This document shows, piece by piece, positions 1 to 64,000 of a DNA stretch of 64,000 nucleotides. Numbering within the stretch: position 1 is the stretch's first letter; every line of letters starts with the position of its first letter. The translations under genes and the position numbers were made by a program. This DNA is from Bacteroides uniformis (lineage in GTDB: Bacteria; Bacillota_I; Bacilli_A; RFN20; CAG-826), in assembly GCA_963641445.1 (NCBI GenBank), contig CAVIBR010000002.1, positions 51,656 through 115,655 of the forward strand, in the 5' to 3' direction. The notes under the pieces are model-generated. The model was not told where the DNA came from. It saw only the letters and a program-made list of their open reading frames with translations, and ran no database searches.

Positions 1-1196
1 TTGAAATAGCCAAGGCCTAATTGAATTCTTGGCCCTTGATAAGAAGATGAAAGCAATGGTCCGATGGTGATGTATTCTTCATCGTACTTATATGGCGTAC
101 CGTCTTCTTTTAGATTGTTCTTGTCTTCATTTTGCGTGGTAATGATATACGGTGCGGCTGCGACAAAGGAGCCTAAACGTTTACCGTTTGTTGCCATTTG
201 TGAATCAGTTTTATTTTCGGGAGAGCTCTTATCCATCAAACCTGCTTTCCACATGGATGAAGCAGTTTTTAGATAGTTTCTAAAAGCATCCGTCTTAGGA
301 ACATAGGTGAATTTAGACCCGTCATTTTCAATTTCACAGCCATAAGAAACATATCCGTAGCTTTGTAAGATGAAGTTTCTAAAATATTCAAACGCCTTAG
401 AAGAAACGGCAATTTCATCATCTGTTTTTCCATTGTTATTTGCATCATACGTGTTGAAATCAGTCAAAATCCCAACATAATCATCAATGGTTAAAATCTT
501 GCTTGCATCATCGATTTCATGTGTTTTTGCATAGCTTTTTGGATATGAAGAATAAATATTCTTGATCCAAACGTTGTTAATGAACATCTTGTATGTCAAA
601 TCTCTTGCGACATCTTTGACTGAAAGCGAGCAATACATCTTTCCATCGGATACTGTTGCTGCATCTTTTGCATTTTCTTTTGCAGTATCGATACCAAAAT
701 TATTATCAAGAAGCTTCTTGTAATTTGGCATATAATTATCAATCAAAGATCCAATTTCCCCAGTGGAATCCTTGTACGTTGAATCATTGAACGGAGTTAA
801 TGCGTCAAAATGATTTTCGGCATATTGGACTTGTTCAGAAATAGGATTGTTGAATAAGAATAAGTCTGGTTTGTATTTTTTATCTTCCCAAACTGCTGCT
901 CTACGTGCTTGATAAGCGCTTGTGTCTGGAGTCGTAAATTCAAAATTCAAATTAGTTATTTTGCTAAGATATGTGAACATCTTCAAATCTTTGTATTCTG
1001 GATTGCCAGAACTATGTGGAGCAAAGATTTTGATAGTTACAGGATTCTTGACGATTTGATAAGGATTTTCACTTGTTCCATTAGGAAGGAAATTATCCGT
1101 GTCATAATTAGTGTTGTTTCCGCATGAAATTAGCGAAGCACATGATGCGAAGCCTAGAACGGTCTTGAATAAAAGCCTTTTTGTTTTGATTTTCAT
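1..1196 (-). CDS. Sugar ABC transporter substrate-binding lipoprotein (family-1 SBP, LplA-like). The 3' end is cut by the window edge. Start ATG at 1194-1196.
   Basis: Manual translation of the minus strand gives MKIKTKRLLFKTVLGFASCASLISCGNN..., a lipoprotein signal plus lipobox, followed by a long N/Y/D-rich SBP-like body. A GGAG RBS lies 7 nt upstream. Two CUT1 permeases sit immediately upstream in the same orientation. It is absent from the ORF track because it runs off the edge. Confidence 0.7.
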   Translation of the reverse strand, partial: MKIKTKRLLFKTVLGFASCASLISCGNNTNYDTDNFLPNGTSENPYQIVKNPVTIKIFAPHSSGNPEYKDLKMFTYLSKITNLNFEFTTPDTSAYQARRAAVWEDKKYKPDLFLFNNPISEQVQYAENHFDALTPFNDSTYKDSTGEIGSLIDNYMPNYKKLLDNNFGIDTAKENAKDAATVSDGKMYCSLSVKDVARDLTYKMFINNVWIKNIYSSYPKSYAKTHEIDDASKILTIDDYVGILTDFNTYDANNNGKTDDEIAVSSKAFEYFRNFILQSYGYVSYGCEIENDGSKFTYVPKTDAFRNYLKTASSMWKAGLMDKSSPENKTDSQMATNGKRLGSFVAAAPYIITTQNEDKNNLKEDGTPYKYDEEYITIGPLLSSSYQGPRIQLGLGYF

Positions 1197-1207
1197 ATTT
1201 TTTTCTC

Positions 1208-2074
1208 CTATCCTTTGACGCCACCCATAACGACGCCTTTTTCAAAATATTTTTGGAAAAATGGGTAAATAACTAATAATGGCAATGAACTAACAACGAT
1301 TGTTACGTATTTGAGTTGTTCCTGAACGTTAGGATCTCCTCCGCCAATAGAACCGCTATTGCTGACAAGCATGTCTTGTAAGACTCTTTGGAGTGGATAC
1401 AAGTCACTGGATTGAATGTATAAGAGGGCATTGAAATAGTTATTCCAATATCCAACTATGGCATACAGAACCATGACAAAGAGGATTGGACGGCAAAGAG
1501 GCAAAATAACCTTGAGGAATATTTGGAAATCTCCACATCCATCAATACGTGCCGCTTCTTGTATCTCATTTGGTATTGAAGTCGACATATATGTACGAAT
1601 AACGATGATATTAGAGACGCTCACGCATCCAGGAATTATGATTGCCCAGATCGTATCTAACATTTGAAGTTCGGAAATTAACAAGTAGGTAGGAATCATT
1701 CCTCCGCTTATGAACATCGTTAATGTGAGGAATATATTGAGGAATTTTCTTCCTTTGAAATCTTTACGGCTTAGAGGATATGCGCAAAGCATTTGCAAGG
1801 TTACTTGAATAAGGGTTCCTAGGAAAGTGTAAAGGAGAGAATTTAAGAACCCTCTAGTCAGGCTTCCGTTTGCAAAGACCTGTTTATATCCATCTAAGCT
1901 GAAATCAACAGGGATGAGGCCGACTTCTCCTGCTACAACTTTATCTGCACTAGAGAAGCTGCAGGCGAGGACATTTAAAAGAGGCAAAAGGAAAAGAATA
2001 GCCACAACCCCCATGATAATAGCAACGACGATATCGAATGTTTTTTCATGATTAATCTTTTTCATATGCATCAC
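1208..2074 (-). CDS. Carbohydrate ABC transporter permease (MalG/LplC-like, CUT1)
   Basis: 288 aa with 6 TM helices and the EAA-loop motif EAARIDGCGDFQIFLKVILPL. ATG candidates at 2071 and 2065 lie downstream of a GTG at 2074, so the start is approximate. Confidence 0.85.
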   Translation of the reverse strand: MMHMKKINHEKTFDIVVAIIMGVVAILFLLPLLNVLACSFSSADKVVAGEVGLIPVDFSLDGYKQVFANGSLTRGFLNSLLYTFLGTLIQVTLQMLCAYPLSRKDFKGRKFLNIFLTLTMFISGGMIPTYLLISELQMLDTIWAIIIPGCVSVSNIIVIRTYMSTSIPNEIQEAARIDGCGDFQIFLKVILPLCRPILFVMVLYAIVGYWNNYFNALLYIQSSDLYPLQRVLQDMLVSNSGSIGGGDPNVQEQLKYVTIVVSSLPLLVIYPFFQKYFEKGVVMGGVKG

Positions 2075-3063
2075 CAGAGCGAATTATCGCTGACCTTCTT
2101 TGAAATGAAATTAGCCGTAATAAGAATGATGATATTGATCACGCTGTTAAATAAGCCGATGGCAGTCGCATAAGAGAATTGAGGCATGCCGTAATCAGGG
2201 AAAGAAATACGATAGACATAGGTGGAAATAATTTCACTGCTAACGCTATTTCCGGCCGTATACATCAAGTAAACCTTTTCGAAACCTACGTTAAGAATGT
2301 TTCCAATAGACATGATTAACATGATGATGGCCAAAGGAACGATTGATGGGAAATTAACGGAGAATATTCTTCTAAATCTTCCTGCTCCATCAATCTTGGC
2401 GGCATCATGAAGATTCTTATCAACGTTTGCAAGACTTCCCATATAAACGATCGACCACCAGCCTAAGCCTTGCCAAAGTCCACTGATAATATAGATTGCA
2501 ACAAATGCTTTTGGATCAGACATAGCGCTTGTTGATTCAAAGCCTAAGGCCATCAATATACGAGTTATCGCACCTGTATCCGCCCTAAATAAGATGAAGA
2601 GAATGCCGACCATAACAACAGTAGAAATGAAATATGGGGCATACATGATGATTTGAATTGTCTTTTTTGCCCACTTATATCTAACTTCATTAAGGAAGAG
2701 AGCATAGATAATAGGCAATGTTGAGTTAAAGATGATGCTAAGGACAGAAAGAACTAATGTATTTTTTGTTAATGTCCAGAAGTTTGGCGCGGTAACAAAC
2801 GTATAGAAATGTTTGAATCCTCCCATGCTTGTCCAAGGAGATCCCCAAGTGCCTTGGAAAGAGTTATAGTCTTTGAAAGAAATTATTAATCCTTCAAGAG
2901 GCATATAGTGAAAAATAAAGACGTAAATTACCGTAGGTAATGCCATTAGGATCAATGTCATACCCATTTTTGACCATAAGCTCTTTGGTTTTGGCTTACG
3001 GATCAGTTCTTCTTTTGTGAAATTAATGCTGTTTTTGTTCATACTTTCTGGAAGCGCTTCCAT
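2071..3063 (-). CDS. Carbohydrate ABC transporter permease (MalF/LplB/YtcP-like, CUT1)
   Basis: 330 aa. The N-terminal region ...KPKPKSLWSKMGMTLILMALPTVIYVFIFHYMPLEGLIISF is typical of LplB-type polysaccharide permeases. EAA loop: DAAKIDGAGRFRRIFSVNFP. Confidence 0.85.
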   Translation of the reverse strand: MEALPESMNKNSINFTKEELIRKPKPKSLWSKMGMTLILMALPTVIYVFIFHYMPLEGLIISFKDYNSFQGTWGSPWTSMGGFKHFYTFVTAPNFWTLTKNTLVLSVLSIIFNSTLPIIYALFLNEVRYKWAKKTIQIIMYAPYFISTVVMVGILFILFRADTGAITRILMALGFESTSAMSDPKAFVAIYIISGLWQGLGWWSIVYMGSLANVDKNLHDAAKIDGAGRFRRIFSVNFPSIVPLAIIMLIMSIGNILNVGFEKVYLMYTAGNSVSSEIISTYVYRISFPDYGMPQFSYATAIGLFNSVINIIILITANFISKKVSDNSLW

Positions 3064-3160
3064 TATATAAGGGAATGCCGGTTAAATAGAATAAACTAAA
3101 TATTCAGAAATATATACTTTTTTGACTTTTATTTTTATTTGCATTATGTATAATTGACTT

Positions 3161-4030
3161 ATGGAAGAGAAAAATAAAGACATTCTAGAAAAGAGCGTTT
3201 ATTACAGTTATATACAAAATAGTTATGACTTCTCTATTAGCCCTTTGATTGTTGGATCAGAAAGATGCAAGAGAAACAAAGGGAAAATCAAGTTCAACAA
3301 AGCATGTTATGTCATGCATTACGTCTTAGCTGGGCAAGGTTCTATCAAAGCCGAGCAAGCAACATACGAAGTCAATCCTGGAGATTTCTTCATCTTTGTT
3401 CCTCATTCAAATGTCATATATGAGCCAAAAAGAGAGAATCCATGGAGCTATATTTGGATCGAGTTCAACGGTTCAAGTGTGAAAACAATGCTTGATGCAA
3501 CGTCTTTTAGCAACACAAACTTCATCTTCAAGGATGATAAAGATGAAACATTAAAAAGCACCTTGGTGGAAATGATTCATGAAGATAATTTATCTACCGA
3601 ATCATCTGAAGCTATATTGATTACTTCTTATATATTCAAAATCCTTTCCTTCTTGGTAAGGAATTATCCAAAGAATGAGAATGTAAATATCACCAAGAAA
3701 GAAGAAACGATTAAGAGAATCGAGCGTTATCTAAATATCCATTATAATGACACCAATTTTTCAATTGGGAATGTCGCGGAAGAATTTTCTTTCTCTCAAT
3801 CTTACATCACTAGGCTATTTAAATCTCAAACAGGAATAACTCCTATCCAGTATGTTGATGAACTTAGAATGAAAAAAGCGATTGAATTGTTAAATCACCA
3901 TACGTTAACAATCGATCAAATCGCGGAAAATATCGGTTATAAGAATCAATTCTATTTCACGAAAAGATTCAAAAGATATTACGGAATGCCTCCAACAAAA
4001 TATAAGCAAAAGAACTCGGTGGAGAATTAG
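3161..4030 (+). CDS. AraC-family transcriptional regulator (N-terminal cupin sensor plus C-terminal HTH)
   Basis: 289 aa. The C-terminal region ...YVDELRMKKAIELLNHHTLTIDQIAENIGYKNQFYFTKRFKRYYGMPPTKY is a canonical AraC HTH pair. TATAAT at 3149-3154 lies exactly 7 nt before the ATG with no SD, suggesting a leaderless transcript. Confidence 0.85.
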   Translation: MEEKNKDILEKSVYYSYIQNSYDFSISPLIVGSERCKRNKGKIKFNKACYVMHYVLAGQGSIKAEQATYEVNPGDFFIFVPHSNVIYEPKRENPWSYIWIEFNGSSVKTMLDATSFSNTNFIFKDDKDETLKSTLVEMIHEDNLSTESSEAILITSYIFKILSFLVRNYPKNENVNITKKEETIKRIERYLNIHYNDTNFSIGNVAEEFSFSQSYITRLFKSQTGITPIQYVDELRMKKAIELLNHHTLTIDQIAENIGYKNQFYFTKRFKRYYGMPPTKYKQKNSVEN

Positions 4031-5406
4031 TTATCTTTTTCATCCTTTTGAGATTCATCAAGAGGATTTTTTCTTTCTGTATTGTTGAAGCTTGTTGAAT
4101 CGAAATAAGGAGAATCAAGAATAACATGCCTTGCTTCTTCTTGTTCTTTCTTTTCTTCAGCCTCTTTTTCTTCCAAAGAACGATGGTCTTGATAATAACG
4201 TTTATCAATTACAATGGTTGAAGAAACAAGTTCAGCTAAAGATCTTTTATCTTTTCTTACTAACATGATAATTGAGTTGATAATGCATATGATAAATAAG
4301 ACGGCCGTGATATTGAAAAAGGATATGCCTATGCCATTTATTGATATTAGAGGGTACATCCAACCACTATTGAGTCCACCAGCAAAGAAACAAGAGAAAA
4401 GCATGCAAGAAAAGAAAGTAAAGAAAGAGATAAGGTCTCTTAGAAGGACTTCTCCTTTTGAAACTTCCAATCCATCTTTGTTAATGATTCCGGCTTTAAA
4501 AACAAATAAACCGATACTTTGCCCTTCTTTGAATAAGAACGTTGGTAGTAAATAACACAAAGCAAAGGTAACGATATAACTAATAAAAGAGAAAAGGGAA
4601 ATTATTTTTGAGCATGATGCGTAATGTTCTTTGTATTGTTGATAAACATTTTGATAACGAGAAGAATTGAATAAGACTTTCTCGGCATATTCAAATACAC
4701 CTTGATACTGGCTAATCAGGTAATTGTATGTATTTAAGCCCGCTTGGCCTCCTTCTTCAAAAGCGACATAGCGATAAAGAGTATACGCATAATCCATTTT
4801 TAAAGATGGAAGGGCATCTTCTCCTTCAAAATAATTCCATTCCGCGCCCATAGAATAGTTTTTCAAAAGAGTTTTGTAATGAGCCATATACGTTTCGTTA
4901 CTTGTTAAAGCGAAAAGATTATCGTTTTCATTGTTATCTTTAGCGTAATTAACGAAAAAATACGCTAAATAGTCATTGGAATATGATGCAGATTCAACAC
5001 CATATTCATCTTTAACTGTATATGGATTGTCATTTTCTTTAACGTATTTTGCATCCCAATTGTCTTTATTTAAATCATATGAATATAAGACATTGCTAAG
5101 AACGTATTTTTTGAAAATATCATTTTGAGAAACAAGGTTTTCATAATCAGTCTCGCCGTTATCTTTTGTTTTGAATTCAAAAAGTTTTGTTTCTTCTTGA
5201 ATCTTATACATATCAACACGTAAAGAGCTTATTGCATCAATCTGGCTTGAATATGCAGGGGTATTTCCAACGATAGCGTTAGATGCTAAAAGAAGGCAGA
5301 AAGAAACTACAACCATCAAAAGGGCATCGAGTAAGGAAGAATAGATTCTTCGAGTAAAAGATAGGTATCCTTCATTTCGATATTGTGAGGCGTATTTCTT
5401 TTCCAT
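4027..5406 (-). CDS. Polytopic membrane protein of unknown function (possibly RDD-family-like) with an N/Y/E-rich extracytoplasmic loop and a K/E-rich C-terminal tail
   Basis: 459 aa. An Arg-rich segment precedes the first TM (FTRRIYSSLLDALLMVVVSF) and a second LLRDLISFF segment precedes the C-terminal TM cluster. No catalytic motifs recognised. It abuts the stop of the upstream ATPase gene at 8 bp. Confidence 0.45.
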   Translation of the reverse strand: MEKKYASQYRNEGYLSFTRRIYSSLLDALLMVVVSFCLLLASNAIVGNTPAYSSQIDAISSLRVDMYKIQEETKLFEFKTKDNGETDYENLVSQNDIFKKYVLSNVLYSYDLNKDNWDAKYVKENDNPYTVKDEYGVESASYSNDYLAYFFVNYAKDNNENDNLFALTSNETYMAHYKTLLKNYSMGAEWNYFEGEDALPSLKMDYAYTLYRYVAFEEGGQAGLNTYNYLISQYQGVFEYAEKVLFNSSRYQNVYQQYKEHYASCSKIISLFSFISYIVTFALCYLLPTFLFKEGQSIGLFVFKAGIINKDGLEVSKGEVLLRDLISFFTFFSCMLFSCFFAGGLNSGWMYPLISINGIGISFFNITAVLFIICIINSIIMLVRKDKRSLAELVSSTIVIDKRYYQDHRSLEEKEAEEKKEQEEARHVILDSPYFDSTSFNNTERKNPLDESQKDEKDN

Positions 5407-5414
5407 AGGTGAGA

Positions 5415-7133
5415 TTATAGAATAATTTTCGTAGAAACCGAATCGAAAATATGAGCTCTGGAGAGATCAAGAACTACTTTGATATTTTCGTTAGCGTTTA
5501 TTAAACGTTTTGCTGCTATTTTAGCGACAAGATCCTTCTTATCAAAATCAATATGAATGAAATATTCATGTCCTAATAGTTCTGGAACGCTTACAAGTCC
5601 ATCAATTGGATCGCTAAGATTTCCGTCGGTGAAAACCTTACCAACTTCATAAATATCTTCTGGGCGTATGCCGAAAACGACATTGTATTTATTCTCTTTG
5701 ATGTATTTGGAGAATTCATTTATCGCTTTCTCTAAATATGCAAGACGTTCATTGGATTTTGTTACATGTTCTAACTCAAATTTGGTTTTCTCAATTTCAG
5801 ATGCTTTTTTAGGGGTATCCGGCAATGTTTCTAGATGTTCAAGTTTTTCTAAAAGCAGATTTCTTTCCTTAAAATTCTTTAAAAGGGTTTCTTTTTCAGT
5901 TTCATATTTCTTTAATTCGTTTGCATAGAAAGAAATTGCTTTTTCATAGTTTTCCTTACTTAGTTTGATTTCGTACCCATTTTCAAAATGGAGAATTCCG
6001 TTTTCTAATGTTGCAGTAAATAGGTTCATAGCTGGAGAACCAATAAACGTAGCAACAAAAAGGTTTGCTGGATGGTTATAGATTTCAACTGGCGTGCCAA
6101 TTTGTTGAATATGGCCTTTTTCCATGACAACAATACGGGATGCCATTGTCATAGCTTCAGTTTGGTCGTGGGTGACATATATCGTTGTTGCATTTAACCT
6201 ATTATGAAGTTTGATGATTTCCGATCTCATTTGAACACGGAGTTTTGCGTCCAAATTAGAAAGAGGCTCATCCATTAGGAATACTTTTGCATTTCTAACA
6301 ATAGCTCTGCCTAATGCAACACGTTGGCATTGCCCACCAGAAAGGGCTTTTGGTTTACGATCCAAATATTCAGTGATTTGAAGGATTTCTGCCGCATCTT
6401 TTACTCTTTCACGAATTTCTTCGTTTGGCATGTGTCTATTAACATATTTTGGTACGGGATTTTCTTTCAAATATTCAATTTTCGCCGTCAATTCCTCAAT
6501 ATCTTTATCGATTTGAGGTATTTTTTCTGATTCTGTTTCAAGACATTCATCATGGAAACGAAGGAGATTCTTCTTTTCTCTTTCTAAATCTTTGATTAAG
6601 CCGTTATTGATGGCTAAAACAGGATTTCCATCTTTATCTTTTACAAGCGTTGGGAATTTTCTTATTTTCAAACCAAAAGACATGTTTCCTGCGACAGTCT
6701 TATGAGGATAAAGAGCATAGGATTGGAAAACCATGGCTATATCACGATTCTTAGGCTCTAAATCGTTGGCGTAGATATTATCAATATACAAATCTCCTGC
6801 AGTGATATCTTCCAAACCTGCGATCATACGGAGGGTTGTAGATTTTCCGCACCCAGATGGGCCGACAAAAACAATAAATTCATGTTGTTTTATCTCTAAA
6901 TTGAAATCATAAACGGCTTGAACATGGTTATCATAGATTTTGTTGATATGTTGTAATGAAATGAAAGAATCTTTTGGAGCGATTTTTCTCTCTTTCTTAT
7001 GTTTTTTCTCATAAGAAATCATGTCATTATGGGCACGTTCTCTTTGTTCAGCTAAAGCTTTTTGCTGAATTTTTTCTTTTCTTCTTTCTTCTTTAATCTT
7101 TTCCAATTCAACTTTTCTTGCCATTTTTTCCAT
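5415..7133 (-). CDS. MsmK/MalK-like sugar ABC transporter ATP-binding protein with an N-terminal K/E-rich extension and a large coiled-coil insertion
   Basis: 572 aa. Walker [11 protein letters not shown]-loop, signature [14 protein letters not shown], Walker [16 protein letters not shown]-loop THDQ. About 70 aa of K/E-rich N-terminal extension. A roughly 100-aa insertion (…[30 protein letters not shown]…[20 protein letters not shown]…) lies between Q-loop and signature. Good RBS GGAG plus 7 nt. Confidence 0.85.
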
Positions 7134-7515
7134 GGTTTTTCTCCGTTTGTTTTCTTTCCTTAATTCTAGAACGAATGTAAGCGGTTTACTAGAATGCTAA
7201 ATTTTCCTCAAAATATACTTTTTTGACATTTTTTATTTGTCTATTATGACATCATGATTCATTATCTAATAATTATTTGGAATGTTATTCTTAAGAATAA
7301 GAATTTGCCACACTGTATTTGAAAAGTTTTTAGATGATTTCAGCAAATAATAATTATCTTGAACGTTTCTTTTAGGAAAATGAGCTTATATTCCCTTAAA
7401 TACGGGCTTTTGCGGGTGCGTTAAATGCAATTTACGCTGCTGTTCGTTATTCATCAAAGTTCTTTGGCTTTTGTCAGCTATTGCTATATTAGCAATACCG
7501 TATTTAAAAGAAAAA

Positions 7516-8745
7516 TCAAATACCCGCCAAAGGAAATGCGTATATATCCTTATCAAGCGGATAGATCGTATTCGTATTACAAATAATGCCTGATGTTCCA
7601 AGAATATAATTTGTGTTTTCTAAGCATTTGAAGCCTTTGATATAAGACTTATTAAAAGAAATACCCGCTTTGCATTCAACTCGATGAAGTTTTCCATTAT
7701 GAAGAATGACAAGATCGATTTCATTCATTCTGTCATCTCTATAGTAATAGAAATTAGGGTTTATTCCGTTATTGAGATATGACTTTCTTATTTCGTTGAT
7801 GATATATGTTTCAACAAATCTTCCATTTAGAAAGCTTGCTTGTAACATTTCCGGATCAGACACTCTTGCTAAATATGCAGCAAGCCCCGTATCAGAAAAA
7901 TAAAGCTTCGGTCTTTTTACAATTCTCTTTTTTATCGACAATTCATTATACGGTTCTAACAAATAGACGATATCTCCGGCCAATAATATTGAAATCCAAG
8001 ATTTAATCGTCTTCATATCAACGCCAACGCTTTTAGCTAAATTGTCAAAAACAAGCTCTTCTCCAGTCAAAGAAGCCAAAAGTTCCATAAATCTCGTAAA
8101 GGCAAATTTATCTTTAACATTAATAATTTGTGAAACATCTCTTTCAATGTATGTTTCAACATAATCAGAATAAAACATGTTAGGAGTTAGGTATTTATTT
8201 GAATACAATTCAGGATAGAATCCTTTGATTATTAGTTGATAAAGTTCACTGACAGAAAGAGGATTCATTTTTGATCTATCGTTTATTTTTAGGACATCAA
8301 AATCAAATACAGGCTCTTCTCTATCGAGGATTTCATTCCTTGAAAGCGGAGGCATATGAACAATAGAAACTCTTCCAGCCATCGATTCAGTAACATTGCT
8401 CATAAGGTTGTACATCTGGGATCCAGTAAGAATATACATTCCATAGTTATCAGGATTATTCATCTTTTCTTTGTTAACTATTTCTTCTATTGCATCAAAT
8501 AGACCTGGCGCTTTTTGAACTTCATCAATAATTAAAGGCCATTTATGAAGTTGCAAAAACATTTGAGGATCATTAACGGCAATCTCAAGCTGTCTTGAGT
8601 CATCTAAAGACACATAGGAAAAACCATTCTTCATGAATAATTGGGCAATAGTGGATTTACCAACTTGCCTAGCGCCAGTAATGAGAGTAACAGGCCTGCA
8701 TTTAACGGCTAATTCAATATGTTTTAAGATTGTTCTATTTATCAT
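7516..8745 (-). CDS. AAA+ ATPase of the DUF4143 family (COG1373-type, predicted ATPase). Paralog 1 of 3.
   Basis: 409 aa. P-loop LITGARQVGKST, followed by the DUF4143-like C-terminal region. Clear similarity to the ORFs at 29366-30592 and 27198-28109 (for example, YIERDV... and ...FSDTGLAAYL motifs are shared). RBS GAGGA. Confidence 0.7.
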   Translation of the reverse strand: MINRTILKHIELAVKCRPVTLITGARQVGKSTIAQLFMKNGFSYVSLDDSRQLEIAVNDPQMFLQLHKWPLIIDEVQKAPGLFDAIEEIVNKEKMNNPDNYGMYILTGSQMYNLMSNVTESMAGRVSIVHMPPLSRNEILDREEPVFDFDVLKINDRSKMNPLSVSELYQLIIKGFYPELYSNKYLTPNMFYSDYVETYIERDVSQIINVKDKFAFTRFMELLASLTGEELVFDNLAKSVGVDMKTIKSWISILLAGDIVYLLEPYNELSIKKRIVKRPKLYFSDTGLAAYLARVSDPEMLQASFLNGRFVETYIINEIRKSYLNNGINPNFYYYRDDRMNEIDLVILHNGKLHRVECKAGISFNKSYIKGFKCLENTNYILGTSGIICNTNTIYPLDKDIYAFPLAGI

Positions 8746-9189
8746 GGCTAATCCTCGAAATTATTATATTTGCGTAAAATTCGGAATTCAACTCCGATTT
8801 TGCGTAAATTGAATAGCCAAATAATTGAAAAATCATCTAATTAATGGTCAATTCAAAAAATGGTCGAAGAAATATATCAGTATTCATCGAAACTTTTTTG
8901 AATTTTCGACCAAATCGCCAATGCACTGGCGAAATAGTCGAAAAAATTAGTTTTGTGAACTATGTTGACTTGCTATTTTTTAACGATTTCATTGTAAAAA
9001 GCATCTGCAAGCATCAAATTTCTAAGGTAAACATTCCAAGTTTATTATTGCCCAATAGACTTAATTGGTTTGTGATTTTCTACGTAAATCACGTTTGTTT
9101 TAACATAACAGTTTAAATCCGAGTGGGTTTTGCATGGTATTTTTGGAAATATTGATTTTGAATATTTCTAAATCGATAAAAATCGCATT

Positions 9190-10914
9190 TTATTTAACGC
9201 GAATAATGTTATTACCGTAATTGGACGTATCTATTTTGTAATATGTTGCACCCGTTGGAATTGAATCATTTTTGAATGTTATATTTTCATCATACGAATG
9301 AATGTAATCAGGATATGTTTCATCTAACGTTTTCCCGTATATCGAAACATTTGAAAATGAAACGTTTTTCACATAATGTCCTTCATTTGGATAACCTAAT
9401 CTAGTTTCCATTGATCCTGTTACTTTAATTTTTGGATTGTCTATACCAGAAAGAACAAGAACATTTGAAACGTTAACTCCATCAATGTCTCCTAATGAAG
9501 TCTTTTTATGGTTATCGCTCCAAGTTGGACTATAGGAAACATCAAATTCAAAAAGATATGGCGTTCCATCTCCTTTGCCAATGGACGCGTCTTCAATCGT
9601 TATATTTTCATAACGTATATTCCTTATTTTTGCATTGTTTCCATTATGAATGTTTAACACTGGTTTGTGGTATGCGTGCAAAACAGTGATATTCCTAAAA
9701 GAAATATCTTCCATCTTTTCACCTATTGTCTCATATCCAATTTCCATCGATTGAGCTAAATCAGTAACGATCAAACAATCAGAAAAATGAACTCCTGAAG
9801 TAACTCCTTCTTCTTTGTTACGATAATTAACATAATTCTTAACAACTAAAGAATCATCCCATGTACGAAGGAAACAGCCTTCAACATTAACATTCTTAGA
9901 AGACTGGATTGAAATGCCATCACCATTGCTACGGCTAGAAATGACCTTTGTGTTCTTAATTAACAAATCATTGGCAAAATAAATATTAAATGCCCAGCCA
10001 GCTGGATCGATAACTGAGAAATCTTCTAATTTGAAGTTACTACAAAAATTAAAATCTAAAGGAATTGTCGCCGTTCCATCGTCTGGATTTCTTGGAAAAG
10101 AAGATCCATCAATTATTCCTGGACCTTCGATTGAGAAATTACTCGCATCTGTCGCAGTAAATCTTCCACGAATAACCGCTCCATCTTCTAGGTATATATG
10201 ATCATTGGAATGCACGATGATTTCGTTGTTACCAGAAATCCTACTGTCGTTATCTTTTGTATGAATTCCTTTTTTGAAAACAATTTTATTTGTTAAATCT
10301 TCATCTTTTATTTCGTTAACGAATAGGTGTAATGTTCTTTGCTTTGTTTCGATTAAATATTGTCCTGGAGAATCTATAACGAAAGATATGACCCACCTGG
10401 CATGATCAATCTCATAAGCTATATTCTTTCCTAATGGGCGTATAGTTACATCGTTTAATGGATTAAACGCACATTTTAAATAAATCTTCACTTTGCCTTT
10501 GATGGCAATTGTTGAATAAGCGGACATATCACGGACTCCTCCATCCGCTTTCCAAACACGATTCTGATTGATGTTAACTTTATAAATTGGAACTTCTTCT
10601 CCTGCGATATACATCTTCATTCTCGGATATAGTTCCATTCCTTCGACATAATCAGAAAATTTAACCTTATTCGTTTCTTTTGTATCATTCTCATCATATT
10701 CTGATTTGAAATAAGATGGATCAAATTGCTTGAATCCATCTTCATCACGTGGAAAAGAAGATTCCTCACTTGAAGAAATATCAAAAGATGGAGAAGATCG
10801 GTCTTCCGAAATGTTATTAGAGTTAGATGGATCGTTCTTGCATCCAGCAAGAGAAAGTACGAACATAGTTGTTACTAGAGCAACGATTCGCCGTTTTCCT
10901 TTGAAAAGAAACAT
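9190..10914 (-). CDS. Surface lipoprotein with a right-handed beta-helix (pectin-lyase fold) domain, a glycoside-hydrolase-like protein. Paralog of 23030-25690.
   Basis: 574 aa. Signal and lipobox MFLFKGKRRIVALVTTMFVLSLAGCKND. The motif SRSNGDGISIQSSKNVNVEGCFLRTWDDSLVVKNY is nearly identical to ARSNGDGISIQSCSDVEVNGGYVRTWDDSLVVKNS in the 886-aa paralog. It is the last gene of the sugar-utilisation operon. Confidence 0.6.
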   Translation of the reverse strand: MFLFKGKRRIVALVTTMFVLSLAGCKNDPSNSNNISEDRSSPSFDISSSEESSFPRDEDGFKQFDPSYFKSEYDENDTKETNKVKFSDYVEGMELYPRMKMYIAGEEVPIYKVNINQNRVWKADGGVRDMSAYSTIAIKGKVKIYLKCAFNPLNDVTIRPLGKNIAYEIDHARWVISFVIDSPGQYLIETKQRTLHLFVNEIKDEDLTNKIVFKKGIHTKDNDSRISGNNEIIVHSNDHIYLEDGAVIRGRFTATDASNFSIEGPGIIDGSSFPRNPDDGTATIPLDFNFCSNFKLEDFSVIDPAGWAFNIYFANDLLIKNTKVISSRSNGDGISIQSSKNVNVEGCFLRTWDDSLVVKNYVNYRNKEEGVTSGVHFSDCLIVTDLAQSMEIGYETIGEKMEDISFRNITVLHAYHKPVLNIHNGNNAKIRNIRYENITIEDASIGKGDGTPYLFEFDVSYSPTWSDNHKKTSLGDIDGVNVSNVLVLSGIDNPKIKVTGSMETRLGYPNEGHYVKNVSFSNVSIYGKTLDETYPDYIHSYDENITFKNDSIPTGATYYKIDTSNYGNNIIRVK

Positions 10915-12659
10915 ACATTTTCCAAACGGAATGAAACGTTGATTTCTTCCGCTTTCTTGAATCTTCCAAGTCCTTCAGTTGAAATGATTAGGTCATCATC
11001 TTTTCCTGCAATTGAAGCGTATACTAAAGTTTCCTCGCCTAATTGTTCAAAAAGATTTATCTTTGCTTTGAAGCCTTGTTCTTCGTAACGTAAATCGCCA
11101 TTAACGGATATTGCTTTAGGACGGATGCCCATAGTAACGATTTTGTCCAAATAGTTTTCATTGAAGTTTGTCATTCTTTCTTTTGGAAGTTCCATTTCTT
11201 CTTTGCCTAAGAATGAAACGAAATATCTATCGTCTTTCTTGCTTACTTTAGCATCAAAGAAATTCATTTGAGGGGTTCCTATAAATCCAGCGACAAATTG
11301 ATTTTTAGGATTTAAGAATATCTCTTCTGGTGTGCCTATTTGCTGAATTATTCCATCTTTCAAGACAACAATCTTGCTACCCATCGTCATTGCTTCAACT
11401 TGATCGTGAGTAACATAGATAAAGATTGTTTTTAGCTTATCGTGAAGACGGGTTATCTCACTTCTCATTGCAACACGCATCTTTGCATCAAGATTAGAAA
11501 GAGGCTCATCAAGTAAGAATACTTCAGGATCACGAACGATTGCTCTTCCTAAAGCAACTCTTTGTCTTTGGCCACCGGATAAATTAGCAGGTTTTCTATC
11601 AAGATAATCGCTTAAGCCAATCTTTTCTGCGGCTGCTTCAACTTTCTTTTTGATTTCTTCTTTTCTTTGTTTTCTGTACTTAAAATCAAAGAAATGTTTG
11701 AAAGGAATCTTTTCTACTTCAAGAGGAAAAGCAATGTTTTTAAAGACAGTTAAGTGAGGATATAAGGCATAGTTTTGGAAAACCATGGCAATATTACGAT
11801 TCTTCGCTTCTTCGTCAGTAACATCTTTTCCATCAAGATAAATGGATCCTTCTGTGACGTCTTCTAATCCGCCAATCATTCTAAGGACCGTGCTTTTACC
11901 ACAACCAGATGGTCCAACAAAAACAACAAATTCCTCATCATATATGTCTAAATTGAAATCCTTTACTGCCGTAACTCCGTTTGGATATGTCTTATAAATT
12001 GATTGAATTCTTAAACATGGTTCCTTAGAAAAATATTTCAAAATATCAGAAAATTTATTTAGTGGATGATCGGTGAATTCACTATCTGATGCATCGCCAA
12101 TGCCAAAAGAGGTAAAGCCGCCTTTCTTAGCTGCTTCAACACCTGCTTTAGCATCTTCTACGACGCCACATTCGCTTGGATCTAAACCAAGTTTCTTTGC
12201 AGCAAGGAGGAAAACTTCAGGATCTGGTTTTGAATGAGCTATCATGCTTCCATCAACAACTTCATCAAAGAAATTGGCTAAGCCAATTCTTTCAAGAATA
12301 AACGGAGCATTCTTGCTACCGCTTCCTAAAGCAAGTTTGATTCCTTTTTCTCTTAAAGCATTTAATGTAGATAGAACATCTTTATCTACATCATTAGGTG
12401 TTAAGGCATTCAAGGATTCACGGTACATCTCATTCTTTTTCTCACAAAGTTTTTCTTTTTCTTCTTCAAAATATTCCCTTGTGGCTTTCTCTAAAATGAT
12501 TTCTAAAGATGCCATTCTAGAAACGCCACGTAAGCGATTATTCACTTTTTCATCAAAAGGGATATTTTCTTCATCAGCCATCTTTTTCCATGCGGCATAA
12601 TGAAATTTGTCAGTGGAGATAATCACTCCATCTAAATCGAAGATCATTCCTTTAATCAT
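10875..12659 (-). CDS. Fusion protein: N-terminal beta-phosphoglucomutase (HAD superfamily, PgmB-like) fused to a C-terminal MalK/MsmK-like sugar ABC transporter ATPase
   Basis: 594 aa. N-terminal MIKGMIFDLDGVIISTD…SKPDPEVFLLAAKKLGL…VVEDAKAGVEAAKKGGF matches HAD motifs I-IV of beta-PGM. From about aa 215, ...[54 protein letters not shown] and [14 protein letters not shown] form a complete MalK NBD plus C-terminal regulatory domain. There is no stop or frameshift at the junction. RBS GGAGG. Confidence 0.8.
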   Translation of the reverse strand: MIKGMIFDLDGVIISTDKFHYAAWKKMADEENIPFDEKVNNRLRGVSRMASLEIILEKATREYFEEEKEKLCEKKNEMYRESLNALTPNDVDKDVLSTLNALREKGIKLALGSGSKNAPFILERIGLANFFDEVVDGSMIAHSKPDPEVFLLAAKKLGLDPSECGVVEDAKAGVEAAKKGGFTSFGIGDASDSEFTDHPLNKFSDILKYFSKEPCLRIQSIYKTYPNGVTAVKDFNLDIYDEEFVVFVGPSGCGKSTVLRMIGGLEDVTEGSIYLDGKDVTDEEAKNRNIAMVFQNYALYPHLTVFKNIAFPLEVEKIPFKHFFDFKYRKQRKEEIKKKVEAAAEKIGLSDYLDRKPANLSGGQRQRVALGRAIVRDPEVFLLDEPLSNLDAKMRVAMRSEITRLHDKLKTIFIYVTHDQVEAMTMGSKIVVLKDGIIQQIGTPEEIFLNPKNQFVAGFIGTPQMNFFDAKVSKKDDRYFVSFLGKEEMELPKERMTNFNENYLDKIVTMGIRPKAISVNGDLRYEEQGFKAKINLFEQLGEETLVYASIAGKDDDLIISTEGLGRFKKAEEINVSFRLENVCFFSKENGESLL

Positions 12660-14763
12660 TGTTTATTTCCTCCACTTTTGCTTCTTTTGAGCTTACTTTG
12701 ATGCGGTATAACTTATTTCTTGCCTTGATTTTATAACTCAAAGAAGAAATCTCTTTTGGCAATTGATTAGAACAAGATATTTCACCATTATCCGATATTT
12801 TCAAACCTGAAAATCCATATATTGCAGATAGATATGCTCCACCTGCACTTGCTGGATGGGTTCCACCAATATAGATTCCTCCGGCATATAGTTTTTGAGG
12901 ACCATATAAATCAATGGACGCACTCTTTCTAAACATCGAATAAGCGTATCCTCTTTCGCCTATTTCTGTAGCAAGCAAGGAATACATGCTGCTAGATAGA
13001 CTTGATCCATGCTCTGTACGAGGGAAATAATAATCATAATTCGCTTCTTTTATTGACAGAGGGAACTCATCACCTAAAAGCGAAAGCATTGCAGCGACAT
13101 CCGCTTGCTTGATTATTTGCGTTCCTCCTGCAGGACCATCTTTTCCTCCCCAATACTGTCTTGGGTCTTTTAAACGAGACCTAACAGTTTCTAAGGAACA
13201 ATCCTCTTTTTGAAAATAACCTTCAAATTGTTCTATGACACCATTAGAGTTTGGTTTAGGAAGATAAAGATTTTCTAAGAATTCTTCTAGTTTAGAAAGA
13301 ATTCCATTTGAATCTTCAATTAAATCCATGTTGTTTCTTAATGTTTTGATGGTAAAACGTAGAGCGTGTGCGACCATATAATTCGTAAATGCGTTGTCGT
13401 TCACTCTTTCGTGATATTCATCCGGGCCAATAACATCATCGATATGATAAAGGCCGTCTTTTCTTTTCTTCGCATAACTTAAAAAGAACAATGAGCATTG
13501 GCATAAAACATCTAGTGCTCCATCTGCAAAAATCGAATTATCCCCCGTAATAGTTAAGTATTTTTCTATCGCATAAGGAATATCCGCACTTATATGAATC
13601 TGTTTTTCGTTGAAATAGGTTCTAATTGGTTTGCCAGTTTTGTAATCTGTGACGTTGTATTTTGAGCATGCTTCAAGGCCACTTTCTTGGCTTTCCCAGG
13701 AATAGAATGCACCTTTGTAACCAAATTCTTTTGCTTTCGCTTTTGCACCAGGCAAAGTATTTACCCTATACATAATTAAGTTGCGGGCAACCTTTGGTTC
13801 GTTTAGAGCAAAAAATGGTAATAGGAATATTTCAGTATCCCAAAATATTGCACCTTTATAGGTTTGTCCAGAAACTCCACGAGCAGGAATGCTACGTTCT
13901 CTATTCTCATCTCCTAGAATCAATAATTCATATATCGAATACAAAAGTTCTTTTTCTCCATCTTCATCACCAATTAATTCAACTCTTGCTTGATGATATA
14001 AGGAGGAGAATATTTGGACGTGATCTTCTTTTTTGGCTAAGTATCCATCTTCGATTACTTCATTGATTTCTTTTTTAAAATCCGTTTTTGATTCAAAGAT
14101 CAAAGAATAAATACATAGTTCAAAAGTTTCATCTTTATTTAAAAAAACATCTAATTCATAGAAACCATTATTAAATGCTGGATTACCTTTGTTGAAAGAA
14201 TAATTCACTGCTTCAAAGATTGTCTTGTTTTCATTTGTTTTTCCTTCGAATAATAAGAAATTATCTTCCTTTGTTATATTCTTTTCTTTGAAATGAGGGC
14301 CATTAATGTCGTAAATATCTAAATCAAGGCCAAAAACAAAATGATATTTCTTTGATTCTTTGGCTTTGATTCCGATTTTAGCTGCAAGAAGATTATCTTG
14401 CTTCTTTGAGAGGAAACGTTCACTTTCGATGAAATAGGAAGGAAACTCACTTCTTCTTTTTAGGATACCTTCTTCAATATTTAATTCTAGTTCATGTGCT
14501 AACGGATCAATCGAATTAACGGTTTCTTCATTTCCATCTACGAACGTTTTGAAAAAGATTGGATCAGGAAGGTTAAGTGATTCTCTCCATTTATCTTGGT
14601 AACGATCATAGACTCCAACAAGATTGAATCCTTTCATGGAATCCTTGTTTTCTTCTTCTAATACTCCACGATATCCTAGATGCCCATTGCCAATAAGAAG
14701 GCGATTTCCCTCTTCGATTCTACTAGAACGATTGAATCCATGAATAATCAAAGAATCATTCAT
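12652..14763 (-). CDS. Glycoside hydrolase family 65 disaccharide phosphorylase (maltose/kojibiose/nigerose/trehalose phosphorylase family)
   Basis: 703 aa. N-terminal GH65 beta-sandwich, central (alpha/alpha)6 barrel and the conserved ...FPRTEHGSSLSSSMYSLLATE... segment. Sits in tandem with a second GH65 gene and next to the beta-PGM fusion. RBS GGAGA. Confidence 0.85.
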   Translation of the reverse strand: MNDSLIIHGFNRSSRIEEGNRLLIGNGHLGYRGVLEEENKDSMKGFNLVGVYDRYQDKWRESLNLPDPIFFKTFVDGNEETVNSIDPLAHELELNIEEGILKRRSEFPSYFIESERFLSKKQDNLLAAKIGIKAKESKKYHFVFGLDLDIYDINGPHFKEKNITKEDNFLLFEGKTNENKTIFEAVNYSFNKGNPAFNNGFYELDVFLNKDETFELCIYSLIFESKTDFKKEINEVIEDGYLAKKEDHVQIFSSLYHQARVELIGDEDGEKELLYSIYELLILGDENRERSIPARGVSGQTYKGAIFWDTEIFLLPFFALNEPKVARNLIMYRVNTLPGAKAKAKEFGYKGAFYSWESQESGLEACSKYNVTDYKTGKPIRTYFNEKQIHISADIPYAIEKYLTITGDNSIFADGALDVLCQCSLFFLSYAKKRKDGLYHIDDVIGPDEYHERVNDNAFTNYMVAHALRFTIKTLRNNMDLIEDSNGILSKLEEFLENLYLPKPNSNGVIEQFEGYFQKEDCSLETVRSRLKDPRQYWGGKDGPAGGTQIIKQADVAAMLSLLGDEFPLSIKEANYDYYFPRTEHGSSLSSSMYSLLATEIGERGYAYSMFRKSASIDLYGPQKLYAGGIYIGGTHPASAGGAYLSAIYGFSGLKISDNGEISCSNQLPKEISSLSYKIKARNKLYRIKVSSKEAKVEEINND

Positions 14764-17024
14764 CTTTTTATCTCCATCTTTTCTGAAACAGTAACATCTT
14801 GGCCGTATATATTCATCGAAACTGGTTCGCCTAAGTTTTCAATGCATAGTGAAGATGGATAGATGTCCAACCGTAAAGGTGAATTATGATAATTTAGTTT
14901 CACTGAATAATGTTTCCAACGACTTGGCAAGGTTGGATTGATTAGAAGTTTTTCACGATCACTTCTTAAGCCTAAATAACCATAAACGATATTCATCCAT
15001 GCTGCGGCAATGCTAGTCATATGGAGCCCTTCTGATGTATTGCGGTTGTAATCATCTAAATCTAGGCGTGTTGCAAAGCCAAAGAAATCAAGCGCTTCTT
15101 TTTCTTTGCCTAATTCTTGAGCGAGTATGCTATGAACGCTTGGAGAAAGAGAAGATTCGTGGATGCAACGTGGCTCGTAATATTCATAATTGGCTTTCTT
15201 TTCTTTTAAGGAGAAATCCTGGTTGTAAAGGAAGATGAACATCAAAACGTCTGGTTGCTTAATCATGTCGTTACGATAAATTCGATCATATGACCAATGG
15301 CTATATAAAGGGAAATCGGTGACAGGAATCTTATCTACGTCAATATGCGGAAGGTCATAGAACCCTGCATGTTGTTCGTATAGCTTTGTTTTTGGGTCGT
15401 AGAGAATTAGCATTTTATTCATTGCTTCAACCATTTCTTGAAGTTTTCTTGAATCAAAACCTGTCTCTTTCATTGTTTCTTCTTTTTCAATACGTTTGTC
15501 ATTTAATACGGACAGGGTGTATTCAAAAGTTTTCTTTGCCATGATATTGGTATACATATTGTGATTTACCATGACTTCAAATTCGTCTGGGCCCATTACT
15601 CCGTAATAACTGAAATGTTCTTTGGTTTGATTCCATTGCCCGCGGGTAAGTAAGAACTTATCAATTTCTAGTAACATTTTTAGTCCGTACTTATTCATGA
15701 AATCCCAATCTTGATAAAGATTCATGTAATGGAAAATCGCATATGCGACAGCGGTTGTTGGTTGAATTTGCGTTGAGGCGTGCTGCCAAAGAGTACATGC
15801 TTCCTCGCCATTTCTTGTAGCGATAGGGAAACACGCTCCTTCACAATCAAGGTCTTTTGCTCTTTCTTTTGCTTTTTCTAAGGTGTTATAACGGAATAGC
15901 AAGAGATCCCTAGCTGCTTTCTGGTTGGTGAAAAGATAATAAGGAAGGCAATATGTTTCGCTATCCCAGAATGCGTGGCCGCTATAAGCTTCACCAGTTA
16001 GTCCTTTTGCACCAATATTGTTATCAGGAGCAAGTCCGTTATAGGCTTGTTGGAGATTGAAAAGGCAGAAACGGATGCCTTGTTGATCTTCATCATCGCC
16101 ATCGATTTCAATATCGCTTTCTTTGATTCTTTCAGAGAAAAACGAACTATTTTCTTCAAAAAGGCCTGCAAAACCCTTCTCTTTTAATAAAGAGAGATTC
16201 TTTGAAGCACTCTCAATCATTTCTTTTTCATGCGTATCGCTCTTTTTATCAATGAGATTTTCGACATAACGGGCGAAAGTAATTTCCTTTCCTTCTGTTA
16301 GAGAAAAATCATAATTCAACGTTATTGATTTATCTTCAATCTTTTTTGATGATTGCGAAAACGGTGAATCAACCTTCATCACGCTAACGATTGCCTGATG
16401 AGTTGAAATTGTCTTCATGAAAAGTCCGTATTCATCGTTATTATCGATAATCTTGCCTAAGTTCCAATAACAATGATTTCCCCAATGAAGAATTCCTCCA
16501 TCGATAGTTAATGAAAGATGAACATCTGCTTCCTTATCAGATTTGAAGGAGATTCTTTGAATGGCGTTTTCTGACGATTTCATGCCAAGAAGTCTTTCGA
16601 ATGTCATTTCTACTTTCTTTCCACTTAAGGTGTTCCAAACGAAATTTCTTTTTAATAATCCGTTACGGAAATCAAGTGATCTAACAAAATCCGATTGGGA
16701 TATGATGGCTAAATCGAGTTTTTCACCATCAATTATGATTTCACATTTCAAATAGTTTGGAGAATTGATTGTAAAATGACTTTTTTTGGCAATTCCTTTA
16801 TAGGCGTTAGGGATTTCTTCAAGAGAATATTCAAAAATTCCGTTATAATACGTGCCAATTAATGAAGGTAAGGTTACTCCTTCTTCAAGGAAGCCACGAA
16901 CCCCGCTATATTCATTTCCTAAAGAAAAGATAGATTCGCTAACTTGGTTACGATCTTTGTGGAAGCCTTTTTCGACAACTCTCCATGGTTCTACTTCTAA
17001 GTATTTGTTACGAATTTTAGCCAT
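14760..17024 (-). CDS. Glycoside hydrolase family 65 disaccharide phosphorylase (second paralog)
   Basis: 754 aa with GH65 architecture. ...YYEPRCIHESSLSPSVHSILAQELG... matches the GH65 catalytic region. RBS AAGGAG. Confidence 0.85.
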   Translation of the reverse strand: MAKIRNKYLEVEPWRVVEKGFHKDRNQVSESIFSLGNEYSGVRGFLEEGVTLPSLIGTYYNGIFEYSLEEIPNAYKGIAKKSHFTINSPNYLKCEIIIDGEKLDLAIISQSDFVRSLDFRNGLLKRNFVWNTLSGKKVEMTFERLLGMKSSENAIQRISFKSDKEADVHLSLTIDGGILHWGNHCYWNLGKIIDNNDEYGLFMKTISTHQAIVSVMKVDSPFSQSSKKIEDKSITLNYDFSLTEGKEITFARYVENLIDKKSDTHEKEMIESASKNLSLLKEKGFAGLFEENSSFFSERIKESDIEIDGDDEDQQGIRFCLFNLQQAYNGLAPDNNIGAKGLTGEAYSGHAFWDSETYCLPYYLFTNQKAARDLLLFRYNTLEKAKERAKDLDCEGACFPIATRNGEEACTLWQHASTQIQPTTAVAYAIFHYMNLYQDWDFMNKYGLKMLLEIDKFLLTRGQWNQTKEHFSYYGVMGPDEFEVMVNHNMYTNIMAKKTFEYTLSVLNDKRIEKEETMKETGFDSRKLQEMVEAMNKMLILYDPKTKLYEQHAGFYDLPHIDVDKIPVTDFPLYSHWSYDRIYRNDMIKQPDVLMFIFLYNQDFSLKEKKANYEYYEPRCIHESSLSPSVHSILAQELGKEKEALDFFGFATRLDLDDYNRNTSEGLHMTSIAAAWMNIVYGYLGLRSDREKLLINPTLPSRWKHYSVKLNYHNSPLRLDIYPSSLCIENLGEPVSMNIYGQDVTVSEKMEIKR

Positions 17025-17027
17025 AAT

Positions 17028-17951
17028 TTACTCCTTGCTGCCTTTATTTGCTCCCACACCCATGATTTGACGTTGGAAGATAAGGAAAATGATTACTTGA
17101 GGGATAATTGATAAAACTAATAACATTAGGAATTCTTCAGGTTTTAAAATATCTCCAGCATTGCCAATGTCATAGATTCCAACCATTAATGTTTTGAGTT
17201 TGTTATTTTGCAAGACTAGATATGGCAAGAGGAAATCACTATATGATGCAGTCATAGCAAAAATAGCAACAATGCCAATGATTGGTTTTGATAAAGGCAA
17301 GATAATTCTAATAAATATTTGGAAGCGATCCGCTCCATCCATATTGGCTGCTTCGACAAGAGATTGAGGAAGTCTTGAGAAATAATCTTTAAATAAGGTG
17401 TAATAATAGGCGTTCGCGCCAAAAGAAAGCCAAAGAGAGAGGAACATCAAATAAGACTCGCTATCGGCTTGTAAAAGGCCAATCGCATTGATTTCCTTTA
17501 TAAGAGGGAAAATATTCAACACGGCTGGAATCATGTAGCCAAGAAAAACTAACTTATCGATGATTTTATATCCGGCTGGTTTTATTACTGCAATCGCATA
17601 AGCAAGCAAACTATTGAAGAATACCGCACATATAACCGCGCCAATAACATAAACGAAAGTATTTAAATAATAACGAGTGAAATCGATTTTCTCCCAAATG
17701 GTTGCAATCTTTCCCCAATCCCAAACTTTTGGCCAGAAAGTATATGTCGAACTATAAATCTCACCAGAACTTTTCAAAGCGGACGCAATCAAGTAAACAA
17801 TAGGAAAAAGAGCAATGAAAGAAAATAAGCAAAGGAAGAAAACGATCATTCCATATCCTGCTTTATGCCAAGGGCTACGATAATCAGCAAAATTGAGGAA
17901 ACCGCCTCTTTTATCTTTTAGGTGAGGAAATGCAAATTTACGTTTTTCCAT
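17028..17951 (-). CDS. Carbohydrate ABC transporter permease (LplC/MalG-like)
   Basis: 307 aa, 6 TM, EAA loop EAANMDGADRFQIFIRIILPLSKP. RBS GGAGGGG. Confidence 0.85.
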   Translation of the reverse strand: MEKRKFAFPHLKDKRGGFLNFADYRSPWHKAGYGMIVFFLCLFSFIALFPIVYLIASALKSSGEIYSSTYTFWPKVWDWGKIATIWEKIDFTRYYLNTFVYVIGAVICAVFFNSLLAYAIAVIKPAGYKIIDKLVFLGYMIPAVLNIFPLIKEINAIGLLQADSESYLMFLSLWLSFGANAYYYTLFKDYFSRLPQSLVEAANMDGADRFQIFIRIILPLSKPIIGIVAIFAMTASYSDFLLPYLVLQNNKLKTLMVGIYDIGNAGDILKPEEFLMLLVLSIIPQVIIFLIFQRQIMGVGANKGSKE

Positions 17952-17952
17952 A

Positions 17953-18870
17953 CTATTTCCCCTCCTTTTTCTTTAAGAATCGATCAAGAAGAGCATATCC
18001 AATGGTGAATAAAATGATGATTCCACCTAAAACCATCGCACATGCCGCACTCTTTCCGTATTCAAAATCTTCAAATGCATATAAATACGAAAGTAACATC
18101 AAAGACATCGAACTATCTAAAGGACCGCCTTTTGGTCCGATGATGAGTGGTTCATAGAAGACTTGGAAAACGCTAATAATTTGCAGGACTAATAAAGTTA
18201 GCATTGTTCCACGCAAAGCTGGAATGGTAATTCTCCAGAACCTTTGCCAAGAGCTAGCGCCATCACTTCTAGCCGCTTCATACATCGAATCATCAATAGA
18301 TTGAAAAGCGCTAAGGTAGATAAGAGCAGTACTTCCAGCTCCTTTCCAAGTCATTGCTAAAACAATAAGAGGAATAATTAAGGAAGTCGATCCTTTCCAT
18401 GGATGGGATTCAAATCCTAGCTTTGTGATAATAACGTTGAATAAATCCGTGTTAGAATCGCCATACATAGAATTAAAAAGGAAGACAACAGCCATTCCAC
18501 TAATCATGCACGGAAGATAAAGAACGATACGGAAAAATCCTTTCGCATGAATGACTTCGCTAAGAAGGAAACCTAAAATAACTGGAACAAGATATCCAAT
18601 AACAAGTGACCAAAGGATGTAAAGGAAAGTATTCTTTAACGCACTAAGGAAAGTTGGATCTTCAAATATCGCCTGAAAATTAGCAAATCCGACAAATTTA
18701 GCATCTTCATATCCATCTTGAAAAGAAAGAATGATATTACGTCCCATCGGATACCAAACAAAGAAAGCAAATAAAGTAAGAGGAATGATCATGAAAGCCC
18801 ACCCTACAAGATTCTTCTTAAGGGTTGATTTCCAATTCTTTTTTCGTTTTATAAGTGCTTTCTTTTTCAT
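17953..18870 (-). CDS. Carbohydrate ABC transporter permease (LplB/MalF-like)
   Basis: 305 aa, EAA loop EAARSDGASSWQRFWRITIPALRG. Lies 1 bp from the downstream permease. Confidence 0.85.
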   Translation of the reverse strand: MKKKALIKRKKNWKSTLKKNLVGWAFMIIPLTLFAFFVWYPMGRNIILSFQDGYEDAKFVGFANFQAIFEDPTFLSALKNTFLYILWSLVIGYLVPVILGFLLSEVIHAKGFFRIVLYLPCMISGMAVVFLFNSMYGDSNTDLFNVIITKLGFESHPWKGSTSLIIPLIVLAMTWKGAGSTALIYLSAFQSIDDSMYEAARSDGASSWQRFWRITIPALRGTMLTLLVLQIISVFQVFYEPLIIGPKGGPLDSSMSLMLLSYLYAFEDFEYGKSAACAMVLGGIIILFTIGYALLDRFLKKKEGK

Positions 18871-18885
18871 AAATAAAAGGCTCGC

Positions 18886-20298
18886 TTATTTGTTTACAGT
18901 CTTATCAAGTTCTTTTTGAAGTTGTTGGGATGCAGTTTGCAAGAGAGCTTTGCAATTAGCGTTTTCAAGGTTAACGAAAACACTTTGAATTACAGTATCT
19001 AATGCTTCATACATCTCTTGTGCGGCATATGGTTCTTCACTCTTTTTGTTTGCTTGAATCGTATCAAAGAATGGTGAGTAGTCTTTCATATCAACAGTGA
19101 TGTATTCTTTTTCTAATTTATTAGCTTCAGCTAGATATGTTTCATCTTTCCAAGGCATGATTGAAGGCAAAATAGGTTGATTTTTTGTTTTAGCTACTTC
19201 GTATCCCTCTTTTTTGGCTTTGAAATTATTTTCGCTTGTTGAAGGAGAACGACCAATATAATCAAAGAATTTAAGAATTCCTTCGACTTTCTCATCAGAA
19301 ACGTTCTTAGTGAAAACATAAGGTGTTCCGCCATAAAGAGAATAGTGATCTTTGTTATTTCCAGTTGGCATAGGAACGAAGGCTAAATCGCTCATTTCTA
19401 CGCTGCCTTGAAGTTTGGCTTGTTGGAGAACATCGCTTCCAACAACTGCCATAGCAACCTTATCACCAATATTGCCATACCAATCGTTATAAACAGTTCC
19501 AACCGCATCTTGCATTAGGCCATCAACTTTCATCTTTTTGACCCATTCGAGAGCGTTAACTGCTTCATTTGAGTCGAGATTCGCCGCCCATTTTCCGTTT
19601 TTTTGAATTTCTAGCTCTGCACCAAAATTCCAGGCGATATTGCTAAAAACCCAACCGCCGTTCTTATTAGCGCTATACATTAAGAAGCCTTTTGCGGAGT
19701 CTTCGTTTTCGTTAACGATCGTATTGCTGAAATCGTAAACCTGTTCCCATGTTGTTGGATAAGCAGGCGTTCCATCTTCGTTATAGATGTTATAAGTTCC
19801 ATCTTCGTTTTCTGGCAATAAGCCATTTTCACCGAGGATTCGCTTGTTAATCAATAAGCCAAGACCATACCCATCACGTGGAACTCCGTATATTTCGTTA
19901 TCGAATGTTAATGTGGATTTCATCTCATCGTCCATTTTCACATCCCAGCCAATATCTTTAAGTTGAGCCGTTATTGGACGGATGATTTTCTTTTCCATCA
20001 ATTTTTCTGGCTCGGTGAACCATGTTTGCCAAACATCAGGAAGGCTTCCCGTGCTTGCTTTTTGGTTAACTGTCTCCGTGCTATAGGTGTATGGCATTCC
20101 TTTGATCGTGTATTTTGGATTTTCTTCTTCAAAACGTTTTGCCCACGTTTCATACATAGCCACGTCTTGTTTTGATGCGCTTTCAGGCCAAAAACCAATT
20201 TTCAAAACAATTTTATCGCCATCGCCTCCTTCACCGCATGAAGCAAGCAAGATACAAGACAATGCTGATAAGATTTTTAAGTTTAAGGTTTTTTTCAT
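18886..20298 (-). CDS. Sugar ABC transporter substrate-binding lipoprotein. Start revised to the ATG at 20296-20298.
   Basis: The ORF track begins at a TTG (20313). The in-frame ATG five codons downstream yields MKKTLNLKILSALSCILLASCGEG, a lipoprotein signal with lipobox. It is preceded by GGAGG plus 8 nt. The body resembles a family-1 extracellular solute-binding protein. Confidence 0.8.
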   Translation of the reverse strand: MKKTLNLKILSALSCILLASCGEGGDGDKIVLKIGFWPESASKQDVAMYETWAKRFEEENPKYTIKGMPYTYSTETVNQKASTGSLPDVWQTWFTEPEKLMEKKIIRPITAQLKDIGWDVKMDDEMKSTLTFDNEIYGVPRDGYGLGLLINKRILGENGLLPENEDGTYNIYNEDGTPAYPTTWEQVYDFSNTIVNENEDSAKGFLMYSANKNGGWVFSNIAWNFGAELEIQKNGKWAANLDSNEAVNALEWVKKMKVDGLMQDAVGTVYNDWYGNIGDKVAMAVVGSDVLQQAKLQGSVEMSDLAFVPMPTGNNKDHYSLYGGTPYVFTKNVSDEKVEGILKFFDYIGRSPSTSENNFKAKKEGYEVAKTKNQPILPSIMPWKDETYLAEANKLEKEYITVDMKDYSPFFDTIQANKKSEEPYAAQEMYEALDTVIQSVFVNLENANCKALLQTASQQLQKELDKTVNK

Positions 20299-20315
20299 AT
20301 TTGAATCCTCCAAAG

Positions 20316-20347
20316 TGAGGGGGAGGGGAGAGACTTCCTCCCCCTCA
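20316..20347 (-). promoter_or_regulatory. Very GC-rich intercistronic stem-loop (11-bp stem) immediately upstream of the SBP Shine-Dalgarno. A putative mRNA processing/stability element or attenuating terminator.
   Basis: tgagggggaggGGAGAGACTTcctccccctca: perfect 11-bp stem of nearly pure G/C in an AT-rich genome. It sits between the 871-aa lipoprotein stop (20389) and the SBP RBS (20306-20310). Confidence 0.5.
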
Positions 20348-20388
20348 TCACATTTGTAATTAACGTTAAATTAATTAATGAGTTTTAA

Positions 20389-23004
20389 TCAAGCCCAAGT
20401 TTCAACATAGGTTGCTAATGCTGTTGAATACGGGATTTCTTCGCTATAAGCAGTTGCTGCGCCAAGAGTGAGTTTCCAAGCTGCATCTTGTGAGTTATGC
20501 AAATGAACTTCTCCATCTTTTTCGGTAGCAATTCCAGCTGCTTTTAAGTCAATAACTACTGTTACAGGGTCTTTTGTTAACTTATCGGTAAGAGTAATTG
20601 GGCTGCCATCAACGTTCTTAAGAAGCTCTGCATTATCCTTCGCCCAGATTGTCTTTCCTGCTGCTTCAACACGGAATTGAGATAAGTCAGAGGAAGAATC
20701 TTCACTAGACATAGCGATGTAGATCTTGTCGGTATGAGCAGTTGCTTTCCAGCCTCCGCAATATCCATATCCAGCAGCAGCTTCAACATTATTTGCACCC
20801 ATAGCATCAAATGAAATGCCTTTAGCTGCAGCAAAGATATTTGTAAAAGTGACTGTACCCGCACCATCTCCGCCAACATGTACGTGGGTAAATCCATCTC
20901 CTTCTGTCGGGAAGGTGCTGATATCCACATAATATGTTGTATCTTCTTCAGGGATAATGGTGTCTTTGTTTACTTTGCTTCCTTTCGTATCGTAAACATC
21001 AACTTCGTCTTTATTAATCCATTTTGTCTCACCATTGAGTTGGAAGCGGAATGTTGCAAATGTCGCGTCTTTTCCATCTCCTTTTACGGTGAAACCAACG
21101 TATTTAGCATCTAATGCTTTACCGACGTTACCAGCATATTTATAACCAGCTAGATCAATATCTGGTGTTGTATCAGTCCATCCATCAAGGACTTTTGCTG
21201 CACTAAATGCATTGGCATAGAAGATTGATGAGATGGAAATGGCTTTTTCACCAGAGTAGTAGATGTTGATTAAATCGTCAGCTTGAACGTTATGGTAATT
21301 TAGATCAACGACGTACCACGTGTATCCATCTTCTGTTAGATATGGGCTTGCAAAATTAGCATCGCCATAAGTCTTGACTCCTTCCATTGCCATAGCGGAG
21401 TTAAACCAAATTGCAGTTGCTGAACCCATTTCGAAACGGAAGGTAGATAAATCTGCGCCTTCTTCTCCTTTGATTGAGAAAACGATGTATTGAGCATCAG
21501 CAAATGTATGGGTTGAGCCAATTGTTACTTCATCATATCCTTCAGTTACGCCAGGAAGATGGAGAGCTCCTCCACTTGTAGAAATATTTGCTCCATTGGA
21601 ATAGGAAACGAATCCGTTAATGCCTGCGGCAATATTCTTTTCGTTAGCAGCTGAAGCATCCCAATCTGAGTCTAAAGAAGTAATATCACGTTCGAAGTTA
21701 TCAAAAGTTACCGCACTTTCAGCGTTGATATTTGGATATTTCTTATCAAGAACAGGTTCTTCAAAACTGGTTCCAAAAACATTTGCAATCATCAATTCAT
21801 TCTTGCCATCGTTCTTGATTGTGACGGTTTTGATATTTGCATCAGCTGGACCGGCAAATGTTGAAAGATCAATTGCAATAGAAGCAAAGATACCATCAAC
21901 AGTATTAACGACTGCATTATCGGTTTTTGCTTTAAGATCTTTGAAAGCTAATGCTTTTACGGTGTTAGCTGCATCATCATATGCGACTTCAACGCTACTT
22001 CCACTCATATCGCCAAGTGCTTCAAAGACAATATGTGAATATCCTCTTTGTTTTTCGCTTAAGACTGGTGTGGTGTATTTCTTGCCATTAGAGATTTCAA
22101 CGCCTTTACGGACTAAAACTGCATTCGCGCAATCTGTTGGACCCCAATATACGTTTGGATTTCCTGTAATTGTCGAACGGTTGAAATCGTCAATAATGAC
22201 TGTTGAATCGCCTTTGCTATAGGAAACTTCAGCAATTTCAATAACCGCAGACACTTCGATTCCACTCTTAACATATAAATGGAAACCTGTTGCTTCGGAA
22301 AGAACCTTTAATTGAGTTTCTGGGAAGAGGGTGTCTTCATCTCCGACCGATTCCGAAACCGAAACGGAAATGGTTTGGAATTCGTTTGTTAATTCTGGGA
22401 GAGCTTCTTGCTCACTATCAAGAGCATCGCCAAGATTAATTGGATACACGTGTCCGCTATTATCATCGCTTGGACGGATGCCAAGAATAAGATCTTTGAT
22501 GGAAAGCTTTCCGCTAGCAACGCGCATCTTGAAGTTGATTGATGATTGGCCAATAAGAGTTTTATCTCCGCCAAATGTCGCACTTGCCATCTTATATATG
22601 GCTGAATCAGGCGTGATTTGGAAGCTTTCTAAGTTGCTATCAACAACTTCTCTTAAATATGCCTTATGAGTTACTCCGTCAGTAGTTCCAAGAAGAGATT
22701 CGCCAGAGAAATCCTCGATGATCGTGTCGAAACGTTCGTCGTAATTACGAGTAATAGCCCCTTCCGCTAAAGTCTTATTAAGCCCTGCTCTATGAGTGAC
22801 TGGATCAGTTTTTGAACTACTCGTATCTTGTTGTTCAGATGAACTTATTGGAGTTTCGCTTGAAGATGCTGGAGGTGGAGTTACAGATGAGGTTGGAGAG
22901 TTTGATGAGGAAGATTGATCAGGTTTATTATCCGGACTGCAAGCAGCCAAGATCATGCCAACGCTAAATGGCAACATGACCAACAATAATTTTTTCCCTT
23001 TCAT
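20389..23004 (-). CDS. Large surface lipoprotein (871 aa) with an S/T/P-rich linker, unknown function (likely glycan-binding or surface component of the utilisation locus)
   Basis: MKGKKLLLVMLPFSVGMILAACSPDNKPDQSSSSNSPTSSVTPPPASSSETPISSSEQQDTSSSK... is a lipobox followed by a low-complexity linker, then about 750 aa rich in predicted beta structure. RBS AGGA. Co-oriented and adjacent to the beta-helix/discoidin lipoprotein. Confidence 0.55.
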   Translation of the reverse strand: MKGKKLLLVMLPFSVGMILAACSPDNKPDQSSSSNSPTSSVTPPPASSSETPISSSEQQDTSSSKTDPVTHRAGLNKTLAEGAITRNYDERFDTIIEDFSGESLLGTTDGVTHKAYLREVVDSNLESFQITPDSAIYKMASATFGGDKTLIGQSSINFKMRVASGKLSIKDLILGIRPSDDNSGHVYPINLGDALDSEQEALPELTNEFQTISVSVSESVGDEDTLFPETQLKVLSEATGFHLYVKSGIEVSAVIEIAEVSYSKGDSTVIIDDFNRSTITGNPNVYWGPTDCANAVLVRKGVEISNGKKYTTPVLSEKQRGYSHIVFEALGDMSGSSVEVAYDDAANTVKALAFKDLKAKTDNAVVNTVDGIFASIAIDLSTFAGPADANIKTVTIKNDGKNELMIANVFGTSFEEPVLDKKYPNINAESAVTFDNFERDITSLDSDWDASAANEKNIAAGINGFVSYSNGANISTSGGALHLPGVTEGYDEVTIGSTHTFADAQYIVFSIKGEEGADLSTFRFEMGSATAIWFNSAMAMEGVKTYGDANFASPYLTEDGYTWYVVDLNYHNVQADDLINIYYSGEKAISISSIFYANAFSAAKVLDGWTDTTPDIDLAGYKYAGNVGKALDAKYVGFTVKGDGKDATFATFRFQLNGETKWINKDEVDVYDTKGSKVNKDTIIPEEDTTYYVDISTFPTEGDGFTHVHVGGDGAGTVTFTNIFAAAKGISFDAMGANNVEAAAGYGYCGGWKATAHTDKIYIAMSSEDSSSDLSQFRVEAAGKTIWAKDNAELLKNVDGSPITLTDKLTKDPVTVVIDLKAAGIATEKDGEVHLHNSQDAAWKLTLGAATAYSEEIPYSTALATYVETWA

Positions 23005-23029
23005 TTTATTTTTCCTTTCTGAAAGTTAT

Positions 23030-25690
23030 TTATTTAACCCCATAAGCGCTTACTTCGGATAATTGCGCACCATATCCGCCAGGCGCATCGTTGGAGTAAA
23101 TAACGATTTTTAGATAACGACATTTAGCATTTCCCATATCGATAAGAACGCGATTTCCACTTTGAGGGTCGAAAAGATAATCTTGTCTTTCCTTAACGAT
23201 CGTGAAGCTTGTGCTTGAGCTGCTATATTCAAGATTGCTGTCGCTAACAAGAATTTCGATATTTTGGGTTCTTGCACTCCAAGTGAGGATTGGAGGTAGG
23301 CAAAGAACGAGTTTTTGTAAGGAATATACGTCGCCTAAATCAATTACGAGATAAGCTGGAAGAGACTTACTTTCATAGTAACTTGTTCCCGTTGGATCGC
23401 CATCAACCACTTTTCCAACTGGATATACATCGTTATGTTCAGTCGCATCGACAACGGATTTCATGTAAGTCAAAGATGGTGGATAGAACTCAATTTCACT
23501 AACGACATATTGTTTTGGTGAACGAATTCCTTCCGTTTTCACAAAACGAAGTTGCAAGCCAGCAAAGTCTTGTGTTGGCAAGTTGATATCAACAACATTG
23601 CCATTCGCTGGAGACATCGTGTAAGACTTTGTCGTTACCAAACGAGTATATTTTTCACTCATTTCCGTTGATCCGGTCTTCTTTTTTCTAGCCCATATTT
23701 GAATGCTATAGGTAAGACTATATTCATTATCTTGATCGCCATATAGACGGATGACTCCAACATTTGTGACGGCCGAGAAATCAAGAGTTAACGTTGCAAA
23801 TTCATTATCTTCACCTTTCCATTCGCCAGAGATGTATTTTGTTGATTTATCTCCATCGAAGGCATAGCTTGCTTTGCTTCCAGGAGCAAGGAAATCACCG
23901 CTTCCATCATCACCTGGGGTTGTTGTTTTTGTTCCAGCGCCATGCGTGGCAGAGGAATTTCCTCCAACTTCAGCTTTAACGCCAATGAAACTTGCTTCGC
24001 CTTTGTAGAAAGCGAATTCAGGAACTATAAGTCCTTCTTGAGAAATTGTTTTTACGCTTGTTTTGCTTACATTGGCATCCGTTAAAGCGGATTTGTATGG
24101 CAAATTGATATATGCTCCATGAACTTTTTCCATCTTTTGGAAAGTTAGGCCACTTACAAATTCATTTGTCGCTAATCCGAGTTCTTCTGCGCTTGTGATT
24201 TGTTTTCCTTCGATTTCAAGACCTTTGATTTCGATGTTTTTTAATGCACTATCAGAATCTTCTCCACGCATTCTTGCACATACGCTATCGGCCATTTTGT
24301 AGACTTTGACGTTTTCGATATGAATACCGTCTACCGATCCACGCTTATCACCACTTTTTGTCCAATCCGCGTTATATGCAATGGTGAAATCAATTAAAAA
24401 GTCGTTTTCTTTGTCTCCGCGATCATCACCAAGGCATTCTGCATCTTCGACTGTAATGTTTTTGTATGTGACATCACTTATCTTTGCCTGATCGCAATTA
24501 TGGAGTGAGATAACAGCTTTATGCATCGCATGAACAACAGTGATATTTTTAAATTTGATGTTATTCATTATTGGACCATATGTCTCATATCCAACTTCCA
24601 TTGATTGGGCTAAATCAGTCCAAACAACGACATCATGTATGTAAATATTGTTTGTTGAGCCCATCTCGGAGTTTTTAACAACGAGGGAATCATCCCATGT
24701 ACGGACATATCCTCCATTAACTTCAACATCAGAGCAGCTTTGGATGGAAATGCCATCTCCATTGCTTCTAGCAGTAATGATTTTTACGTTATTTACTTTG
24801 ACATTTTCACATTTCCAGAGGTGAAGAGTCCATCCGGCTGGGTCAAAGAATACCACATCTTCAATCGTTAAGTTCTTAACATTTCTCATTACAACTGGAA
24901 TGGTGTATTCATTAGAACTATTTCTATTATAAATGCTTCCGGAAACGATGCCTCTTCCACGAATGGTAACATTACTGACTGCTTCCGCGGAGAATTGACC
25001 ATAAACATAGGCTCCACCAGCTAAATATATCGTCGTATTGTTTTTAATTGGAAAGACACCTGCATCATAAATTCCAGGGCCTACGTAGATGATATTTTCA
25101 TCTTTTTTAGCATCTTCTTCCGTTATAGGATCCTTTTCTATTGGGTTTGCGAATATTTGTATAGCGTTCTCACTATTATCGTTATATTCAAGGACGTAAT
25201 TTCCGTTATGAGTTAAATCAAAAGAAATTGTATGCTCATTAAATGTTGGTGAAATTCCATAAACGCTTGGACGAAGGATGGCACTTGTAATAACGGTTTC
25301 CTTGATTGTTACATCTAAATGGACCGTTCCTTCAAAATCAAAAATGACCGCTTGAGTCATAGTATTTGGTGCAGCCCAGGAAAAAACACGACCATGATTT
25401 ACGCGAGTTTCATATACGAATAAATCAATGTCGTTGACTTTGACACTTACGGATTTGGAGCTTTCTAATAAAGATGGTCCTTCGTAAGTTACAAGCTTTG
25501 TTGTTTTTACTTCATTTGTTGGAGTTATCAAAGCGTCAGGATCATAATGATCATTGCTTATTGAAGATTCAGATGATTGAGCCTCGCTTGATGAATCAAC
25601 AACTTCTCCACACGAGGTTAATCCAATAGCACCAAAAAGCATGAAAGCGCTTACTTCACGAAATGTTTTTGTCAAAAATGATTTCTTCAT
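23030..25690 (-). CDS. Surface lipoprotein: right-handed beta-helix glycoside-hydrolase-like domain plus two C-terminal F5/8-type-C (discoidin) carbohydrate-binding-like domains
   Basis: 886 aa. Lipobox ...MLFGAIGLTSCGEV. Beta-helix motif ARSNGDGISIQSCSDVEVNGGYVRTWDDSLVVKN is shared with the 9190-10914 paralog. The C-terminal about 300 aa shows two repeats with discoidin-like features (…YAFDGDKSTKYISGEW…; …VVDGDPTGTSYYESKSLPAYLVIDLG…). Confidence 0.6.
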   Translation of the reverse strand: MKKSFLTKTFREVSAFMLFGAIGLTSCGEVVDSSSEAQSSESSISNDHYDPDALITPTNEVKTTKLVTYEGPSLLESSKSVSVKVNDIDLFVYETRVNHGRVFSWAAPNTMTQAVIFDFEGTVHLDVTIKETVITSAILRPSVYGISPTFNEHTISFDLTHNGNYVLEYNDNSENAIQIFANPIEKDPITEEDAKKDENIIYVGPGIYDAGVFPIKNNTTIYLAGGAYVYGQFSAEAVSNVTIRGRGIVSGSIYNRNSSNEYTIPVVMRNVKNLTIEDVVFFDPAGWTLHLWKCENVKVNNVKIITARSNGDGISIQSCSDVEVNGGYVRTWDDSLVVKNSEMGSTNNIYIHDVVVWTDLAQSMEVGYETYGPIMNNIKFKNITVVHAMHKAVISLHNCDQAKISDVTYKNITVEDAECLGDDRGDKENDFLIDFTIAYNADWTKSGDKRGSVDGIHIENVKVYKMADSVCARMRGEDSDSALKNIEIKGLEIEGKQITSAEELGLATNEFVSGLTFQKMEKVHGAYINLPYKSALTDANVSKTSVKTISQEGLIVPEFAFYKGEASFIGVKAEVGGNSSATHGAGTKTTTPGDDGSGDFLAPGSKASYAFDGDKSTKYISGEWKGEDNEFATLTLDFSAVTNVGVIRLYGDQDNEYSLTYSIQIWARKKKTGSTEMSEKYTRLVTTKSYTMSPANGNVVDINLPTQDFAGLQLRFVKTEGIRSPKQYVVSEIEFYPPSLTYMKSVVDATEHNDVYPVGKVVDGDPTGTSYYESKSLPAYLVIDLGDVYSLQKLVLCLPPILTWSARTQNIEILVSDSNLEYSSSSTSFTIVKERQDYLFDPQSGNRVLIDMGNAKCRYLKIVIYSNDAPGGYGAQLSEVSAYGVK

Positions 25691-25747
25691 AGTGTTTTCC
25701 TTCTGACTAAATTATTTCACTTAGACAAACAAAATGAAAGAAAAATC

Positions 25748-25791
25748 GTTAACCGCTTAACTAAAACTAATTGTTATATCCTTAAGGATAT
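25748..25791. promoter_or_regulatory. Putative LacI-family operator(s) upstream of the 23030-25690 operon: GTTAACCGCTTAAC (25748-25761) and the perfect 16-bp palindrome ATATCCTTAAGGATAT (25776-25791)
   Basis: These dyad-symmetric sequences lie 57 and 100 bp upstream of the operon start codon (25690) and directly downstream of the lacI-family gene. A near-identical motif, GTTAACCTGTTAAC, is upstream of lacI itself. Confidence 0.4.
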
Positions 25792-25815
25792 ACTTTCTAA
25801 AAAATTTATTTATTT

Positions 25816-26853
25816 TTATGAAAGCCCTTTCTTGCTCTCGTGCTTAATCGTACTATTTCTGACCAAAATGCTGGATTCAATAACGTAGTTTTTCTTGCTT
25901 GTCGATTTGTTGTTAATCTCTTCAAGAATCGTTGTGGCGCTTAGTTTGCCTTTTTCTCTGATATCCTGGTGAACTGTCGTTAATGTTGGATGAATATATT
26001 GTGCTGGTTGGATATCATCGAAGCCAACGATAGATAGATCGTTTGGCAAGTTAACGCCTAATTCAAGCAAACGTCTTATTAATCCAATAGCAACGATATC
26101 AGCGTCCACTGCTACAGCGCTCATCAAAGAAAGCTTGTTCTTTATTGTTTCACCCATCGAATAGCCACCTTCTAATGTGGTAAGTGTGTGAAAAACAAGT
26201 TCTTTATTGATTGGGATATTGCTTTCTAACAAAGCTTTTTCATATCCGCAATAACGTTTGTAGTTAACAATTGACGTACTTGGACCACCAACAAAGCCTA
26301 TTTTCGTATGTCCAAGTTCAATTAAATGGCGAACGGCAAGATATTCTCCTCTTTCATCATCGATACGGATGTTGGTAAATGGTGCGGAATATTCTTCGTA
26401 AACATCAACTAAAACCGTTGGCGCATTCATTTCCGTCAAAGCTTTTTCCATATCTTTTGAAAGGGAACCTAAAACAACTATTCCATCTAATGCACGTGAT
26501 TTATACCAACGTTCGAATCCTGATACTGTTTGGTTGGAACACATGATTACGTCATATCCTTTTTCTTGAAGGGCTTCTTCAAAAGAGCCAAGGAACTCAC
26601 CATAGAAAGGATTATTGAAGAATGCCTCACTAGTCGCATTTAGTGGGAGAGCTATACCGATTAGATGGCTTTTCCCAGTTGAAAGAGAAACTGCCGCATG
26701 ATCACGCGTGTAGCCTAATTCATCCATAGCCTTATAGATGCGTTTCTTTGTTGCTTCAGAGACTTTTCCTTCTTTCCCATTAAGAACATAGGAAACTGCC
26801 GCACTAGAAACATTAACGTGCTTAGCTATGTCATAAATACTTGGTTTTTTCAT
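25816..26853 (-). CDS. LacI-family transcriptional regulator
   Basis: 345 aa. N-terminal HTH MKKPSIYDIAKHVNVSSAAVSYVLNG...TRDHAAVSLSTGKS, then a periplasmic-binding-protein-like sugar-binding fold. TATACT lies 7 nt upstream of the ATG with no SD (leaderless candidate). Confidence 0.9.
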   Translation of the reverse strand: MKKPSIYDIAKHVNVSSAAVSYVLNGKEGKVSEATKKRIYKAMDELGYTRDHAAVSLSTGKSHLIGIALPLNATSEAFFNNPFYGEFLGSFEEALQEKGYDVIMCSNQTVSGFERWYKSRALDGIVVLGSLSKDMEKALTEMNAPTVLVDVYEEYSAPFTNIRIDDERGEYLAVRHLIELGHTKIGFVGGPSTSIVNYKRYCGYEKALLESNIPINKELVFHTLTTLEGGYSMGETIKNKLSLMSAVAVDADIVAIGLIRRLLELGVNLPNDLSIVGFDDIQPAQYIHPTLTTVHQDIREKGKLSATTILEEINNKSTSKKNYVIESSILVRNSTIKHESKKGLS

Positions 26854-26939
26854 CGATATGAGTATAACGGTAAAGTTAATGAATTAACAAACAAAAAATT
26901 AGTAAATACGGGGATTATTGATGAAATAAACGCAATTTT

Positions 26940-26953
26940 GTTAACCTGTTAAC
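26940..26953. promoter_or_regulatory. Operator-like dyad GTTAACCTGTTAAC, about 87 bp upstream of the lacI-family start (putative autoregulation site)
   Basis: Same half-sites (GTTAAC) as the motif at 25748-25761. A further TAGTTAACC lies 5 bp downstream. Confidence 0.35.
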
Positions 26954-27197
26954 TAAATAGTTAACCTTGAAATTAAACGAGAATGCTAATTCTTTTTAAA
27001 TTCATAGCGAGCGAGATATGCACAAACGCGATTGCCGTGTGGCAAAAAATCATCCCCTAAACAGCAAATGATTATATATATTGCAACGAATATGAGTCAA
27101 ATAAACACCAATTTTGAAAAGTTTCGGTTTTATCGCATCTTTTTTGCTTGAAATTCCCAAAAGGTGCAATTAATGCCTCTTTAGATATACCGAAAAG

Positions 27198-28109
27198 GTG
27201 CAATTAACCATTTATCCTTTAGATTTTGAAGAGTTCCTATATAACTCAAATAGAATCCTATATAACGTCATTAAAGATGCGTACGAGAAGAAGGCGAAAA
27301 TCGATGAATCAATACATGAATTGGCTTTGAGGCAGTTTTACGATTATTTGGTCATTGGCGGTATGCCTGAAGTCGTAAATGAATTTTTAAAAACAAAATC
27401 ATATCAATCAGCAAAAGAAATACTGATTGACCTATATGACAATTACTTAGGGGATATGGAGTTATATCAAGCTAGTCCAGAATCGATTGTTTGTTCTAAG
27501 AAAGTTTTCGAAACAGTTTATTCTCAACTCAACAAGAAGTCTAAAAACTTCAAAACGTCTTTGATTGATAAGAATCTAAAAGGAAGGGATTTGCAAACTC
27601 CTATTGATTGGCTAACGCTTGCTTTTTTGGTAAATAAATCGTCGTTAGTAAAAGAAAAAGTATCCATCCCATTAATCAGCTCAAACGAATCGCTATTTAG
27701 ATTGTATTTGTCTGATATGGGCATGTTCACATATCAAAGCAGCATTAATCCAAAAGTATTTTTATCAAACGAAGGGATAAACACGCTTAGTGGAATATTT
27801 TTTGAGAATTATGTTGCGATAGAGTTAGTAAATTATGGATATGAACTATTCTATTGGAAAGGGAAGGGCGATTCTGAATTCGAATTTGTCATCGAAAGTG
27901 AATCAAGTATCATTCCTATAGATGTTAAGAAATCAAATGGAAAACTGAACTCACTTAAGAAATATACGGAACATAACACATTGAAATACGCAGTTAAAGT
28001 ATCAAAAAACAATTACGGATTTGATGAGGAAAACAAGATTTTGACAATACCATTTTATTTCCTTCCATTTTATTTAAAAGAACTCCGTAAGAAAGAAGAA
28101 ATAGATTGA
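27198..28109 (+). pseudogene. N-terminally truncated DUF4143 AAA-ATPase paralog (the P-loop half is missing). A likely gene remnant.
   Basis: 303 aa starting at a GTG. It aligns to residues from about 125 onward of the 408/409-aa paralogs (…YPLDFEEF… versus …MPLSTKEI…; shared …YLSDMGMFTY… region) and lacks the GxxGxGKST P-loop. 16-bp direct repeats AAAAGGTGCAATTAA at 27159-27173 and 27193-27207 flank the truncation point. Confidence 0.5.
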
Positions 28110-28276
28110 TCTAAATAAGCCTCGGTATGCTTATGCCTTATCACTCCCGTAAAATCGTTTAACTTGCAAAAACGCATTAAAAAGAAAATTAATGTGGATT
28201 TAGAATTAATTTAATTTTAAATATAGCGAGTATAAATATTCAAAAAATCTCAAATTCCCTTGCAAAAGCCCCCCCA

Positions 28277-29048
28277 TTAATTACCTTTCATAAACAGAAG
28301 ATCAGGCATATTATTGATTTCAATAATTGTTTTTAACTTTTCTGCAAATCCATTTGGATCTTGCATTTGATATTGCGCGTGATTATATCCGTCAAATACA
28401 GGGAAATTTGCATTTTGATAGGATTTCATGGCTGAATCGCGATACTTGAAATGGTCTTCAATATTATCAAATTCAAAATAGGCATGTTTTTGCAATTATT
28501 CAGAAAGAGGAGGAAACTCCTTCTTCTCTAATGAATCGCTTAGTTGACGACGTAAATTTCTATAGGTGAGATTTTTGCCTGCTTCAATGAAATAAGGCGA
28601 ATAATCATCGCGCCACATGATTTTCTTAAGAGTTTTCCTTTGTTCCAGTATAGGCTTTTGATCGCAAAATAAAGGAATAGAGTCATGATACGTCTTGTTG
28701 CTTTGCCAATTTGAGCAAATTACCCTCCATCAAAGAAGACATGTTCAACCTTATAATTTGTTTTAGAAAGAAAGGCTATAGCTAAATCTGTGCCAATCGA
28801 GGATGCAACAACTAAGGTTAAATCTTCAATTCCATTTTCTTTTAAGAATGTTTCTACCTATTTGACTTCATCTTCTTTGCTAATGTATTTTTGCCATTTG
28901 CAATAAACGGTTGACGTCGGCATGAAGCAAAAAATAATCATTTTCTCGAAATTATACTACACGCTCACCACTACCTCCGTTAACTCCCATCGCATGGAAA
29001 AATAAAATCGCTGGGTTCTCTTTATTTCCTATTGTTCTAAAATTCATA
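28277..29048 (-). pseudogene. Decayed alpha/beta-hydrolase gene (multiple frameshifts and stops)
   Basis: Minus-strand translation from the ATG at 29046-29048 gives MNFRTIGNKENPAILFFHAMGVNGGSGERVV*, a typical alpha/beta-hydrolase N-terminus, then a stop. Downstream fragments in other frames (…LTLVVASSIGTDLAIAFLSKTNYKVEHVFFDGG…, …MWRDDYSPYFIEAGKNLTYRNLRRQLSD…) end in the annotated 72-aa ORF (28277-28495). Confidence 0.55.
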
Positions 29049-29150
29049 ACTGCCCCCTGTTTGCTCATAAGCAAATATTATCAGTTAGTAATATAACTAT
29101 CAGTAAGATATTACGAACCGGATAATTTCATTGGCAGTTAAAAATGCATT

Positions 29151-29217
29151 TACTTCAAAGTCACTTCAATGTCTACTTCAAAGTCACTTCAAAGAAACAT
29201 TGAAGTACTTCAAAGTC
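29151..29217. repeat. Tandem direct repeats of TACTTCAAAGTCACTTCAA (two full copies plus a partial third), embedded in the 14-bp perfect palindrome TTGAAGTACTTCAA (29199-29212)
   Basis: Copies at 29151-29169, 29174-29192 and 29206-29217. Located about 150-215 bp upstream of the DUF4143 gene at 29366. TATAAT at 29323-29328. Confidence 0.5.
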
Positions 29218-29365
29218 TTTTTGAAATACTGATAGAATTGGCATGTTTATCTGCTTATTCATTTAGTACATCTGTGACTTTTGCTTTTTTTGTGGAAAAT
29301 AGCTTATATTTCCATTATAATCAATCCGAGAAAAATAAAGTCTACTTCAGAAAACTCGGTATTTT

Positions 29366-30592
29366 ATGAATTACATCAGACGACAATTAGAAAAAACAGT
29401 AGAAAAATTATCAAAGCAATTTCCTGTGATTATGCTTTGTGGGCAAAGGCAAACCGGGAAATCAACAATGTTAAGACATATCGCTGAAAAAGACAGGGTA
29501 TACGTTAGTTTTGATGATAATAAAGCAAGAACATTAGCGAAAAACGACCCTGAGTTGTTTTTTGAAAGATATGGAACAAAACTAATTATTGATGAATTTC
29601 AAAGAGTTCCAGAGATTTTGTTAGAAATCAAAAAAATAGTTGATGAAAAAACATACAATGATGAGGATTCCTCAGGAATGTTTTGGTTATCGGGCTCGCA
29701 AAAATTCGTTATGATGAAAAACATTTCTGAAACATTAGCGGGTAGAGTTGCCATACTAAGCTTAATGCCTTTATCTACAAAGGAAATCAATGGGCAAGAT
29801 GAAGATGTTTTCCACCCATACATCGAAACATTAAAAAAATTAGATCCACAAAAAGTAACGCAAAGCAAGATATTCGAAAGAATATTCCAAGGCGGGCTGC
29901 CAAAGATTATTGCTAATCAAGAATTGGATAGAGATGTTTATTATTCAAGCTATATAAACACTTATATCGAAAGAGATGTATCCGCACTAGAGCAGATTGG
30001 AAAACTTGATGAATTTAGAGATTTCATCACATATATGGCCGCGAATACAGCCCAGGAATTAAAATATGAAACTATATCAAAGGTTGTTGGAGTATCTTCT
30101 CCTACCATAAAAGAATGGGTAAGCATTTTGGAACGTTCCGGAATAATATATATCTTACGTCCTTATAATAATTCAGTAAGCAAAAGATTGGTTAAAACGC
30201 CGAAATGCTATTTCATAGATACAGGATTAGCAGCGTATCTAACTTCTTGGCCAACAGCAAGAACATTAGAGAATGGAGCAGCAGCTGGCGCTTTTTATGA
30301 AACGTATGTGGTATCCGAAATACTAAAAAGCTATTTTAACAACGGAAAAGAGCCAAATATTTATTATTATCGAGACATCGATCAAAAAGAAATCGATTTA
30401 TTGATTGTAGAGGGAGATAAGATCTATCCAATTGAAATAAAAAAGAATAAATTCCCGTCAAACCCGGATAAAAATTTTAAAGCGTTGGAAAAATTCAATC
30501 TTAAAATCATGCCAGGCATAATTCTTTGTATGAGTGATCAATTAATTCCTTATAACAGAGATTGCTGGCTATGCCCTATAAGTTTGATTTGA
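29366..30592 (+). CDS. AAA+ ATPase of the DUF4143 family (paralog 3)
   Basis: 408 aa. P-loop LCGQRQTGKST. Shares …YIERDV…, …KPKLYF(S/I)DTGLAAYL… and …YYYRD…EIDL… blocks with 7516-8745. Confidence 0.7.
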   Translation: MNYIRRQLEKTVEKLSKQFPVIMLCGQRQTGKSTMLRHIAEKDRVYVSFDDNKARTLAKNDPELFFERYGTKLIIDEFQRVPEILLEIKKIVDEKTYNDEDSSGMFWLSGSQKFVMMKNISETLAGRVAILSLMPLSTKEINGQDEDVFHPYIETLKKLDPQKVTQSKIFERIFQGGLPKIIANQELDRDVYYSSYINTYIERDVSALEQIGKLDEFRDFITYMAANTAQELKYETISKVVGVSSPTIKEWVSILERSGIIYILRPYNNSVSKRLVKTPKCYFIDTGLAAYLTSWPTARTLENGAAAGAFYETYVVSEILKSYFNNGKEPNIYYYRDIDQKEIDLLIVEGDKIYPIEIKKNKFPSNPDKNFKALEKFNLKIMPGIILCMSDQLIPYNRDCWLCPISLI

Positions 30593-30674
30593 TCATCCTC
30601 ATATCAAACATCTTTATAGTTCAAAGAAAATTGGTCATTCAAAAGAAGAATCTGAAATGTTTTATTAAACACAT

Positions 30675-30790
30675 TAATCTTTACGAAATTAAAATAATCT
30701 TTCGGATTTTTAATTATTCTCTCGGAAATTGAAATAATCTTTCGGAAAATCGATTATTCTTTCGGAAAATTCCCGAAAGATTATTGGCAA
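30675..30790. repeat. Array of about five 20-bp imperfect direct repeats (consensus AATTATTCTTTCGGAAAAT) ending in one inverted copy. A repeat-rich intergenic region upstream of the zinc-ribbon/SPFH/TIR gene cluster.
   Basis: taatctttacgaaatt / aaataatctttcggatttt / taattattctctcggaaatt / gaaataatctttcggaaaat / cgattattctttcggaaaat / tcccgaaagattattgg (inverted). Contiguous, with no spacers. Confidence 0.6.
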
Positions 30791-31180
30791 ATATGTTTTT
30801 TTCATAACTAAAATAAAATGGTTTTACAGTCAATTTCTTTTCAGAATATCGAGGATCTAACATAAAACTCGCATAATTAATGCTATTAATCATTAGTCAT
30901 GAAACAGCGATTGTTCAAAGACTAATGCCGTTTTTAAATCGTTTGAATATCAAATTCATAAATTTTTCAGAAAACTTAAACTGACACTTGTTTGAGAGAT
31001 GTAATTTATAATTAATGGGTGTTTTATAGGGTATTTTTAGATTTTTAAAGAATGATATTGTTTTAAAATTCTCCTTTCAATGAAATTTGACAAATATTTC
31101 TCGCTTTGAGTTGGCACTTTGTTGGCGCATGTTTTCTTATACTCTTTGAGTAAAAAATACAAAAGAAAGGTAACAGTCAT

Positions 31181-32821
31181 ATGAGTAAGTTTTACATTAA
31201 ATGTCCTAATTGTGGCAAATTCCATCTAGCATCAACCGGATTATTCGCTAGCAAACATATCGATTGCGATTGCGGTTATTCGATAAGTGTCAAAAACGAC
31301 AGAATGTCTTCCACAACATGCCCTGAATGCGACAACACTGTCGTTTACGATCAAGCAAAGGCGGGCAATGCTGAATGCCCAGTTTGTCATAAGCATTTAG
31401 ACCCATTAAAAGGGAATGGCTTAGTTAGCATTCATTGTCCAACATGCAATATCCAAACTAACGTAGATAAAGCGGCAAAATATTACACTTGCCCAGTTTG
31501 CGATACTACTATTGATGTTCAAAAGCAGATCGTTAAAGAGAATGCAGCAAATAGCAAAAAGATCTCTATTATCAAATACGAAGGCCCTAAAGATGTTATT
31601 TGCTATAAATATCCAGTCGAAGACTTTATTACAGGTTCAGAATTGATTGTTCATGAATCTCAAGTCGCAGTCTTCTTCAAAGATGGTGAAGCGTTAGATA
31701 CTTTCGGACCGGGAAGGCATTTCTTAACGACTGATAGGCTTCCTTTGATTGGAAAGTTCTACAAATTAGATACAAATCAAAACGCTCAGCCTTTCCATTG
31801 TGAAATATATTTCGTAAATATGTCCACCATAATGGGCGTCAAATGGGGCACGCCAAACAAAGTAGGCTTATTTGATCCTCATTCTGGTCTTCATGTCGAT
31901 ATTGGCGCATGCGGAACATTTAACCTAGTCGTCAAAGATGCAAGGAAACTCTTATTCAAGATTGTTGGCACAAGCAATGGCCTTTTTGAAGATGACATCA
32001 TTGGCGAAGATAGATTCTCTGGCATTTTCAAAGACTTGCTTGTTAACAAAGTTAAATCAAATCTTGCAAAAACAATCAGAGAAAGCAACATCAATATCCT
32101 TGAAGTAGACGAACATATCGATGAGATATCCGATGTTTTGAAGAAAGTGGTCAATCCAACACTTGAAGAATACGGGTTATCAATAACTGAATTCTACGTT
32201 GTTAACATTCTTCTTCCTAACGATGATCCAAACTTCAAGAAAATGAAGGAACAATATGCCGAGCAATATTTGAAAGTGAGAAACGAAAACATCCTTAAAG
32301 ATGAAGCGTTAGCAAAGCAGCAAAGAAGAATGGTTGAACTTCAAACTGAACAAAATGAAGAAATAATCAGAGCCCAAGCAAAAGCTCAAGCGTATCGTTT
32401 GCAAGCTCAAGCTGAAGCCGATGAAATGAAAATGAAGGGATACACCTACCAACAAGAAACCCAAAGACAGGTTGCATTAGGTGCAGTAACGAATGCGAGT
32501 GGAGAAGGCGGAGGAGTATCCGGAACTGCTTCAAGTATGATTGATTTGGGAATTGGCCTGGGAATGATGAAGGAGGTTGCAAAAACCGTTGGTGAAACAT
32601 TAAAACCAGGACTAGAAGAAAGTAAAAACGTCATATCAGAAACAATAAGTCCTTCTTCCACTTGGGAATGCCCTGAGTGCCATGCCAAAGGGCTAACTTC
32701 TAAGTTCTGCCCAGAATGTGGAGCAAAGAAGCCAGACGAAGAATGGACTTGTCCTGAATGCCATACCGAACATATCAAAACAAAATTCTGTCCTAATTGC
32801 GGACACAAAAGAGGAGAATAA
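31181..32821 (+). CDS. Multi-zinc-ribbon protein with a central SPFH/Band-7 (Band_7_1, YdjI-like) domain and a coiled-coil region
   Basis: 546 aa. The N-terminal 120 aa carry six CxxC pairs (CPNCG, CDCG, CPECD, CPVCH, CPTCN, CPVCD). Residues about 130-330 (IIKYEGPKDVICYKYPVEDFITGSELIVHESQVAVFFKDGEALDTFGPGRHFLTTD…FHCEIYFVN…GACGTFNLVV…) match the SPFH-like Band_7_1 fold. Then a Q/A/E-rich coiled coil and a Gly-rich linker. The C-terminus has two more zinc ribbons (CPECHAKG…CPECGAK; CPECHTEH…CPNCGHK). Confidence 0.65.
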   Translation: MSKFYIKCPNCGKFHLASTGLFASKHIDCDCGYSISVKNDRMSSTTCPECDNTVVYDQAKAGNAECPVCHKHLDPLKGNGLVSIHCPTCNIQTNVDKAAKYYTCPVCDTTIDVQKQIVKENAANSKKISIIKYEGPKDVICYKYPVEDFITGSELIVHESQVAVFFKDGEALDTFGPGRHFLTTDRLPLIGKFYKLDTNQNAQPFHCEIYFVNMSTIMGVKWGTPNKVGLFDPHSGLHVDIGACGTFNLVVKDARKLLFKIVGTSNGLFEDDIIGEDRFSGIFKDLLVNKVKSNLAKTIRESNINILEVDEHIDEISDVLKKVVNPTLEEYGLSITEFYVVNILLPNDDPNFKKMKEQYAEQYLKVRNENILKDEALAKQQRRMVELQTEQNEEIIRAQAKAQAYRLQAQAEADEMKMKGYTYQQETQRQVALGAVTNASGEGGGVSGTASSMIDLGIGLGMMKEVAKTVGETLKPGLEESKNVISETISPSSTWECPECHAKGLTSKFCPECGAKKPDEEWTCPECHTEHIKTKFCPNCGHKRGE

Positions 32822-32826
32822 AAACC

Positions 32827-33525
32827 ATGGTTAAGAAAGAAACTTATATTTTCGCTGGAATTATTACGGCCTTATCTTTATTGGCGTATTCTCTTCTATT
32901 TTTCCTCATTCCATTTCCAGTAAAGGATTCTAATGGACACATATTGAATTATGTGACAACGCTTGTGCTTGCTATCACCTTTGTCTGTTCTTTCCTTTTT
33001 GGCTTGTGGAAAAGAAAAGATGTCGCAGGACTTGTTTATAGAATTCCATTAATCAAGTTGATAATCGGATTTGTTATTGCCAACGTAATCGTTTCAATCA
33101 TTGAATGTACCATTAACTCCTTCGTGCCAATGCCATTCTATGCGCCAATAATTGTTGGAATCTTTGAACTCATCTTCTTCTTCAGTTTATTTGTGTTAAA
33201 AAGACAAAATATAACTCACATCGAAAATAACGAAGATAAACAAAAAGAAATGACAAGCGTCATTAAAGAATTAAGAACAAGAGCTAACGTTATCTTCAAT
33301 AACTGCAACGATGATGTTTCAAAAGAAAATATGAAGAAAGTTGTAGACGCTCTTCAATATTCTGATCCTGTTTCTTCTAAAGCGACAATTGAAAATGATG
33401 GCAAAATTGCTTCATTGTTAAATCAATTAGAAGAAATGGTTAATGATGGAAAATCCATAACATCCGTTGATGAAATATTAAAAGCAATTAGCAAAAGAAA
33501 CATAACAGCAATCAATAACAAATAA
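32827..33525 (+). CDS. Small membrane protein (4 predicted TM helices plus a C-terminal cytoplasmic helical domain), unknown function. Start revised to the ATG at 32827.
   Basis: The ORF track starts at a TTG (32797) inside the upstream gene. The ATG at 32827 (MVKKETYIF…) is preceded by AGAGGAGAA plus 8 nt and lies 5 nt after the upstream stop. Four hydrophobic segments, then a charged tail …KELRTRANVIFNNCNDDVSKENMKKVVDALQYSD…. Confidence 0.5.
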   Translation: MVKKETYIFAGIITALSLLAYSLLFFLIPFPVKDSNGHILNYVTTLVLAITFVCSFLFGLWKRKDVAGLVYRIPLIKLIIGFVIANVIVSIIECTINSFVPMPFYAPIIVGIFELIFFFSLFVLKRQNITHIENNEDKQKEMTSVIKELRTRANVIFNNCNDDVSKENMKKVVDALQYSDPVSSKATIENDGKIASLLNQLEEMVNDGKSITSVDEILKAISKRNITAINNK

Positions 33526-33540
33526 TCAGGAGTCTCTTTT

Positions 33541-36500
33541 ATGGCTTTATTTAAATGCAAAATGTGTGGGGGAGATCTCGTGGTCAAAGAGGGTGAGAAA
33601 GTAACCAAATGCCCCTATTGTGAGACAGCCCAAACAATCCCTAATCAAAAAGATGAACAAACAGTCAAATTAATTAACCGCGGAAATTTATTACGTAACC
33701 AAGGTGAATTCGATAAAGCGTATGGTATATTTTCCCAACTTCTAAATTCAGAAACCGAAGACGCGGAATTATATTGGAACCTTCTTCTTTGCAAATACGG
33801 CATAACATATGTCGATGATTATGATGGGAAGAAGATTCCAACCATCAATAGAATGTCACGCACCTCAATTCTTGATGATGACGATTATAAGAAAGTACTC
33901 TCTTTAGCAGATGTCGTTGCAAAAGATAATTATGTTGATGAAGCGAACAAAATAGCTAAGATTCAGGAGGGAATTTTGAAAATTGTTAATTCTGAAGAAC
34001 CATACGATGTCTTCATTTCCTACAAAGAAAGTGATGAAACAGGCGATAGAACAAGAGATTCCATTTTAGCGCAGGAAATCTACGATACTTTCACTAAAGA
34101 GGGATATCGTGTTTTTCTTTCCCGCATAACTCTTTCTAACATTATCGGAAAAGAATACGAACCATACATTTATTCTGCATTGTATTCATCAAAAATAATG
34201 TTATTGGTTTGCACGGATGAAAGTTACGTCAATTCCGTTTGGGTCAAAAATGAATGGACCAGATTCTTAGGCATGATGAAAGAGGATAAGAGTAAAACGC
34301 TTATCCCATGTTATAGAGATCTTGATCCATATGATTTGCCTAAGGAAATCAGAAACCTTCAAGGACTTGATATGTCCAAGCTTGGCTTCATCCAAGATTT
34401 AAAAACAGGCGTTTGCAAAATCCTTGGCAAAAAGAAAGCTGAGGCTGTTCCTTCTCCTACTCCAGCAAAAACGGAAAACAAGAACGAATCTCTAGATTTA
34501 GTCACCAAAATGATCAAAAGAGGATTCAGCTTCCTTGAACAAGAAAAGGGTGAACAAGCCAAAAAGATGTTTGAAGAGTCTTTGCTATATGAAGAAAGAA
34601 CCTACGCTTATTTAGGGTTACTTTGTCTTAAATACAATTGTTCAACAGTTGAAGAATTATATGCGCTTGATGATAAAAACATTGCAAACCAACCTCTTTT
34701 CAAAAAAGCTTTAAGCGTTGCTAACGAACAAGAACGAGAAACGTTAAATAACATCGTTAAAAGCATTACGGACAAAACATATAAGAAGGATCTAGCTAAA
34801 TACAATGCCGCTTTGAAATTGAAAAACGATGGCAATTATCATGACGCAATTCAAGCGTTTAATGCAATTCTAGATTTTTCCGATTCAAAGAATCAAATCA
34901 AAGAATGTGAAAATTTAATTCTAGAAGGTAAAAAAGCAATCCTTTACGAAAGACTATGCAAACAATATCAAGATAAATATTTCAAAGGCGTTTTAGAAAC
35001 GTTCCAAGAATTATATAAATTAGATAAAGATTATAAAGATTCTCGTAAATTGCAAGATGAATCCATTATCGCTTTATGCAACAATTTATTAAAAAGGAAC
35101 GATTATGTTAAAGTTCGAAAACTACTTAATGAAAATAGGTGTTTTTCCAAGGAATACATTGATGAAACATATAAAAAATGTGATCAGATTGAAAGAGAAA
35201 CTGAAAGCAAACAAGCAGAACATAAAAGAAGGCAAAACATTTATCAAGAATGTGATGTAATCAAAGAAAATGAAACGCTTTCTGACCTAGAAGCAAAATT
35301 GAACAAACTTCTTACGTGCAAGGGCGATGATTGCTATCCAGAATATACAGAGCAAAAGCTCAAAACAGCCATTAGGAAGAAAAAAGCAAAAAAAGGAATA
35401 TTCATAACTATCACCACAATGATTGTTTTAGCCGTTGGCGGAGGGATTCTCGCTAATGTAATCGTTAGCAAGATCAATGACAAAAAAGAGGCGGAGAGAT
35501 TATCTTCAATCGAAGAAAGACAATCTCAAGAACTATCTTCATTAAAGAAAAAATACGCCGCACCTATATTCAATTTCGAAGAAAAAACGATGACGTATGG
35601 CGTTTATCCACAAACTGTCGTTGATGATGAATCACTCATTGGCAAATTAAACGATTTAACAGGAGATTCTCAACATGAAAATGAATTTTATTATTACAAC
35701 GAAGAATATTATTATCCGGTAAAAGCAAATCCGAATAAGAGTAACTACGTTTTTAGCAATGGATCAAATATCATTAGTTCCACAAAATATTGGTTCAAAG
35801 TAGAGCCAATAAAATGGAAGATGATAAATGCTAGCGAAGACAGCATCACTTTAACAAGTACGGCATTGGTAACTAGACAGGCTTTTGCTGCCTCAACATA
35901 TGCCAATTCAGATGCAAGGAAATGGATTAATGGAGGATTTTATAACAAAGCTTTTTGTTTAGATGATTCCTTAATTCTTACTAGTGAGGTTGATAATAGT
36001 CATTCGATGCAAGATACATGTGGTAGCAAATATTACGAAGACAATACAAACGATAAGTTATATCTTTTAAGTTACCAAGATATTTATCAAAGAAAATACG
36101 AACTATCAACCGATACGACTGATCCTTATAACACCGGTTGCAAAATAACGGATTACATTAGAGCGTGTGGCGCATATTGCGACCTAAAAACTGGCTATGA
36201 ATATAATGGTGATTATTGGACGCGTTCCCTTTGCTCATCATCGGGCAATCCATCATGCGTAAATTCAAATGACACAATTAATCATAGCGTAGGTAATCGA
36301 AACTATAATGCATGCCTTAGACCATGCATGAAAATATCACACAAATGGACAGATGAAGAAAAAGCGTTAGCAAATAAGAACAATAATCAATTATCAGAGG
36401 GAAAGGCCGAGATTAAAGAAAAATATGGCAAACCTGTCGTAGATTTAGCTAATAACACGGTGAAATATGGCATATATCCACAAACTCTTGTTTCCGATGA

Positions 36501-37158
36501 AGCGTTAACAACTAAGTTAGATTCATCCTCTATTTACGATAGCGCTAACGGATGGTCTTACTATAACGGCGAATATTATAAGAAGTTTAAAGCTAACCCA
36601 TATGATAGTTCTTATACATACGATAACGATGAAACAATCGTAAGCGGAACATATTATTGGTTTAAATGTGAGCAAGTCGAATGGAAGATAATGAAAACGG
36701 GCGATGATGGCACATATCAACTAATAACTTCAAAACTGATAGATTGCAGATACTATTCATCAACACCAATGGATGATAGTTTTGCCAATTCATCAATAAG
36801 GACATGGCTTAACGGAACTTTTTATAATCAGATTTTTCTTGATCAGTCATATGTTCAAGAAACAAGCGATGAAAATAAATTTTATTTTTTAAGTGAGGAC
36901 GAATTATGCAGCTCAGATTATGGTTTTTCCTCCGATAATGCTTCGCGCTATTGCAAGACAACAGACTACGCTAGAGCGAATTATGCTTGTATTTATACTG
37001 ATGATGAAACTAAATATAACGGAATGTATTGGACTAGGACATATTATAAAGGTGGAGGCGGAGTTTTTTATGTCATCAAAAACGGATTTAACGATAGAGA
37101 CTCTGAATCAAGCATTATTTGCATTCGTCCATGCGTGAATATCAAAATCTCCGAATAA
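33541..37158 (+). CDS. Single-pass membrane TIR-domain protein: N-terminal zinc ribbon, TPR-like repeats, TIR domain, TPR-like region, one TM helix, then two extracellular DUF1566/Fib_succ_major-like lectin-type modules
   Basis: 1205 aa. Zinc ribbon CKMCGG…CPYCET. TIR: …PYDVFISYKESDETGDRTRDSILAQEIYDTFTKEGYRVFLSRITLSNIIGKEYEPYIYSALYSSKIMLLVCTDESYVNSVWVKNEWTRFLGM (DVFISY start, alphaC-like SxWxxNEW with Glu). TM at about aa 620, GIFITITTMIVLAVGGGILANVIV, preceded by KKKAKKG (N-in). The C-terminal 560 aa contain two repeated modules, each ending Y/MYWTRS/T…C(L/I)RPC(M/V)(K/N)I. RBS CAGGAG. Confidence 0.7.
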   Translation: MALFKCKMCGGDLVVKEGEKVTKCPYCETAQTIPNQKDEQTVKLINRGNLLRNQGEFDKAYGIFSQLLNSETEDAELYWNLLLCKYGITYVDDYDGKKIPTINRMSRTSILDDDDYKKVLSLADVVAKDNYVDEANKIAKIQEGILKIVNSEEPYDVFISYKESDETGDRTRDSILAQEIYDTFTKEGYRVFLSRITLSNIIGKEYEPYIYSALYSSKIMLLVCTDESYVNSVWVKNEWTRFLGMMKEDKSKTLIPCYRDLDPYDLPKEIRNLQGLDMSKLGFIQDLKTGVCKILGKKKAEAVPSPTPAKTENKNESLDLVTKMIKRGFSFLEQEKGEQAKKMFEESLLYEERTYAYLGLLCLKYNCSTVEELYALDDKNIANQPLFKKALSVANEQERETLNNIVKSITDKTYKKDLAKYNAALKLKNDGNYHDAIQAFNAILDFSDSKNQIKECENLILEGKKAILYERLCKQYQDKYFKGVLETFQELYKLDKDYKDSRKLQDESIIALCNNLLKRNDYVKVRKLLNENRCFSKEYIDETYKKCDQIERETESKQAEHKRRQNIYQECDVIKENETLSDLEAKLNKLLTCKGDDCYPEYTEQKLKTAIRKKKAKKGIFITITTMIVLAVGGGILANVIVSKINDKKEAERLSSIEERQSQELSSLKKKYAAPIFNFEEKTMTYGVYPQTVVDDESLIGKLNDLTGDSQHENEFYYYNEEYYYPVKANPNKSNYVFSNGSNIISSTKYWFKVEPIKWKMINASEDSITLTSTALVTRQAFAASTYANSDARKWINGGFYNKAFCLDDSLILTSEVDNSHSMQDTCGSKYYEDNTNDKLYLLSYQDIYQRKYELSTDTTDPYNTGCKITDYIRACGAYCDLKTGYEYNGDYWTRSLCSSSGNPSCVNSNDTINHSVGNRNYNACLRPCMKISHKWTDEEKALANKNNNQLSEGKAEIKEKYGKPVVDLANNTVKYGIYPQTLVSDEALTTKLDSSSIYDSANGWSYYNGEYYKKFKANPYDSSYTYDNDETIVSGTYYWFKCEQVEWKIMKTGDDGTYQLITSKLIDCRYYSSTPMDDSFANSSIRTWLNGTFYNQIFLDQSYVQETSDENKFYFLSEDELCSSDYGFSSDNASRYCKTTDYARANYACIYTDDETKYNGMYWTRTYYKGGGGVFYVIKNGFNDRDSESSIICIRPCVNIKISE

Positions 37159-37221
37159 AACAAAAATCCATTTTTCCCCATCAAAAGCCTTACGGATTTA
37201 CATTTTAGTAAGGCTTTTTAA

Positions 37222-38883
37222 TTAACTTTGTTTTTCACATTTAATAGAAACTTTGTTTTTATAGAAACTAACACCAAACAAAAGGGTATTCTTAATACCT
37301 AGATTTTTTAATTCTTGATCGTATCCTTGCGTTTTTATTTGTTTTATAGCATTCTCTGTTGAATTTTCTAATCTCGATTCAATTGTTCTAGTTTTTAAAG
37401 ATTTAACTTCAACCACAAATCCTAAATCTTTGTTATCTTTTGGTATGACTACTATATCCGCTCTGCCACTACCAGCATTGAATTCGTTTTTGATGTATGC
37501 GTCATCGAATATTACGGCTAAAGTCGTAGATAACAATATTTGGTAGTTTTTCTCTAAATTCATCTCATATGATGAGAAAGTAGACAAGAGATATTTTTCC
37601 ATTAAGTCCTTAAGATTAGAAGAATCTCCATCTTGGAAGGCCTTCTTCAATTTATAGACTAGAGGAATTTGATCACTCCTAAGATATCTGGAACGGATTT
37701 CTCTTCTGAACACTGCTTTGATTTCTTTGTTAGGTATAACAAGGCTGTAAAATTCTTCGTAGTTATCCGAGATTGATAAGTAACCACTAGCTAAAAGATA
37801 AGAACATACCGAAATAAACGAATCGTCTAAATCCTTATAGGAAAGAGCTATATCTATCTCGGTATTAATCTTCTTATCAGATAATAAAGGCAATAAGGAA
37901 TTTAAACGTTCTAAGCTAAGTATCTTTCCTAAAGTTTTGCTTTCGCCAGTATTGTTCCAATACATTCCATCTTCTCCCCCGTTTTGAATAAAGCTCAAAA
38001 CAGATAATGGATTGAATATTTTAGAATTTCCAAACTTATATCCTCCATACCAGGAGCAGACATCATCATATCTCTCAGAATAGTCATAATATTCAAGCAT
38101 ATCTTTGACTTCATTTTCGGTGAAGCCAAATCCTTCATCCATATTCTTAGAAAGAATTGAGTTGGTAACTAAATTATTAACCCCGGAGAATAATGATTCT
38201 TTTGCGATTTGCAGTATTCCAGTTATCACGGCTAAACGAAGAGATTGATTGGTCTTTAAGCTTTCACCGAAATATTGTTTGAAGAACATGATCGTTTCAT
38301 CATAGAAACCATAATCAAAAGAATAATGAACAGGAGAATCATATTCATCAATTAAGATGATGACCTTTTTATTAGTCGTTTTATATAGCATCTCAGACAA
38401 TCTTAGCAAGGAACTAGAAAGATCGTTTATCGTAGAATCCTTAGCGACAATTGATTGAAAATATTCTTTTTCTTCAGAATTTAATGTCGATGAAGAAAGA
38501 ATATAGGCATGGCGTTGATACTCTTTGCTCATACATTCTTTCATTTTTTCAATCAATGTTTCAAAATCCATTCCTATTACATTTTTTAAATTGATATGTA
38601 TAAGCGGGTATTTTTGGAATTCATTTTCAATAACTTCTTTGTTATTCCATATTTTTTTACCTTTGAAATATTGACTTTTATCGGTTTCGTCTTTTTCAAA
38701 AAACTCTTGAAGCATTGATAACATCAAAGTTTTGCCAAATCTTCTAGGACGAGTAAAAAGTAAGCATGTTCCAGTAGGAAATTTTGAAATAGTCTCAATA
38801 ATGTTTGTTTTGTCTACGTAATAACATTCATTCGATACTGTCTCGAAGAATTCAATTCCTAATGGTACAGGTTTCTTTTCCAT
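37222..38883 (-). CDS. AAA-ATPase_like N-terminal domain plus C-terminal PD-(D/E)XK nuclease-like domain protein (DUF1703-type predicted AAA-ATPase)
   Basis: 553 aa. Hallmark N-terminal region …ECYYVDKTNIIETISKF…LFTRPRRFGKTLMLSMLQEFF… and Walker-B-like ILIDEYDSPV. C-terminal …NAGSGRADIVVIPKDNKDLGFVVEVKSLK… matches the PD-(D/E)XK (D…EVK) core of DUF1703. RBS CAGGAG. Convergent with the TIR gene. Confidence 0.65.
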   Translation of the reverse strand: MEKKPVPLGIEFFETVSNECYYVDKTNIIETISKFPTGTCLLFTRPRRFGKTLMLSMLQEFFEKDETDKSQYFKGKKIWNNKEVIENEFQKYPLIHINLKNVIGMDFETLIEKMKECMSKEYQRHAYILSSSTLNSEEKEYFQSIVAKDSTINDLSSSLLRLSEMLYKTTNKKVIILIDEYDSPVHYSFDYGFYDETIMFFKQYFGESLKTNQSLRLAVITGILQIAKESLFSGVNNLVTNSILSKNMDEGFGFTENEVKDMLEYYDYSERYDDVCSWYGGYKFGNSKIFNPLSVLSFIQNGGEDGMYWNNTGESKTLGKILSLERLNSLLPLLSDKKINTEIDIALSYKDLDDSFISVCSYLLASGYLSISDNYEEFYSLVIPNKEIKAVFRREIRSRYLRSDQIPLVYKLKKAFQDGDSSNLKDLMEKYLLSTFSSYEMNLEKNYQILLSTTLAVIFDDAYIKNEFNAGSGRADIVVIPKDNKDLGFVVEVKSLKTRTIESRLENSTENAIKQIKTQGYDQELKNLGIKNTLLFGVSFYKNKVSIKCEKQS

Positions 38884-38904
38884 AAAATAACTCCTGTTAT
38901 TATC

Positions 38905-38940
38905 TTACAACATCAAACAACATCAAACAACATTTGTCTC
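38905..38940. repeat. Tandem decamer CATCAAACAA x3, plus a flanking pair of 20-bp repeats (TTG(T/C)AAGCGTTGT(T/A)TGAG on the minus strand) in the promoter region of the DUF1703-type gene
   Basis: acatcaaacaacatcaaacaacatcaaacaacatttg, then …catacaacgcttgcaacat…catcaaacaacgcttacaacat. The region lies between the XRE stop (39083) and the DUF1703 start (38883). Confidence 0.5.
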
Positions 38941-39082
38941 TCTCATACAACGCTTGCAACATTTTTACTCATCAAACAACGCTTACAACATAAAATCATC
39001 AAAAATAAAGTAAAAAAATCCAAAAATCAGCATAATCGTAAAAATCTATCTAGTGTTTTAGAATTAAATATTCAAAAAAAGA

Positions 39083-39298
39083 TTAATCCTCTTGGCTCTT
39101 TCTTTCCTTACGGATCGGTCCAGCTTCCATGCCAAACATTTCAAGAGCTACATTAACTTTGTCCATGCGCACTGTTGGCTTTCCTTGTTCTAAATCTCTA
39201 ATAAAGCGTAATCCGAGACCAGAACGCATCGCAAACTCTTCTTGGGTAAGCCCTGCTTCTTTTCTGCTTTTCTTAACAAATTCTGCTATTGGATTCAT
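39083..39298 (-). CDS. XRE-family (Cro/CI-type) helix-turn-helix transcriptional regulator, 71 aa
   Basis: MNPIAEFVKKSRKEAGLTQEEFAMRSGLGLRFIRDLEQGKPTVRMDKVNVALEMFGM… is a canonical HTH_XRE. Confidence 0.8.
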   Translation of the reverse strand: MNPIAEFVKKSRKEAGLTQEEFAMRSGLGLRFIRDLEQGKPTVRMDKVNVALEMFGMEAGPIRKERKSQED

Positions 39299-39324
39299 AA
39301 ATAATTCTCTTTATGCATATAATT

Positions 39325-39383
39325 TATACCCTTAAAGGTATAGTTTCAATGAAATTTGTATTTTTTATACCTTAACGGGTATG
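39325..39383. promoter_or_regulatory. Pair of inverted-repeat operator-like sites (TATACCCTTAAAGGTATA at 39325-39342; TATACCTTAACGGGTATG at 39366-39383) in the XRE gene promoter region
   Basis: Each site is internally dyad-symmetric (ATACC…GGTAT). The two are mutually inverted, 24 bp apart, and start 27 bp upstream of the XRE start codon. Confidence 0.4.
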
Positions 39384-39534
39384 TTTTATATTCATAATGG
39401 TTTTCATTGAAATAATTTGATAAAAGATACTCATCTCTGAAATTATTTACAATTTATTTACATTTTCGATAAATGCTTAACTTTTTATGCATGCAGAAAA
39501 TGTCAAAAAACATACAAAATATATTACATTTTTA

Positions 39535-39569
39535 TGAAAACGCTTACTGAAAACGCTTACTGAAAAGCC
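39535..39569. repeat. Tandem 13-mer TGAAAACGCTTAC x2 plus a partial third copy, upstream of the small ORF at 39651
   Basis: tgaaaacgcttactgaaaacgcttactgaaaagcc. A possible sigma70-like promoter follows (TTTACC 39578-39583, 18-bp spacer, GATAAT 39602-39607). Confidence 0.45.
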
Positions 39570-39650
39570 TTTCATATTTTACCTTCTTGAAATCGTTTTA
39601 AGATAATGGCGCTTTGGGAAACAAAGCAATGTAATTAAGGAGGAATTCAT

Positions 39651-39740
39651 ATGTTCTTCAGAAAGAAAAGCAAAAACTACAGCGAATACAGCAAATTGCT
39701 TGCCGCTATTGCTAAAGAAGGTCCAATTTTCCGCGACTAA
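39651..39740 (+). CDS. Small basic protein (29 aa) with a consensus Shine-Dalgarno and its own rho-independent terminator. Unannotated small-ORF candidate.
   Basis: TAAGGAGGAATTCAT-ATG. Product MFFRKKSKNYSEYSKLLAAIAKEGPIFRD. Followed by the terminator at 39780-39810. Too short for the ORF track (which has a cutoff of about 60 aa). Confidence 0.4.
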   Translation: MFFRKKSKNYSEYSKLLAAIAKEGPIFRD

Positions 39741-39779
39741 TTGAAAAACGACGGCTTATCTAATTAAGCCAAGATTCCC

Positions 39780-39810
39780 CCGTCCAAAAAATAAGGACGG
39801 TTTTCTTTTT
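39780..39810 (+). terminator. Rho-independent terminator (plus-strand specific)
   Basis: ccgtcc-aaaaaataa-ggacgg followed by TTTTCTTTTT. The minus-strand version lacks a U-tract. Confidence 0.6.
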
Positions 39811-39812
39811 AC

Positions 39813-41132
39813 TTAAATCCCACACATTAGATATATTCCTAATGATGATGAAATAATTGCAACAGGCGCAAGAATAATTCCATATTTAACAAAAGAAACG
39901 AAATTAAAATCTAAATCGTTTTTCTTTAGGATGGACATCCACATGATTCCTGCTAAGGCACCAATTGGAGTGAGATATGCGCCAATATTCGATCCAATGA
40001 TCGTTGAGAATATCGCTAATTCATTTTTTCCTTCAAGAATTGATGAATATAAAACAGACATTGGAATGTTATTGATAACGTTATCGAACAAAGTGGATGA
40101 AACAGTATACGTAAATGTCTCGGCTAACGGATTAATGGATAAGGTATCCAATATCTTTTGTAATTCGCTTATTATTCCATTCTCTTTTAATGATAGAACC
40201 AATATGAACATCGATAAGATGAATGGTATAAGGTTATATGGCAATCTTTTGTATGTTACAAACAAATATTCTCCGTTCTTTTTCAACAACGAATATATTG
40301 CTAAAACAAGAGACATCGTAGCCATTCCACCTAAGCAGATCGCCCACATCTCTAAGGAAACATAATTAGATATAACTAGAAGAATGGTTGTTATTCCTAA
40401 AACACAAAGATTGATAATTACTAAAGGTTTGTTATTAAGCTGAGCTTCTTCTACTTCAACATCTTCAATCTTCTTAGATAGATCTTTTCTGAATATAAGG
40501 AAAATCGTTATCAATGTAGCAAGTCCTGCAAATAATGTTGGTAACCACATCTTTGAAAGATAATAAGCAAAAGAAATATCACTAGACCCAGAAAGGTAGA
40601 TATTTGTTGGGTTTCCAATCGATAATAACATCGAATAAGTGTTTGCATTAACAAATTCGCAAATAAGATAAGGCAATGGATTTATCTTAGCTTTCTTTGA
40701 GAAAGAAATAATAAATGGAGTAAAAGTTAGAATAACAATATCGTTAGATGTAAAGACAGTAAGCAAAGCGACAAGAAGATAAATTGAAAAGAATATCTTA
40801 TATCGGCTGCCTTTAGCTTTATTTAGAACCTTTGTCGCAAGGAAATTGAAGAAATTTAGCTCATCTAATGAAATAGATATCATTGATAAGGAAATGAACA
40901 AGACAAGAATCTTTATTGGATTCATCTTCCCCGTAGTTAAATCGTTCCATAAAGATGAAAGATTTATTTGATTTGAGGCTAAAACAACTATTGCTCCGAT
41001 AAGAGGAGGAATCCAAAAAGTTTGAAAAGAGACCTTACCTATACTCATATTTGGCTTGAATATGATTAGAATCATCATCAAGAAGACGCTAATTATGAAT
41101 GTGGATAAAGAATGAGCCATAAAAAATACCAA
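39813..41132 (-). CDS. ArsB/NhaD (ion-transporter superfamily, YbiR-like) permease
   Basis: 439 aa, about 11-12 TM, with the duplicated-hairpin layout and Gly/Pro-rich re-entrant loops (…LLSIGNPTNIYLSG… and …IIGSNIGAYLTPIGALAGIM…) typical of ArsB/NhaD/CitMHS transporters. The ORF track start is a TTG (41132). An in-frame ATG at 41120 (MAHSL…) is equally possible. Neither has an SD. Confidence 0.6.
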   Translation of the reverse strand: MVFFMAHSLSTFIISVFLMMILIIFKPNMSIGKVSFQTFWIPPLIGAIVVLASNQINLSSLWNDLTTGKMNPIKILVLFISLSMISISLDELNFFNFLATKVLNKAKGSRYKIFFSIYLLVALLTVFTSNDIVILTFTPFIISFSKKAKINPLPYLICEFVNANTYSMLLSIGNPTNIYLSGSSDISFAYYLSKMWLPTLFAGLATLITIFLIFRKDLSKKIEDVEVEEAQLNNKPLVIINLCVLGITTILLVISNYVSLEMWAICLGGMATMSLVLAIYSLLKKNGEYLFVTYKRLPYNLIPFILSMFILVLSLKENGIISELQKILDTLSINPLAETFTYTVSSTLFDNVINNIPMSVLYSSILEGKNELAIFSTIIGSNIGAYLTPIGALAGIMWMSILKKNDLDFNFVSFVKYGIILAPVAIISSSLGIYLMCGI

Positions 41133-41149
41133 CGGGTATTATACGGCTA

Positions 41150-43216
41150 TTAGTTTAAGGCGATAGAAGAAATAACCATCAATCCAGCAAATACGTATCC
41201 CATTGCAAAGAACACGCCATATAAAATCAAGGTGAAATAATCTAAAGGCTTATTCCTGCTTCCGAAATGTGGGTGATAGAAAAGTAGCATTGGAGCTAGA
41301 TAGATAATTTCCCAATATCCTCCTAATCCCCTATTTCCTTTTGTTGAATGGGCGAGCAAATATTCCGTTAAGGAAAGAACGCAGATAATCACGCAGATAA
41401 GAATATTCTTCATAAAATAGAATTTATTGCCGTTAAAGAAACGTCCTGCAACTTCAGGTCCATATCTGAATTTAAAGAAGAGTCTAAGGAAATAAAGACC
41501 GATCAAGTAAGAGCAGCATAATAAGGAGAATTGAGGTCTTTCGGAATTGAAGAAATAAACCTGCCATGTATTAAAGTTTAGGCCCCATTTCTTGTAGTTT
41601 TGGAAAATAACGGTTGAAATGATAATCCATGCTAAAGGAAGAATGGCTAAGCACCTAAAACCTATTGTTTTCTTCTTTGAATCCATCCAGCCTGGAGAAT
41701 AGAAAAGGAAGACCATGATGCCAAAATAACAAGCGATCGTAGAAAAGTTATTCGGAATGACATAGAAAAGATCGACTATCTTAGCAACTCCTCTTGTCAT
41801 GCTGAAATATTGAACCAATGTTGCTTCAAGAATATATAATCCAAAGAAAACAATGAAATAAAGGAAGAAATTTCTAAGACTTCTTCTATCATTAAGGAAA
41901 ATATCGAAATCAATGAAATATAGTAAGAACATTCCAACCGTGAAATACATGAACAAGCTTAAGGAAGTAGATTCGAAATCGGATTGATCGATTCCTGTGA
42001 AGGTGAAAAGATTTATCGTATAAAGAATGATTCTTATCGAGCCGAAAAAGACAAGACCTATTCCAATTAATTCATATATCGTTTCAGGAACAAATGGATA
42101 GAAACGTATGTCTTTCTTCGGTGTCACGCATGATCTAGATATTGGAGCGTCGTTTGCTAATTTAAGTTCACGTGCTGCATCCTTTGCTAATCTCTTTTTG
42201 CTCTTTCCACCAAAGAAGATGGCAAAGAGAATGAAGAAAAGGAATCCACCAGTTAGAATAACTCCGCCTAAACCAAAGCCAAGAGAAGAAATCTCCGCAT
42301 AAAGATTCTCCGTCGCGCTTTCTGCATGATCGACAAGCAATTCGTTATAGAAATTGTAATCTAAGTCTAATTTCTCTTTGATTAAAGATGTGAAGGCGTC
42401 GTTAAGCTCATTAACATGTTCTAAGGCCTTATCTTTTAATTTTAGATACACCTCACTAGAAGATTCATAATGGTTATATGCCCCATCATAGAGATCATCG
42501 GTGAATTTAAACTCACTTTTATCATCGTCTCTTTGTAGGTTGTTCGTGTATTTTACGAGGGTTTCGCGGTCGATATATTGAAATTTGATTGTTGTTAATG
42601 CTTTTTTTGCATCATTAGGAATGATGTAATAAATATTCTCTTCCTCGCTTGAATAACAAACATATGCGTTAAGACTTCTAATAGCGTAGTCTTCCGTTGA
42701 AGTACTAATAGAGGTAAATCTCCCATTAGAAGATGAATGAATCTCAGGTCTAGTCATCTCGTGGAGGAGGGAAACTGTTGTTCCGCCTTTTTCTCTCATT
42801 GTATAAGCGAATGTTAGATATCTTTCGTTATAGAAATCAGTCGCATGATCCATGACATAGCCATAACGGCAAAAGCCGAATATCGTTAAGCCAATTGATG
42901 CAAGAAGGAAAACCAATATTCCTATTTTGACATATACCTTTGATAATAATTTCTGATAGAACTTAACAAACCAACCGACCTTTTCAGGCAATTCAGCAGG
43001 ATAAGAGGAGACTCCTTCAAGATATTGAGAATAATCAACGCCTAATGCTTTAGAAATTCTTTCAACGTATTTTTTGCCTGGTTTGACATATCCATTTTCG
43101 TAATAAGAATAAAAAAGAGGGGGTACGTTAAGCAGTTTTGCAAACTTTCGCTTAGTTAATCCCATCTCCATTCTTCTCTTGTAGAGATATTCGTTATAGG
43201 CGATGCTTACTTCCAT
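41150..43216 (-). CDS. Membrane protein with an N-terminal cytoplasmic XRE-type HTH domain fused to a large polytopic membrane domain (membrane-anchored one-component regulator candidate)
   Basis: 688 aa. N-terminal …YLYKRRMEMGLTKRKFAKLLNVPPLFYSYYENGYVKPGKKYVERISKALGVDYSQYLEG is HTH_XRE. Then 1 TM, an extracytoplasmic domain of about 230 aa, a second TM and a basic loop (GKSKKRLAKDAAREL), then about 8 further TM helices. TGT-TATACT (extended -10) lies 7 nt upstream of the ATG: leaderless candidate. Confidence 0.6.
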   Translation of the reverse strand: MEVSIAYNEYLYKRRMEMGLTKRKFAKLLNVPPLFYSYYENGYVKPGKKYVERISKALGVDYSQYLEGVSSYPAELPEKVGWFVKFYQKLLSKVYVKIGILVFLLASIGLTIFGFCRYGYVMDHATDFYNERYLTFAYTMREKGGTTVSLLHEMTRPEIHSSSNGRFTSISTSTEDYAIRSLNAYVCYSSEEENIYYIIPNDAKKALTTIKFQYIDRETLVKYTNNLQRDDDKSEFKFTDDLYDGAYNHYESSSEVYLKLKDKALEHVNELNDAFTSLIKEKLDLDYNFYNELLVDHAESATENLYAEISSLGFGLGGVILTGGFLFFILFAIFFGGKSKKRLAKDAARELKLANDAPISRSCVTPKKDIRFYPFVPETIYELIGIGLVFFGSIRIILYTINLFTFTGIDQSDFESTSLSLFMYFTVGMFLLYFIDFDIFLNDRRSLRNFFLYFIVFFGLYILEATLVQYFSMTRGVAKIVDLFYVIPNNFSTIACYFGIMVFLFYSPGWMDSKKKTIGFRCLAILPLAWIIISTVIFQNYKKWGLNFNTWQVYFFNSERPQFSLLCCSYLIGLYFLRLFFKFRYGPEVAGRFFNGNKFYFMKNILICVIICVLSLTEYLLAHSTKGNRGLGGYWEIIYLAPMLLFYHPHFGSRNKPLDYFTLILYGVFFAMGYVFAGLMVISSIALN

Positions 43217-43284
43217 ACGTATGAGTATAACATTTTAAAGTTTCTTTCTATTATCTTTTTCTTTTGATTGCTACAATATATCAG

Positions 43285-45147
43285 ATGAAATTTAAGAAGA
43301 TTTTAGTATATTCAACGCTTACCATCTTCCTTTGTTCCTGTGACCAAAAAAAGCCGGGGAATTTCTCATTTCGTTATTCTCAAGCAGTAAGCAATGATTA
43401 TACTGGTCAAGCTTATTATACAGATGAATATTTCAAAAAGGATTCGATTGAATATAATCAATCGCTATCCACTTCATCTCTTTGCTTTGCTATGTCTGCT
43501 TTTGCCAGCAATTCAACTCAATCCTACAGTAATAAATATATAAACGTTCAAAGCTTCCTTGAAAGAAATGGATTTAGCAAGATTGATGTGAATCAATATT
43601 TCAAAGTTAAACCTACAGCAGATTCTCTAGGCGTTTGTTTTGGAATGAAACAAATTGATGGAGTTACTTTGGTTGCAGCCGGAATTCGTGGCGCAGGATA
43701 CGAAATGGAATGGGCGAGCAACCTTACCATCGGCGATGGAGAGAAAATCAAACAGCACCAAGGCTTTTATGAAGCATCATCAATTTATCTTGAATCTTTA
43801 CATGATTATTTAAAAAACAATGCAATAACCGGCTCGATTAAGCTTTGGAGCGTTGGTTATTCACGTGCAGCCGCGACAAATAATCTTGCATGTGGAAGAA
43901 TTGATCAAAGAATAGATGAGAATAAAACTATCTTTGATGATTTGGATGTTACAATCAAAAAAGAGGACCTTTTCGCATATTGTTTTGAATGCCCTCAAGG
44001 AGCGTCATGGAACGAGACAATCTCTCCAAGAGATAAAATATATTCAAACATTCACAACATCATAAATTCCAACGATCCTGTTCCAATGGTCGCGATGTCT
44101 GCCTTCCATTTCACACGTTATGGGATTGATTATTATCTTCCTGATTCGATTAGAAATTCTAACTACTCATCTTTTGAACCAAGAATGCTTGAGTTATATA
44201 ACAAACTAGATAATCGTTCTGCTTTAGGGGATTACGTTATTGATGATTTCAATATGCGTGGAAGCAAGGAAGAAAATCTAGATGCGTCAAAATCAACAAA
44301 TGCTAGAAAGAATTGGACATCAGGCTTGTTCTTAAATGAATTATTAAACAATCTTTCTACGTACGGCATTGGTTCAGTTGCCAATTACTTCACCAACATC
44401 CAAGCTGGTCTTAGAACAGTTTGTGAGATTCTTTTCAATAATAGCCAAGCTAAATTCTCTTTAATGAATCTAGGCGTATCCTTAGCAAGAATATTCGTTA
44501 ATGACTCAAACGTTGATATTGTCGTCAATAACCTTTTCCATGATTTAAGTGCGTTTAAAAATGATTTGTTATATGCGTTAAAAATCGCCTTTGATTCGAT
44601 GGGGATAACAACGAATCCTAACGATATAATCGATGCCTTAGAATCTTTAGTTAGTGCATTAGTAAAAACTTTATCAATGCATTTTGAATATTTCTTTGTT
44701 TTCCTTTCTACATCGAATATCAAAGCACTTGCCCAGGCGCACTTCCCTGAATTGTGTTTTTCTCATATGATGGCATTAGACACCAATTATAACGATACGG
44801 TTAAAGAATATAACAATGACGGAAGCTATTATTATTTGCAAATACCTGATTTAAATGACAAAACAAAGATCACAATAACAAACAAAGAAGGCAAGCAAGT
44901 CGCGGGATTAGATGCCTATCAGTTATATGCGAATGGAACTCTTTCTTATGCGGTTATGGAAAATACGTTTGTTGCATATATTCCAGTTGATGAAGAATAT
45001 ACGATAAATATTGAAAATGGAACTGGCTACGACCTTTCTTATTTCGACCAAAGATATGAAGATATGATTTCATATAAGTTAGGCGAAATAAAAGATGAAA
45101 CATTTTCCTTAAGCACAGAAACATATCCGGAAAAGAAAGTGCAATAA
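43285..45147 (+). CDS. Secreted/lipoprotein alpha/beta-hydrolase (lipase-like, GYSRA nucleophile-elbow) protein. Start revised to the ATG at 43285.
   Basis: The ORF track starts at a TTG (43264). The ATG at 43285 gives MKFKKILVYSTLTIFLCSCDQKK (signal plus Cys). GxSxG-like motif …IKLWSVGYSRAAATNNLAC… Lipase_3-like context (…GVTLVAAGIRGAGYEMEWASN…). TACAAT lies 7 nt upstream of the ATG (leaderless candidate). Confidence 0.5.
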   Translation: MKFKKILVYSTLTIFLCSCDQKKPGNFSFRYSQAVSNDYTGQAYYTDEYFKKDSIEYNQSLSTSSLCFAMSAFASNSTQSYSNKYINVQSFLERNGFSKIDVNQYFKVKPTADSLGVCFGMKQIDGVTLVAAGIRGAGYEMEWASNLTIGDGEKIKQHQGFYEASSIYLESLHDYLKNNAITGSIKLWSVGYSRAAATNNLACGRIDQRIDENKTIFDDLDVTIKKEDLFAYCFECPQGASWNETISPRDKIYSNIHNIINSNDPVPMVAMSAFHFTRYGIDYYLPDSIRNSNYSSFEPRMLELYNKLDNRSALGDYVIDDFNMRGSKEENLDASKSTNARKNWTSGLFLNELLNNLSTYGIGSVANYFTNIQAGLRTVCEILFNNSQAKFSLMNLGVSLARIFVNDSNVDIVVNNLFHDLSAFKNDLLYALKIAFDSMGITTNPNDIIDALESLVSALVKTLSMHFEYFFVFLSTSNIKALAQAHFPELCFSHMMALDTNYNDTVKEYNNDGSYYYLQIPDLNDKTKITITNKEGKQVAGLDAYQLYANGTLSYAVMENTFVAYIPVDEEYTINIENGTGYDLSYFDQRYEDMISYKLGEIKDETFSLSTETYPEKKVQ

Positions 45148-45225
45148 GTCATTGTTAATTGAATAAAAATAGAAAAAGGCCGAACGCGTGTATGCAAATT
45201 CGGTCTTTTCATTTAATTAAGAATA

Positions 45226-46416
45226 TTATTTATTCTCTTCGTTATTTTTGACTTCTTCTTTTGGTGTATCATCGAAAGCATAATCGGAGAAATCCCAGTC
45301 AGGATGTTTTTCAACAACCTTTCTTAAGGATTCCTTGATCAAATCAAGTTCGATATCTTTCTTTTCTTCACCGGAATCTTTAATAGCTTTATCTGCGTTA
45401 GCAAGAGCCGTTTTCGCTTCAGTCTCACTTTCTTCGATAAGACCGGAGATCAATAAATAAGCTCTAACTGCTGGCGCACTGCTTAAGTTAGCAATGAACT
45501 TCTTCTCTTCAAGAGGGAGTGAAACATATTCTTCTCTGGAAGCTTCAAGGTCGCCATTTAATAAATGGATGGAAAGTCTTTGAGCAATTGCATTGTTATA
45601 AACCTTAGAAGACACTTTTGCTTTAGATGAAATCGTATATTCATTGATCTCTAATGCGGTAGCAAAATCTCTTTCTTTTAACGCTTTATAAACGGAGACT
45701 TGGTTAAGGGAATTGGTGAAGTCTGTAACTTCTTTATAAATAGGCGTCTCAGGTAATTCTTCTCCAAGAGCCATTTTTTCTTGAGCAAGAAGAAGATTGT
45801 TATATGCTTCAACGTTTGTTTTGTTATTTAGAATTGTCATTAAATAGCCGTCGTTTTTGCTATCTAATGCGGCAGGGAATATGTTATATAAGTTAACGAG
45901 AACGCAGATAGTAAGAACGATTAAGCCTGCGACATAAACCGATTCCCAAAGAGCGTTGTTGTCTTTGAAGAAGGCTTTGCCCATAACAACACAGGCCGCA
46001 CATGCAGCGATTTCAAGCAAGAAAATAACAAGCGGGGAATATATAACGTGTCTTGGATTTACTTTTTTGCCTTCTTTTGGCGCGATAGCGGTTTCGCCCG
46101 TTAGGCCATCAAAGGAGAAGGAGAAGGAGAAATGTAGGTGATTGTCTTTTTCTCTTTTCCACTGGATTCCAAGAATGTTGACTTTGGTAATTTTATATCC
46201 ACCAATCTTAGCGCCAATTATATGTCCAACTTCGAGTAAGATTGCTGATAATAAAACACCAACAACAACTGCGATAATGACATATAGAATTGAGTTCATT
46301 GGTAAGTATGAACCATTTGAGCCTAATTCTGGTCTAAGCATCACGAAGCCTACGACGGCTGCAATGCCTAGCATAAGGATGTATACAATCCATCCCATTG
46401 CTTCATTTTTCTTCAT
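45226..46416 (-). CDS. Membrane protein of unknown function (N-terminal 5-6 TM region plus C-terminal TPR-like/helical domain)
   Basis: 396 aa. TM segments in residues 1-200, then a soluble helical region …YNNLLLAQEKMALGEE…YKALKERDFATALEINEY…AYLLISGLIEE…. RBS TAGGAGGA. Confidence 0.45.
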   Translation of the reverse strand: MKKNEAMGWIVYILMLGIAAVVGFVMLRPELGSNGSYLPMNSILYVIIAVVVGVLLSAILLEVGHIIGAKIGGYKITKVNILGIQWKREKDNHLHFSFSFSFDGLTGETAIAPKEGKKVNPRHVIYSPLVIFLLEIAACAACVVMGKAFFKDNNALWESVYVAGLIVLTICVLVNLYNIFPAALDSKNDGYLMTILNNKTNVEAYNNLLLAQEKMALGEELPETPIYKEVTDFTNSLNQVSVYKALKERDFATALEINEYTISSKAKVSSKVYNNAIAQRLSIHLLNGDLEASREEYVSLPLEEKKFIANLSSAPAVRAYLLISGLIEESETEAKTALANADKAIKDSGEEKKDIELDLIKESLRKVVEKHPDWDFSDYAFDDTPKEEVKNNEENK

Positions 46417-46557
46417 AATTATTTAATCCTCCTATGGATTTGTGAGGGAGATGACCATCACACGTGTATCATCGTCTTTTGCATTCGATAGAAGGCTACC
46501 TCTAAGCGGGTTTAATTATAGTCTTTCCATCATTTTTTTAAACTATAAAGTTTATGA

Positions 46558-47118
46558 TTATCTCTTTTTCTCTTCTTTTATCATTGAAACGATCGCAGGA
46601 TAAAGGATAAGCGTTGCTGAATTGATGTATTTCTTTAAGAATGTTTCTAGTTTAACAACCGTGATTCCTTGGCTTTTAAATGCAAAGGAGAATTCTTGTG
46701 ACACACTAGCGGCAAATCTTCTTGCAACATTACGGTATGTCGTTTTAGTTAAGCCTATCCCGCTTTCATGAGGGGAATAAACAGTAATTAACCTTGTGAG
46801 TATCTTGTTGTAATAGAAATCATTAACTAAATCAGCACCTGCAGATTGATATGTGAAAAGTAAGAAATCGAAGTTTCTTTTTGAATATTCAAGCAAACAT
46901 TCAAGGATTTCTTTAACGTTATTGCAATCAATCAAGCCAGGAACATCTTCATTAAGAAAAATCGAGGCAAGCAAATCATAGATGTCTTGGTAGTGATAAT
47001 AGAATGTTTGCCTATGCAGATGCAACTTATTGCAAAGCGAGGTAACGTTTATCTCGCTAAGCGGTTTAGTTTGCATCATTTCTCTTAGAGCTGTTTTAAA
47101 TCTTTGTTCTGTGGTCAT
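46558..47118 (-). CDS. TetR/AcrR-family transcriptional regulator (DhaS-like), translationally coupled to psuG
   Basis: 186 aa. N-terminal HTH …RFKTALREMMQTKPLSEINVTSLCNKLHLHRQTFYYHYQDIYDLL…. The start ATG overlaps the psuG stop (TAATG). Confidence 0.6.
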   Translation of the reverse strand: MTTEQRFKTALREMMQTKPLSEINVTSLCNKLHLHRQTFYYHYQDIYDLLASIFLNEDVPGLIDCNNVKEILECLLEYSKRNFDFLLFTYQSAGADLVNDFYYNKILTRLITVYSPHESGIGLTKTTYRNVARRFAASVSQEFSFAFKSQGITVVKLETFLKKYINSATLILYPAIVSMIKEEKKR

Positions 47119-48035
47119 TAATTAGACCCCTTATTTTTCATTGAGGCGTATTCCACGGCGATTTTTGCGCCAAGTTCAGCATTATTCAAGACTAAGGCGA
47201 TGTTTGTATCAAGGCTCTTTCCGCCAGTGACTTCAGCAATCTTTGCTAATAAGAATGGAGTGATGTCTTTGCCTTTGATGCCTTTTTCATCGCATTCTTT
47301 GATAGCCGCGTCAATAATGGAATCAATGTATTCGTGGGAAAGGGCGTACTCTTCTGGGACTGGGTTAGCAATTAGCATTCCACCAGTTAAGCCAAGATCA
47401 CGTTTAGCTTTGATGATTTCCGCTGCTTCTTTTGCTGAATTGAAAACAACATCGACAGGTTTTCCTGAATTACGGCAATAGAAATTAGCAAAACCTTTTT
47501 CTTTATAGGACATGACAGTCACACCTTGAGTTTCAAGGACTTCTAAGGTTTTATCAATATCAAGAATAGCCTTGCATCCAGCGCAAACAACGGTAACTGG
47601 ATTTTCGCCGATTTCATATAAATCACGGGAGACATCCATCGTATTTTCTGCTCCACGATGAACTCCGCCAATTCCACCAGTGACAAAAACTTCAATTCCA
47701 GCAGCCTTTGCCATAAGTATTGTTCCGCTTACTGTTGTGGCTCCCCAGCCTTTTGATGCAACAACGACAGGGAAATCTCTTTTAGAAACTTTAGCGATTC
47801 CTTTTCTTTTGCCGAATTCTTCGATTTGCTCTGGGCTCATTCCGACGATAGGCTCTCCATCAATGATGCCCATTGTTGCAGGAACGGCGCCATTTTCACG
47901 AATGACTCTTTCAACATCTAAAGCAGTTTTGACATTCCTTGGATAAGGCATGCCATGAGAGATAATTGTGCTTTCTAAAGCAACTACTGCTTTTCCTTCT
48001 TTTAAGGCTTTTTCAACTTCTGGATTGATTTTCAT
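47118..48035 (-). CDS. psuG: Pseudouridine-5'-phosphate glycosidase
   Basis: 305 aa with strong full-length similarity to YeiN/PsuG (…VVALESTIISHGMPYP…ATMGIIDGEPIVG…GATTVSGTILMAKAAGIEVFVTGGIGGVHRGAE…VTVVCAGCKAILDI…). RBS AAGGAG. Confidence 0.9.
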   Translation of the reverse strand: MKINPEVEKALKEGKAVVALESTIISHGMPYPRNVKTALDVERVIRENGAVPATMGIIDGEPIVGMSPEQIEEFGKRKGIAKVSKRDFPVVVASKGWGATTVSGTILMAKAAGIEVFVTGGIGGVHRGAENTMDVSRDLYEIGENPVTVVCAGCKAILDIDKTLEVLETQGVTVMSYKEKGFANFYCRNSGKPVDVVFNSAKEAAEIIKAKRDLGLTGGMLIANPVPEEYALSHEYIDSIIDAAIKECDEKGIKGKDITPFLLAKIAEVTGGKSLDTNIALVLNNAELGAKIAVEYASMKNKGSN

Positions 48036-50529
48036 TTTGATCTCCTTTTTTCATCTTCATGAAGTAATGGCTATCGATATAGTTAAGAATGAAATAGATA
48101 ATTATTAAAACGCCGGTGACTCCTGCAACCATCCAAATGTGGGTTGGAGTGAGGCAGTGATATTTTAAACCAAATATGCTTGTTATGCCTTTCTGGCTTG
48201 CTTTATCTCCCAAAATAAAGCTAAGTAATTGAGTCCCAAAGAAGTAATCGAGGATGAATAAGCCTACTCCTGTAACAAGCAAGAAAGCAAATATTCCTCC
48301 ACGGTACTTATCGAATTTCCAAGATACTTTTCCTAGAACGCAATAGGAAAGAACACTAAAGCTAATAACAGACATCAATAAAACTTGATCATCATTAATA
48401 AAATCTGGATCAGCCATATGAATGGAATAGAAAATAAGAACGGTGACTATTTGAACAAATCCACCAGGGATGGCCTTCCTAAGGACGTTACTCATGAAAG
48501 TTCCATTGATTCGATCGTTGGTTTTTTGTAAGGCCAAGAAGAAACCTCCTCCACCAATGGTAACAATTTCCCAAATATAAAGATTCTTTGTCGTGAATGG
48601 ATAATTCATTCCTCCGCAAGAACCGATAATAAAGAAAGCGAAGGTAAGCATTACGGCAAAAATTGTTTTCGCTAAGAAAAGTGACGCGCTTCTTTGAAGA
48701 TTATTTATTGCTCTTCTTCCTTCAGCAACGACATCTGGAAGTTTAGAGAAATCATTATCCGCAGAAACGATATGAGAAACGTTTCTTGCCGCTGATGAGC
48801 CAGAGCCCATGGCTATTGAACAATCCGCTTTCTTAAGGGCGAGAATATCGTTAACGCCATCGCCAGTCATGGCGACTTTATGATCTTTTTCTTGTAAGGC
48901 AGCAATGATATTTGCTTTTTGTTCTGGTTTAACGCGGCCAAATACGGCGTATTTTTCTACAATTGTAGGAATTTCTTCATCTAAAACGTTTTCCATTGAG
49001 ATGCATCTATCCGCATTAGGGACTCCAGCTTGTGCAGCAATATACGAAACAGTATCCGCATTGTCGCCGGAAATGACTTTTACTTGGACACCGTTACTAA
49101 CAAACCATTCAATATTTGCTTTGGCATCATCTTTGATATGATCGCTAAGAGAAATGATTGCAGCGAGTTCTAAATCGTTAGGAAGATTTTCTCCATCAAG
49201 ATTGGATTTTGAATGGAATACGCCAAGAACTCTAAAGCCTTTTGCCGTAAGTTCTTTCAAACGGTCTTTTCCTTCCTCATTCATTTCTCCAGGAATAAAT
49301 TCAGGGGCGCCATATACGAATAAACCGACATTTTCAAAATATCCAGCCGCATATTTTTTCTCGGAATCAAAAGCGATTGTCGTTTTAGGCTCAACGCTAT
49401 CTTCCTTGAATGAGGCTAAAAGGCAATTGGCTGTTTGATTTGAATCACCATTCTTTTTTATGATTGAACGAAGATATTTTTCTATGTCTTCTTTTGAAAG
49501 ATCGCCATATATGTCTGTTGAGTGCAAAGACAAAGAACCATCCGTGAGAGTTCCAGTCTTATCAAAGCAAATGGTATCTACTTTAGCTAGCATCTCCACG
49601 CAATAAAGTTCTTGGACATTCATCTTCTTTTGAGCAAGTCTTCCAACGGAAACTGCAAGAACCATCGAAACAAGTAAATACAATCCAGCCGGAATCATTG
49701 CAATCATTGAACCAGATAAAGATGGTACAAATCTTTTAAATGATTCATAGTTAAGATCGTTTCTTGCTAGAGATCTAAATATCCAAGAAAGGGTTGTGGC
49801 AATTCCAAGAGTCATCGAAACAATGCCAGTTGTTAAGAATATTCTTAAGCAAGAGGATTTAAGCTCGCTCTTTGGGCGTTTGAAAGTTTTTGCGCTTGCT
49901 TGAATGCTTTCAGAGTAATTGGCATTACCTATCGCACAAACTCTAACATACGCCTTGCCAGATTTTACATATGTCGCACTTAAAATCTTATCTCCAACAT
50001 TCTTGCTTACTTTGACAGATTCTCCGGTTAAAAGAGATTCATCCATCTCTATTTTTCCTTCGAGAACAATTGAATCAGTGCAGATTTGCTCTCCTGCGGA
50101 AACAAGCATGACATCATTTAAAACGACTTCATTTACAGGAATAGAAACCTCTTTCCCATCACGAACTACTGTTGCTTTAGGGTCAGTAACCAAACGTAAC
50201 TTTTCTACAAGGTGACGAGTGTGAATATCTGTGAATAAGCCGATTGAAATGTTAAAAAGAACAGGGATAACAAACATGAAATTAGTGAAATCCATGCCTG
50301 CGGCAATCATAAAAGCGACAATAACGAAATAAACAATGTTGAAGAATGTGAAAACGTTATCAGCAAAAATTTGCCAATAAGTTTTAGTAACGCTTTTCTT
50401 TGTTTTGTTTGAAAAGCCTTCTTTCCTTTGGAATTCTACTTGTTCTGAATTTAGTCCAATGTGTGGATCAACTTCAATAGGAGTAGCATTTTTGATTTTT
50501 TCTATAAGATCTTCTCGCAAATTCATCAT
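48013..50529 (-). CDS. Cation-transporting P-type ATPase (E1-E2 type, P2/Ca2+/Mg2+-like)
   Basis: 838 aa. TGES (LTGESVKV), phosphorylation site CFDKTGTLT, hinge MTGDGVNDILALKKADCSIAM, 10 TM. Overlaps psuG by 23 nt. Confidence 0.9.
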   Translation of the reverse strand: MMNLREDLIEKIKNATPIEVDPHIGLNSEQVEFQRKEGFSNKTKKSVTKTYWQIFADNVFTFFNIVYFVIVAFMIAAGMDFTNFMFVIPVLFNISIGLFTDIHTRHLVEKLRLVTDPKATVVRDGKEVSIPVNEVVLNDVMLVSAGEQICTDSIVLEGKIEMDESLLTGESVKVSKNVGDKILSATYVKSGKAYVRVCAIGNANYSESIQASAKTFKRPKSELKSSCLRIFLTTGIVSMTLGIATTLSWIFRSLARNDLNYESFKRFVPSLSGSMIAMIPAGLYLLVSMVLAVSVGRLAQKKMNVQELYCVEMLAKVDTICFDKTGTLTDGSLSLHSTDIYGDLSKEDIEKYLRSIIKKNGDSNQTANCLLASFKEDSVEPKTTIAFDSEKKYAAGYFENVGLFVYGAPEFIPGEMNEEGKDRLKELTAKGFRVLGVFHSKSNLDGENLPNDLELAAIISLSDHIKDDAKANIEWFVSNGVQVKVISGDNADTVSYIAAQAGVPNADRCISMENVLDEEIPTIVEKYAVFGRVKPEQKANIIAALQEKDHKVAMTGDGVNDILALKKADCSIAMGSGSSAARNVSHIVSADNDFSKLPDVVAEGRRAINNLQRSASLFLAKTIFAVMLTFAFFIIGSCGGMNYPFTTKNLYIWEIVTIGGGGFFLALQKTNDRINGTFMSNVLRKAIPGGFVQIVTVLIFYSIHMADPDFINDDQVLLMSVISFSVLSYCVLGKVSWKFDKYRGGIFAFLLVTGVGLFILDYFFGTQLLSFILGDKASQKGITSIFGLKYHCLTPTHIWMVAGVTGVLIIIYFILNYIDSHYFMKMKKGDQNENQSRS

Positions 50530-53405
50530 TCTCCCCTTAAAGCAACAACTGGGTCTTTTTTCGCCCCGAGTCTAGCTGGGATAAAGCCAGAAATGAAGGA
50601 AAGTAGAACCGAAACAACTATTAATATAAAAGCGTGTAGAGGATTTAATGATGCGATATGGCTTAAACCATTTCCTGGGAAAAGATGGTCAATTATGGCC
50701 GATAATGGGAAATTTAAGATCAACGTAACAACAATTCCGAGTATGCCTGCGACTAAACCTATAATCAAGCATTCAGTCTCAAAAAGATGACCGACGTCAC
50801 TCTTTCTTGCTCCACACGCCCTAACTATGCCTATCTCTTTAGTTCGTTCGATAACTGAAACATAGGTGATATTTGCTGTCATAATTGATGAAACGATCAA
50901 GGAAATAGAGGCGAAAATGATGAAAACAACGGAAATCAAAGAAATGAACGTTCCTAATGTCGAAGTATAGGAAGACATGATGTCCGTGTAATAAACGTTT
51001 TGATCGGATGAAGTTTCCTTGTTCCATTGGTCCATTCTTGCTTTGATTGCACCTTTATTCGAAATCGATGATGGGAAAATCATTACTGAAGAAATAAGTG
51101 AATATGATTGAAAATATGCAACAAAATCAAGGATGTTGAAATCTAGATTCAATTCATCTGATTTTAAATCGTATGTAGGACTCTTGTAGTTGAGTTCATA
51201 GAAAGAGGATTCGCTCAATCTAAGAATGAGTTTTTTAAGTAAGTTGGCTTTTGTATCGGAATCAGAAGAATAGAATTTATCAACAAACTTTCCAACGAGG
51301 TCTTCTCTAAAATCCTGTCCTATACGTCTTGCTCCATTAAAGTAGCCGGAGTAGTATGGGACAACTCTTGTTCCTTCATCGATGTTTTTTTGCTTTGCGA
51401 AGAAATATTCGTAATTTAAAGATGAAGCAATATTAGCTGCGACAGTCGTGCTAATGGTATCGGAATCGGAAGATAAAGACTTAATAAGTTCGCTCATGGC
51501 AGAAGACAGTCTATCAAGTCCGTCTTTGCCGTTTGAATCTTTACCAGCAGTAAAAAACCAGGCTTTCGCAGAGGTATTTTGCATTTCTGAACAATTTTTG
51601 CTTACATCTTCAACAAATTCATTCTTCAAAGACTGAACGTATCCAATCGAAGCAGGCATAAGATTCATATACGATGTTTCAGATGGTCTTAGGACTCCAA
51701 CTATCTTTAAAGTCTTTGGAGAATATGTTGCATCATCGTTATAAATCTTCTCGAGTCCTTTTTGATTTGTGTTAGGTTCAATATAACGTTGGATTGTTCT
51801 TGTGCTTGGCGTGCCAGAATATGTTATTTGTCCAGTGGTTAAATCATAACTTGGCTTGATGTCTGAATAAGCAGGCAAATCCAATTTGTATGAATCGTTA
51901 TCCGTGGCTTGGAAATATTTTGATGGCTTATACGCTTTATAAGTTGTTCCAAGAAGATCGCTAAATGAAATGCTTGATGTGGTTTTATCAGTTGATGCAA
52001 TGAGACCGAGATTAACTAATGTTGTCTTTTTTACTCTGTTATATCTATCCGTTATCAAAACGATTTCATCACTTGATTTAGGAAAACGACCGCATATTGT
52101 GTCATACATGCTGCTTAAGTCTTTGTCTTCACCATAGAGTTCGTGGAAAATAGTTGTTGGAACAGATATGACCGTGTCTAAAATAGAACCAGTCGCAGAC
52201 GCACTCTTACTTTGATCGATTTGAATATAGGTGGTATTTCCGTCTGGATCAGTTATTTGTTTGATTATGTTAAAACTTAGTCCATCACGATTTAAGATTA
52301 CGGATTGAGCTAAACCATCTTTAACCATTGGGTTTAGAACTTTTTGGATGTATTCTTCAGAAAATGAGTTGGTGTGAGCGATGCTTTTTGTTGAAGATGT
52401 ATCGTAAACGTATATTTTTTCATCGCTTGGATATTGCTTATATCCATCGTTTAAGTCGTTTGATGAATATGAGTAGGAAACTTTGCTTATCGTGATTGGC
52501 ACGCTTGAAGCAACCGAAGTTTCGAGGTTGCTAACGTATTCGCTAAAACCATTTGTGATTGATAAAACGAGTGCAACACCGATAATACCAATGGATGATG
52601 CAACGGATGTCATTGCTGTTCTAGCTTTTTTTGTGCTTATGTTCTTAACTGATGTTTTGATTGTTGTCCATAAGCTCATCGAAGTTTTCTTTTTTTCAAG
52701 TGAAGGTGGATTTTTGATTTCTTCTATTGGCAAAGGAGAGGAATCTTTAATGATTTCTCCGTCTTTCATTTCGATGATTCTATCTGAATATTTGTAAGCT
52801 AATTCAGAATTATGAGTAACCATAACGACAAGACAAGTCTTACTCATAGATTTGAGAATTTCCATGATTTGCACAGATGTTATTGAATCAAGTGCGCCTG
52901 TAGGCTCATCCGCTAAAATGATTTTTGGGTTGTTAATGATTGCTCTAGCTATTGCAACTCTTTGCATTTGGCCGCCAGATAATTGATTTGGTTTTTTCTT
53001 CTCTGAGCCTTTTAATCCGACAATTTCTAATGCTTTTAAGGCTCTTTCTTTTCTTTCTTTTGCTGAAACGCCGTTTAGCAACAAAGCGGTTTCAACATTT
53101 GAAAGAACATTTTGATAATCGATTAAGTTATAGTTTTGAAAAACAAAACCAACTTGTTCGTTACGATATGCATCCCAGTCTTTGTCTTTGAAATCTTTAG
53201 TTGATTTGCCATTAACTAGCAAATCGCCGCTCGTGTAATGATCGAGCCCACCAATAATGTTAAGGGTTGTTGTTTTACCACAACCGCTTGGGCCAAGAAT
53301 TGAAACGAATCCAACATCAGCAAAAGAGACGCTAATATCTTTCAAAGCAGAGAATGGCTTTTTGTCTACATAATAATCTTTTTTGACGTGGATTAAATTG
53401 ATCAT
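50526..53405 (-). CDS. MacB/FtsX-type ABC transporter, fused ATPase-permease with an unusually large (about 550 aa) extracytoplasmic domain
   Basis: 959 aa. N-terminal NBD (GPSGCGKTT, LSGGQMQRVAIARA, ILADEPTGALD). TM1 at about aa 265, a long extracellular region to about aa 820, then 3 TM (FtsX fold) …IERTKEIGIVRACGARKSDV…. Confidence 0.85.
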   Translation of the reverse strand: MINLIHVKKDYYVDKKPFSALKDISVSFADVGFVSILGPSGCGKTTTLNIIGGLDHYTSGDLLVNGKSTKDFKDKDWDAYRNEQVGFVFQNYNLIDYQNVLSNVETALLLNGVSAKERKERALKALEIVGLKGSEKKKPNQLSGGQMQRVAIARAIINNPKIILADEPTGALDSITSVQIMEILKSMSKTCLVVMVTHNSELAYKYSDRIIEMKDGEIIKDSSPLPIEEIKNPPSLEKKKTSMSLWTTIKTSVKNISTKKARTAMTSVASSIGIIGVALVLSITNGFSEYVSNLETSVASSVPITISKVSYSYSSNDLNDGYKQYPSDEKIYVYDTSSTKSIAHTNSFSEEYIQKVLNPMVKDGLAQSVILNRDGLSFNIIKQITDPDGNTTYIQIDQSKSASATGSILDTVISVPTTIFHELYGEDKDLSSMYDTICGRFPKSSDEIVLITDRYNRVKKTTLVNLGLIASTDKTTSSISFSDLLGTTYKAYKPSKYFQATDNDSYKLDLPAYSDIKPSYDLTTGQITYSGTPSTRTIQRYIEPNTNQKGLEKIYNDDATYSPKTLKIVGVLRPSETSYMNLMPASIGYVQSLKNEFVEDVSKNCSEMQNTSAKAWFFTAGKDSNGKDGLDRLSSAMSELIKSLSSDSDTISTTVAANIASSLNYEYFFAKQKNIDEGTRVVPYYSGYFNGARRIGQDFREDLVGKFVDKFYSSDSDTKANLLKKLILRLSESSFYELNYKSPTYDLKSDELNLDFNILDFVAYFQSYSLISSVMIFPSSISNKGAIKARMDQWNKETSSDQNVYYTDIMSSYTSTLGTFISLISVVFIIFASISLIVSSIMTANITYVSVIERTKEIGIVRACGARKSDVGHLFETECLIIGLVAGILGIVVTLILNFPLSAIIDHLFPGNGLSHIASLNPLHAFILIVVSVLLSFISGFIPARLGAKKDPVVALRGE

Positions 53406-53624
53406 AATAACATTTTTTCAACATATAACATCTTAACATAAAGTTAAGAGTTATTCGAATAAACATTGAATTTTTTATACATTGTATTATCAGCAGTAAA
53501 ATTCATTCCTTCGTTTGAAGAAATTAAATGATTTTGTTTATTTTGAAAGAAAGTATTTGCGTTATTAAAATCCATGTGGTTTTTATAGGCGATTTATGGA
53601 TTTTTGGATTTTTGAAAAATTGAA

Positions 53625-54071
53625 CTATCTCTTCTTCTTGAAAAACTCTTTTAGTAAGGAATCGCATTGATTATCCAAAATTCCCCCGTAAATCAATGGT
53701 CTTTCGTGAATTGAAGGTTGGTCAAAGACAAAGTAATTAGAAAGTACTGCGCCATCTTTTTTATCTTTTGATGCGAAAACGATTTTGGAGATTCTTGCCT
53801 GCAAGATAGCACCTGAACACATAAGGCACGGTTCCAACGTCACATAGAGAGCCGTTCCATCAAGCCGCCAATTATTTAAAAAACATTCAGCTTCTTTGAT
53901 GGCTTCAATTTCTGCATGAGAAGAAATATCATTCATCCCTTCACGATGATTATGACCTCTTCCGATTATCTTGCCATCTTTTACGATTATTGCGCCAACC
54001 GGCACTTCATCTTCTTCATAGGCTTTTAAGGCCTCTAAGTAAGCCTCATGCATATATTCTTCATCATTCAT
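53625..54071 (-). CDS. tadA: tRNA-specific adenosine-34 deaminase. Start placed at the internal ATG (54069-54071).
   Basis: HAEIEAIKEA and TLEPCLMCSGAI zinc-binding motifs. MNDEEYMHEAYLEALKAYEEDEVPVGAIIV aligns with TadA N-termini. The longer ORF-track start (54116) would overlap the SRP RNA. Confidence 0.85.
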   Translation of the reverse strand: MNDEEYMHEAYLEALKAYEEDEVPVGAIIVKDGKIIGRGHNHREGMNDISSHAEIEAIKEAECFLNNWRLDGTALYVTLEPCLMCSGAILQARISKIVFASKDKKDGAVLSNYFVFDQPSIHERPLIYGGILDNQCDSLLKEFFKKKR

Positions 54072-54091
54072 ACAGTTACAATTATAAAAAG

Positions 54092-54178
54092 AAAACCACC
54101 GCACAGGAATCTCCACTTATGGCTGCTACCTTCCGATCCTGACCAGGTTCATGGAGGCTTCCTCACGATGGCATGGAT
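54092..54178 (-). ncRNA. ffs: Small (4.5S-type) signal recognition particle RNA
   Basis: The minus-strand RNA contains AACCUGGUCAGGAUCGGAAGGUAGCAGCC, which is near-identical to the universally conserved SRP domain-IV motif ACCAGGUCAGGUCCGGAAGGAAGCAGCC. The termini (CGUGAGGAAGCCUCCAUG / GUGGAGAUUCCUGUGCGG) pair into a long helix. A UUUUC tail follows. The ends are approximate. Confidence 0.75.
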
Positions 54179-54250
54179 ATTATAACAAGAATTAGATATT
54201 TTTCATTAAATTTAAATGCGTTGGATTTTCGTTTAATTTAAAATGATTTC

Positions 54251-55282
54251 ATGAAACAAGCAGAATTTTTAAAGACTGGTTCAAAAATAACAATGATTGC
54301 TCCATCTTTTGGAGTAACGACTGAACCTTATATGACTAGGTACGAGGCTTCGAAGAAGAATCTAATTAAGCGAGGCTATCAAATAAACGAAGGCAGAAAT
54401 GTTCATTTAGCTGAAGGTGTTGTCGCCTCTTCAACCCCAAAAGAAAGAGCATTGGAGTTCATGAACGCATACACGTCTGACGCCAATTTGATTCTTTCGG
54501 TCGGCGGAGGAGAATTAATGAATGAAATTCTCCCTTATGTTGATTTTGATTTAATAAAGGCTTTACCAGCAAAATGGTTTATGGGTTTTTCTGATAATAC
54601 CCATCTAACGTATACTCTAACCACTATCGCGGATGTAATTACAATATATGGCCCTAACGCTCCATCATTCTTTGAGAAGCCATTACGCTTGAATCAATTA
54701 GACGCATTAAGGGTACTTAATGGAGAAAAAGAATTCTTTGGATACGAAAAATGGAACAAGCCAAACTTTAAAAAGAAATTTGATCCAAGCGTTAAAAAGG
54801 AAATAAATCCTCTCCATAGGTTCCGTTATATGAGTAAGAAAATCATCACTCCATATAATTGGACAAATGATGTTGAAGGAAGATTATTAGGTGGATGCCT
54901 TGACTGTTTAATCATGCTATGTGGAACTCCTTTTGATAAAACCAATGAATTTTTAGATCGTCATTCAGAAGGAATTGTTTGGTATCTTGAAGCATGCGAT
55001 CTTTCACCTCTTTCAATTAGACGCGCATTATTCCAACTAAAACAAGCAGGTTGGTTTAAAACCGCGAAAGCGTTCCTTATTGGTCGTCCATTATGTTGGG
55101 ACCAAGAACAATTCGGTCTAAACCGTTTTGACGCGGTAACAGGAGTTTTATCGGATTTAAACGTTCCGATATTGTTTGATATTGATTTAGGCCACTATTC
55201 TCCGGCTTTGCCAATTAAAAACGGTGCGGTGGCAAATATTTCATATGAAAATAACAATATTCATTTTACATATAAAGAATGA
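54251..55282 (+). CDS. LD-carboxypeptidase (peptidase S66; LdcA/MccF family)
   Basis: 343 aa. …GSKITMIAPSFGV…, GFSDNTHL (Ser nucleophile context), and a C-terminal His/Glu region …DIDLGHYSP…. Typical S66 layout. Confidence 0.8.
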   Translation: MKQAEFLKTGSKITMIAPSFGVTTEPYMTRYEASKKNLIKRGYQINEGRNVHLAEGVVASSTPKERALEFMNAYTSDANLILSVGGGELMNEILPYVDFDLIKALPAKWFMGFSDNTHLTYTLTTIADVITIYGPNAPSFFEKPLRLNQLDALRVLNGEKEFFGYEKWNKPNFKKKFDPSVKKEINPLHRFRYMSKKIITPYNWTNDVEGRLLGGCLDCLIMLCGTPFDKTNEFLDRHSEGIVWYLEACDLSPLSIRRALFQLKQAGWFKTAKAFLIGRPLCWDQEQFGLNRFDAVTGVLSDLNVPILFDIDLGHYSPALPIKNGAVANISYENNNIHFTYKE

Positions 55283-55309
55283 TATTCTTATCGAAAGGAG
55301 AAAAGAAAA

Positions 55310-55822
55310 ATGAAAAAAGCTATCAAAATTACAAGTATCATCTTCACAGTACTTTCTGCTCTTGCTGCAATCGGCTTATTTGCTGGCGCTATAGGATACA
55401 CTGTTTTGTTGAGCGATCCAGAATTCATAAAGCAAATGATGAACTCGATGAACGAAGGGGTTTCACCAGCCAACCAATACACTGAGCAAATGGTAAGAGA
55501 TTCTATTACATTAGTAATTACTTGGATGAAAATCGAAGGAATACAGATGCTAATCGCATTCGGACTTAACCTTACTTTGGCCATTCTTGCTTCAAAGAAG
55601 AAAGAATATAGCAAATACACATGGATTACACTTGGAATTATCACTCTCATTTGCGCTTCATTAGTAACTGGTATCCTTGCTATTGTTTATGGAGCTACGG
55701 CTTATAAAAGCAAAGATAACGGACCAACGATTCAAGAAGTTAAATTCACTGAAGCGGATGCCACCACTGATCAATCACGTCCAAGCCCATCAGATTACGA
55801 TGCACCGGATCATCTTGATTAA
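55310..55822 (+). CDS. Small membrane protein, unknown function
   Basis: 170 aa, 4 predicted TM helices, acidic C-terminal tail. Strong RBS AAGGAG. Confidence 0.5.
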   Translation: MKKAIKITSIIFTVLSALAAIGLFAGAIGYTVLLSDPEFIKQMMNSMNEGVSPANQYTEQMVRDSITLVITWMKIEGIQMLIAFGLNLTLAILASKKKEYSKYTWITLGIITLICASLVTGILAIVYGATAYKSKDNGPTIQEVKFTEADATTDQSRPSPSDYDAPDHLD

Positions 55823-55842
55823 TCGATCAAAAGGTATGAAAA

Positions 55843-55881
55843 AGCTCTCAGCCGTTATAGTTGAGAGTTTTTATTTTTCCG
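55843..55881. terminator. Bidirectional rho-independent terminator between 55310-55822 (+) and serS (-)
   Basis: agctctca-gccgttatagt-tgagagtt: an 8-bp stem flanked by an A-run on the 5' side and TTTTATTTTT on the 3' side, so a U-tract is available on both strands. Confidence 0.55.
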
Positions 55882-55888
55882 TTAATGT

Positions 55889-57172
55889 TTATTTCTTAAC
55901 AGGTTTCAAGACTGAGATGCCGCCCATAAATGGACGTAAGACCTCTGGGATGATAACTGATCCATCAGCTTGTTGATTTTGTTCAAGTAAGGCTGGATAG
56001 ACACGAGATGTAGCAAGACCAGAGCCATTTAAGGTGTGGCAGAAATGCATCTTACCATCTTTGTCTTTGTAACGAATCATTCCACGACGTGCTTGATAAT
56101 CTCTTGCGTTAGAAACTGAAGATACTTCTTTGAAGATGCCCATAGAAGGAATCCAAACTTCGATATCATAGGTTCTAGCCATAGAATGCGAGCAATCGCC
56201 TGCGGCCAATTTATCTAATTGATAGCAAAGGCCTAATCCTTCTAAGAGGTGTTGTGCTTTCTTCACTAATTCATCAAATGCTGCATCAGAGCCATCGTCA
56301 GTGGTGTATTGAACCATTTCGACTTTATCGAATTGATATCCACGGATCATGCCTCTTTCTTCGGTTCTATAAGAGCCAGCTTCGCGACGGTAGCATGGAG
56401 TATAGGCGAAATATTTCTTAGGAAGATCTTCTTCAGAAAGAACTTCATCTCTATGAAGGTTAACTAAAGCTGTTTCAGCTGTTGGAAGGATGAATTTAGC
56501 CGGTTCAGCACCATCAAGCCAGAATACTTCGTTTTTGAATTTAGGGAATTGGCCAGCTGTATATCCAGATTGTTCATTGAGCAAATGCGGAGGAAGAATC
56601 ATTGTATATCCATCTGCGATATGTGTTGTGATGAAATAATTCAACAATGCCCATTCCAATTGAGCGCCAAGGCCTGTGTAAACCCATGTTCCTGTTCCAG
56701 AAATCTTAGCAGCTCTCTTATAATCGATTAAGCCAAGGGATTCGGCTAATTCAACATGGTCTTTTGGCGTGAATCCGTCAAATGTAGGTTTCTTGCCATA
56801 AGAATAGATTGGATGGTTGTTTTCCTTTCCGCCAGCGACTAAATCATCATCTGGTAAATTTGGAAGAACTTCAATTTGGCTCTTGATTTCAGCCTCAACT
56901 TTCTTGAGTTCTTCTTCTGCATCTTTGTTTTTAGCAGCAAGTTCTTTTACTTGAGCAAAGATCTCTTGAACGTTTCCTCCTTCTTTCTTGACCTGCGGAA
57001 CAGATTTAGAAAGGCGGTTTTGTTGGGCTTTATTTTCTTCAACTGTTTTTGTTAATTCTCTTCTCTTTTGAAAAAGAGCAAGTAATGGTTCAGGATCGAA
57101 ATCCCAAAGTTTTTTAGCTAAGGCCTCTTTTACGTATTCAGGTCTTGCTTCAATTAATTTTGCGTCAATCAT
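55889..57172 (-). CDS. serS: Seryl-tRNA synthetase
   Basis: 427 aa. N-terminal coiled-coil arm plus class-II core motifs (…FYWLDGAEPAKFILPTAE…, …RREAGSYRTEERGMIRGYQFDKVEM…, …HTLNGSGLATSRV…). RBS AAGGAGG. The start overlaps the stop of the upstream gene (ATGA). Confidence 0.95.
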   Translation of the reverse strand: MIDAKLIEARPEYVKEALAKKLWDFDPEPLLALFQKRRELTKTVEENKAQQNRLSKSVPQVKKEGGNVQEIFAQVKELAAKNKDAEEELKKVEAEIKSQIEVLPNLPDDDLVAGGKENNHPIYSYGKKPTFDGFTPKDHVELAESLGLIDYKRAAKISGTGTWVYTGLGAQLEWALLNYFITTHIADGYTMILPPHLLNEQSGYTAGQFPKFKNEVFWLDGAEPAKFILPTAETALVNLHRDEVLSEEDLPKKYFAYTPCYRREAGSYRTEERGMIRGYQFDKVEMVQYTTDDGSDAAFDELVKKAQHLLEGLGLCYQLDKLAAGDCSHSMARTYDIEVWIPSMGIFKEVSSVSNARDYQARRGMIRYKDKDGKMHFCHTLNGSGLATSRVYPALLEQNQQADGSVIIPEVLRPFMGGISVLKPVKK

Positions 57173-58182
57173 TTGTAATCCTCCTTAAGAATCAACGATT
57201 TGTATAAATCGATTAGCTTTTTACCAAGAATTGATAAATTATTCCTTTCGGCAATCTCGTACTCCTTCATTATAGTCTCTTCGTAAGTGTTTTTATCAAA
57301 CGAAGTGAGAAAATTGATTGTTTCTTCTGCCGAATTGAAATTTTTAACGATGTCCGGATAACTTTTTGCAGAATCTGAATTATTCAAATTTCCTATATGA
57401 AACACAGGTGTTTTTGATGCAAAAGCCTCTAAAACAGCCATGGAATTTTCGATTATTGAGTCAAACAAGAGATATCCAGAAGCGTTTTTAAGTGCTGAGC
57501 AGTATAAATCTTCATCAATAATTGGCAAAAAGCTAAGATTTGCAGGTGTTTTTTTATTTATTGTTTTTAACGGAGAAGCTTTTGAGCCAACTCCTCCGCC
57601 AAGAAAGAAGAACCGGGATTGAGGGACGAATCTTGCAATTGTTATCAACGTCTTGATTGTTTCGAAATCAGCATAATTGCCAATCGTAAGATAATATTTC
57701 TCTTCTTTTGCGAAACGTTGATAACGGACGAAGGATAAATCCGATGACGCATCAGCGAAATCGAAACGCAAAGGATTAACCCCTGGCGTTACGATCTCGA
57801 TGCGTTTGAACGGAAATTCTTCTTCTATTATTTCTTTCGCTTTGGCTGAAGGAACCAACACTAAGTCAGCAAAATCTATAAGTCTTCTTGCTTTTGGAGT
57901 AAGCAATGGATGATTTTGAAGACCAAGCATAAGGAAGTTAGCCGCTGGATCTTCTTCTGAATATAAGGCAGAAACAACTACAGGTATGCCCTCGTTTTTA
58001 GCGTATTTCGCGATATCGTCATCTAATGGTGAGATAAGATGAGCGACATCGGGAAATGCATAAACGGAATCTACCCATTGAACATTGTTTAATTCCAAAG
58101 CGTTTTTAAGACTTTTTCTTAAACGCGTTCCAGCGAAATTGTCTTTCTTTCTGCCAGGATCAAAATGGATAAGTACCCTCAT
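57169..58182 (-). CDS. GT-B fold glycosyltransferase-like protein (GT4-like), unknown function, inserted between gyrA and serS
   Basis: 337 aa. C-terminal …ENSMAVLEAFASKTPVFHIGN… resembles the GT4 E-x7-E nucleotide-sugar-binding region. Rossmann-like …FFFLGGGVGSK…. Translationally coupled on both sides (TAATG with gyrA, ATGA with serS). Confidence 0.45.
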   Translation of the reverse strand: MRVLIHFDPGRKKDNFAGTRLRKSLKNALELNNVQWVDSVYAFPDVAHLISPLDDDIAKYAKNEGIPVVVSALYSEEDPAANFLMLGLQNHPLLTPKARRLIDFADLVLVPSAKAKEIIEEEFPFKRIEIVTPGVNPLRFDFADASSDLSFVRYQRFAKEEKYYLTIGNYADFETIKTLITIARFVPQSRFFFLGGGVGSKASPLKTINKKTPANLSFLPIIDEDLYCSALKNASGYLLFDSIIENSMAVLEAFASKTPVFHIGNLNNSDSAKSYPDIVKNFNSAEETINFLTSFDKNTYEETIMKEYEIAERNNLSILGKKLIDLYKSLILKEDYK

Positions 58183-58184
58183 TA

Positions 58185-60872
58185 CTATTCAACGTCGTTT
58201 GGTGTTGGATTATTGGCGTTGTCTCCTTCTGCGACATCATTTGGCGTTGGGTTGTTTGTTTCTTCCATTTCACCAACTAATGCTGGATTGATTTCATCAT
58301 CTTCAACAATAGTTTCTTCTTCAACTGTTTCATCCTCATGAGGAACAATCGTTAATGAAGCAACTTTGTTTCCTGCATCTAAAGAGATGACTTTGACACC
58401 AACGGTATTTCTTCCGGCAATATGAACTTGTGAAAGTGGAGTACGGATAACAATGCCTTTGTTTGTGATGACGATTAAGTCTTCATCACCGTTAACAGCA
58501 CGTAAAGCAGTTAATGAACCGTTCTTGCCATTGTCTTTGATTGAGAAGACACCTTTAGCGCCTCTAGATGTTAAACGATATCCATCATAATGCGTTGTTG
58601 TGCCATCTTCGTTTTGAATATCGGTATCAGCGAAATATGATAATTTTCCGAAACCGTTAGAAGTCAAGGCAAGAGCAATGTTTCCATCCATTGAACCGGT
58701 GATATCAACTAAGTGTGAGCCATCTTTGAGATTCATGCCGGTGACACCAGCTGCAGTCCTTCCCATCGCACGAACTTCATCTTCGTAGAATGAGCAGACT
58801 TTTCCATTACTTGAAGCAAGGGAGATTAAATCATGACCATGGGTCTTCTTGACGTTAAGTAATTCATCGCCATCTTTTAAGGTGATAGCTCTCTTACCGT
58901 TTGAATGGATTGAAGCAAATTCGCCTAAAGCAGTTCTCTTAACAACGCCATTTACGGTTGCGAAGAATAAGTAATCATCCTCACCATATTCATCGCAAGG
59001 AACAATAGCGACAATCTTTTCGTCTTGAGCAAGATTTAGAAGGTTTACGGCCGGGATTCCTTTGGAGTTTCTTTCACCATCTGGAATCATGTATCCACGT
59101 AAACGATAGACAAATCCAAGACTAGAGAAGAACATGATGTCTGTATGGGTCTTTGTATGAAGCATGAGTTGGACGAGGTCGCCAGAAGTTGTTGTAATGC
59201 CTTTAACGCCTCTTCCACCTCTATTTTGCGTACGGAATGTATCATCAGACATTCTCTTGACGTAGCCCTTCTTTGTTAAGACGACCAAGATATTCTCTTG
59301 TGGTAAGAGGTCTTCGTTATCGATATCGGCAGCTTGGTTAGAGATTTCTGTCATACGATCATCGCCGAATTTGTTTCTGATTTCTTCTAATTCGGTGATC
59401 ATCATATCAAGGATATTCTTCGTATCAGAGAGTAACCAGTTGTAATGCTCAATATTCTTTGTTAATTCTATATGTTCGTTTTGAAGTTTTTCTTGTTCTA
59501 ATCCTTCTAAACGACGTAAGGTCATAGCTAAAATGGCATCTGTTTGAGGCTTGCTTAAGCCGAATGCTTCATTTAATTTTGCTGCTGATTCATCATCGGT
59601 TTTTGAGCCACGGATGATATGAATGACTTCATCGATATTATCGTGGGCAAGAATTAAGCCGACGACGATATGATCACGATCAGTATCTCTCTTAAGCAAA
59701 TATTTCGTACGACGTGTTAAGACATCCATTTGGTGGTCAATGTAGCATTGAATCATTGGAACAAGACCTAAGACTTTAGGCTCGCCATTGACTAAGCAAA
59801 GGTTGATAACACCATAAGAAATTTGAAGTTGAGTATGTTTAAGAAGGTTATTGGCAATAACTTCTGGAATTGTGTCGCGGCGTACTTCAATGACTACACG
59901 TATGCCTTCTTTTGAAGATTCATCACGAATATCCGTTATTCCATCGATGACCTTATCGCGAACTAATCCAGCCATGTTTTCGATCATTGCAGCCTTGTTA
60001 ACTTGATAAGGAATTTCAGTTACGATGATGGAAGCTTTGCCATTTGCCGCTTCTTCAATGTGATATTTTGAACGAATAGCAATAGAGCCAGTACCATTGG
60101 TGAAATAATCAAGGATTCCTTGTCTTCCTAAAATGACACCACCAGTAGGGAAATCAGGGCCATAGATATAATTTTGCATTAATTCTAATGGAGTGATCTC
60201 TGGGTTTCTAGCAACGGCGATTGTGGCGTTTATCGCTTCGGTAAGATTGTGCGTTGGCATATTTGTTGCCATACCAACGGCAATACCTTCAGATCCGTTT
60301 ACAAGTAAGTTAGGGAAACGAGATGGTAAAACGGAAGGTTCTCTTTCTGTACCATCATAGTTATCGACGAAATCAACGACGTTCTTATCTAGGTCACGAA
60401 CCATTTCAACGGCTAATTTTGTCATACGTGCTTCCGTATAACGCATAGCAGCTGCTTCATCGCCATCGACGTCACCGAAGTTTCCGTGACCATCAACTAA
60501 GCAATATCTCATAGCGAATGGTTGGGCTAAACGAACGAGCGTTCCGTAAAGCGCTGAGTCGCCGTGTGGGTGATATTTACCCATTACGTCACCAACGATA
60601 CGAGCTGATTTCTTATATGGTTTGCCAGGTTGCATACCAGATTCGTTCATACCGAAAATGATACGTCTTTGAACTGGTTTTAAGCCGTCGCGAACATCAG
60701 GAATAGCACGGCTCTCGATGACAGACATCGAGTAATTAAGGAAGGCCGTTTGAACTTCTTCGGTAATCTCTCTATCGATTAATCCAGGAACTATGCCAGC
60801 CATTGCCCCTTCATCATTTGAAGATTCATTCTCTTCTGGAACGATATTTTCATCTTTAATTTCTTCTGCCAT
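58185..60872 (-). CDS. gyrA: DNA gyrase subunit A
   Basis: 895 aa. …[24 protein letters not shown]…[10 protein letters not shown]… (active-site Tyr region), C-terminal beta-pinwheel repeats. RBS AGGAGA. Acidic N- and C-terminal extensions. The C-terminal tail carries a duplicated NNPTPNDV(A/E) motif. Confidence 0.95.
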
Positions 60873-60887
60873 AAGTTTCTCCTTTCA

Positions 60888-62972
60888 TTAGATATCGAGA
60901 TTTTGAACGAACTTAGCGTTCTTAGAAATGAATTCCTTACGTGGCAAGACTTCATCTCCCATCAAGTCGGTGAAGGCTTTATCAGCTAAGGTTGCATCAT
61001 CAATTGTGATACGAATCATCTTTCTTGCCGCTGGATCCATCGTGGTTTCCCAAAGTTGTTGGGCATCCATTTCGCCAAGTCCTTTATAACGTTGGAATGG
61101 ATAACCTTGTTTTAATTGCAATGCTTTCTTGAGATCTTCAAGCTGAGCATCGTTATATGCATAATAAGCTTGTCCTTTGTAATCAATCTTATAGAGTGGA
61201 GGTTGAGCGATATAAACATATCCTCCATCGATAAGTGGTTTCATGAAACGATAGAAGAATGTGAGTAAAAGGATTCTGATGTGGTCGCCGTCGACATCAG
61301 CATCGGTCATAATGACGATTTTGTGATATCTGATTTTGCTAACATCAAAGTTTTCACGAATTCCAGCGCCAATAGCGGTAATCATGTTACCAATTTCAGC
61401 ATTACGGAAAATACGTTCTTCGTTTGCTTTTTCAACATTAAGGATTTTGCCTCTTAAAGGAAGAATGGCTTGGGTGCGTCTATCACGTCCGGTTTTTGCT
61501 GAACCGCCTGCTGAGTTACCCTCAACGATATAGAGTTCGCATTCGCTTGGGTCTTTTGAAGAGCAATCAGCTAATTTACCCGGTAATGTTGTTATGCCAA
61601 GAGCACTCTTACGTGTTGATTCGCGAGCTTTTTGAGCAGCCATACGTCCGGAGGCGGCTAATTTGACTTTTTCAACGATAGCTTTTCCTTGAGCTGGATG
61701 TTCGAGTAAATATTCAGATAAGTAATTGCCAACGACGGTTGAAACAATCTTTCTCACTTCGGAGTTACCGAGTTTTGTTTTTGTCTGACCTTCATATTGT
61801 GGATTAGGGTGTTTGACGGAGATGACGCAAGTAAGGCCTTCACGGCAGTCATCCGTGGTGAAATTCGAAGATTTCTCGTCTAAGAATTTATTCTTACGAG
61901 CGTAATCGTTGATGATTCTATTTAAAGCGAGGTTAAAGCCCTCAACGTGAGTTCCGCCTTCTTTTGTGGAGATGTTGTTGCAGAAAGAGTAGACGCCATC
62001 GCTATTATAATAGTCAGTCCATTGGAAAGCGACTTCAGCGTAGATTCTTTCTTTTGTTCCATCAAGCAAGGTGACTTCTTCTGCGCCTTGAGCGTATAAG
62101 ACTTCTTCATTGATTGCGGTTTTGCCGGCGTTGATGAAGGAAACGTATTCACGGATACCACCATCATAGAGGAAAACTTCACTTACTGGCGTATCGCCAC
62201 GTAAATCGGTTAATGTGATTTTCACGCCACCATTTAAGAAAGCCATTTGACGTAAATGGTTCTTGATTGTTTCGTAATTATAAACAGTGGTTTCGGTGAA
62301 GATATCTGGATCCGGTAAGAAGTGAACCTTTGTTCCGTGTTCTTCAGGAGAACAAGTGCCAACTTTCTTTAAATGCTCAACGATATGGCCGCCGTTTTCG
62401 AATTTAACATAATAGACTCCGCCATCTTTATGAACTGTGACTTCGCATAAAGTTGAAAGAGCGTTAACGACTGAAGCGCCAACACCGTGAAGACCGCCTG
62501 AGACTTTATATCCGCCGCCTTCGCCGAACTTACCACCAGCGTGAAGAATTGTATAAGCAGTTTCAACACCTGATAAGCCTGATTTAGAAACGATATCAAC
62601 AGGGATACCACGACCATTATCTGAAACAGTGATTGAGTTATCTTTTTCGATTGTGACCTCAATATGATCACAATAGCCAGCTAAAGCTTCATCGATGGAA
62701 TTATCGACGATTTCCCAAACAAGGTGGTGAAGACCTGCACTAGCTGTTGTGGCGATATACATACCAGGACGTTTTCTAACGGCTTCTAAGCCTTCAAGAA
62801 CTTGGATGTTTTCGGCCGTGTATTTCGCATCGGCTTTTTCGATTTTCTTTTCGTCGGTGACTTCTTCCATTTTATACTGGAACTTGTCTTCTTCTTGCAA
62901 AGACTCAGCACTAGCTCCACTATCTTGAGCAGCGGCTAGAATTTCTTGTTCATTCTTTTTTTCTTCTGCCAT
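60888..62972 (-). CDS. gyrB: DNA gyrase subunit B. Start placed at the ATG at 62970-62972.
   Basis: GHKL ATPase motifs (…VLEGLEAVRKRPGMYI…, …DNGRGIP…), Toprim (…EGNSAGGSAK…) and the C-terminal region. AAGGAGG lies 7 nt upstream of the MAEEKKNEQ… ATG. The protein still carries a K/E/A/Q-rich N-terminal extension of about 50 aa before the conserved core. Confidence 0.95.
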   Translation of the reverse strand: MAEEKKNEQEILAAAQDSGASAESLQEEDKFQYKMEEVTDEKKIEKADAKYTAENIQVLEGLEAVRKRPGMYIATTASAGLHHLVWEIVDNSIDEALAGYCDHIEVTIEKDNSITVSDNGRGIPVDIVSKSGLSGVETAYTILHAGGKFGEGGGYKVSGGLHGVGASVVNALSTLCEVTVHKDGGVYYVKFENGGHIVEHLKKVGTCSPEEHGTKVHFLPDPDIFTETTVYNYETIKNHLRQMAFLNGGVKITLTDLRGDTPVSEVFLYDGGIREYVSFINAGKTAINEEVLYAQGAEEVTLLDGTKERIYAEVAFQWTDYYNSDGVYSFCNNISTKEGGTHVEGFNLALNRIINDYARKNKFLDEKSSNFTTDDCREGLTCVISVKHPNPQYEGQTKTKLGNSEVRKIVSTVVGNYLSEYLLEHPAQGKAIVEKVKLAASGRMAAQKARESTRKSALGITTLPGKLADCSSKDPSECELYIVEGNSAGGSAKTGRDRRTQAILPLRGKILNVEKANEERIFRNAEIGNMITAIGAGIRENFDVSKIRYHKIVIMTDADVDGDHIRILLLTFFYRFMKPLIDGGYVYIAQPPLYKIDYKGQAYYAYNDAQLEDLKKALQLKQGYPFQRYKGLGEMDAQQLWETTMDPAARKMIRITIDDATLADKAFTDLMGDEVLPRKEFISKNAKFVQNLDI

Positions 62973-62973
62973 G

Positions 62974-64000
62974 TCATTTCCTCCTTGTGGCATTATTCTT
63001 AGAGACGTCTATTATGGCATCCCCCTCTATTGAACACTCAGCCGAAGTAATGAACACCTGGCCAAGTTTGTTTAATAAGCAATTTAATTTTTCCGACCTT
63101 TTCTCATCTAGTTCGCTATAAACGTCATCGAGAATTGTGATCGGTTTCTTGTTCGTATCCTCGATTAAGAAGAACGGCGCTATTTTTAAGGCAATAGCAA
63201 CAAGCCTGTTTTCTCCTTGTGACCCATATAACGAGATATCTTTCCTGTCTAGGAATAAGGAGAAATCTTCGCGATGAGCTCCTTTGGAAGTAGTTTTCCG
63301 AAAAAGATCGTTCGAATAATTGTTCTCGTATAGTTTTTTTGCGTTTGTTTGGAAATTCTCTAATTCGAGAAATTGATGATAGTCGATATGCAACTCTCTT
63401 TGACTGTCATACAGAGCGTTTGCTACCTCGGTAAGGATTCCATTCAATTCAGCCACATATTTCTTTCTATAGCGAATTATTGGCTCGGAAACGGCTATCA
63501 ATTGATTGGTTATCACTTCAAGATAGGTGGAGTCGACGTTTTCTTTCTTAAGAATCGCATTCCTTTCTTGAAGAATTTTCGAATATTCACCCACGAGAGA
63601 TAAATATTCTGGATACTTCTTAGAAATCGCGATATCTAAGAAACGGCGTCTTGCGGATGGGGGGCTCTTGAAGATATTTACATCTTCAGGAGCGAAGACG
63701 ATGACGTTAACTAGCTTCGACAATTCACTAAGACGTCTAGCCGGTTTGCCATCAATCGTTATCTTCTTTTCTTTCTGAGAGATAAATATTTCGATCGTCT
63801 TCCTTATCGCGCCTTCGCAAACGTATGCGCGTATAAAAGCAGAATCTTCTCCAGAGCGAATTAACGTCCTGATGTCATTATTTCTCCAACTTTTGCATAA
63901 AGATAAGAGATAAATAGCTTCGACGATATTCGTTTTCCCGCTGCCATTAAGGCCTAAAATAACGTTGTTCTTAGGCGAAAAATCAAGTGTCAGAGAAGAA
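62974..64000 (-). CDS. recF: DNA replication and repair protein RecF (5' end beyond window)
   Basis: The reading frame is open to the window edge. It contains the Walker A …LGLNGSGKTNIVEAIYLL… near 63950 and the RecF signature/Walker B region (…LVLLDDVYSELD…-like ITILDDVYSELDEKR). The stop lies 1 nt from the gyrB start. Confidence 0.9.
   Translation of the reverse strand, partial: SSLTLDFSPKNNVILGLNGSGKTNIVEAIYLLSLCKSWRNNDIRTLIRSGEDSAFIRAYVCEGAIRKTIEIFISQKEKKITIDGKPARRLSELSKLVNVIVFAPEDVNIFKSPPSARRRFLDIAISKKYPEYLSLVGEYSKILQERNAILKKENVDSTYLEVITNQLIAVSEPIIRYRKKYVAELNGILTEVANALYDSQRELHIDYHQFLELENFQTNAKKLYENNYSNDLFRKTTSKGAHREDFSLFLDRKDISLYGSQGENRLVAIALKIAPFFLIEDTNKKPITILDDVYSELDEKRSEKLNCLLNKLGQVFITSAECSIEGDAIIDVSKNNATRRK

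Follow-up and report, generated by a model that had tools for sequence, protein, structure and literature searches.

What is a soluble-looking SPFH protein with zinc ribbons at both ends doing beside a TIR protein? Beyond "organizing" membranes, the roles of SPFH proteins are still known only in part, and where a bacterial SPFH protein has a known client, this is mostly a protease or PspA. The SPFH protein considered here is genetically locked to TIR enzymes, which are hallmark innate immunity effectors of bacteria, plants and animals. Its gene lies within a 64,000-nucleotide stretch of contig CAVIBR010000002.1 (assembly GCA_963641445.1), referred to below as the window and used for all position numbers. 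The answer that we consider fairly probable is that the protein is a soluble scaffold of the YdjI/SamI class, set apart by its unique N-terminal triple-ribbon module and by a C-terminal array in which the number of ribbons varies. Together with a small protein with four transmembrane (TM) helices, it would form the invariant core of an operon in which the TIR proteins vary, and it would organize or gate the TIR enzymes.

The zinc ribbon SPFH protein

The SPFH gene spans 31181..32821 on the forward strand, as do all genes and domains given below, and encodes 546 aa. These coordinates, given in a first-pass annotation of the DNA, match the open reading frame list exactly. The start codon is ATG, with a Shine-Dalgarno-like AAAGG 5' of it, and more than 100 full-length homologues were found. 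The protein is built, in order, from three zinc ribbons, an SPFH core, a long helix, a Gly-rich linker and two further ribbons. The core had been called SPFH-like from the letters, and Pfam agrees strongly. The Band_7_1 family (PF13421) matches aa 149-348 (31625..32224) with E=1.4e-39 and 136.3 bits (cutoff 24), covering profile positions 11-198 of 211. The predicted structure leads to the same place. The AlphaFold (AF2) monomer model of the whole protein is of moderate quality (pLDDT 67.6), with values of 80-90 in the SPFH core. A Foldseek search of the PDB with this model finds solely SPFH cage-formers, and the top 42 matches are all SPFH proteins (among them stomatin 9oh9, prohibitin 8rrh, HflK/C 7vhq, QmcA 8z5g and flotillin 9l3g). 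Alignments to the cage-forming chains extend over ~300 columns, wall helix included, at E=1e-8 to 1e-5.

The stretch first described as an A/Q/E-rich coiled coil is predicted by AF2 to be a long helix at aa 350-418 (32228..32434; block-mean pLDDT ~77-86). In the model, it is the equivalent of the wall helix of SPFH cages. It is followed by the Gly-rich low-complexity linker at aa 434-492 (32480..32656), which is predicted to be disordered (pLDDT <50). The protein had also been judged soluble with no TM segment, and this holds, its best 19-residue Kyte-Doolittle window reaching 1.04. An N-terminal TM helix or hairpin anchor of the flotillin, HflK/C or stomatin type is absent, and the N-terminus consists of the three zinc ribbons.

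The N-terminal triple-ribbon module (aa 1-112; 31181..31516) contains 12 invariant Cys and is modeled as paired beta-hairpins. Six Cys pairs lie within the first 107 aa (8/11+29/31, 47/50+66/69 and 86/89+104/107). Five are CPxC and one is CxC (C29-D-C31), making three ribbons. At the other end, four CPxC make up two ribbons at aa 495-543 (32663..32809), which are identified by Pfam DZR, the homologue alignment and the ribbon of YdjI. The first-pass annotation was right about the six N-terminal pairs and the two C-terminal ribbons, and the two strings that it quoted are present, CPECHAKGLTSKFCPECGAK at aa 497-516 and CPECHTEHIKTKFCPNCGHK at aa 524-543. Its total of eight CxxC needs revision to nine CxxC plus one CxC, in five ribbons. 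In the alignment the C-terminal tandem unit reads W-x-CPxC-x8-FCPxCG-xK and occurs in 2 to 6 copies among homologues. Among 41 homologues reaching down to ~50% identity, none of the 12 N-terminal or 8 C-terminal Cys varies. In 10,000 shuffles of the protein, CxxC occurred 0.88 times on average and at most 5 times. Because of this maximum and the invariance of the Cys residues, the CxxC richness is not due to chance. The triple-ribbon module is N-terminal in nearly all of the 150 matches listed, and Band_7_1 is present in eight of the ten matches that were scanned with Pfam. Clustering of the matches at 50% identity gives 228 clusters.

The neighboring membrane and TIR proteins

Five nucleotides beyond the SPFH stop codon begins the gene for the 4-TM partner (32827..33525), with AGAGGAG as its ribosome binding site. 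This small neighbor is as first described except in length, which is 232 rather than 233 aa. Its four TM helices are accompanied by a cytoplasmic tail of ~95 aa, also helical, in which the motif YSDPVS is conserved. The AF2 model is all-helical, with pLDDT ~85 in the tail, and the protein has no Pfam or PADLOC match and no significant PDB neighbor. After a further gap of 15 nt comes the gene for the TIR partner (33541..37158; 1205 aa). It is solely these two short gaps that suggest a single operon. A promoter and terminator scan found fewer promoter-like sites than in shuffled sequence and no convincing forward strand terminator, and an Rfam search of the locus returned no match.

The TIR partner had been described as a TM-TIR protein, correctly so. 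Its order by Pfam and hydropathy is a zinc ribbon, TPR, TIR_2, a helical/TPR region, one TM helix and two DUF6273 domains. TIR_2 matches aa 157-280 (34009..34380) with E=3.2e-14 and 53.9 bits (cutoff 28). Within it, the Glu238 of WVKNEW (34252-34254) is a putative catalytic residue. It is invariant in 98/98 TIR domains of the module and aligns with the catalytic Glu of "WCLMEL" in the L6 TIR. The TIR partner is a putative NADase. The single TM helix is at aa 620-638 (35398..35454; hydropathy 2.29). It is preceded by RKKKAKKG, and by the positive-inside rule the N-terminus would therefore be inside and the C-terminus outside. This makes 35455..37155 a predicted extracellular tail, in which DUF6273 matches in two stretches (E=8e-20). 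DUF6273 has been described as C-type-lectin-like and occurs in phage receptor-binding proteins (PMC10743442).

Conservation of the operon across genomes

Are these three genes neighbors by accident? The survey comprised 80 species-level genomes, one locus each, mostly of gut and rumen Firmicutes. A 4-TM homologue is present in 67/71 evaluable loci and adjoins the SPFH gene in 61. A word-seeded search with the 4-TM protein had found five relatives only, because the family diverges fast, and it was a local jackhmmer search that recovered the 67. One or more TIR genes occur in 64/67 loci (~95%), with 1-5 TIR paralogues per locus, and 102/102 TIR genes are co-directional with the SPFH gene. The TIR genes lie upstream of the SPFH gene in 25 loci, downstream in 24 and on both sides in 15. 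This shuffled order disfavors simple inherited synteny. The link between the SPFH protein and its two neighbors, drawn in the first-pass annotation from a single locus, is thus backed by comparative genomics as a linkage of genes. The SPFH/4-TM pair occurs with no TIR gene in three loci with full flanks (L031, L077 and L092). Loci with no 4-TM gene (L022 and L062) raised the idea of a Rosetta-stone fusion between the 4-TM and TIR proteins, which was not supported (hmmsearch E ~3).

The trio is found in unrelated neighborhoods, one of them a mobile element that encodes a relaxase and a resolvase. Gene clustering over the 80 loci identifies only the families of the trio and an optional RHH protein as conserved. 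The genes flanking the module are mixed. Many are housekeeping genes and a minority are mobile-element or defense genes (integrases, resolvases, Schlafen/AlbA_2, pAgo/SIR2, AbiLi and DRT), numbers for which there is no baseline to judge enrichment. The full-length SPFH architecture is absent among 72,556 plasmids and 50,697 phages, which have only short SPFH forms. A short plasmid homologue that lacks the triple-ribbon module has no TIR gene nearby.

The TIR paralogues share a zinc-ribbon/TPR/TIR head. What follows the head is swappable and may be RCC1, DUF6273, LRR, multi-TM or soluble. The N-terminal head is also found in TIR-less paralogues with RCC1 or LRR. The TIR partner is not always a TM protein, as might have been supposed from the window. 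Approximately 40% of the paralogues are predicted to be soluble and ~20% end in 2-4 TM helices. Therefore, a strictly in-membrane corral cannot explain everything. The protein of the window and 32/92 TIR paralogues of at least 450 aa span the membrane once, with an ectodomain outside and the TIR domain in the cytoplasm. By analogy only, this recalls animal Toll-like receptors, in which one TM helix likewise joins a ligand-binding ectodomain to a TIR domain inside the cell. However, the order is inverted, with TIR N-terminal and the ectodomain C-terminal in the window's protein, the enzyme-type Glu is kept, and there is no evidence of shared descent of the architecture. Diversification of the DUF6273 ectodomain by a diversity-generating retroelement (DGR) was also considered and, for this window, rejected. 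The 26-42 kb region contains no template/variable repeat pair, only an internal domain duplication.

Relationship to YdjI/SamI and other known systems

By sequence, the closest characterized relative of the SPFH protein is YdjI/SamI of B. subtilis, the operon of which was retrieved via a published ydjG primer. Both proteins belong to PF13421, with 25% identity over 216 aa of the SPFH domain (E=2e-15). Both lack a TM segment and have the order SPFH, low-complexity linker and C-terminal FCPNCG zinc ribbon. Both genes adjoin genes for membrane proteins, partners on which YdjI/SamI depends. YdjI/SamI is soluble, is recruited by its membrane partners and restrains their signaling, and its low-complexity region is the counterpart of the Gly-rich linker (PMC8581546; bioRxiv 10.64898/2026.02.06.704340). 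However, three features are additional in the window's protein, namely the triple-ribbon module at its N-terminus, a helix of 70 residues and a second copy of the C-terminal ribbon. The partners differ as well, being YdjG (ZnR-NTF2-TM, with two ZnR), YdjH (TPM domain) and PspA for YdjI, but the 4-TM and TIR proteins in the window. The possibility of a fused YdjG/YdjI protein with a YdjH-like partner was rejected, as the similarity to YdjG ends at CPNCG and YdjH is an unrelated TPM-domain protein.

A broader comparison is with the cage-forming SPFH proteins (HflK/C-FtsH, QmcA-YbbJ, stomatin, prohibitin and flotillin). The predicted fold of SPFH domain plus wall helix is alike, and so is the pairing of the SPFH gene with one for a small membrane protein. 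In contrast, the window's protein has no TM or hairpin anchor, its partner is not NfeD-like, and its neighbors are TIR proteins rather than a protease. SPFH-NfeD pairs are defined by a membrane partner with a C-terminal NfeD beta-barrel (OB-fold). The 4-TM protein was considered for this role and rejected because there is no NfeD Pfam match, the tail is all-helical in the AF2 model and no PDB neighbor is significant.

The third comparison is with Thoeris and other TIR defense systems. What they share is a TIR_2 domain in which a putative catalytic Glu is conserved. In addition, several TIR paralogues can occur per locus, just as several ThsB genes can share one Thoeris locus. However, the module has no ThsA-like SIR2/SLOG or Macro effector, and its TIR proteins, which are linked to the SPFH/4-TM pair, come with sensor tails of their own. 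PADLOC gives no match for the three proteins, and the NCBIfam model for ThcB4 of Thoeris-III scores 28.7 bits against a cutoff of 220. The combination of SPFH, 4-TM and TIR proteins matches no known defense system in PADLOC or in the literature searched, where no paper joins SPFH, Band-7, stomatin or flotillin with TIR-domain defense. The "Tir" of a PSP paper is the CesT/Tir chaperone and not a TIR domain.

A proposed scaffold for TIR proteins

How might such a module work? Going by homology and gene context, oligomerization through the SPFH domain and long helix would, as in other SPFH proteins, build a ring or cage against the membrane, on its cytoplasmic side. The SPFH protein has no TM segment of its own, and we therefore propose that the 4-TM partner docks it there. 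The N-terminal ribbons would sit where other SPFH proteins have their membrane anchor. The TIR proteins would then be recruited to this platform, perhaps by binding of the zinc-ribbon/TPR head that is common to all of them, and the platform would either keep the TIR domains apart or concentrate them. TIR self-association and NAD+ cleavage would follow only after a disturbance signal from the sensor tail or the membrane. Depending on the paralogue, the sensor could be a multi-TM bundle, a soluble propeller or an ectodomain of the RCC1, DUF6273 or LRR type. If the SPFH ring does gate TIR oligomerization, this would be a concrete mechanism of client regulation for the Band_7_1/YdjI class.

The purpose is probably anti-phage or abortive-infection defense, or envelope surveillance. 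However, the trio has no PADLOC match, and this lack of experimental precedent is a point against a defense role. The strongest version of the idea is one that we advance tentatively, the chances being somewhat against it. In this module, gut and rumen Firmicutes might have a membrane-associated TIR immune system that is widespread yet so far undescribed. An SPFH cage docked by the 4-TM protein would corral TIR receptor paralogues, many of them laid out like an inverted Toll-like receptor, with diversified tails that survey the surface or the cytoplasm, and would free their NADase activity upon phage attack or envelope damage. If true, bacteria that abound in gut and rumen would yield a new TIR system, with natural single-pass, receptor-like TIR proteins that have swappable sensor domains. 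It would also be the first bacterial link between SPFH microdomain scaffolds and TIR signaling.

Alternative explanations

What if the module senses surfaces and has nothing to do with immunity? The ectodomains (RCC1, C-lectin-like DUF6273 and BspA-LRR) would then bind environmental, host or cell wall ligands, the TIR domain would make a nucleotide signal or tune NAD+ metabolism, and the SPFH/4-TM pair would organize receptor clusters in the manner of SamI and SamGH. The tails are indeed typical Firmicute surface-binding domains, and the many loci among housekeeping genes are in keeping with the idea. SamI is reported to regulate signal perception by SamGH (bioRxiv 10.64898/2026.02.06.704340), and TIR proteins of gut bacteria do produce NAD-derived metabolites (PMC9092222). 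However, there is no conserved downstream receiver or transcription factor save the optional RHH protein, and the diversified paralogues, mobile-element location and variable upstream boundary suit conflict systems better. We regard this explanation as unlikely, but worth keeping in mind.

A second suggestion gives the sensing role to the ribbons. They would bind nucleic acid, and the SPFH protein would itself detect invading DNA or RNA at the membrane, the site of phage genome entry, with the TIR proteins as pure effectors. Five ribbons with variable copy number would fit, as would their weak similarity to the ribbons of the Pol II large subunit and of L32 and to the TNB domain of Cas12f. However, these similarities are below gathering cutoffs and reflect a generic CPxC ribbon shape. 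Zinc ribbons serve protein-protein contacts as often as nucleic acid contacts, and here the number of C-terminal ribbons follows the number of partner genes (Spearman rho=0.55, p=0.002, n=29; not corrected for phylogeny). The variable tails of the TIR proteins look more like the sensors, and a nucleic acid sensor is rather improbable.

Could the TIR adjacency be functionally meaningless? The protein would then be an SPFH protein of the ordinary, membrane-stress kind and a partner of PspA, like YdjI, with which it shares its Pfam family and domain order. However, homologues of YdjG and YdjH are missing from the module (the 4-TM protein has no detectable homology to YdjH, a TPM_phosphatase protein, at E=0.08), the 80 loci conserve the trio and the RHH protein but no further family, and PspA is absent from the Pfam-annotated neighborhoods. 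The TIR linkage, which persists despite the shuffled gene order, already disfavors this explanation, and we consider it very unlikely. Least credible of all is a classical regulator of a protease or channel, like HflK/C-FtsH or stomatin-NfeD, which has the structural similarity to HflK/C and QmcA in its favor but is disfavored by the gene content of a conserved module with no protease, channel or NfeD gene, and by a 4-TM tail that is all-helical, with no beta-barrel.

An upstream repeat array

A tandem array of 20-nt units (30673..30785, no strand assigned) lies ~400-500 nt upstream of the SPFH start codon and consists of five direct units and one inverted unit. It coincides with the left edge of a block that is shared with a 98%-identical relative, and the upstream boundary of the module varies between 98%-identical strains. 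The array is a candidate operator or island boundary.

An SPFH protein with zinc ribbons at both ends

The open reading frame at 31181-32821 (forward strand) lies exactly where the first-pass annotation had placed it and encodes a 546-residue SPFH protein. The SPFH core proposed for it is borne out by Pfam, which matches Band_7_1 (PF13421) at residues 149-348 (136 bits; cutoff 24). The protein also has no transmembrane (TM) helix, as had been claimed. Every 19-residue window falls below TM-level hydrophobicity, a simple hydropathy threshold that underlies all TM calls made here. The eight CxxC motifs reported were a miscount, as there are nine CPxC and one CxC, although the peptide strings quoted were correct. 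Five CPxC and the CxC lie in residues 8-107 and make up three N-terminal zinc ribbons, and the other four CPxC (residues 497-540) make up two C-terminal ones. Shuffled versions of the sequence contain 0.88 CxxC on average (maximum 5). All 20 ribbon cysteines are invariant in an alignment of 41 homologues reaching down to ~50% identity, in which the C-terminal ribbon unit occurs in 2-6 tandem copies.

An AlphaFold2 model built from this 41-sequence alignment has a moderate whole-protein pLDDT of 67.6. Its confident parts are the SPFH core and a single long helix (residues 350-418). The ribbons are modelled as pairs of beta-hairpins and residues 434-492 are predicted to be disordered. The 42 best PDB matches found by Foldseek are all SPFH proteins. 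They include full-length cage subunits (human stomatin, prohibitin, HflK/C, QmcA and flotillin) aligned over ~300 columns that take in the wall helix. For the predicted structure, these alignments support both the fold and the layout known from ring-forming members of the family (SPFH plus wall helix).

The SPFH protein is a Band_7_1 member with a unique triple-ribbon module. Full-length relatives are plentiful: among 5,947 significant Band_7_1-type matches, the 120 listed each span 99% or more of the query. Relatives are encoded in at least 568 of 600 candidate stretches from GTDB contigs (one genome per species), and among the best 80 nearly every one spans residues 1 to ~546. These 80 come mostly from gut or rumen Clostridia (Lachnospiraceae, Oscillospiraceae, Ruminococcus, Blautia, Roseburia) and from Bacilli/Erysipelotrichales. 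Residues 1-128, used as the query in an exhaustive HMMER search, returned only 228 clusters at 50% identity, and almost every one of the 150 proteins listed matches at its N-terminus. Pfam found Band_7_1 in eight of ten such proteins scanned, including seven of eight variants of ~840-1080 residues, and did not find it in P0234 (1051 residues) or P0137 (432 residues). The long proteins with the module include P0238, P0242, P0245, P0248 and P0264 (~1040-1080 residues) and P0243 and P0246 (~840-860 residues).

Three loci in this otherwise Firmicute family (L018, L026, L095), which carry the gene module described below, are labelled Sodaliphilus, Bacteroidales and Spirochaetales. Mis-binning or horizontal transfer could explain these labels. 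Labels of metagenome bins may be wrong, for example "Sodaliphilus" on a locus whose protein is 84% identical to the SPFH protein.

A conserved trio of genes

Downstream of the SPFH gene in the window, 5 nt separate it from a gene for a 232-residue 4-TM protein (32827-33525, forward), and another 15 nt lie between that gene and one for a 1205-residue TIR protein (33541-37158, forward). The trio recurs with homologues of 98%, 83% and 49-55% identity, in unrelated neighbourhoods and with differing gene order. One of the homologous trios is carried by a mobile element that also encodes a relaxase and a resolvase.

Linkage was profiled by jackhmmer on mechanically called six-frame ORFs from 80 species-level loci. 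Of the loci evaluable for each partner, 67 of 71 have a 4-TM homologue, which directly adjoins the SPFH gene in 61, and 64 of 67 encode one or more TIR proteins. All 102 TIR genes lie on the SPFH strand. They are upstream of the SPFH gene in 25 loci and downstream of it in 24, while 15 loci have them on both sides, and paralogues number one to five per locus. By all-against-all clustering, the only widely conserved families are SPFH, 4-TM and TIR. The sole further conserved family is a ~65-residue ribbon-helix-helix (RHH)-like protein with the motif S.R.PKDM...D..A..TGRTRNEI, probably an autoregulator. It heads the operon in 27 of the 80 loci (e.g., L038 5825-6025, L079 9742-9996, L082 9795-9989, and 24 others), and a six-frame search did not find it in the window.

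SPFH, 4-TM and TIR appear to form an undescribed conserved module. The full-text literature searched, of incomplete coverage, yielded no description of a module joining an SPFH, Band-7, stomatin or flotillin protein with TIR-domain defence. The one apparent match concerns the unrelated CesT/Tir chaperone.

The usual SPFH partner is NfeD. The fast-diverging 4-TM protein is not NfeD, since it has no match in Pfam, NCBIfam or PADLOC, and its model, with four TM helices and a cytoplasmic tail confidently predicted to be all-helical, resembles no PDB entry significantly.

The TIR partners

The window TIR protein combines a zinc ribbon and TPR repeats with TIR_2, followed by a helical region, a single TM helix and a pair of DUF6273 domains. 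All TIR partners share the ~300-residue head (zinc ribbon, TPR, TIR). Glu238, part of the motif WVKNEW, is conserved without exception (98 of 98 TIR domains). Its counterpart in the plant L6 TIR is the glutamate of the motif WCLMEL, the catalytic residue of TIR NADases. The TIR domain is thus, judging by sequence, probably an enzyme.

Behind the head, the tails are modular. Among 92 paralogues of at least 450 residues, 39 are predicted to be soluble, 21 end in 2-4 TM helices and 32 have one TM helix, mostly followed by a sizeable ectodomain. Pfam scans of 32 post-TM tails found RCC1 repeats in 16, DUF6273 in 11 and BspA-type LRR in 2. In phage receptor-binding proteins DUF6273 has been described as C-type-lectin-like (PMC10743442). 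A basic stretch before the TM helix of the window protein suggests that its TIR domain would be cytoplasmic and its DUF6273 domains outside.

Some paralogues lack TIR, keeping the zinc-ribbon/TPR part of the head and carrying RCC1 or BspA-type LRR (LRR_5) instead (L046 11870-13549, L051 11861-13537, L053 4675-6354, L054 12628-14217, L092 11433-13049, L094 6034-7233). In several loci such a gene sits between the SPFH and 4-TM genes, and in L092 it is the only partner.

The TIR gene is intact in the window, but in a 98%-identical strain, assembled twice independently (L001 and L002), it is split into a 582-residue cytoplasmic TIR part and a 635-residue TM-plus-DUF6273 part. The cause is a 1-nt difference, with AAAGAAAA at ~35266 of the window and an A7 run in the relatives (L001 ~14085, L002 ~4611).

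What might the module do?

Past domain identity and gene linkage, what we say of function is what we infer. The model that best fits is one in which the SPFH protein would form a ring beneath the membrane, anchored by the 4-TM protein. The ring would recruit partner heads and so control TIR self-association and NAD+ cleavage. We favour it because the SPFH protein is anchorless, the 4-TM protein is its nearly invariant neighbour and the zinc-ribbon/TPR head is the only feature common to the variable partners. The N-terminal ribbons would lie at the membrane-proximal rim, where other SPFH proteins carry their anchor, and the C-terminal ribbons on a flexible 60-residue tether. Ribbon-to-partner docking would fit a correlation between the number of C-terminal ribbons (2-5) and of partner genes (Spearman rho=0.55, p=0.002, n=29 full-flank loci), which is exploratory and uncorrected for phylogeny.

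Defence is the leading reading of the module's purpose, on modest evidence. It is suggested by the putative catalytic TIR glutamate, the diversified paralogous sensors and the optional RHH regulator, and by the occurrence on a mobile element and the variable upstream boundary between 98%-identical strains. A non-immune role in surface sensing is a serious rival. None of the three proteins is covered by a PADLOC model. Among 109 immediately flanking genes, counted without a baseline for enrichment, a minority are mobile-element or defence genes and many are housekeeping.

Perhaps the module belongs to the YdjGHI/PspA system of Bacillus subtilis? YdjI, lately renamed SamI, is the nearest relative to have been characterised, a Band_7_1 protein brought to the membrane by the membrane proteins YdjG and YdjH, and it recruits PspA in turn; loss of SamI unbalances SamG/SamH signalling (PMC8581546; bioRxiv 10.64898/2026.02.06.704340). 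The ydjGHI operon was taken for comparison from a metagenome contig located via a published ydjG primer. YdjI and the SPFH protein are 25% identical over 216 residues (E=2e-15) and both end in the FCPNCG ribbon. YdjG shares only the CPNCG motif, and YdjH, which has a TPM domain, shows no relation to the 4-TM protein. Therefore, the SPFH protein works like YdjI in its layout, yet stands outside the YdjGHI/PspA system. That SamI restrains the signalling of its membrane partners makes a gating role for the SPFH protein plausible by analogy.

Surroundings in the window

A 20-nt tandem array at 30673-30785, ~400-500 nt upstream of the SPFH start, has five direct units (A[AT]TA[AT]TCT[TC]TCGGAAAAT) and one inverted unit that forms a palindrome. 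It is conserved in L001 and L002, although the gene farther upstream differs, and its conservation exceeds that of the 240 nt on its right. Synteny with these relatives breaks exactly at its left edge. The repeats may serve as an operator array or mark an island boundary.

Upstream lie an AAA_14/DUF4143 ATPase gene (29366-30592, forward; PADLOC candidate PDC-S01, E=4e-110), replaced in L001 by a Schlafen/AlbA_2 gene, and a truncated DUF4143 paralogue (27198-28109, forward). A protein with predicted AAA-ATPase_like and PDDEXK_9 nuclease domains is encoded at 37222-38883 (reverse). The only Rfam match in the window is a bacterial small SRP RNA (RF00169, 58 bits) at 54090-54174 on the reverse strand.

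Follow-up and report, generated by a model that had tools for sequence, protein, structure and literature searches.

What is a TIR domain with the glutamate of NAD+-cleaving enzymes doing in a single-pass membrane protein that ends in a lectin-like ectodomain? The question is raised by a gene in the window, the whole 64,000-nucleotide stretch of DNA that was analysed, in which the first-pass annotation had described a TIR domain embedded in a 1205-residue membrane protein. This description of the protein was borne out, with an open reading frame at 33541-37158 on the + strand and a single hydrophobic helix (residues 619-642) in a hydropathy scan. An AGGAG-type ribosome-binding site lies 5' of the gene, and the protein is arranged, in order, as a zinc ribbon, a family-specific module, the TIR domain, a TPR-like solenoid, the membrane helix and two DUF6273 repeats, as follows.

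33541..37158, + strand: TIR receptor-like gene, whole; 1205 residues, single-pass, predicted N-in/C-out (open reading frame list; Pfam TIR_2 and two DUF6273 matches; one hydrophobic helix)
33541..33636, + strand: N-terminal zinc ribbon, C6-x2-C9 ... C24-x2-C27 (CxxC pairs, residues 6-27)
33655..33993, + strand: family-specific helical and beta-hairpin module containing YWNLLLCKYGITYVDD, ahead of the TIR domain in every case
34000..34428, + strand: TIR domain, residues 154-296 (Pfam match to residues 157-280, nucleotides 34009-34380)
34240..34257, + strand: alphaC motif W234-V-K-N-E238-W239, from the translation; the codon of E238, the putative catalytic glutamate, is at 34252-34254
34486..35340, + strand: TPR-like helical solenoid, predicted cytoplasmic, residues 316-600 (all-helical in the model, pLDDT >90)
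35395..35466, + strand: transmembrane helix GIFITITTMIVLAVGGGILANVIV, residues 619-642, the sole one (hydropathy scan, translation)
35554..36360, + strand: ectodomain repeat 1, DUF6273, C-type-lectin-like, residues ~672-940 (Pfam match, fold in the model)
36403..37155, + strand: ectodomain repeat 2, DUF6273, residues ~955-1205 (second Pfam stretch)

The side of the membrane on which the TIR domain lies is indicated by the residues around the helix. The sequence RKKKAKK precedes it, giving a net positive flank on the N side, and the N-terminus is therefore placed in the cytoplasm; this N-terminus consists of the zinc ribbon, with no signal peptide. In the topology predicted from the sequence, the TIR domain is on the cytoplasmic side of the sole membrane helix and the DUF6273 pair is outside. 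All four cysteines of the zinc ribbon are invariant or near-invariant among relatives, and the region is modelled as two beta-hairpins, with a weak NCBIfam match to a rubredoxin-like domain. The module that follows comprises a helical segment (residues 39-85), strands (88-102) and a further helical segment (114-151) in the structure model, and no Pfam model covers it except a sub-threshold TPR match. TPR-like repeats had been proposed on both sides of the TIR domain, of which the C-terminal set stands: residues 316-600, which include LGLLCLKYNCSTVEELYAL (residues 358-376), form an all-helical solenoid joined to the TIR domain by a disordered linker (residues 299-317, pLDDT <50 in the model), with Foldseek matches to Tom71, P58IPK and the OGT TPR and sub-threshold TPR matches in Pfam. 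The N-terminal flank, where YWNLLLCKYG occupies residues 78-87, holds no TPR array; it consists of the zinc ribbon, roughly a single pair of TPR-like helices (Pfam TPR_2, 18.7 bits, below threshold), and then a beta-hairpin and helices. Sequence matches in the PDB to WRAP-T designed repeats were set aside as summed weak repeat matches over a low-complexity stretch, and do not constitute homology.

The TIR domain itself is recognised by Pfam TIR_2 over residues 157-280; the score of 53.9 bits (E = 3.2e-14), where the curated cut-off is 28, is far beyond chance. Its model adopts a flavodoxin-like alpha/beta fold and can be superposed on TIR domains of solved structure, with TIR-SAVED, SPARTA, ThsB and Cat1 among the structural matches. 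The residues quoted in the first-pass annotation are present, the translation of 34000-34428 reading PYDVFISYKESD...GYRVFL...LYSSKIMLLVCTDESYVNSVWVKNEWTRF; the range given there, 33999-34420, starts one base ahead of the P154 codon and is therefore out of frame. A glutamate of the alphaC helix had also been assigned to the catalytic position, and this assignment is upheld: E238 is in register with the glutamate of RUN1, L6 and L7 in a HMMER profile alignment and with that of seven biochemically active bacterial TIR domains, AbTir and TcpC included, in a MAFFT L-INS-i alignment. The position is that of SARM1 E642, AbTir E208 and RUN1 E100. Among 259 relatives, W234 and E238 are each retained in 258, and N237 and W239 in all 259, while some 20 further positions are near-invariant in these relatives, which suggests a constraint beyond maintenance of the fold. 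One comparison, counted against the main reading proposed below, disagrees: in an hhalign comparison with AbTir (65% probability) the alphaC helix is displaced and no glutamate is aligned. This shifted register was rejected in favour of the HMMER and MAFFT alignments, and that of E238 is preferred because these two alignments, the Y-x-x-S-x-W-x-x-x-E spacing and the conservation in the family all agree. The TIR domain is genuine and carries a catalytic-type glutamate, and the original interpretation is supported overall.

The protein belongs to a very large, uncharacterised family of gut bacteria. It comprises no fewer than 2,900 clusters (50% identity) from gut and rumen Clostridia and Bacilli, in at least 582 species-level genomes; cultured carriers include Eubacterium eligens ATCC 27750, Pseudoflavonifractor capillosus An827 and Blautia sp. 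HCP3S3_H10_2. A profile of the N-terminal module retrieves 2,895 clusters at E<=1e-30, with matches that always begin at residue 1. A TIR domain is present in 141 of the 143 new top matches of this profile. The module has roughly 8,700 hits in all; among its best 150 representatives nearly all carry the TIR domain, and within this set a swap of the effector behind the module was rejected. Members have been recorded in human infant gut metagenomes (Weagley et al. 2022, supplement, PMC9092222). TcpF was considered as a further member and rejected, its sequence (Table S2 of the same work) being unrelated. No published description of the family or of its operon was found in literature on TIR with SPFH, on SPFH with anti-phage defence, or on this architecture.

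Two further genes precede the TIR receptor gene in an operon of three, as follows.

31181..32821, + strand: operon partner 1, soluble SPFH protein (Pfam Band_7_1, 136 bits, and DZR)
32827..33525, + strand: operon partner 2, 4-TM protein of 232 residues (four transmembrane helices, cytoplasmic tail of ~100 residues)

Neighbours among the three genes touch or overlap, and no terminator separates them. In the SPFH protein, five N-terminal and four C-terminal CxxC zinc-ribbon motifs, nine in all, were detected, and no hydrophobic helix was found. The reading frame of the 4-TM protein opens at a TTG (32797), but a start at the ATG at 32827, which comes with a GGAG site, yields the length of 232 residues seen in relatives; the protein has no match in Pfam, PADLOC or NCBIfam. 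When loci were seeded with the TIR gene, the SPFH gene was co-located in 44 of 80, always on the same strand (44/44) and 0.6-3.6 kb from the TIR gene, and the 4-TM protein was present in 36 of the 80; when they were seeded with the SPFH gene, a TIR-family gene occurred in all 33 loci whose flanks extended for at least 4 kb in either direction. These two proteins are the only conserved partners across loci, and the TIR gene is coupled almost without exception to a SamI-like SPFH gene. The operon recurs in hundreds of gut and rumen Clostridia and Bacilli, often with several tandem TIR-receptor paralogues that have a common cytoplasmic unit and different ectodomains.

It is in the ectodomain that members of the family vary most. 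Relatives share the constant cytoplasmic unit, the most conserved part of the receptor, and have swapped ectodomains of DUF6273, RCC1, LRR or Flg_new type, which differ even between tandem paralogues within a single operon; in the same orthologues the ectodomain diverges faster, at 44-62% identity against 74-80% for the cytoplasmic part. In the protein studied here, the two DUF6273 stretches form an internal repeat at both the protein and the DNA level, the second being modelled with lower confidence because few aligned rows cover it. DUF6273 has been described as a ligand-binding scaffold in DGR-diversified receptor-binding proteins of phages (PMC10743442, PMC11792537), and it occurs as well on a cell-wall-anchored IgA protease of the gut bacterium Thomasclavelia ramosa. 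The phage proteins are reported to have, in common with the present ectodomain, DUF6273 and its C-type-lectin-like fold, whereas here the domain is joined to a cytoplasmic TIR domain. Diversification of the ectodomain by a DGR was rejected, as the window and 88 related loci contain neither a template/variable repeat pair nor a reverse transcriptase.

Taking this arrangement into account, the reading preferred here, with a probability of roughly 45%, is that of an outside-sensing receptor whose predicted TIR NADase acts when clustered and is gated by an SPFH scaffold. The ectodomain would either recognise a ligand outside the cell, for instance a glycan, a component of the envelope or a structure of a phage, or register a perturbation of the envelope; this event would cluster the receptors within, or free them from, an SPFH-organised membrane assembly for which the 4-TM protein provides the anchor. 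The TIR domains could then self-associate, through clustering by the TPR solenoid or the SPFH protein, and complete active sites in which E238 would catalyse NAD+ cleavage. This would either deplete NAD+ and so arrest growth or yield a signal derived from ADP-ribose. By analogy with SamI, the SPFH protein may serve as scaffold or brake, and the biological role could be either phage defence or envelope-stress signalling. Counted against this reading is that no sensor of a TIR product (SLOG, Macro, STING or SAVED) is recognisable in the operon, that PADLOC matches none of its three proteins, and that the genes flanking it are not consistently of defence type. A broader proposal, tentative and somewhat doubtful, is that this large family of gut and rumen Firmicutes as a whole constitutes immune or stress receptors of Toll-like logic, with a predicted NADase TIR domain and a paralogue array gated by the SPFH and 4-TM proteins.

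The bacterial TIR systems compared (Thoeris, SPARTA, TIR-SAVED, TIR-STING, AbTir) respond to events inside the cell, and in this family a membrane helix separates a catalytically equipped TIR domain from an ectodomain that varies between lectin-like, RCC1 and LRR types. If the broader proposal is true, the trigger of this bacterial TIR system would lie outside the cell, as with the adsorption of a phage or damage to the envelope, and not in cytoplasmic cues, and SPFH proteins would acquire a new job. Were the TIR domain active, the family could add substantially to gut NAD+ turnover and cADPR-type metabolites, and would offer a testable model of control over TIR activation by a membrane scaffold.

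TIR NADases are recurrent defence effectors, and a narrower alternative, judged unlikely, is an abortive-infection system in which the variable ectodomains would sense phage or adsorption damage outside the cell and NAD+ depletion by the TIR domain would kill the infected cell. The structural matches to TIR-SAVED, SPARTA, ThsB and Cat1 point in this direction, as do the swapped ectodomains of the paralogue arrays, which resemble diversified recognition, and a frameshifted allele in a close strain is consistent with a costly accessory gene. Defence-type genes are also present nearby, in the window and in relatives (PDC-S01 ATPases, SLFN/AlbA_2, a PD-(D/E)XK ATPase, a large helicase and RelB); among the neighbours of the operon are AAA_14/DUF4143 and AAA-ATPase_like/PDDEXK_9 genes. 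However, PADLOC models match about 6% of 132 random flanking ORFs, a proportion for which there is no baseline for comparison, and these matches are scattered, so that no consistent defence island is apparent. PADLOC likewise has no match for the TIR, SPFH or 4-TM protein; with this result and a ThcB4 match far below its cut-off, assignment to Thoeris or another catalogued defence system was rejected. The family is moreover missing from mobile-element collections, a tblastn search with the N-terminal 300 residues having returned nothing from 50,697 phage records and 72,556 plasmid records, and carriage by phages or plasmids was rejected on these grounds.

Quite unlikely, in our estimation, is that the TIR domain lacks an enzymatic function and serves assembly, like the TIR domains of TLR, MyD88 and TIRAP; receptors would oligomerise through homotypic contacts, or the SPFH and 4-TM proteins would be recruited, and the output would be a membrane or stress response in place of NAD+ chemistry. 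Only one assayed relative was found, EUBELI_RS07950 of Eubacterium eligens; when its TIR domain was tested in isolation in E. coli lysates, no NADase product was obtained (Weagley 2022, Table S2, PMC9092222), a result counted against the main reading. It is a member of the family, with the same zinc-ribbon N-terminus, the YWGLVLCKYGIEY module, a TIR domain at residues 157-291 that is 42% identical to the present one in the TIR region, and the WVKNEW motif. Nonetheless, it is an atypical member that deviates at 7 of 24 near-invariant positions, and the authors of the screen stated that false negatives could not be excluded (Weagley 2022, PMC9092222). The retention of W234 and of E238, each in 258 of 259 relatives and the latter aligned with the catalytic glutamate of active TIR domains, also counts against a non-enzymatic module. 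Should the domain prove inactive, it would be a bacterial scaffolding TIR that retains the catalytic-type glutamate of NADase TIRs.

Bacterial TIR proteins were first described as mimics of host immunity, and a host-directed mimic like TcpB/TcpC, or a surface adhesin with an incidental TIR domain, is highly improbable here: DUF6273 does occur on the T. ramosa IgA protease, but the TIR domain, behind the sole membrane helix with a zinc ribbon ahead of it, cannot reach host cells, being predicted on the cytoplasmic side with no signal peptide, and the cytoplasmic unit is the best conserved part of the protein.

The proposed outside-sensing receptor can be set beside several known systems. With Toll-like and IL-1 receptors it has a common logic, namely a variable ectodomain, one membrane helix and, in the cytoplasm, a TIR domain, with many paralogues in this family. 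The order is inverted, in that the TIR domain here is N-terminal and inside and the ectodomain C-terminal. Animal receptors have LRR or Ig ectodomains, whereas lectin-like or RCC1 types occur in this family, DUF6273 being that of the window protein, and their TIR domain is an assembly scaffold, whereas the present one keeps the glutamate of NADase TIRs. The receptor works like the Toll-like class, yet is no member of it, and nothing indicates a common descent of the architecture. Thoeris ThsB is likewise a bacterial TIR protein with a catalytic-type glutamate, and NCBIfam ThcB4 gives a weak match over the TIR domain; the match scores 28.7 bits where 220 would be required, no gene of ThsA-like SIR2, Macro or SLOG type adjoins, and the partners are instead the SPFH and 4-TM proteins. 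Unlike the secreted Tcp-type virulence factors, the protein has its TIR domain N-terminal of the sole membrane helix and lacks a signal peptide.

The position of the alphaC glutamate in NAD+-cleaving TIR domains (SARM1, AbTir, TcpC, RUN1, L6, RPP1) is occupied by E238, although the present domain is only 13-23% identical to them, has a near-invariant family-specific insertion of 7-8 residues after betaA (E-x-G-x-R-T-x-D-S), and is tethered to the membrane with a zinc-ribbon module before it and a TPR solenoid after it, its activity being a prediction. In Bacillus subtilis, the soluble band-7 protein YdjI/SamI carries a zinc finger; a zinc-ribbon transmembrane protein and a second transmembrane protein recruit it, and it restrains the signalling of these two membrane partners. 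The YdjG-YdjH-YdjI (SamGHI) system follows the same plan as the present operon, a soluble Band_7_1 zinc-finger SPFH protein with a zinc-ribbon transmembrane protein and a second multi-pass protein, a likeness of architecture. It differs in that no PspA-family gene is found among the neighbours scanned here, and in that the zinc-ribbon membrane protein of the present operon carries a TIR domain, a TPR solenoid and a large ectodomain.

The TIR domain lies within a single-pass, receptor-like protein, and the gene and the modules that accompany the domain are as follows:

33541-37158, + strand: TIR gene, open reading frame of 1205 aa
aa 6-27: zinc ribbon with four Cys, at the N-terminus of the product
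aa 299-317: disordered linker, C-terminal to the TIR
aa 316-600: all-helical solenoid resembling TPR proteins, after the linker

The TIR assignment of the first-pass annotation has been borne out: aa 157-280 match Pfam TIR_2 with 53.9 bits, where the gathering score is 28, and with E = 3.2e-14, far exceeding chance. Translation of 34000-34428 yields the residues originally quoted (PYDVFISYKESD...GYRVFL...SVWVKNEWTRF...), although the start proposed at 33999 was out of frame by one base. The protein was also rightly described as a membrane protein, since a hydropathy scan detects exactly one membrane helix (aa 619-642), flanked on its N-terminal side by RKKKAKK. Comparisons of the TIR fold gave figures of 15.8 for TIRAP, 15.7 for MyD88, 15.4 for TIR-SAVED and 14.9 for RPP1; ThsB and AbTIR, the structures initially suggested for superposition, gave 11.3 and 9.8. 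Foldseek probability was 1.0 against the TIRs of SPARTA, L7 and TIR-STING.

A conserved glutamate, which had been named as a check, is present at E238, the putative catalytic residue of the alphaC motif. In the alignment of the family TIR profile with the TIRs of RUN1, L6 and L7, W234 and E238 coincide with the Trp and Glu of WCLDEL / WCLMEL, while MAFFT L-INS-i alignment with seven bacterial TIRs of measured NADase activity (sequences and assay results from Table S2 of Weagley et al., 2022; PMC9092222) places WVKNE with WTNYE of AbTir, WTQYE of TcpC and so on. In a single hhalign comparison with AbTir (65% probability) the helix was displaced by five residues, which would put a Leu at the catalytic position. 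This register was rejected because the Y-x-x-S-x-W-x-x-x-E spacing agrees with the plant motif and because W234 and E238 are each conserved in 258 of 259 family members, whereas position 243 is Leu, Ile or Val throughout, except for one Tyr. About 20 further positions are under equal constraint, including D156, F158, K162, E163, R170, T171, D173, S174, Y206, E207, P208, N237, W239 and R241, as well as a family-specific insertion after betaA. A serious rival explanation is that the TIR is purely scaffolding. The TIR domain of EUBELI_RS07950 from Eubacterium eligens, the sole assayed member, yielded no NADase product in lysate of E. coli, in a screen whose authors noted that they could not rule out false negatives (Weagley et al., 2022; PMC9092222); this member differs from the family at 7 of 24 near-invariant positions.

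TPR-like repeats had been proposed on both sides of the TIR. As the solenoid is C-terminal and a zinc ribbon, helices and a beta-hairpin (including YWNLLLCKYGITYVDD) are found N-terminally, the proposal is correct for the C-terminal side and applies only loosely to the other. No Pfam model covers the N-terminal module, apart from a sub-threshold TPR match. A profile of aa 1-152, run against 1.84 billion representatives, retrieved 2,895 clusters at E <= 1e-30, with matches always beginning at residue 1. Judged from these sequences, the zinc-ribbon module and the TIR appear to form an obligate unit, given that a TIR is present in 141 of 143 new top matches and the remaining two (216-222 aa) are too short to hold one.

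A word-indexed search recovered more than 6,600 relatives, and at least 582 species-level genomes carry a family member, mostly gut or rumen Clostridia (Oscillospiraceae, Lachnospiraceae, Ruminococcus) and Bacilli (Erysipelotrichaceae, Acholeplasmataceae). Relatives share 45-74% identity over the first ~300 residues and have a wholly exchanged C-terminus, consisting of DUF6273, Flg_new, LRR_5, RCC1 propellers, DUF1566 or nothing recognisable; orthologues are 74-80% identical in the cytoplasmic unit versus 44-62% in the ectodomain. Members 450 residues or more in length mostly have a single TM helix, located around residue 580. At 26 of 80 genome loci there are two to five paralogues in tandem, those of one operon having a common TIR at residue 158 and different ectodomains. 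DUF6273 has been reported as a C-type-lectin-like scaffold diversified by DGRs in gut-phage receptor-binding proteins (PMC10743442, PMC11792537). No DGR is present in this case: a template/variable repeat was sought in the window and 88 related loci, and none was found.

Four related loci (L014, 762-11653; L012, 4028-17275; L042, 3872-17364; L024, 455-14925) contain four or five tandem TIR-receptor paralogues. In the first three, a single SPFH/4-TM pair lies amid the array and the ectodomain differs with each paralogue (DUF6273, RCC1 propeller or unrecognised). Of the two closest genome records, L009 (CAVJFO010000023.1) bears the label Hallerella sp. (Fibrobacterota) and L010 (CAVIJE010000007.1) the label Sodaliphilus sp. 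(Bacteroidota). These MAG contigs are likely mis-binned or mislabelled, since Firmicutes-type ribosome-binding sites and the Clostridia/Bacilli distribution of the family fit such labels poorly. A natural truncated or split allele occurs in a closely related strain, both in GCA_963653265.1 (contig CAVJWE010000002.1) and in a Logan assembly of SRR13434624 made independently. In it, a 1-nt deletion (ATCAAAGAAAATG to ATCAAAAAAATG; window ~35265, aa ~575; 7710-7749 in locus L090, 4595-4634 in L091) divides the gene in two, one part encoding a soluble protein of 582 aa with the zinc ribbon, TIR and TPR and the other a protein of 635 aa with the TM helix and DUF6273.

Two genes precede the TIR gene, abutting or overlapping and with no terminator between genes:

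31181-32821: SPFH gene, Band_7_1 SPFH domain (136 bits)
32827-33525: 4-TM gene, 232 aa with four TM helices

The SPFH protein lacks a membrane helix and bears five CxxC motifs in its N-terminal part and four in its C-terminal part, and the 4-TM protein matched no known family. The trio recurs at relatives of 98%, 62%, 46% and 53% identity, as well as at one of 782 aa whose ectodomain is different. Among 80 TIR-seeded genome loci an SPFH homologue is found in 44 (20 of the 28 with enough flank), always on the strand of the nearest TIR gene (44/44), 0.6-3.6 kb away and in either order. ORF clustering identified the SPFH (43 loci) and 4-TM (36 loci) proteins as the sole other conserved partners. 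Reciprocally, among 80 SPFH-seeded metagenomic loci, 33 have 4 kb or more of flank on either side, and every one of these includes a TIR-family gene; wherever a TIR hit occurs it is on the SPFH strand (59/59). The three genes thus constitute a dedicated three-component system.

Other features of the neighbourhood are:

27198-28109 and 29366-30592, + strand: two AAA_14/DUF4143 ATPase genes, matching PADLOC candidate system PDC-S01
37222-38883, - strand: AAA-ATPase_like + PDDEXK_9 gene, directly downstream of the TIR gene
41150-43216 (-) and 43264-45147 (+): divergent pair, a 688-aa HTH_3 protein and a 627-aa protein without a Pfam family
54090-54174, - strand: bacterial small (4.5S-type) SRP RNA, 58 bits (gathering score 40)

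No tRNA genes were found within the 64-kb window. The gene at 27198-28109 looks like a 5'-truncated copy, as its 303 aa match only profile positions ~142-432. At 30673-30790, in the intergenic region that precedes the SPFH gene and ~400 bp from it, about five direct copies of a ~16-nt motif (AATAATCTTTCGGAAA / ATTATTCTYTCGGAAA) with a 20-bp period are closed by one inverted copy (TTCCCGAAAGATTATT), an array resembling an iteron or an operator with multiple sites; elsewhere in the window, the motif has one 2-mismatch match (63476-63491). The AAA-ATPase_like/PDDEXK_9 gene occupies the same place in L090 and L091 and is an insertion/deletion polymorphism, being absent from the corresponding place in the 98%-identical locus L001 and in L002 and L004; in all three of these loci the divergent pair is conserved beside the operon.

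A role of the operon in defence is plausible, but PADLOC models match none of its proteins, flanking genes are defence-like only sporadically and the family was not found in phage and plasmid collections. The topology rules out a Tcp-like role directed at the host.

The TIR annotation itself is a routine Pfam call, and one relative already figures in a published screen; a literature search found no account of the receptor-like family, of the N-terminal module obligate to it or of the SPFH/4-TM operon, which are of real interest to specialists in bacterial immunity and SPFH proteins. In the proposed mechanism, the ectodomain would bind a ligand or sense envelope perturbation, which may alter receptor clustering within an SPFH assembly, whereupon the TIR domains would self-associate and cleave NAD+. 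The SPFH partner shares its architecture with YdjI/SamI of B. subtilis, a band-7 protein that is soluble and contains a zinc finger. YdjI/SamI is brought to the membrane by two membrane proteins, YdjG, which has a zinc ribbon, and YdjH, and there restrains their signalling. By analogy, the TIR protein would correspond to the membrane component that bears the zinc ribbon, with a TIR, a solenoid and a sensor ectodomain added to it.

Follow-up and report, generated by a model that had tools for sequence, protein, structure and literature searches.

The TIR-protein gene of a 64-kb window (the whole stretch of DNA analysed here) carries, in its 3′ part, what a first-pass annotation described as a duplicated extracellular module. 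This raises the question of which module was duplicated, whether it lies outside the cell, and what a protein that joins it to a TIR domain might do. In the whole 1205-aa protein, Pfam finds TIR_2 (3e-14) and DUF6273 (1.3e-16). The gene and its parts, all on the + strand, are as follows.

33541..37158, + strand: TIR-protein gene, ORF of 1205 aa, in the order zinc ribbon, TIR, helical repeat, TM, two DUF6273
33541..33639, + strand: N-terminal CxxC..CxxC zinc ribbon (C6, C9, C24, C27)
34009..34380, + strand: TIR domain, aa 157–280, predicted cytoplasmic (Pfam TIR_2, 53.9 bits)
34252..34254, + strand: E238 codon, in the WVKNEW motif, at the catalytic-Glu position of NAD-cleaving TIRs
34441..35394, + strand: cytoplasmic helical or TPR-like juxtamembrane region, aa 301–618, the fastest-evolving part
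35395..35475, + strand: single TM helix, aa 619–645, a signal-anchor and the sole hydrophobic segment
35476..35556, + strand: predicted extracellular helical stalk before module 1 (helix, model residues 2–30)
35551..36345, + strand: module 1, aa 671–935, extended DUF6273 with a predicted decorated C-type-lectin-like fold
36241..36300, + strand: most variable stretch of module 1, positions 231–250, YWTRS to CLRPC, a candidate ligand-contact loop
36346..36426, + strand: helical inter-module linker (helices, model residues 296–320)
36421..37155, + strand: module 2, aa 961–1205, a diverged copy minus an ~18-residue loop of module 1
37051..37110, + strand: equivalent stretch of module 2, aa 1171–1190, assigned to positions 231–250 by the 64-module alignment

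Tandem duplication of the module

BLASTP of aa 671–940 (nt 35551–36360) against aa 941–1205 (nt 36361–37155) gives 94/272 identities (35%) and 51% positives, with E = 2e-42 for this single comparison, so the internal duplication proposed in the first-pass annotation is real. All seven of the ordered motif blocks on which the proposal was based are found in both copies: YG(V/I)YPQT, YYN(E/G)EYY..KANP, YWFK(V/C)E..W, W(I/L)NG.FYN, CK.TDY.RA, YWTR(S/T) and C(L/I)RPC. The module limits, placed there at 35570–36330 and 36420–37155, match those found here (35551–36345 and 36421–37155) within ~20 nt. The count of two copies stands, while the repeat unit is slightly larger than claimed, each module being preceded by an alpha-helix; in the whole-ectodomain model, these helices are the stalk (aa ~644–672) and the linker (aa ~938–962). 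The two modules arose by one old tandem duplication of this 'helix + module' unit. Module 2 has its secondary-structure elements in the same order as module 1 in the predicted model, and module-2 copies group as a separate clade. The dN/dS of module 2 is 0.15, and both modules are kept under purifying selection.

Similarity is left at the DNA level between 35782–35845 and 36649–36712 (70%) and between 35901–35945 and 36783–36827 (76%). Both pairs lie at the period of the protein repeat. Internal duplication alone is an ordinary event, and it is recurrent in this family, with an independent case in the relative P0035 and two copies of Lcl_C in P0116.

Family and fold of the modules

Pfam assigns two stretches of the protein to DUF6273 (PF19789), with 61.4 bits for the whole protein, 52.9 bits for module 1 alone and 31.5 bits for module 2 alone, against a gathering score of 23.5 bits. 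Consistent with this assignment, both modules contain the DUF6273 C-terminal motifs YW(L/T)RS ... G(V)RPA, in which R and S are conserved in 37 and 34 of 38 sequences, and the later R and P in 33/38 and 28/38. In the subclade of this protein, Cys replaces the flanking G and A, in 3/38 sequences.

The modules had first been read as lectin-like domains of the DUF1566/Fib_succ_major type. The duplicated ectodomain module survives from that reading, as DUF6273; the family does not. DUF1566/Lcl_C (PF07603) gives no HMM match with the whole protein (E <= 1) or with either module (E <= 10), in a Pfam scan that does find Lcl_C in the relative P0116 (58.6 bits). Fib_succ_major (PF09603/TIGR02145) has no match in Pfam or NCBIfam, and hhalign of 38 module sequences (alignment A1) against the P0116 Lcl_C module, with that single sequence rather than the Pfam profile as template, gives a probability of 2%. 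We therefore reject membership of DUF1566 and Fib_succ_major at the family level. Foldseek did not find the C-terminal domain of Legionella pneumophila Lcl (8Q4E), which has ~120 residues as compared with ~265 per module.

The whole-ectodomain model (pLDDT 90.5) predicts that each module has a C-type-lectin-like core to which extra beta-hairpins are added, a fold that matches the N-terminal domain found in Thomasclavelia ramosa IgA peptidase (IgAse/ThomasA; 9QA6), the sole solved DUF6273 member, despite only 18% identity. That domain contains a structural zinc site (D78, H90, C126) and is the single N-terminal copy on a protease that is secreted and sortase-anchored, whereas the TIR protein is signal-anchored and bears two tandem copies at its C-terminus. 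The DUF6273 domain of the IgA peptidase is dispensable for substrate cleavage (PMC12237041). The modules do not show the Lectin_C HMM match plus EPN/QPD and WND sugar/Ca2+ motifs of canonical Ca2+-dependent C-type lectins. When chains in the PDB were searched with the ectodomain sequence, the sole match was DPP6 (E = 0.008), which we judged spurious. DUF6273 also occurs in IgA proteases and phage receptor-binding proteins, and we know of no ligand for any DUF6273 domain.

One alternative is that the protein is a surface adhesin for host mucus glycans or other microbes, with the TIR domain in a secondary role such as regulation of turnover. One gut member of the Bacillota does have DUF6273 as the N-terminal part of an IgA peptidase anchored to its cell wall (PMC12402451, PMC12237041), phage DUF6273 proteins have been suggested to attach to the surface of the host bacterium or of the intestine (10.1101/2024.10.15.618418), and the nearest structural cousin of the module, Lcl_C, is part of an adhesin. 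The ectodomain is also rich in tyrosine (55/560 residues), and in stand-alone relatives the module comes together with a lipoprotein signal, Flg_new repeats or collagen repeats. An adhesin nevertheless leaves unexplained the conserved cytoplasmic zinc ribbon-TIR chassis with its invariant catalytic-type residue, the family members that have no ectodomain, and the linked SPFH and 4-TM genes described below, and we consider it quite unlikely.

The variable stretch of the modules

Positions 231–250 have the highest column entropy across 64 modules (2.8–2.9 bits), and the stretch of module 1 has only 0–2 of 10 residues in common with module 2. DUF6273 recurs among the targets of diversity-generating retroelements (DGRs) (PMC10743442, PMC11792537), and in the phage targets the variable region sits at the domain's C-terminal end (PMC11792537; 10.1101/2024.10.15.618418). 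Judged by alignment, the two modules diverge most in the loop region that phage DGRs mutate in DUF6273. The two modules are conserved yet divergent in this loop, and therefore probably recognize two ligands, or two parts of one.

The phage DGR targets (tentaclins and Mtd-like proteins from Faecalibacterium phages and other phages of the gut) have the same DUF6273 domain, with a C-type-lectin-like fold (PMC10743442), and hypermutate the C-terminus that corresponds to the most variable region of the modules here. In the viral locus L059, a target-like gene is 40% identical across the whole extended module, shows a GC-rich patch where the corresponding C-terminal stretch lies and is followed by an Avd gene; we found no variable/template repeat pair on its contig, which stops ~220 nt past avd. 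The modules of the TIR protein could by analogy be DGR targets, and their duplication could have supplied two mutable binding heads. The recurrence of DUF6273 among DGR targets, the Avd gene and GC-rich patch of L059, and the location of the most variable stretch of the family all fit this idea. However, the 64-kb window contains no Avd homologue and no template/variable repeat pair involving the TIR gene, the differences from a 98%-identical allele are not clustered at the C-termini of the modules, and dN/dS is about 0.15–0.2. Specifically, there are 29 differences from this allele in all, evenly spread, and the whole-gene dN/dS is 0.16; six of the 29 fall in aa 936–972, at a rate of 16% as compared with ~2% elsewhere. 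We found no positive selection between close alleles of the TIR gene by dN/dS. In contrast to the phage DGR targets, the modules here are chromosomal, are fused to a cytoplasmic TIR domain and are under ordinary purifying selection, with no DGR machinery or template repeat in the window. We reject a DGR target at the TIR locus as highly improbable, given the evenly spread allelic differences and a window with neither a repeat pair nor Avd.

Membrane topology

The residues that flank the TM helix give a topology signal. Averaged over 90 homologues with a single TM, the 15 residues that precede the helix contain 5.9 K+R and those that follow it 1.7, and in 85 of the 90 there are more K+R before the helix than after it. 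This bias supports an outside C-terminus, in agreement with the placing of the modules in an ectodomain by the first-pass annotation, and the sequence predicts a type-II single-pass protein with its N-terminus in the cytoplasm and its C-terminal ~560 residues outside. On the cytoplasmic side, TPR matches in aa 301–618 are weak in this protein and clear in relatives, and the region has merely 37–55% identity among close orthologues.

This arrangement does not extend to all relatives. A predicted TM helix is absent from 48 of 127 family members, and some members have no ectodomain whatever. We reject the possibility that all variable C-terminal domains are ectodomains: in P0048, LRR_5 precedes a C-terminal anchor, and in P0029 the sole membrane segment is a TM hairpin at the C-terminus, which puts the variable domain of both in the cytoplasm. 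Because of such TM-less or C-anchored members, outside sensing cannot be common to the whole family.

Bacillota contain other single-pass sensors with interchangeable ectodomains, namely PrkC-type PASTA kinases and RsgI anti-sigma factors. The TIR protein resembles these in its N-terminal cytoplasmic output, single TM helix and modular extracellular C-terminal domain, and differs in that the output is a TIR domain rather than a kinase, anti-sigma or DNA-binding domain. Part of the DUF6273 module is also found in XRE-HTH-TM proteins (P0163, P0164, P0167).

The TIR domain

Within the family, conservation is highest in the 300-residue cytoplasmic zinc ribbon-TIR chassis. All four cysteines of the zinc ribbon, which has a weak NF045720 rubredoxin-like match, are 97–99% conserved (n = 121 homologues) and are invariant in 60 representatives chosen on the N-terminal chassis (alignment A3). 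The TIR domain is 88% identical to that of the P0005 orthologue, as compared with 57% over the whole protein.

By phmmer, the TIR domain aligns with that of flax L6 (3ozi), pairing E238 with the Glu of L6 'SKWCLMEL'. E238 and W234 are 100% conserved in the 121 homologues and invariant in alignment A3 (n = 60). With its match to a TIR HMM and its conserved Glu in the W..E helix, the domain has the features of the enzymatic, NAD+-cleaving class, and NADase activity would follow from such a fit; TIR catalysis requires a conserved Glu, but the Glu alone is not enough for it. TIR domains of animal Toll-like receptors, which are scaffolds, align at the E238 position too.

Thoeris ThsB and other NAD+-cleaving TIRs have TIR_2 and the conserved Glu at the catalytic position in common with this protein. 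The similarity to ThcB4 of type III Thoeris is weak (5.5e-7, 28.7 bits as compared with a 220-bit cut-off), and the locus has neither a ThsB above cut-off nor an adjacent ThsA. No TIR-signal effector such as ThsA lies nearby, and PADLOC has no match for the TIR, SPFH or 4-TM proteins. A known defence system is accordingly rejected, as PADLOC is silent and ThcB4 lies far under the cut-off. To our knowledge, characterised bacterial TIR systems are cytoplasmic and sense events inside the cell; the TIR protein, unlike these, is predicted to be membrane-inserted, with a 560-residue domain outside.

A three-gene cluster

Two further genes precede the TIR gene.

31181..32821, + strand: SPFH partner, soluble, 546 aa (Pfam Band_7_1 1.4e-39, DZR; no TM helix)
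32827..33525, + strand: 4-TM partner, 232 aa with a ~100-aa cytoplasmic tail; ATG at 32827 gives the 232 aa of the orthologues

The SPFH partner begins with zinc ribbons, continues with the SPFH domain (Band_7_1) and a coiled coil, and ends in double zinc ribbons. The 4-TM partner falls outside all known families, with no match in Pfam, NCBIfam or PADLOC, and a homology search returned 5 matches only, too shallow for structure prediction; tblastn against the loci of relatives finds 4-TM relatives at 21–30% identity. Of 37 evaluable loci, 22 have the 4-TM gene co-located with the TIR gene and 23 have the SPFH gene, 19 of these 23 in the order SPFH, 4-TM, TIR. The linkage is tight and operon-like. 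On the + strand there is no terminator within the cluster, and in a promoter scan promoter-like sites were no commoner than expected by chance.

The window also contains gyrA, gyrB and serS, which places the TIR gene on the chromosome. Other neighbours are AAA-ATPase_like/PDDEXK_9 and PDC-S01 genes, and the neighbourhood contains candidate defence genes. Between genomes in which SerS and GyrA are 96–97% identical, the helical region and the 4-TM partner are only 37–58% identical. This fast evolution of the non-TIR parts, together with the defence-island-like setting, suggests an anti-phage or inter-bacterial conflict role.

A second alternative is that the cluster is an envelope-stress or membrane-organisation module, in which the YdjI-like SPFH partner and the membrane proteins would arrange membrane domains or repair them, the lectin-like modules anchor to the cell's own surface polysaccharide and the TIR domain is a scaffold, not an enzyme. 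In Bacillus subtilis, the pspA-ydjGHI operon encodes YdjG (zinc ribbons, NTF2-like, TM), YdjH (TPM) and YdjI (Band_7_1 and zinc ribbon) (10.1101/2020.09.24.301986), and YdjI ties PspA to the membrane via membrane partners (PMC8581546; 10.1101/2020.09.24.301986). The SPFH partner shares with YdjI its Band_7_1 domain and C-terminal zinc finger, its solubility and its place beside membrane proteins (PMC8581546), and differs in its extra N-terminal zinc ribbons. YdjG begins with a zinc ribbon, as the TIR protein does (primer sequence, PMC8581546), and the PADLOC result and the operon-like linkage are what such a module would give. Only the SPFH component matches, however, and we reject identity with pspA-ydjGHI: the cluster has no PspA or TPM domain, and the 4-TM protein is not the TPM-domain YdjH. 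Nor does a housekeeping role predict 37–58% identity in the helical region and 4-TM partner, many different C-terminal domains, or the strict invariance of a catalytic-type Glu. An envelope role for the cluster is thus unlikely in our estimate, if somewhat less so than an adhesin. The Psp comparative literature that we examined describes no SPFH link to a TIR protein.

A candidate surface receptor

The layout of a lectin-like ectodomain joined to a TIR domain makes the protein look like a surface receptor. We assign a probability of roughly 0.55 to this reading, with two lectin-like heads outside, an enzyme-type TIR domain inside and a role in conflict. In such a receptor, the modules would bind one or more extracellular glycan or protein ligands, and ligand engagement would cluster or re-orient the receptors. 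The cytoplasmic TIR domains, with E238, could then assemble as an oligomer that cleaves NAD+ or produces a signal, while the co-transcribed SPFH/zinc-ribbon and 4-TM proteins might serve as a scaffold at the membrane, a regulator or an effector. Against this reading count the dispensable DUF6273 domain of the IgA peptidase, the Toll-like receptor TIR scaffolds that align at E238, the PADLOC result and the missing ThsA-type effector, the TM-less or C-anchored relatives, the dN/dS of close alleles, and the strain with a split gene described below.

More tentatively, and at a clearly lower probability, the protein may represent a large, so far undescribed class of bacterial TIR receptors in the membrane that relay signals inward. 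Their interchangeable heads, among them DUF6273, Lcl_C, RCC1 propellers and Flg_new repeats, would sense an external cue and turn on a cytoplasmic TIR NADase, and a co-evolving SPFH/zinc-ribbon protein would join a 4-TM protein to make up a three-gene system. The most attractive cue would be a phage particle, or the receptor-binding protein on it, sensed ahead of genome entry; the ectodomain would then share the fold that the phages of these bacteria use and diversify for cell-surface recognition. We found no described transmembrane bacterial TIR receptor or TIR-SPFH system in a literature search that had most subscription journals outside its scope.

If functional, the protein would be a bacterial counterpart of the Toll-like receptor layout of ectodomain, TM helix and TIR, and surface sensing coupled to TIR output would not be an animal invention. 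The likeness is one of analogy only: the overall logic is that of animal Toll-like receptors, which join an ectodomain that binds a ligand through a single TM helix to a TIR domain in the cytoplasm, and the TIR domain of the protein aligns weakly with a TLR TIR structure (7ylf), but the topology is inverted, with the TIR N-terminal and the ectodomain C-terminal, and the ectodomain is predicted to be lectin-like rather than LRR. There is no sign of common descent with the Toll-like receptor architecture.

The family comprises 3,887 clusters at 50% identity, found mainly in Clostridia and Bacilli of gut and rumen. A family so large, so gut- and rumen-centred and so fast-evolving could shape gut dynamics between phage and host or between microbe and host. 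With their divergence, the two tandem modules are a natural system in which to ask what DUF6273 binds. An identical 1205-aa sequence is already present in public collections. In one strain, a frameshift in an A-tract at nt 35266 splits the TIR half from the ectodomain half, and the intact TIR-ectodomain fusion is therefore not indispensable.

Duplication and family of the ectodomain modules

The TIR gene is a single 1205-aa ORF (33541..37158, +), and the duplicated part, made up of two modules, is its last 1.6 kb:
35551-36345, +, module 1 (m1), residues 671-935
36421-37155, +, module 2 (m2), residues 961-1205

BLASTP alignment of residues 671-940 with residues 941-1205 gives 35% identity and 51% positives with E = 2e-42, far past chance, bearing out the internal repeat proposed in the first-pass annotation, and all seven motif blocks listed there are found in the same order in both halves. 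At the DNA level, short similar stretches with a common period of ~870-880 nt remain between m1 and m2. Together, these observations establish that the duplication is real and lies where it had been placed. In a model of the whole ectodomain, an α-helix stands ahead of each module, indicating that the repeated unit is 'helix + module'.

A neighbour-joining tree built from modules of TIR proteins separates the m1 copies of homologues P0001-P0006 from the m2 copies of P0001-P0004, each set being a clade of its own, indicating a single duplication older than orthologues whose present identity is 46%. P0005 and P0006 each contain one module, nested inside the m1 clade, and have probably lost m2. 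Homologue P0035 carries an independent, younger duplication (copies 69% identical), and homologue P0116 has two Lcl_C modules in tandem. Doubling of the lectin-like head thus recurs in the TIR family, and the duplication on its own is an ordinary event. The tandem Lcl_C (DUF1566) modules of P0116 (locus L004) follow its TM helix, with cysteine-rich 'TCTVCGQ' repeats ahead of each; the immediate upstream neighbour is a 204-aa gene, and Fic and HEPN genes are found on the downstream side.

By Pfam, m1 (52.9 bits) and m2 (31.5 bits) both belong to DUF6273 (PF19789; gathering score 23.5 bits). The match spans only the C-terminal ~150 of ~260 residues in each module. The N-terminal ~90 residues form an extension (YGxYPQT ... 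YYxxGxEY ... KAxP ... YWFKVEPIKW) that is common to all 64 module segments collected, and other DUF6273 proteins align only from the WFKVEPIKW strand on. The module adds a new member to the DUF6273 family. The first-pass annotation had likened it to DUF1566. As a distant fold resemblance this may well stand; as a family assignment it does not, since neither DUF1566/Lcl_C nor Fib_succ_major (PF09603 / TIGR02145) is matched in Pfam or NCBIfam, even at permissive thresholds, and hhalign of the module profile with a genuine Lcl_C module of P0116 returns a probability of 2%. The cysteines of the 'RPC' signature noted at the same time are present but limited to this subclade, the DUF6273 consensus being GVRPA. 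The lectin motifs EPN, QPD and WND do not occur in the modules.

Comparison with the 98%-identical allele at locus L060 gives dN/dS values of 0.16 overall, 0.21 for m1 and 0.15 for m2, indicating that both copies are maintained. The most variable blocks among the 64 modules are positions 231-250, between YWTRS and CLRPC, where m1 and m2 have 0-2/10 residues in common; in addition, an ~18-residue loop of m1 is absent from m2. Where phage DUF6273 proteins serve as DGR targets, their variable region is at the C-terminus of the domain (PMC11792537; 10.1101/2024.10.15.618418). That the window gene is itself such a target is highly improbable, as it has neither a template repeat nor Avd, and its allelic differences are evenly distributed, apart from a surplus in the linker between the modules.

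L059 (IMGVR_UViG_3300010346_002427), a contig of viral or mobile origin with two serine integrases, carries at 5662-7215 a lipoprotein gene that includes the extended module in full (40% identity); a DGR Avd gene comes immediately after it. In the stretch equivalent to module positions 231-250, between YWWLRS and GARPA, the lipoprotein gene has a conspicuous GC-rich patch, as a DGR variable region would show. Three tandem 21-nt repeats occupy 7192-7265, and the contig stops ahead of any reverse transcriptase or template repeat.

Predicted topology and the TIR chassis

The TIR protein has one hydrophobic segment, residues 619-645, with RKKKAKK just before it, and its N-terminus is a zinc ribbon rather than a signal peptide. 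In 90 single-TM homologues, the 15 residues flanking the TM helix contain on average 5.9 K+R before it versus 1.7 after it, with more before than after in 85. The prediction is accordingly a cytoplasmic location for the zinc ribbon, TIR domain and helical repeats and an extracellular one for the stalk and the two modules. The host is most likely a monoderm gut lineage of Bacilli/Mollicutes type, because the window SerS falls in a cluster named 'Mollicutes bacterium' and the window contains a match to a lipoteichoic-acid-anchor-type glycosyltransferase.

Alignment of the TIR domain (residues 157-280) with the flax L6 TIR places E238 (WVKNEW) at the Glu of the WCLMEL motif, which we take to be the residue that NAD+-cleaving TIRs use for catalysis. 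Neither E238 nor W234 varies among 121 homologues, in which the zinc-ribbon cysteines are 97-99% conserved, and all of these positions are invariant in 60 representatives picked by the chassis, the zinc ribbon-TIR part, alone. The protein could also be read as a surface adhesin, which we judge rather improbable.

An exhaustive HMMER search with chassis residues 1-300 (E <= 1e-30) yields 3,887 clusters at 50% identity, the match being always N-terminal, in proteins of 430-1746 aa. Among 60 unbiased representatives, Pfam finds after the chassis RCC1 repeats in 8, DUF6273 in 7, LRR_5 in 6, LRR_8 in 4, and Flg_new, ankyrin, FNIP and Lcl_C in one each; about half have nothing recognisable by Pfam there. 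DUF6273, Flg_new, RCC1 and Lcl_C are positioned after the TM helix in the proteins checked. TM prediction for 127 representatives gives no helix in 48 and one helix in 63, 55 of the latter having at least 150 residues beyond it. Some members are tail-anchored: in P0048 (locus L008), LRR_5 repeats (residues 436-521) precede a C-terminal TM helix (705-723) and are hence cytoplasmic, and P0029 (L005-L007) has only a C-terminal TM hairpin, with an extra 274-aa gene between its 4-TM and TIR genes. Members of the family therefore have in common a zinc ribbon-TIR-TPR chassis and differ in the C-terminal region, which can lie inside or outside the cell, and the window protein is predicted to belong to the outside class.

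Three XRE-type HTH proteins (P0163, P0164 and P0167) have two HTH_3 domains, one TM helix (residues 162-180 in P0164) and a C-terminal region matching part of the same module, indicating that the lectin-like head is also joined to DNA-binding one-component membrane regulators.

Two independent assemblies, GCA_963653265.1 and SRR13434624, lack 1 nt at window nt 35266 (codon 576), which makes an A8 run out of ..CAAAGAAAATG.. (L061 3292-6908; L062 2886-6502). The gene is thereby divided into a cytoplasmic zinc ribbon-TIR-helical ORF of 582 aa and a TM + ectodomain ORF of 635 aa, and the frameshift may mark a pseudogene, a system in two parts or phase variation at the homopolymer.

A conserved gene trio and the proposed mechanism

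The TIR gene is the third and last of three closely spaced plus-strand genes, preceded by:
31181..32821, +, SPFH gene, soluble protein of 546 aa whose SPFH/Band_7_1 domain is surrounded by several zinc ribbons
32827..33525, +, 4-TM gene, 232-aa protein with four TM helices (ATG at 32827 agrees with orthologues)

The 4-TM protein matches no known family. The order SPFH-4TM-TIR is repeated in related loci with differing flanks. Specifically, upstream sequence sufficed for a judgement in 37 of 50 species-level loci (Clostridia and Bacilli); the SPFH gene is present in 23 of these, both partners in 22 and the full order in 19. Gaps are mostly 20-45 nt, and partner identity falls to 35% and 21-30%. 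The LRR_5 member P0048 is a solitary gene without the partners. We found no description of the trio (window 31181-37158; L001-L007, L009-L058) in the literature searched. The SPFH protein resembles B. subtilis YdjI; unlike the YdjI setting, the trio locus has neither a pspA gene nor TPM-domain YdjH. An envelope-organisation module in which the TIR domain is a scaffold is, in our judgement, unlikely.

The architecture, fold, duplication history, conservation pattern and gene linkage are established, and we hold the structural part of the reading with high confidence. TIR enzymes need oligomerisation. We propose that the two lectin-like heads would bind one or more external ligands, and that binding would control how the cytoplasmic TIR domains assemble into an active form that consumes NAD+ or produces a signal, with the SPFH and 4-TM proteins possibly serving as scaffold, regulator or effector. 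We assign this overall reading, architecture plus ligand-controlled TIR output with SPFH and 4-TM partners, a probability of about 0.55; outside-in TIR signalling as such is put forward tentatively. TIR proteins of bacteria, like single-pass sensors whose ectodomains are modular, are kinds already known. The unusual feature is the combination: a TIR protein that is inserted in the membrane, bears a large, predicted extracellular lectin-like domain and belongs to an extensive family in which the C-terminal domains vary and two partner genes are conserved; the literature searched yielded no description of such a protein with its partners.

Divergence and genomic neighbourhood

Between the window and the genome of P0005, SerS and GyrA are 96-97% identical. 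Identity is 84% for the SPFH protein, 58% for the 4-TM protein and 57% for the TIR protein as a whole (TIR domain 88%, helical region 37%, m1 65%). Such fast divergence beside near-identical SerS and GyrA is typical of conflict or surface genes. Just upstream of the trio are two matches to PDC-S01, a PADLOC candidate single-gene defence system:
27198-28109, AAA_14/DUF4143, copy without ~140 N-terminal residues (PADLOC 2e-70)
29366-30592, AAA_14/DUF4143, full copy (PADLOC 4e-110)

PDC-S01-like genes also flank the cluster in L001, L002 and L060, and related loci contain Schlafen/AlbA_2, DUF4011 helicase, Fic, HEPN and RelB/ParE genes. No PADLOC model matched the TIR, SPFH or 4-TM proteins.

In the intergenic region between the PDC-S01 and SPFH genes, at 30673-30785, stand four tandem 20-nt units (consensus about AATAATCTTTCGGAAAAT) and, after them, an inverted copy (TTCCCGAAAGATTATT); together they could act as an operator array controlling the three genes. 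On the other side lie:
37222-38883, -, AAA-ATPase_like + PDDEXK_9 gene, convergent with the TIR gene
41150-43216, -, 688-aa protein with an N-terminal HTH_3 domain and ~nine TM helices
43264-45147, +, 627-aa protein without family match, divergent from the HTH_3 gene

The first of these is present in the window and in L061/L062 and missing from the same place in the 98%-identical L060, indicating a presence/absence polymorphism. The other two form a pair that is syntenic in L001, L002 and L060 (77-87% identity). The closest species-level genome (L001 / L009, CAVJFO010000023.1) is labelled 'Hallerella sp.' (Fibrobacterota); its contig is syntenic with the window, with flanking genes 76-84% identical, and is probably mis-binned, or the MAG mislabelled.
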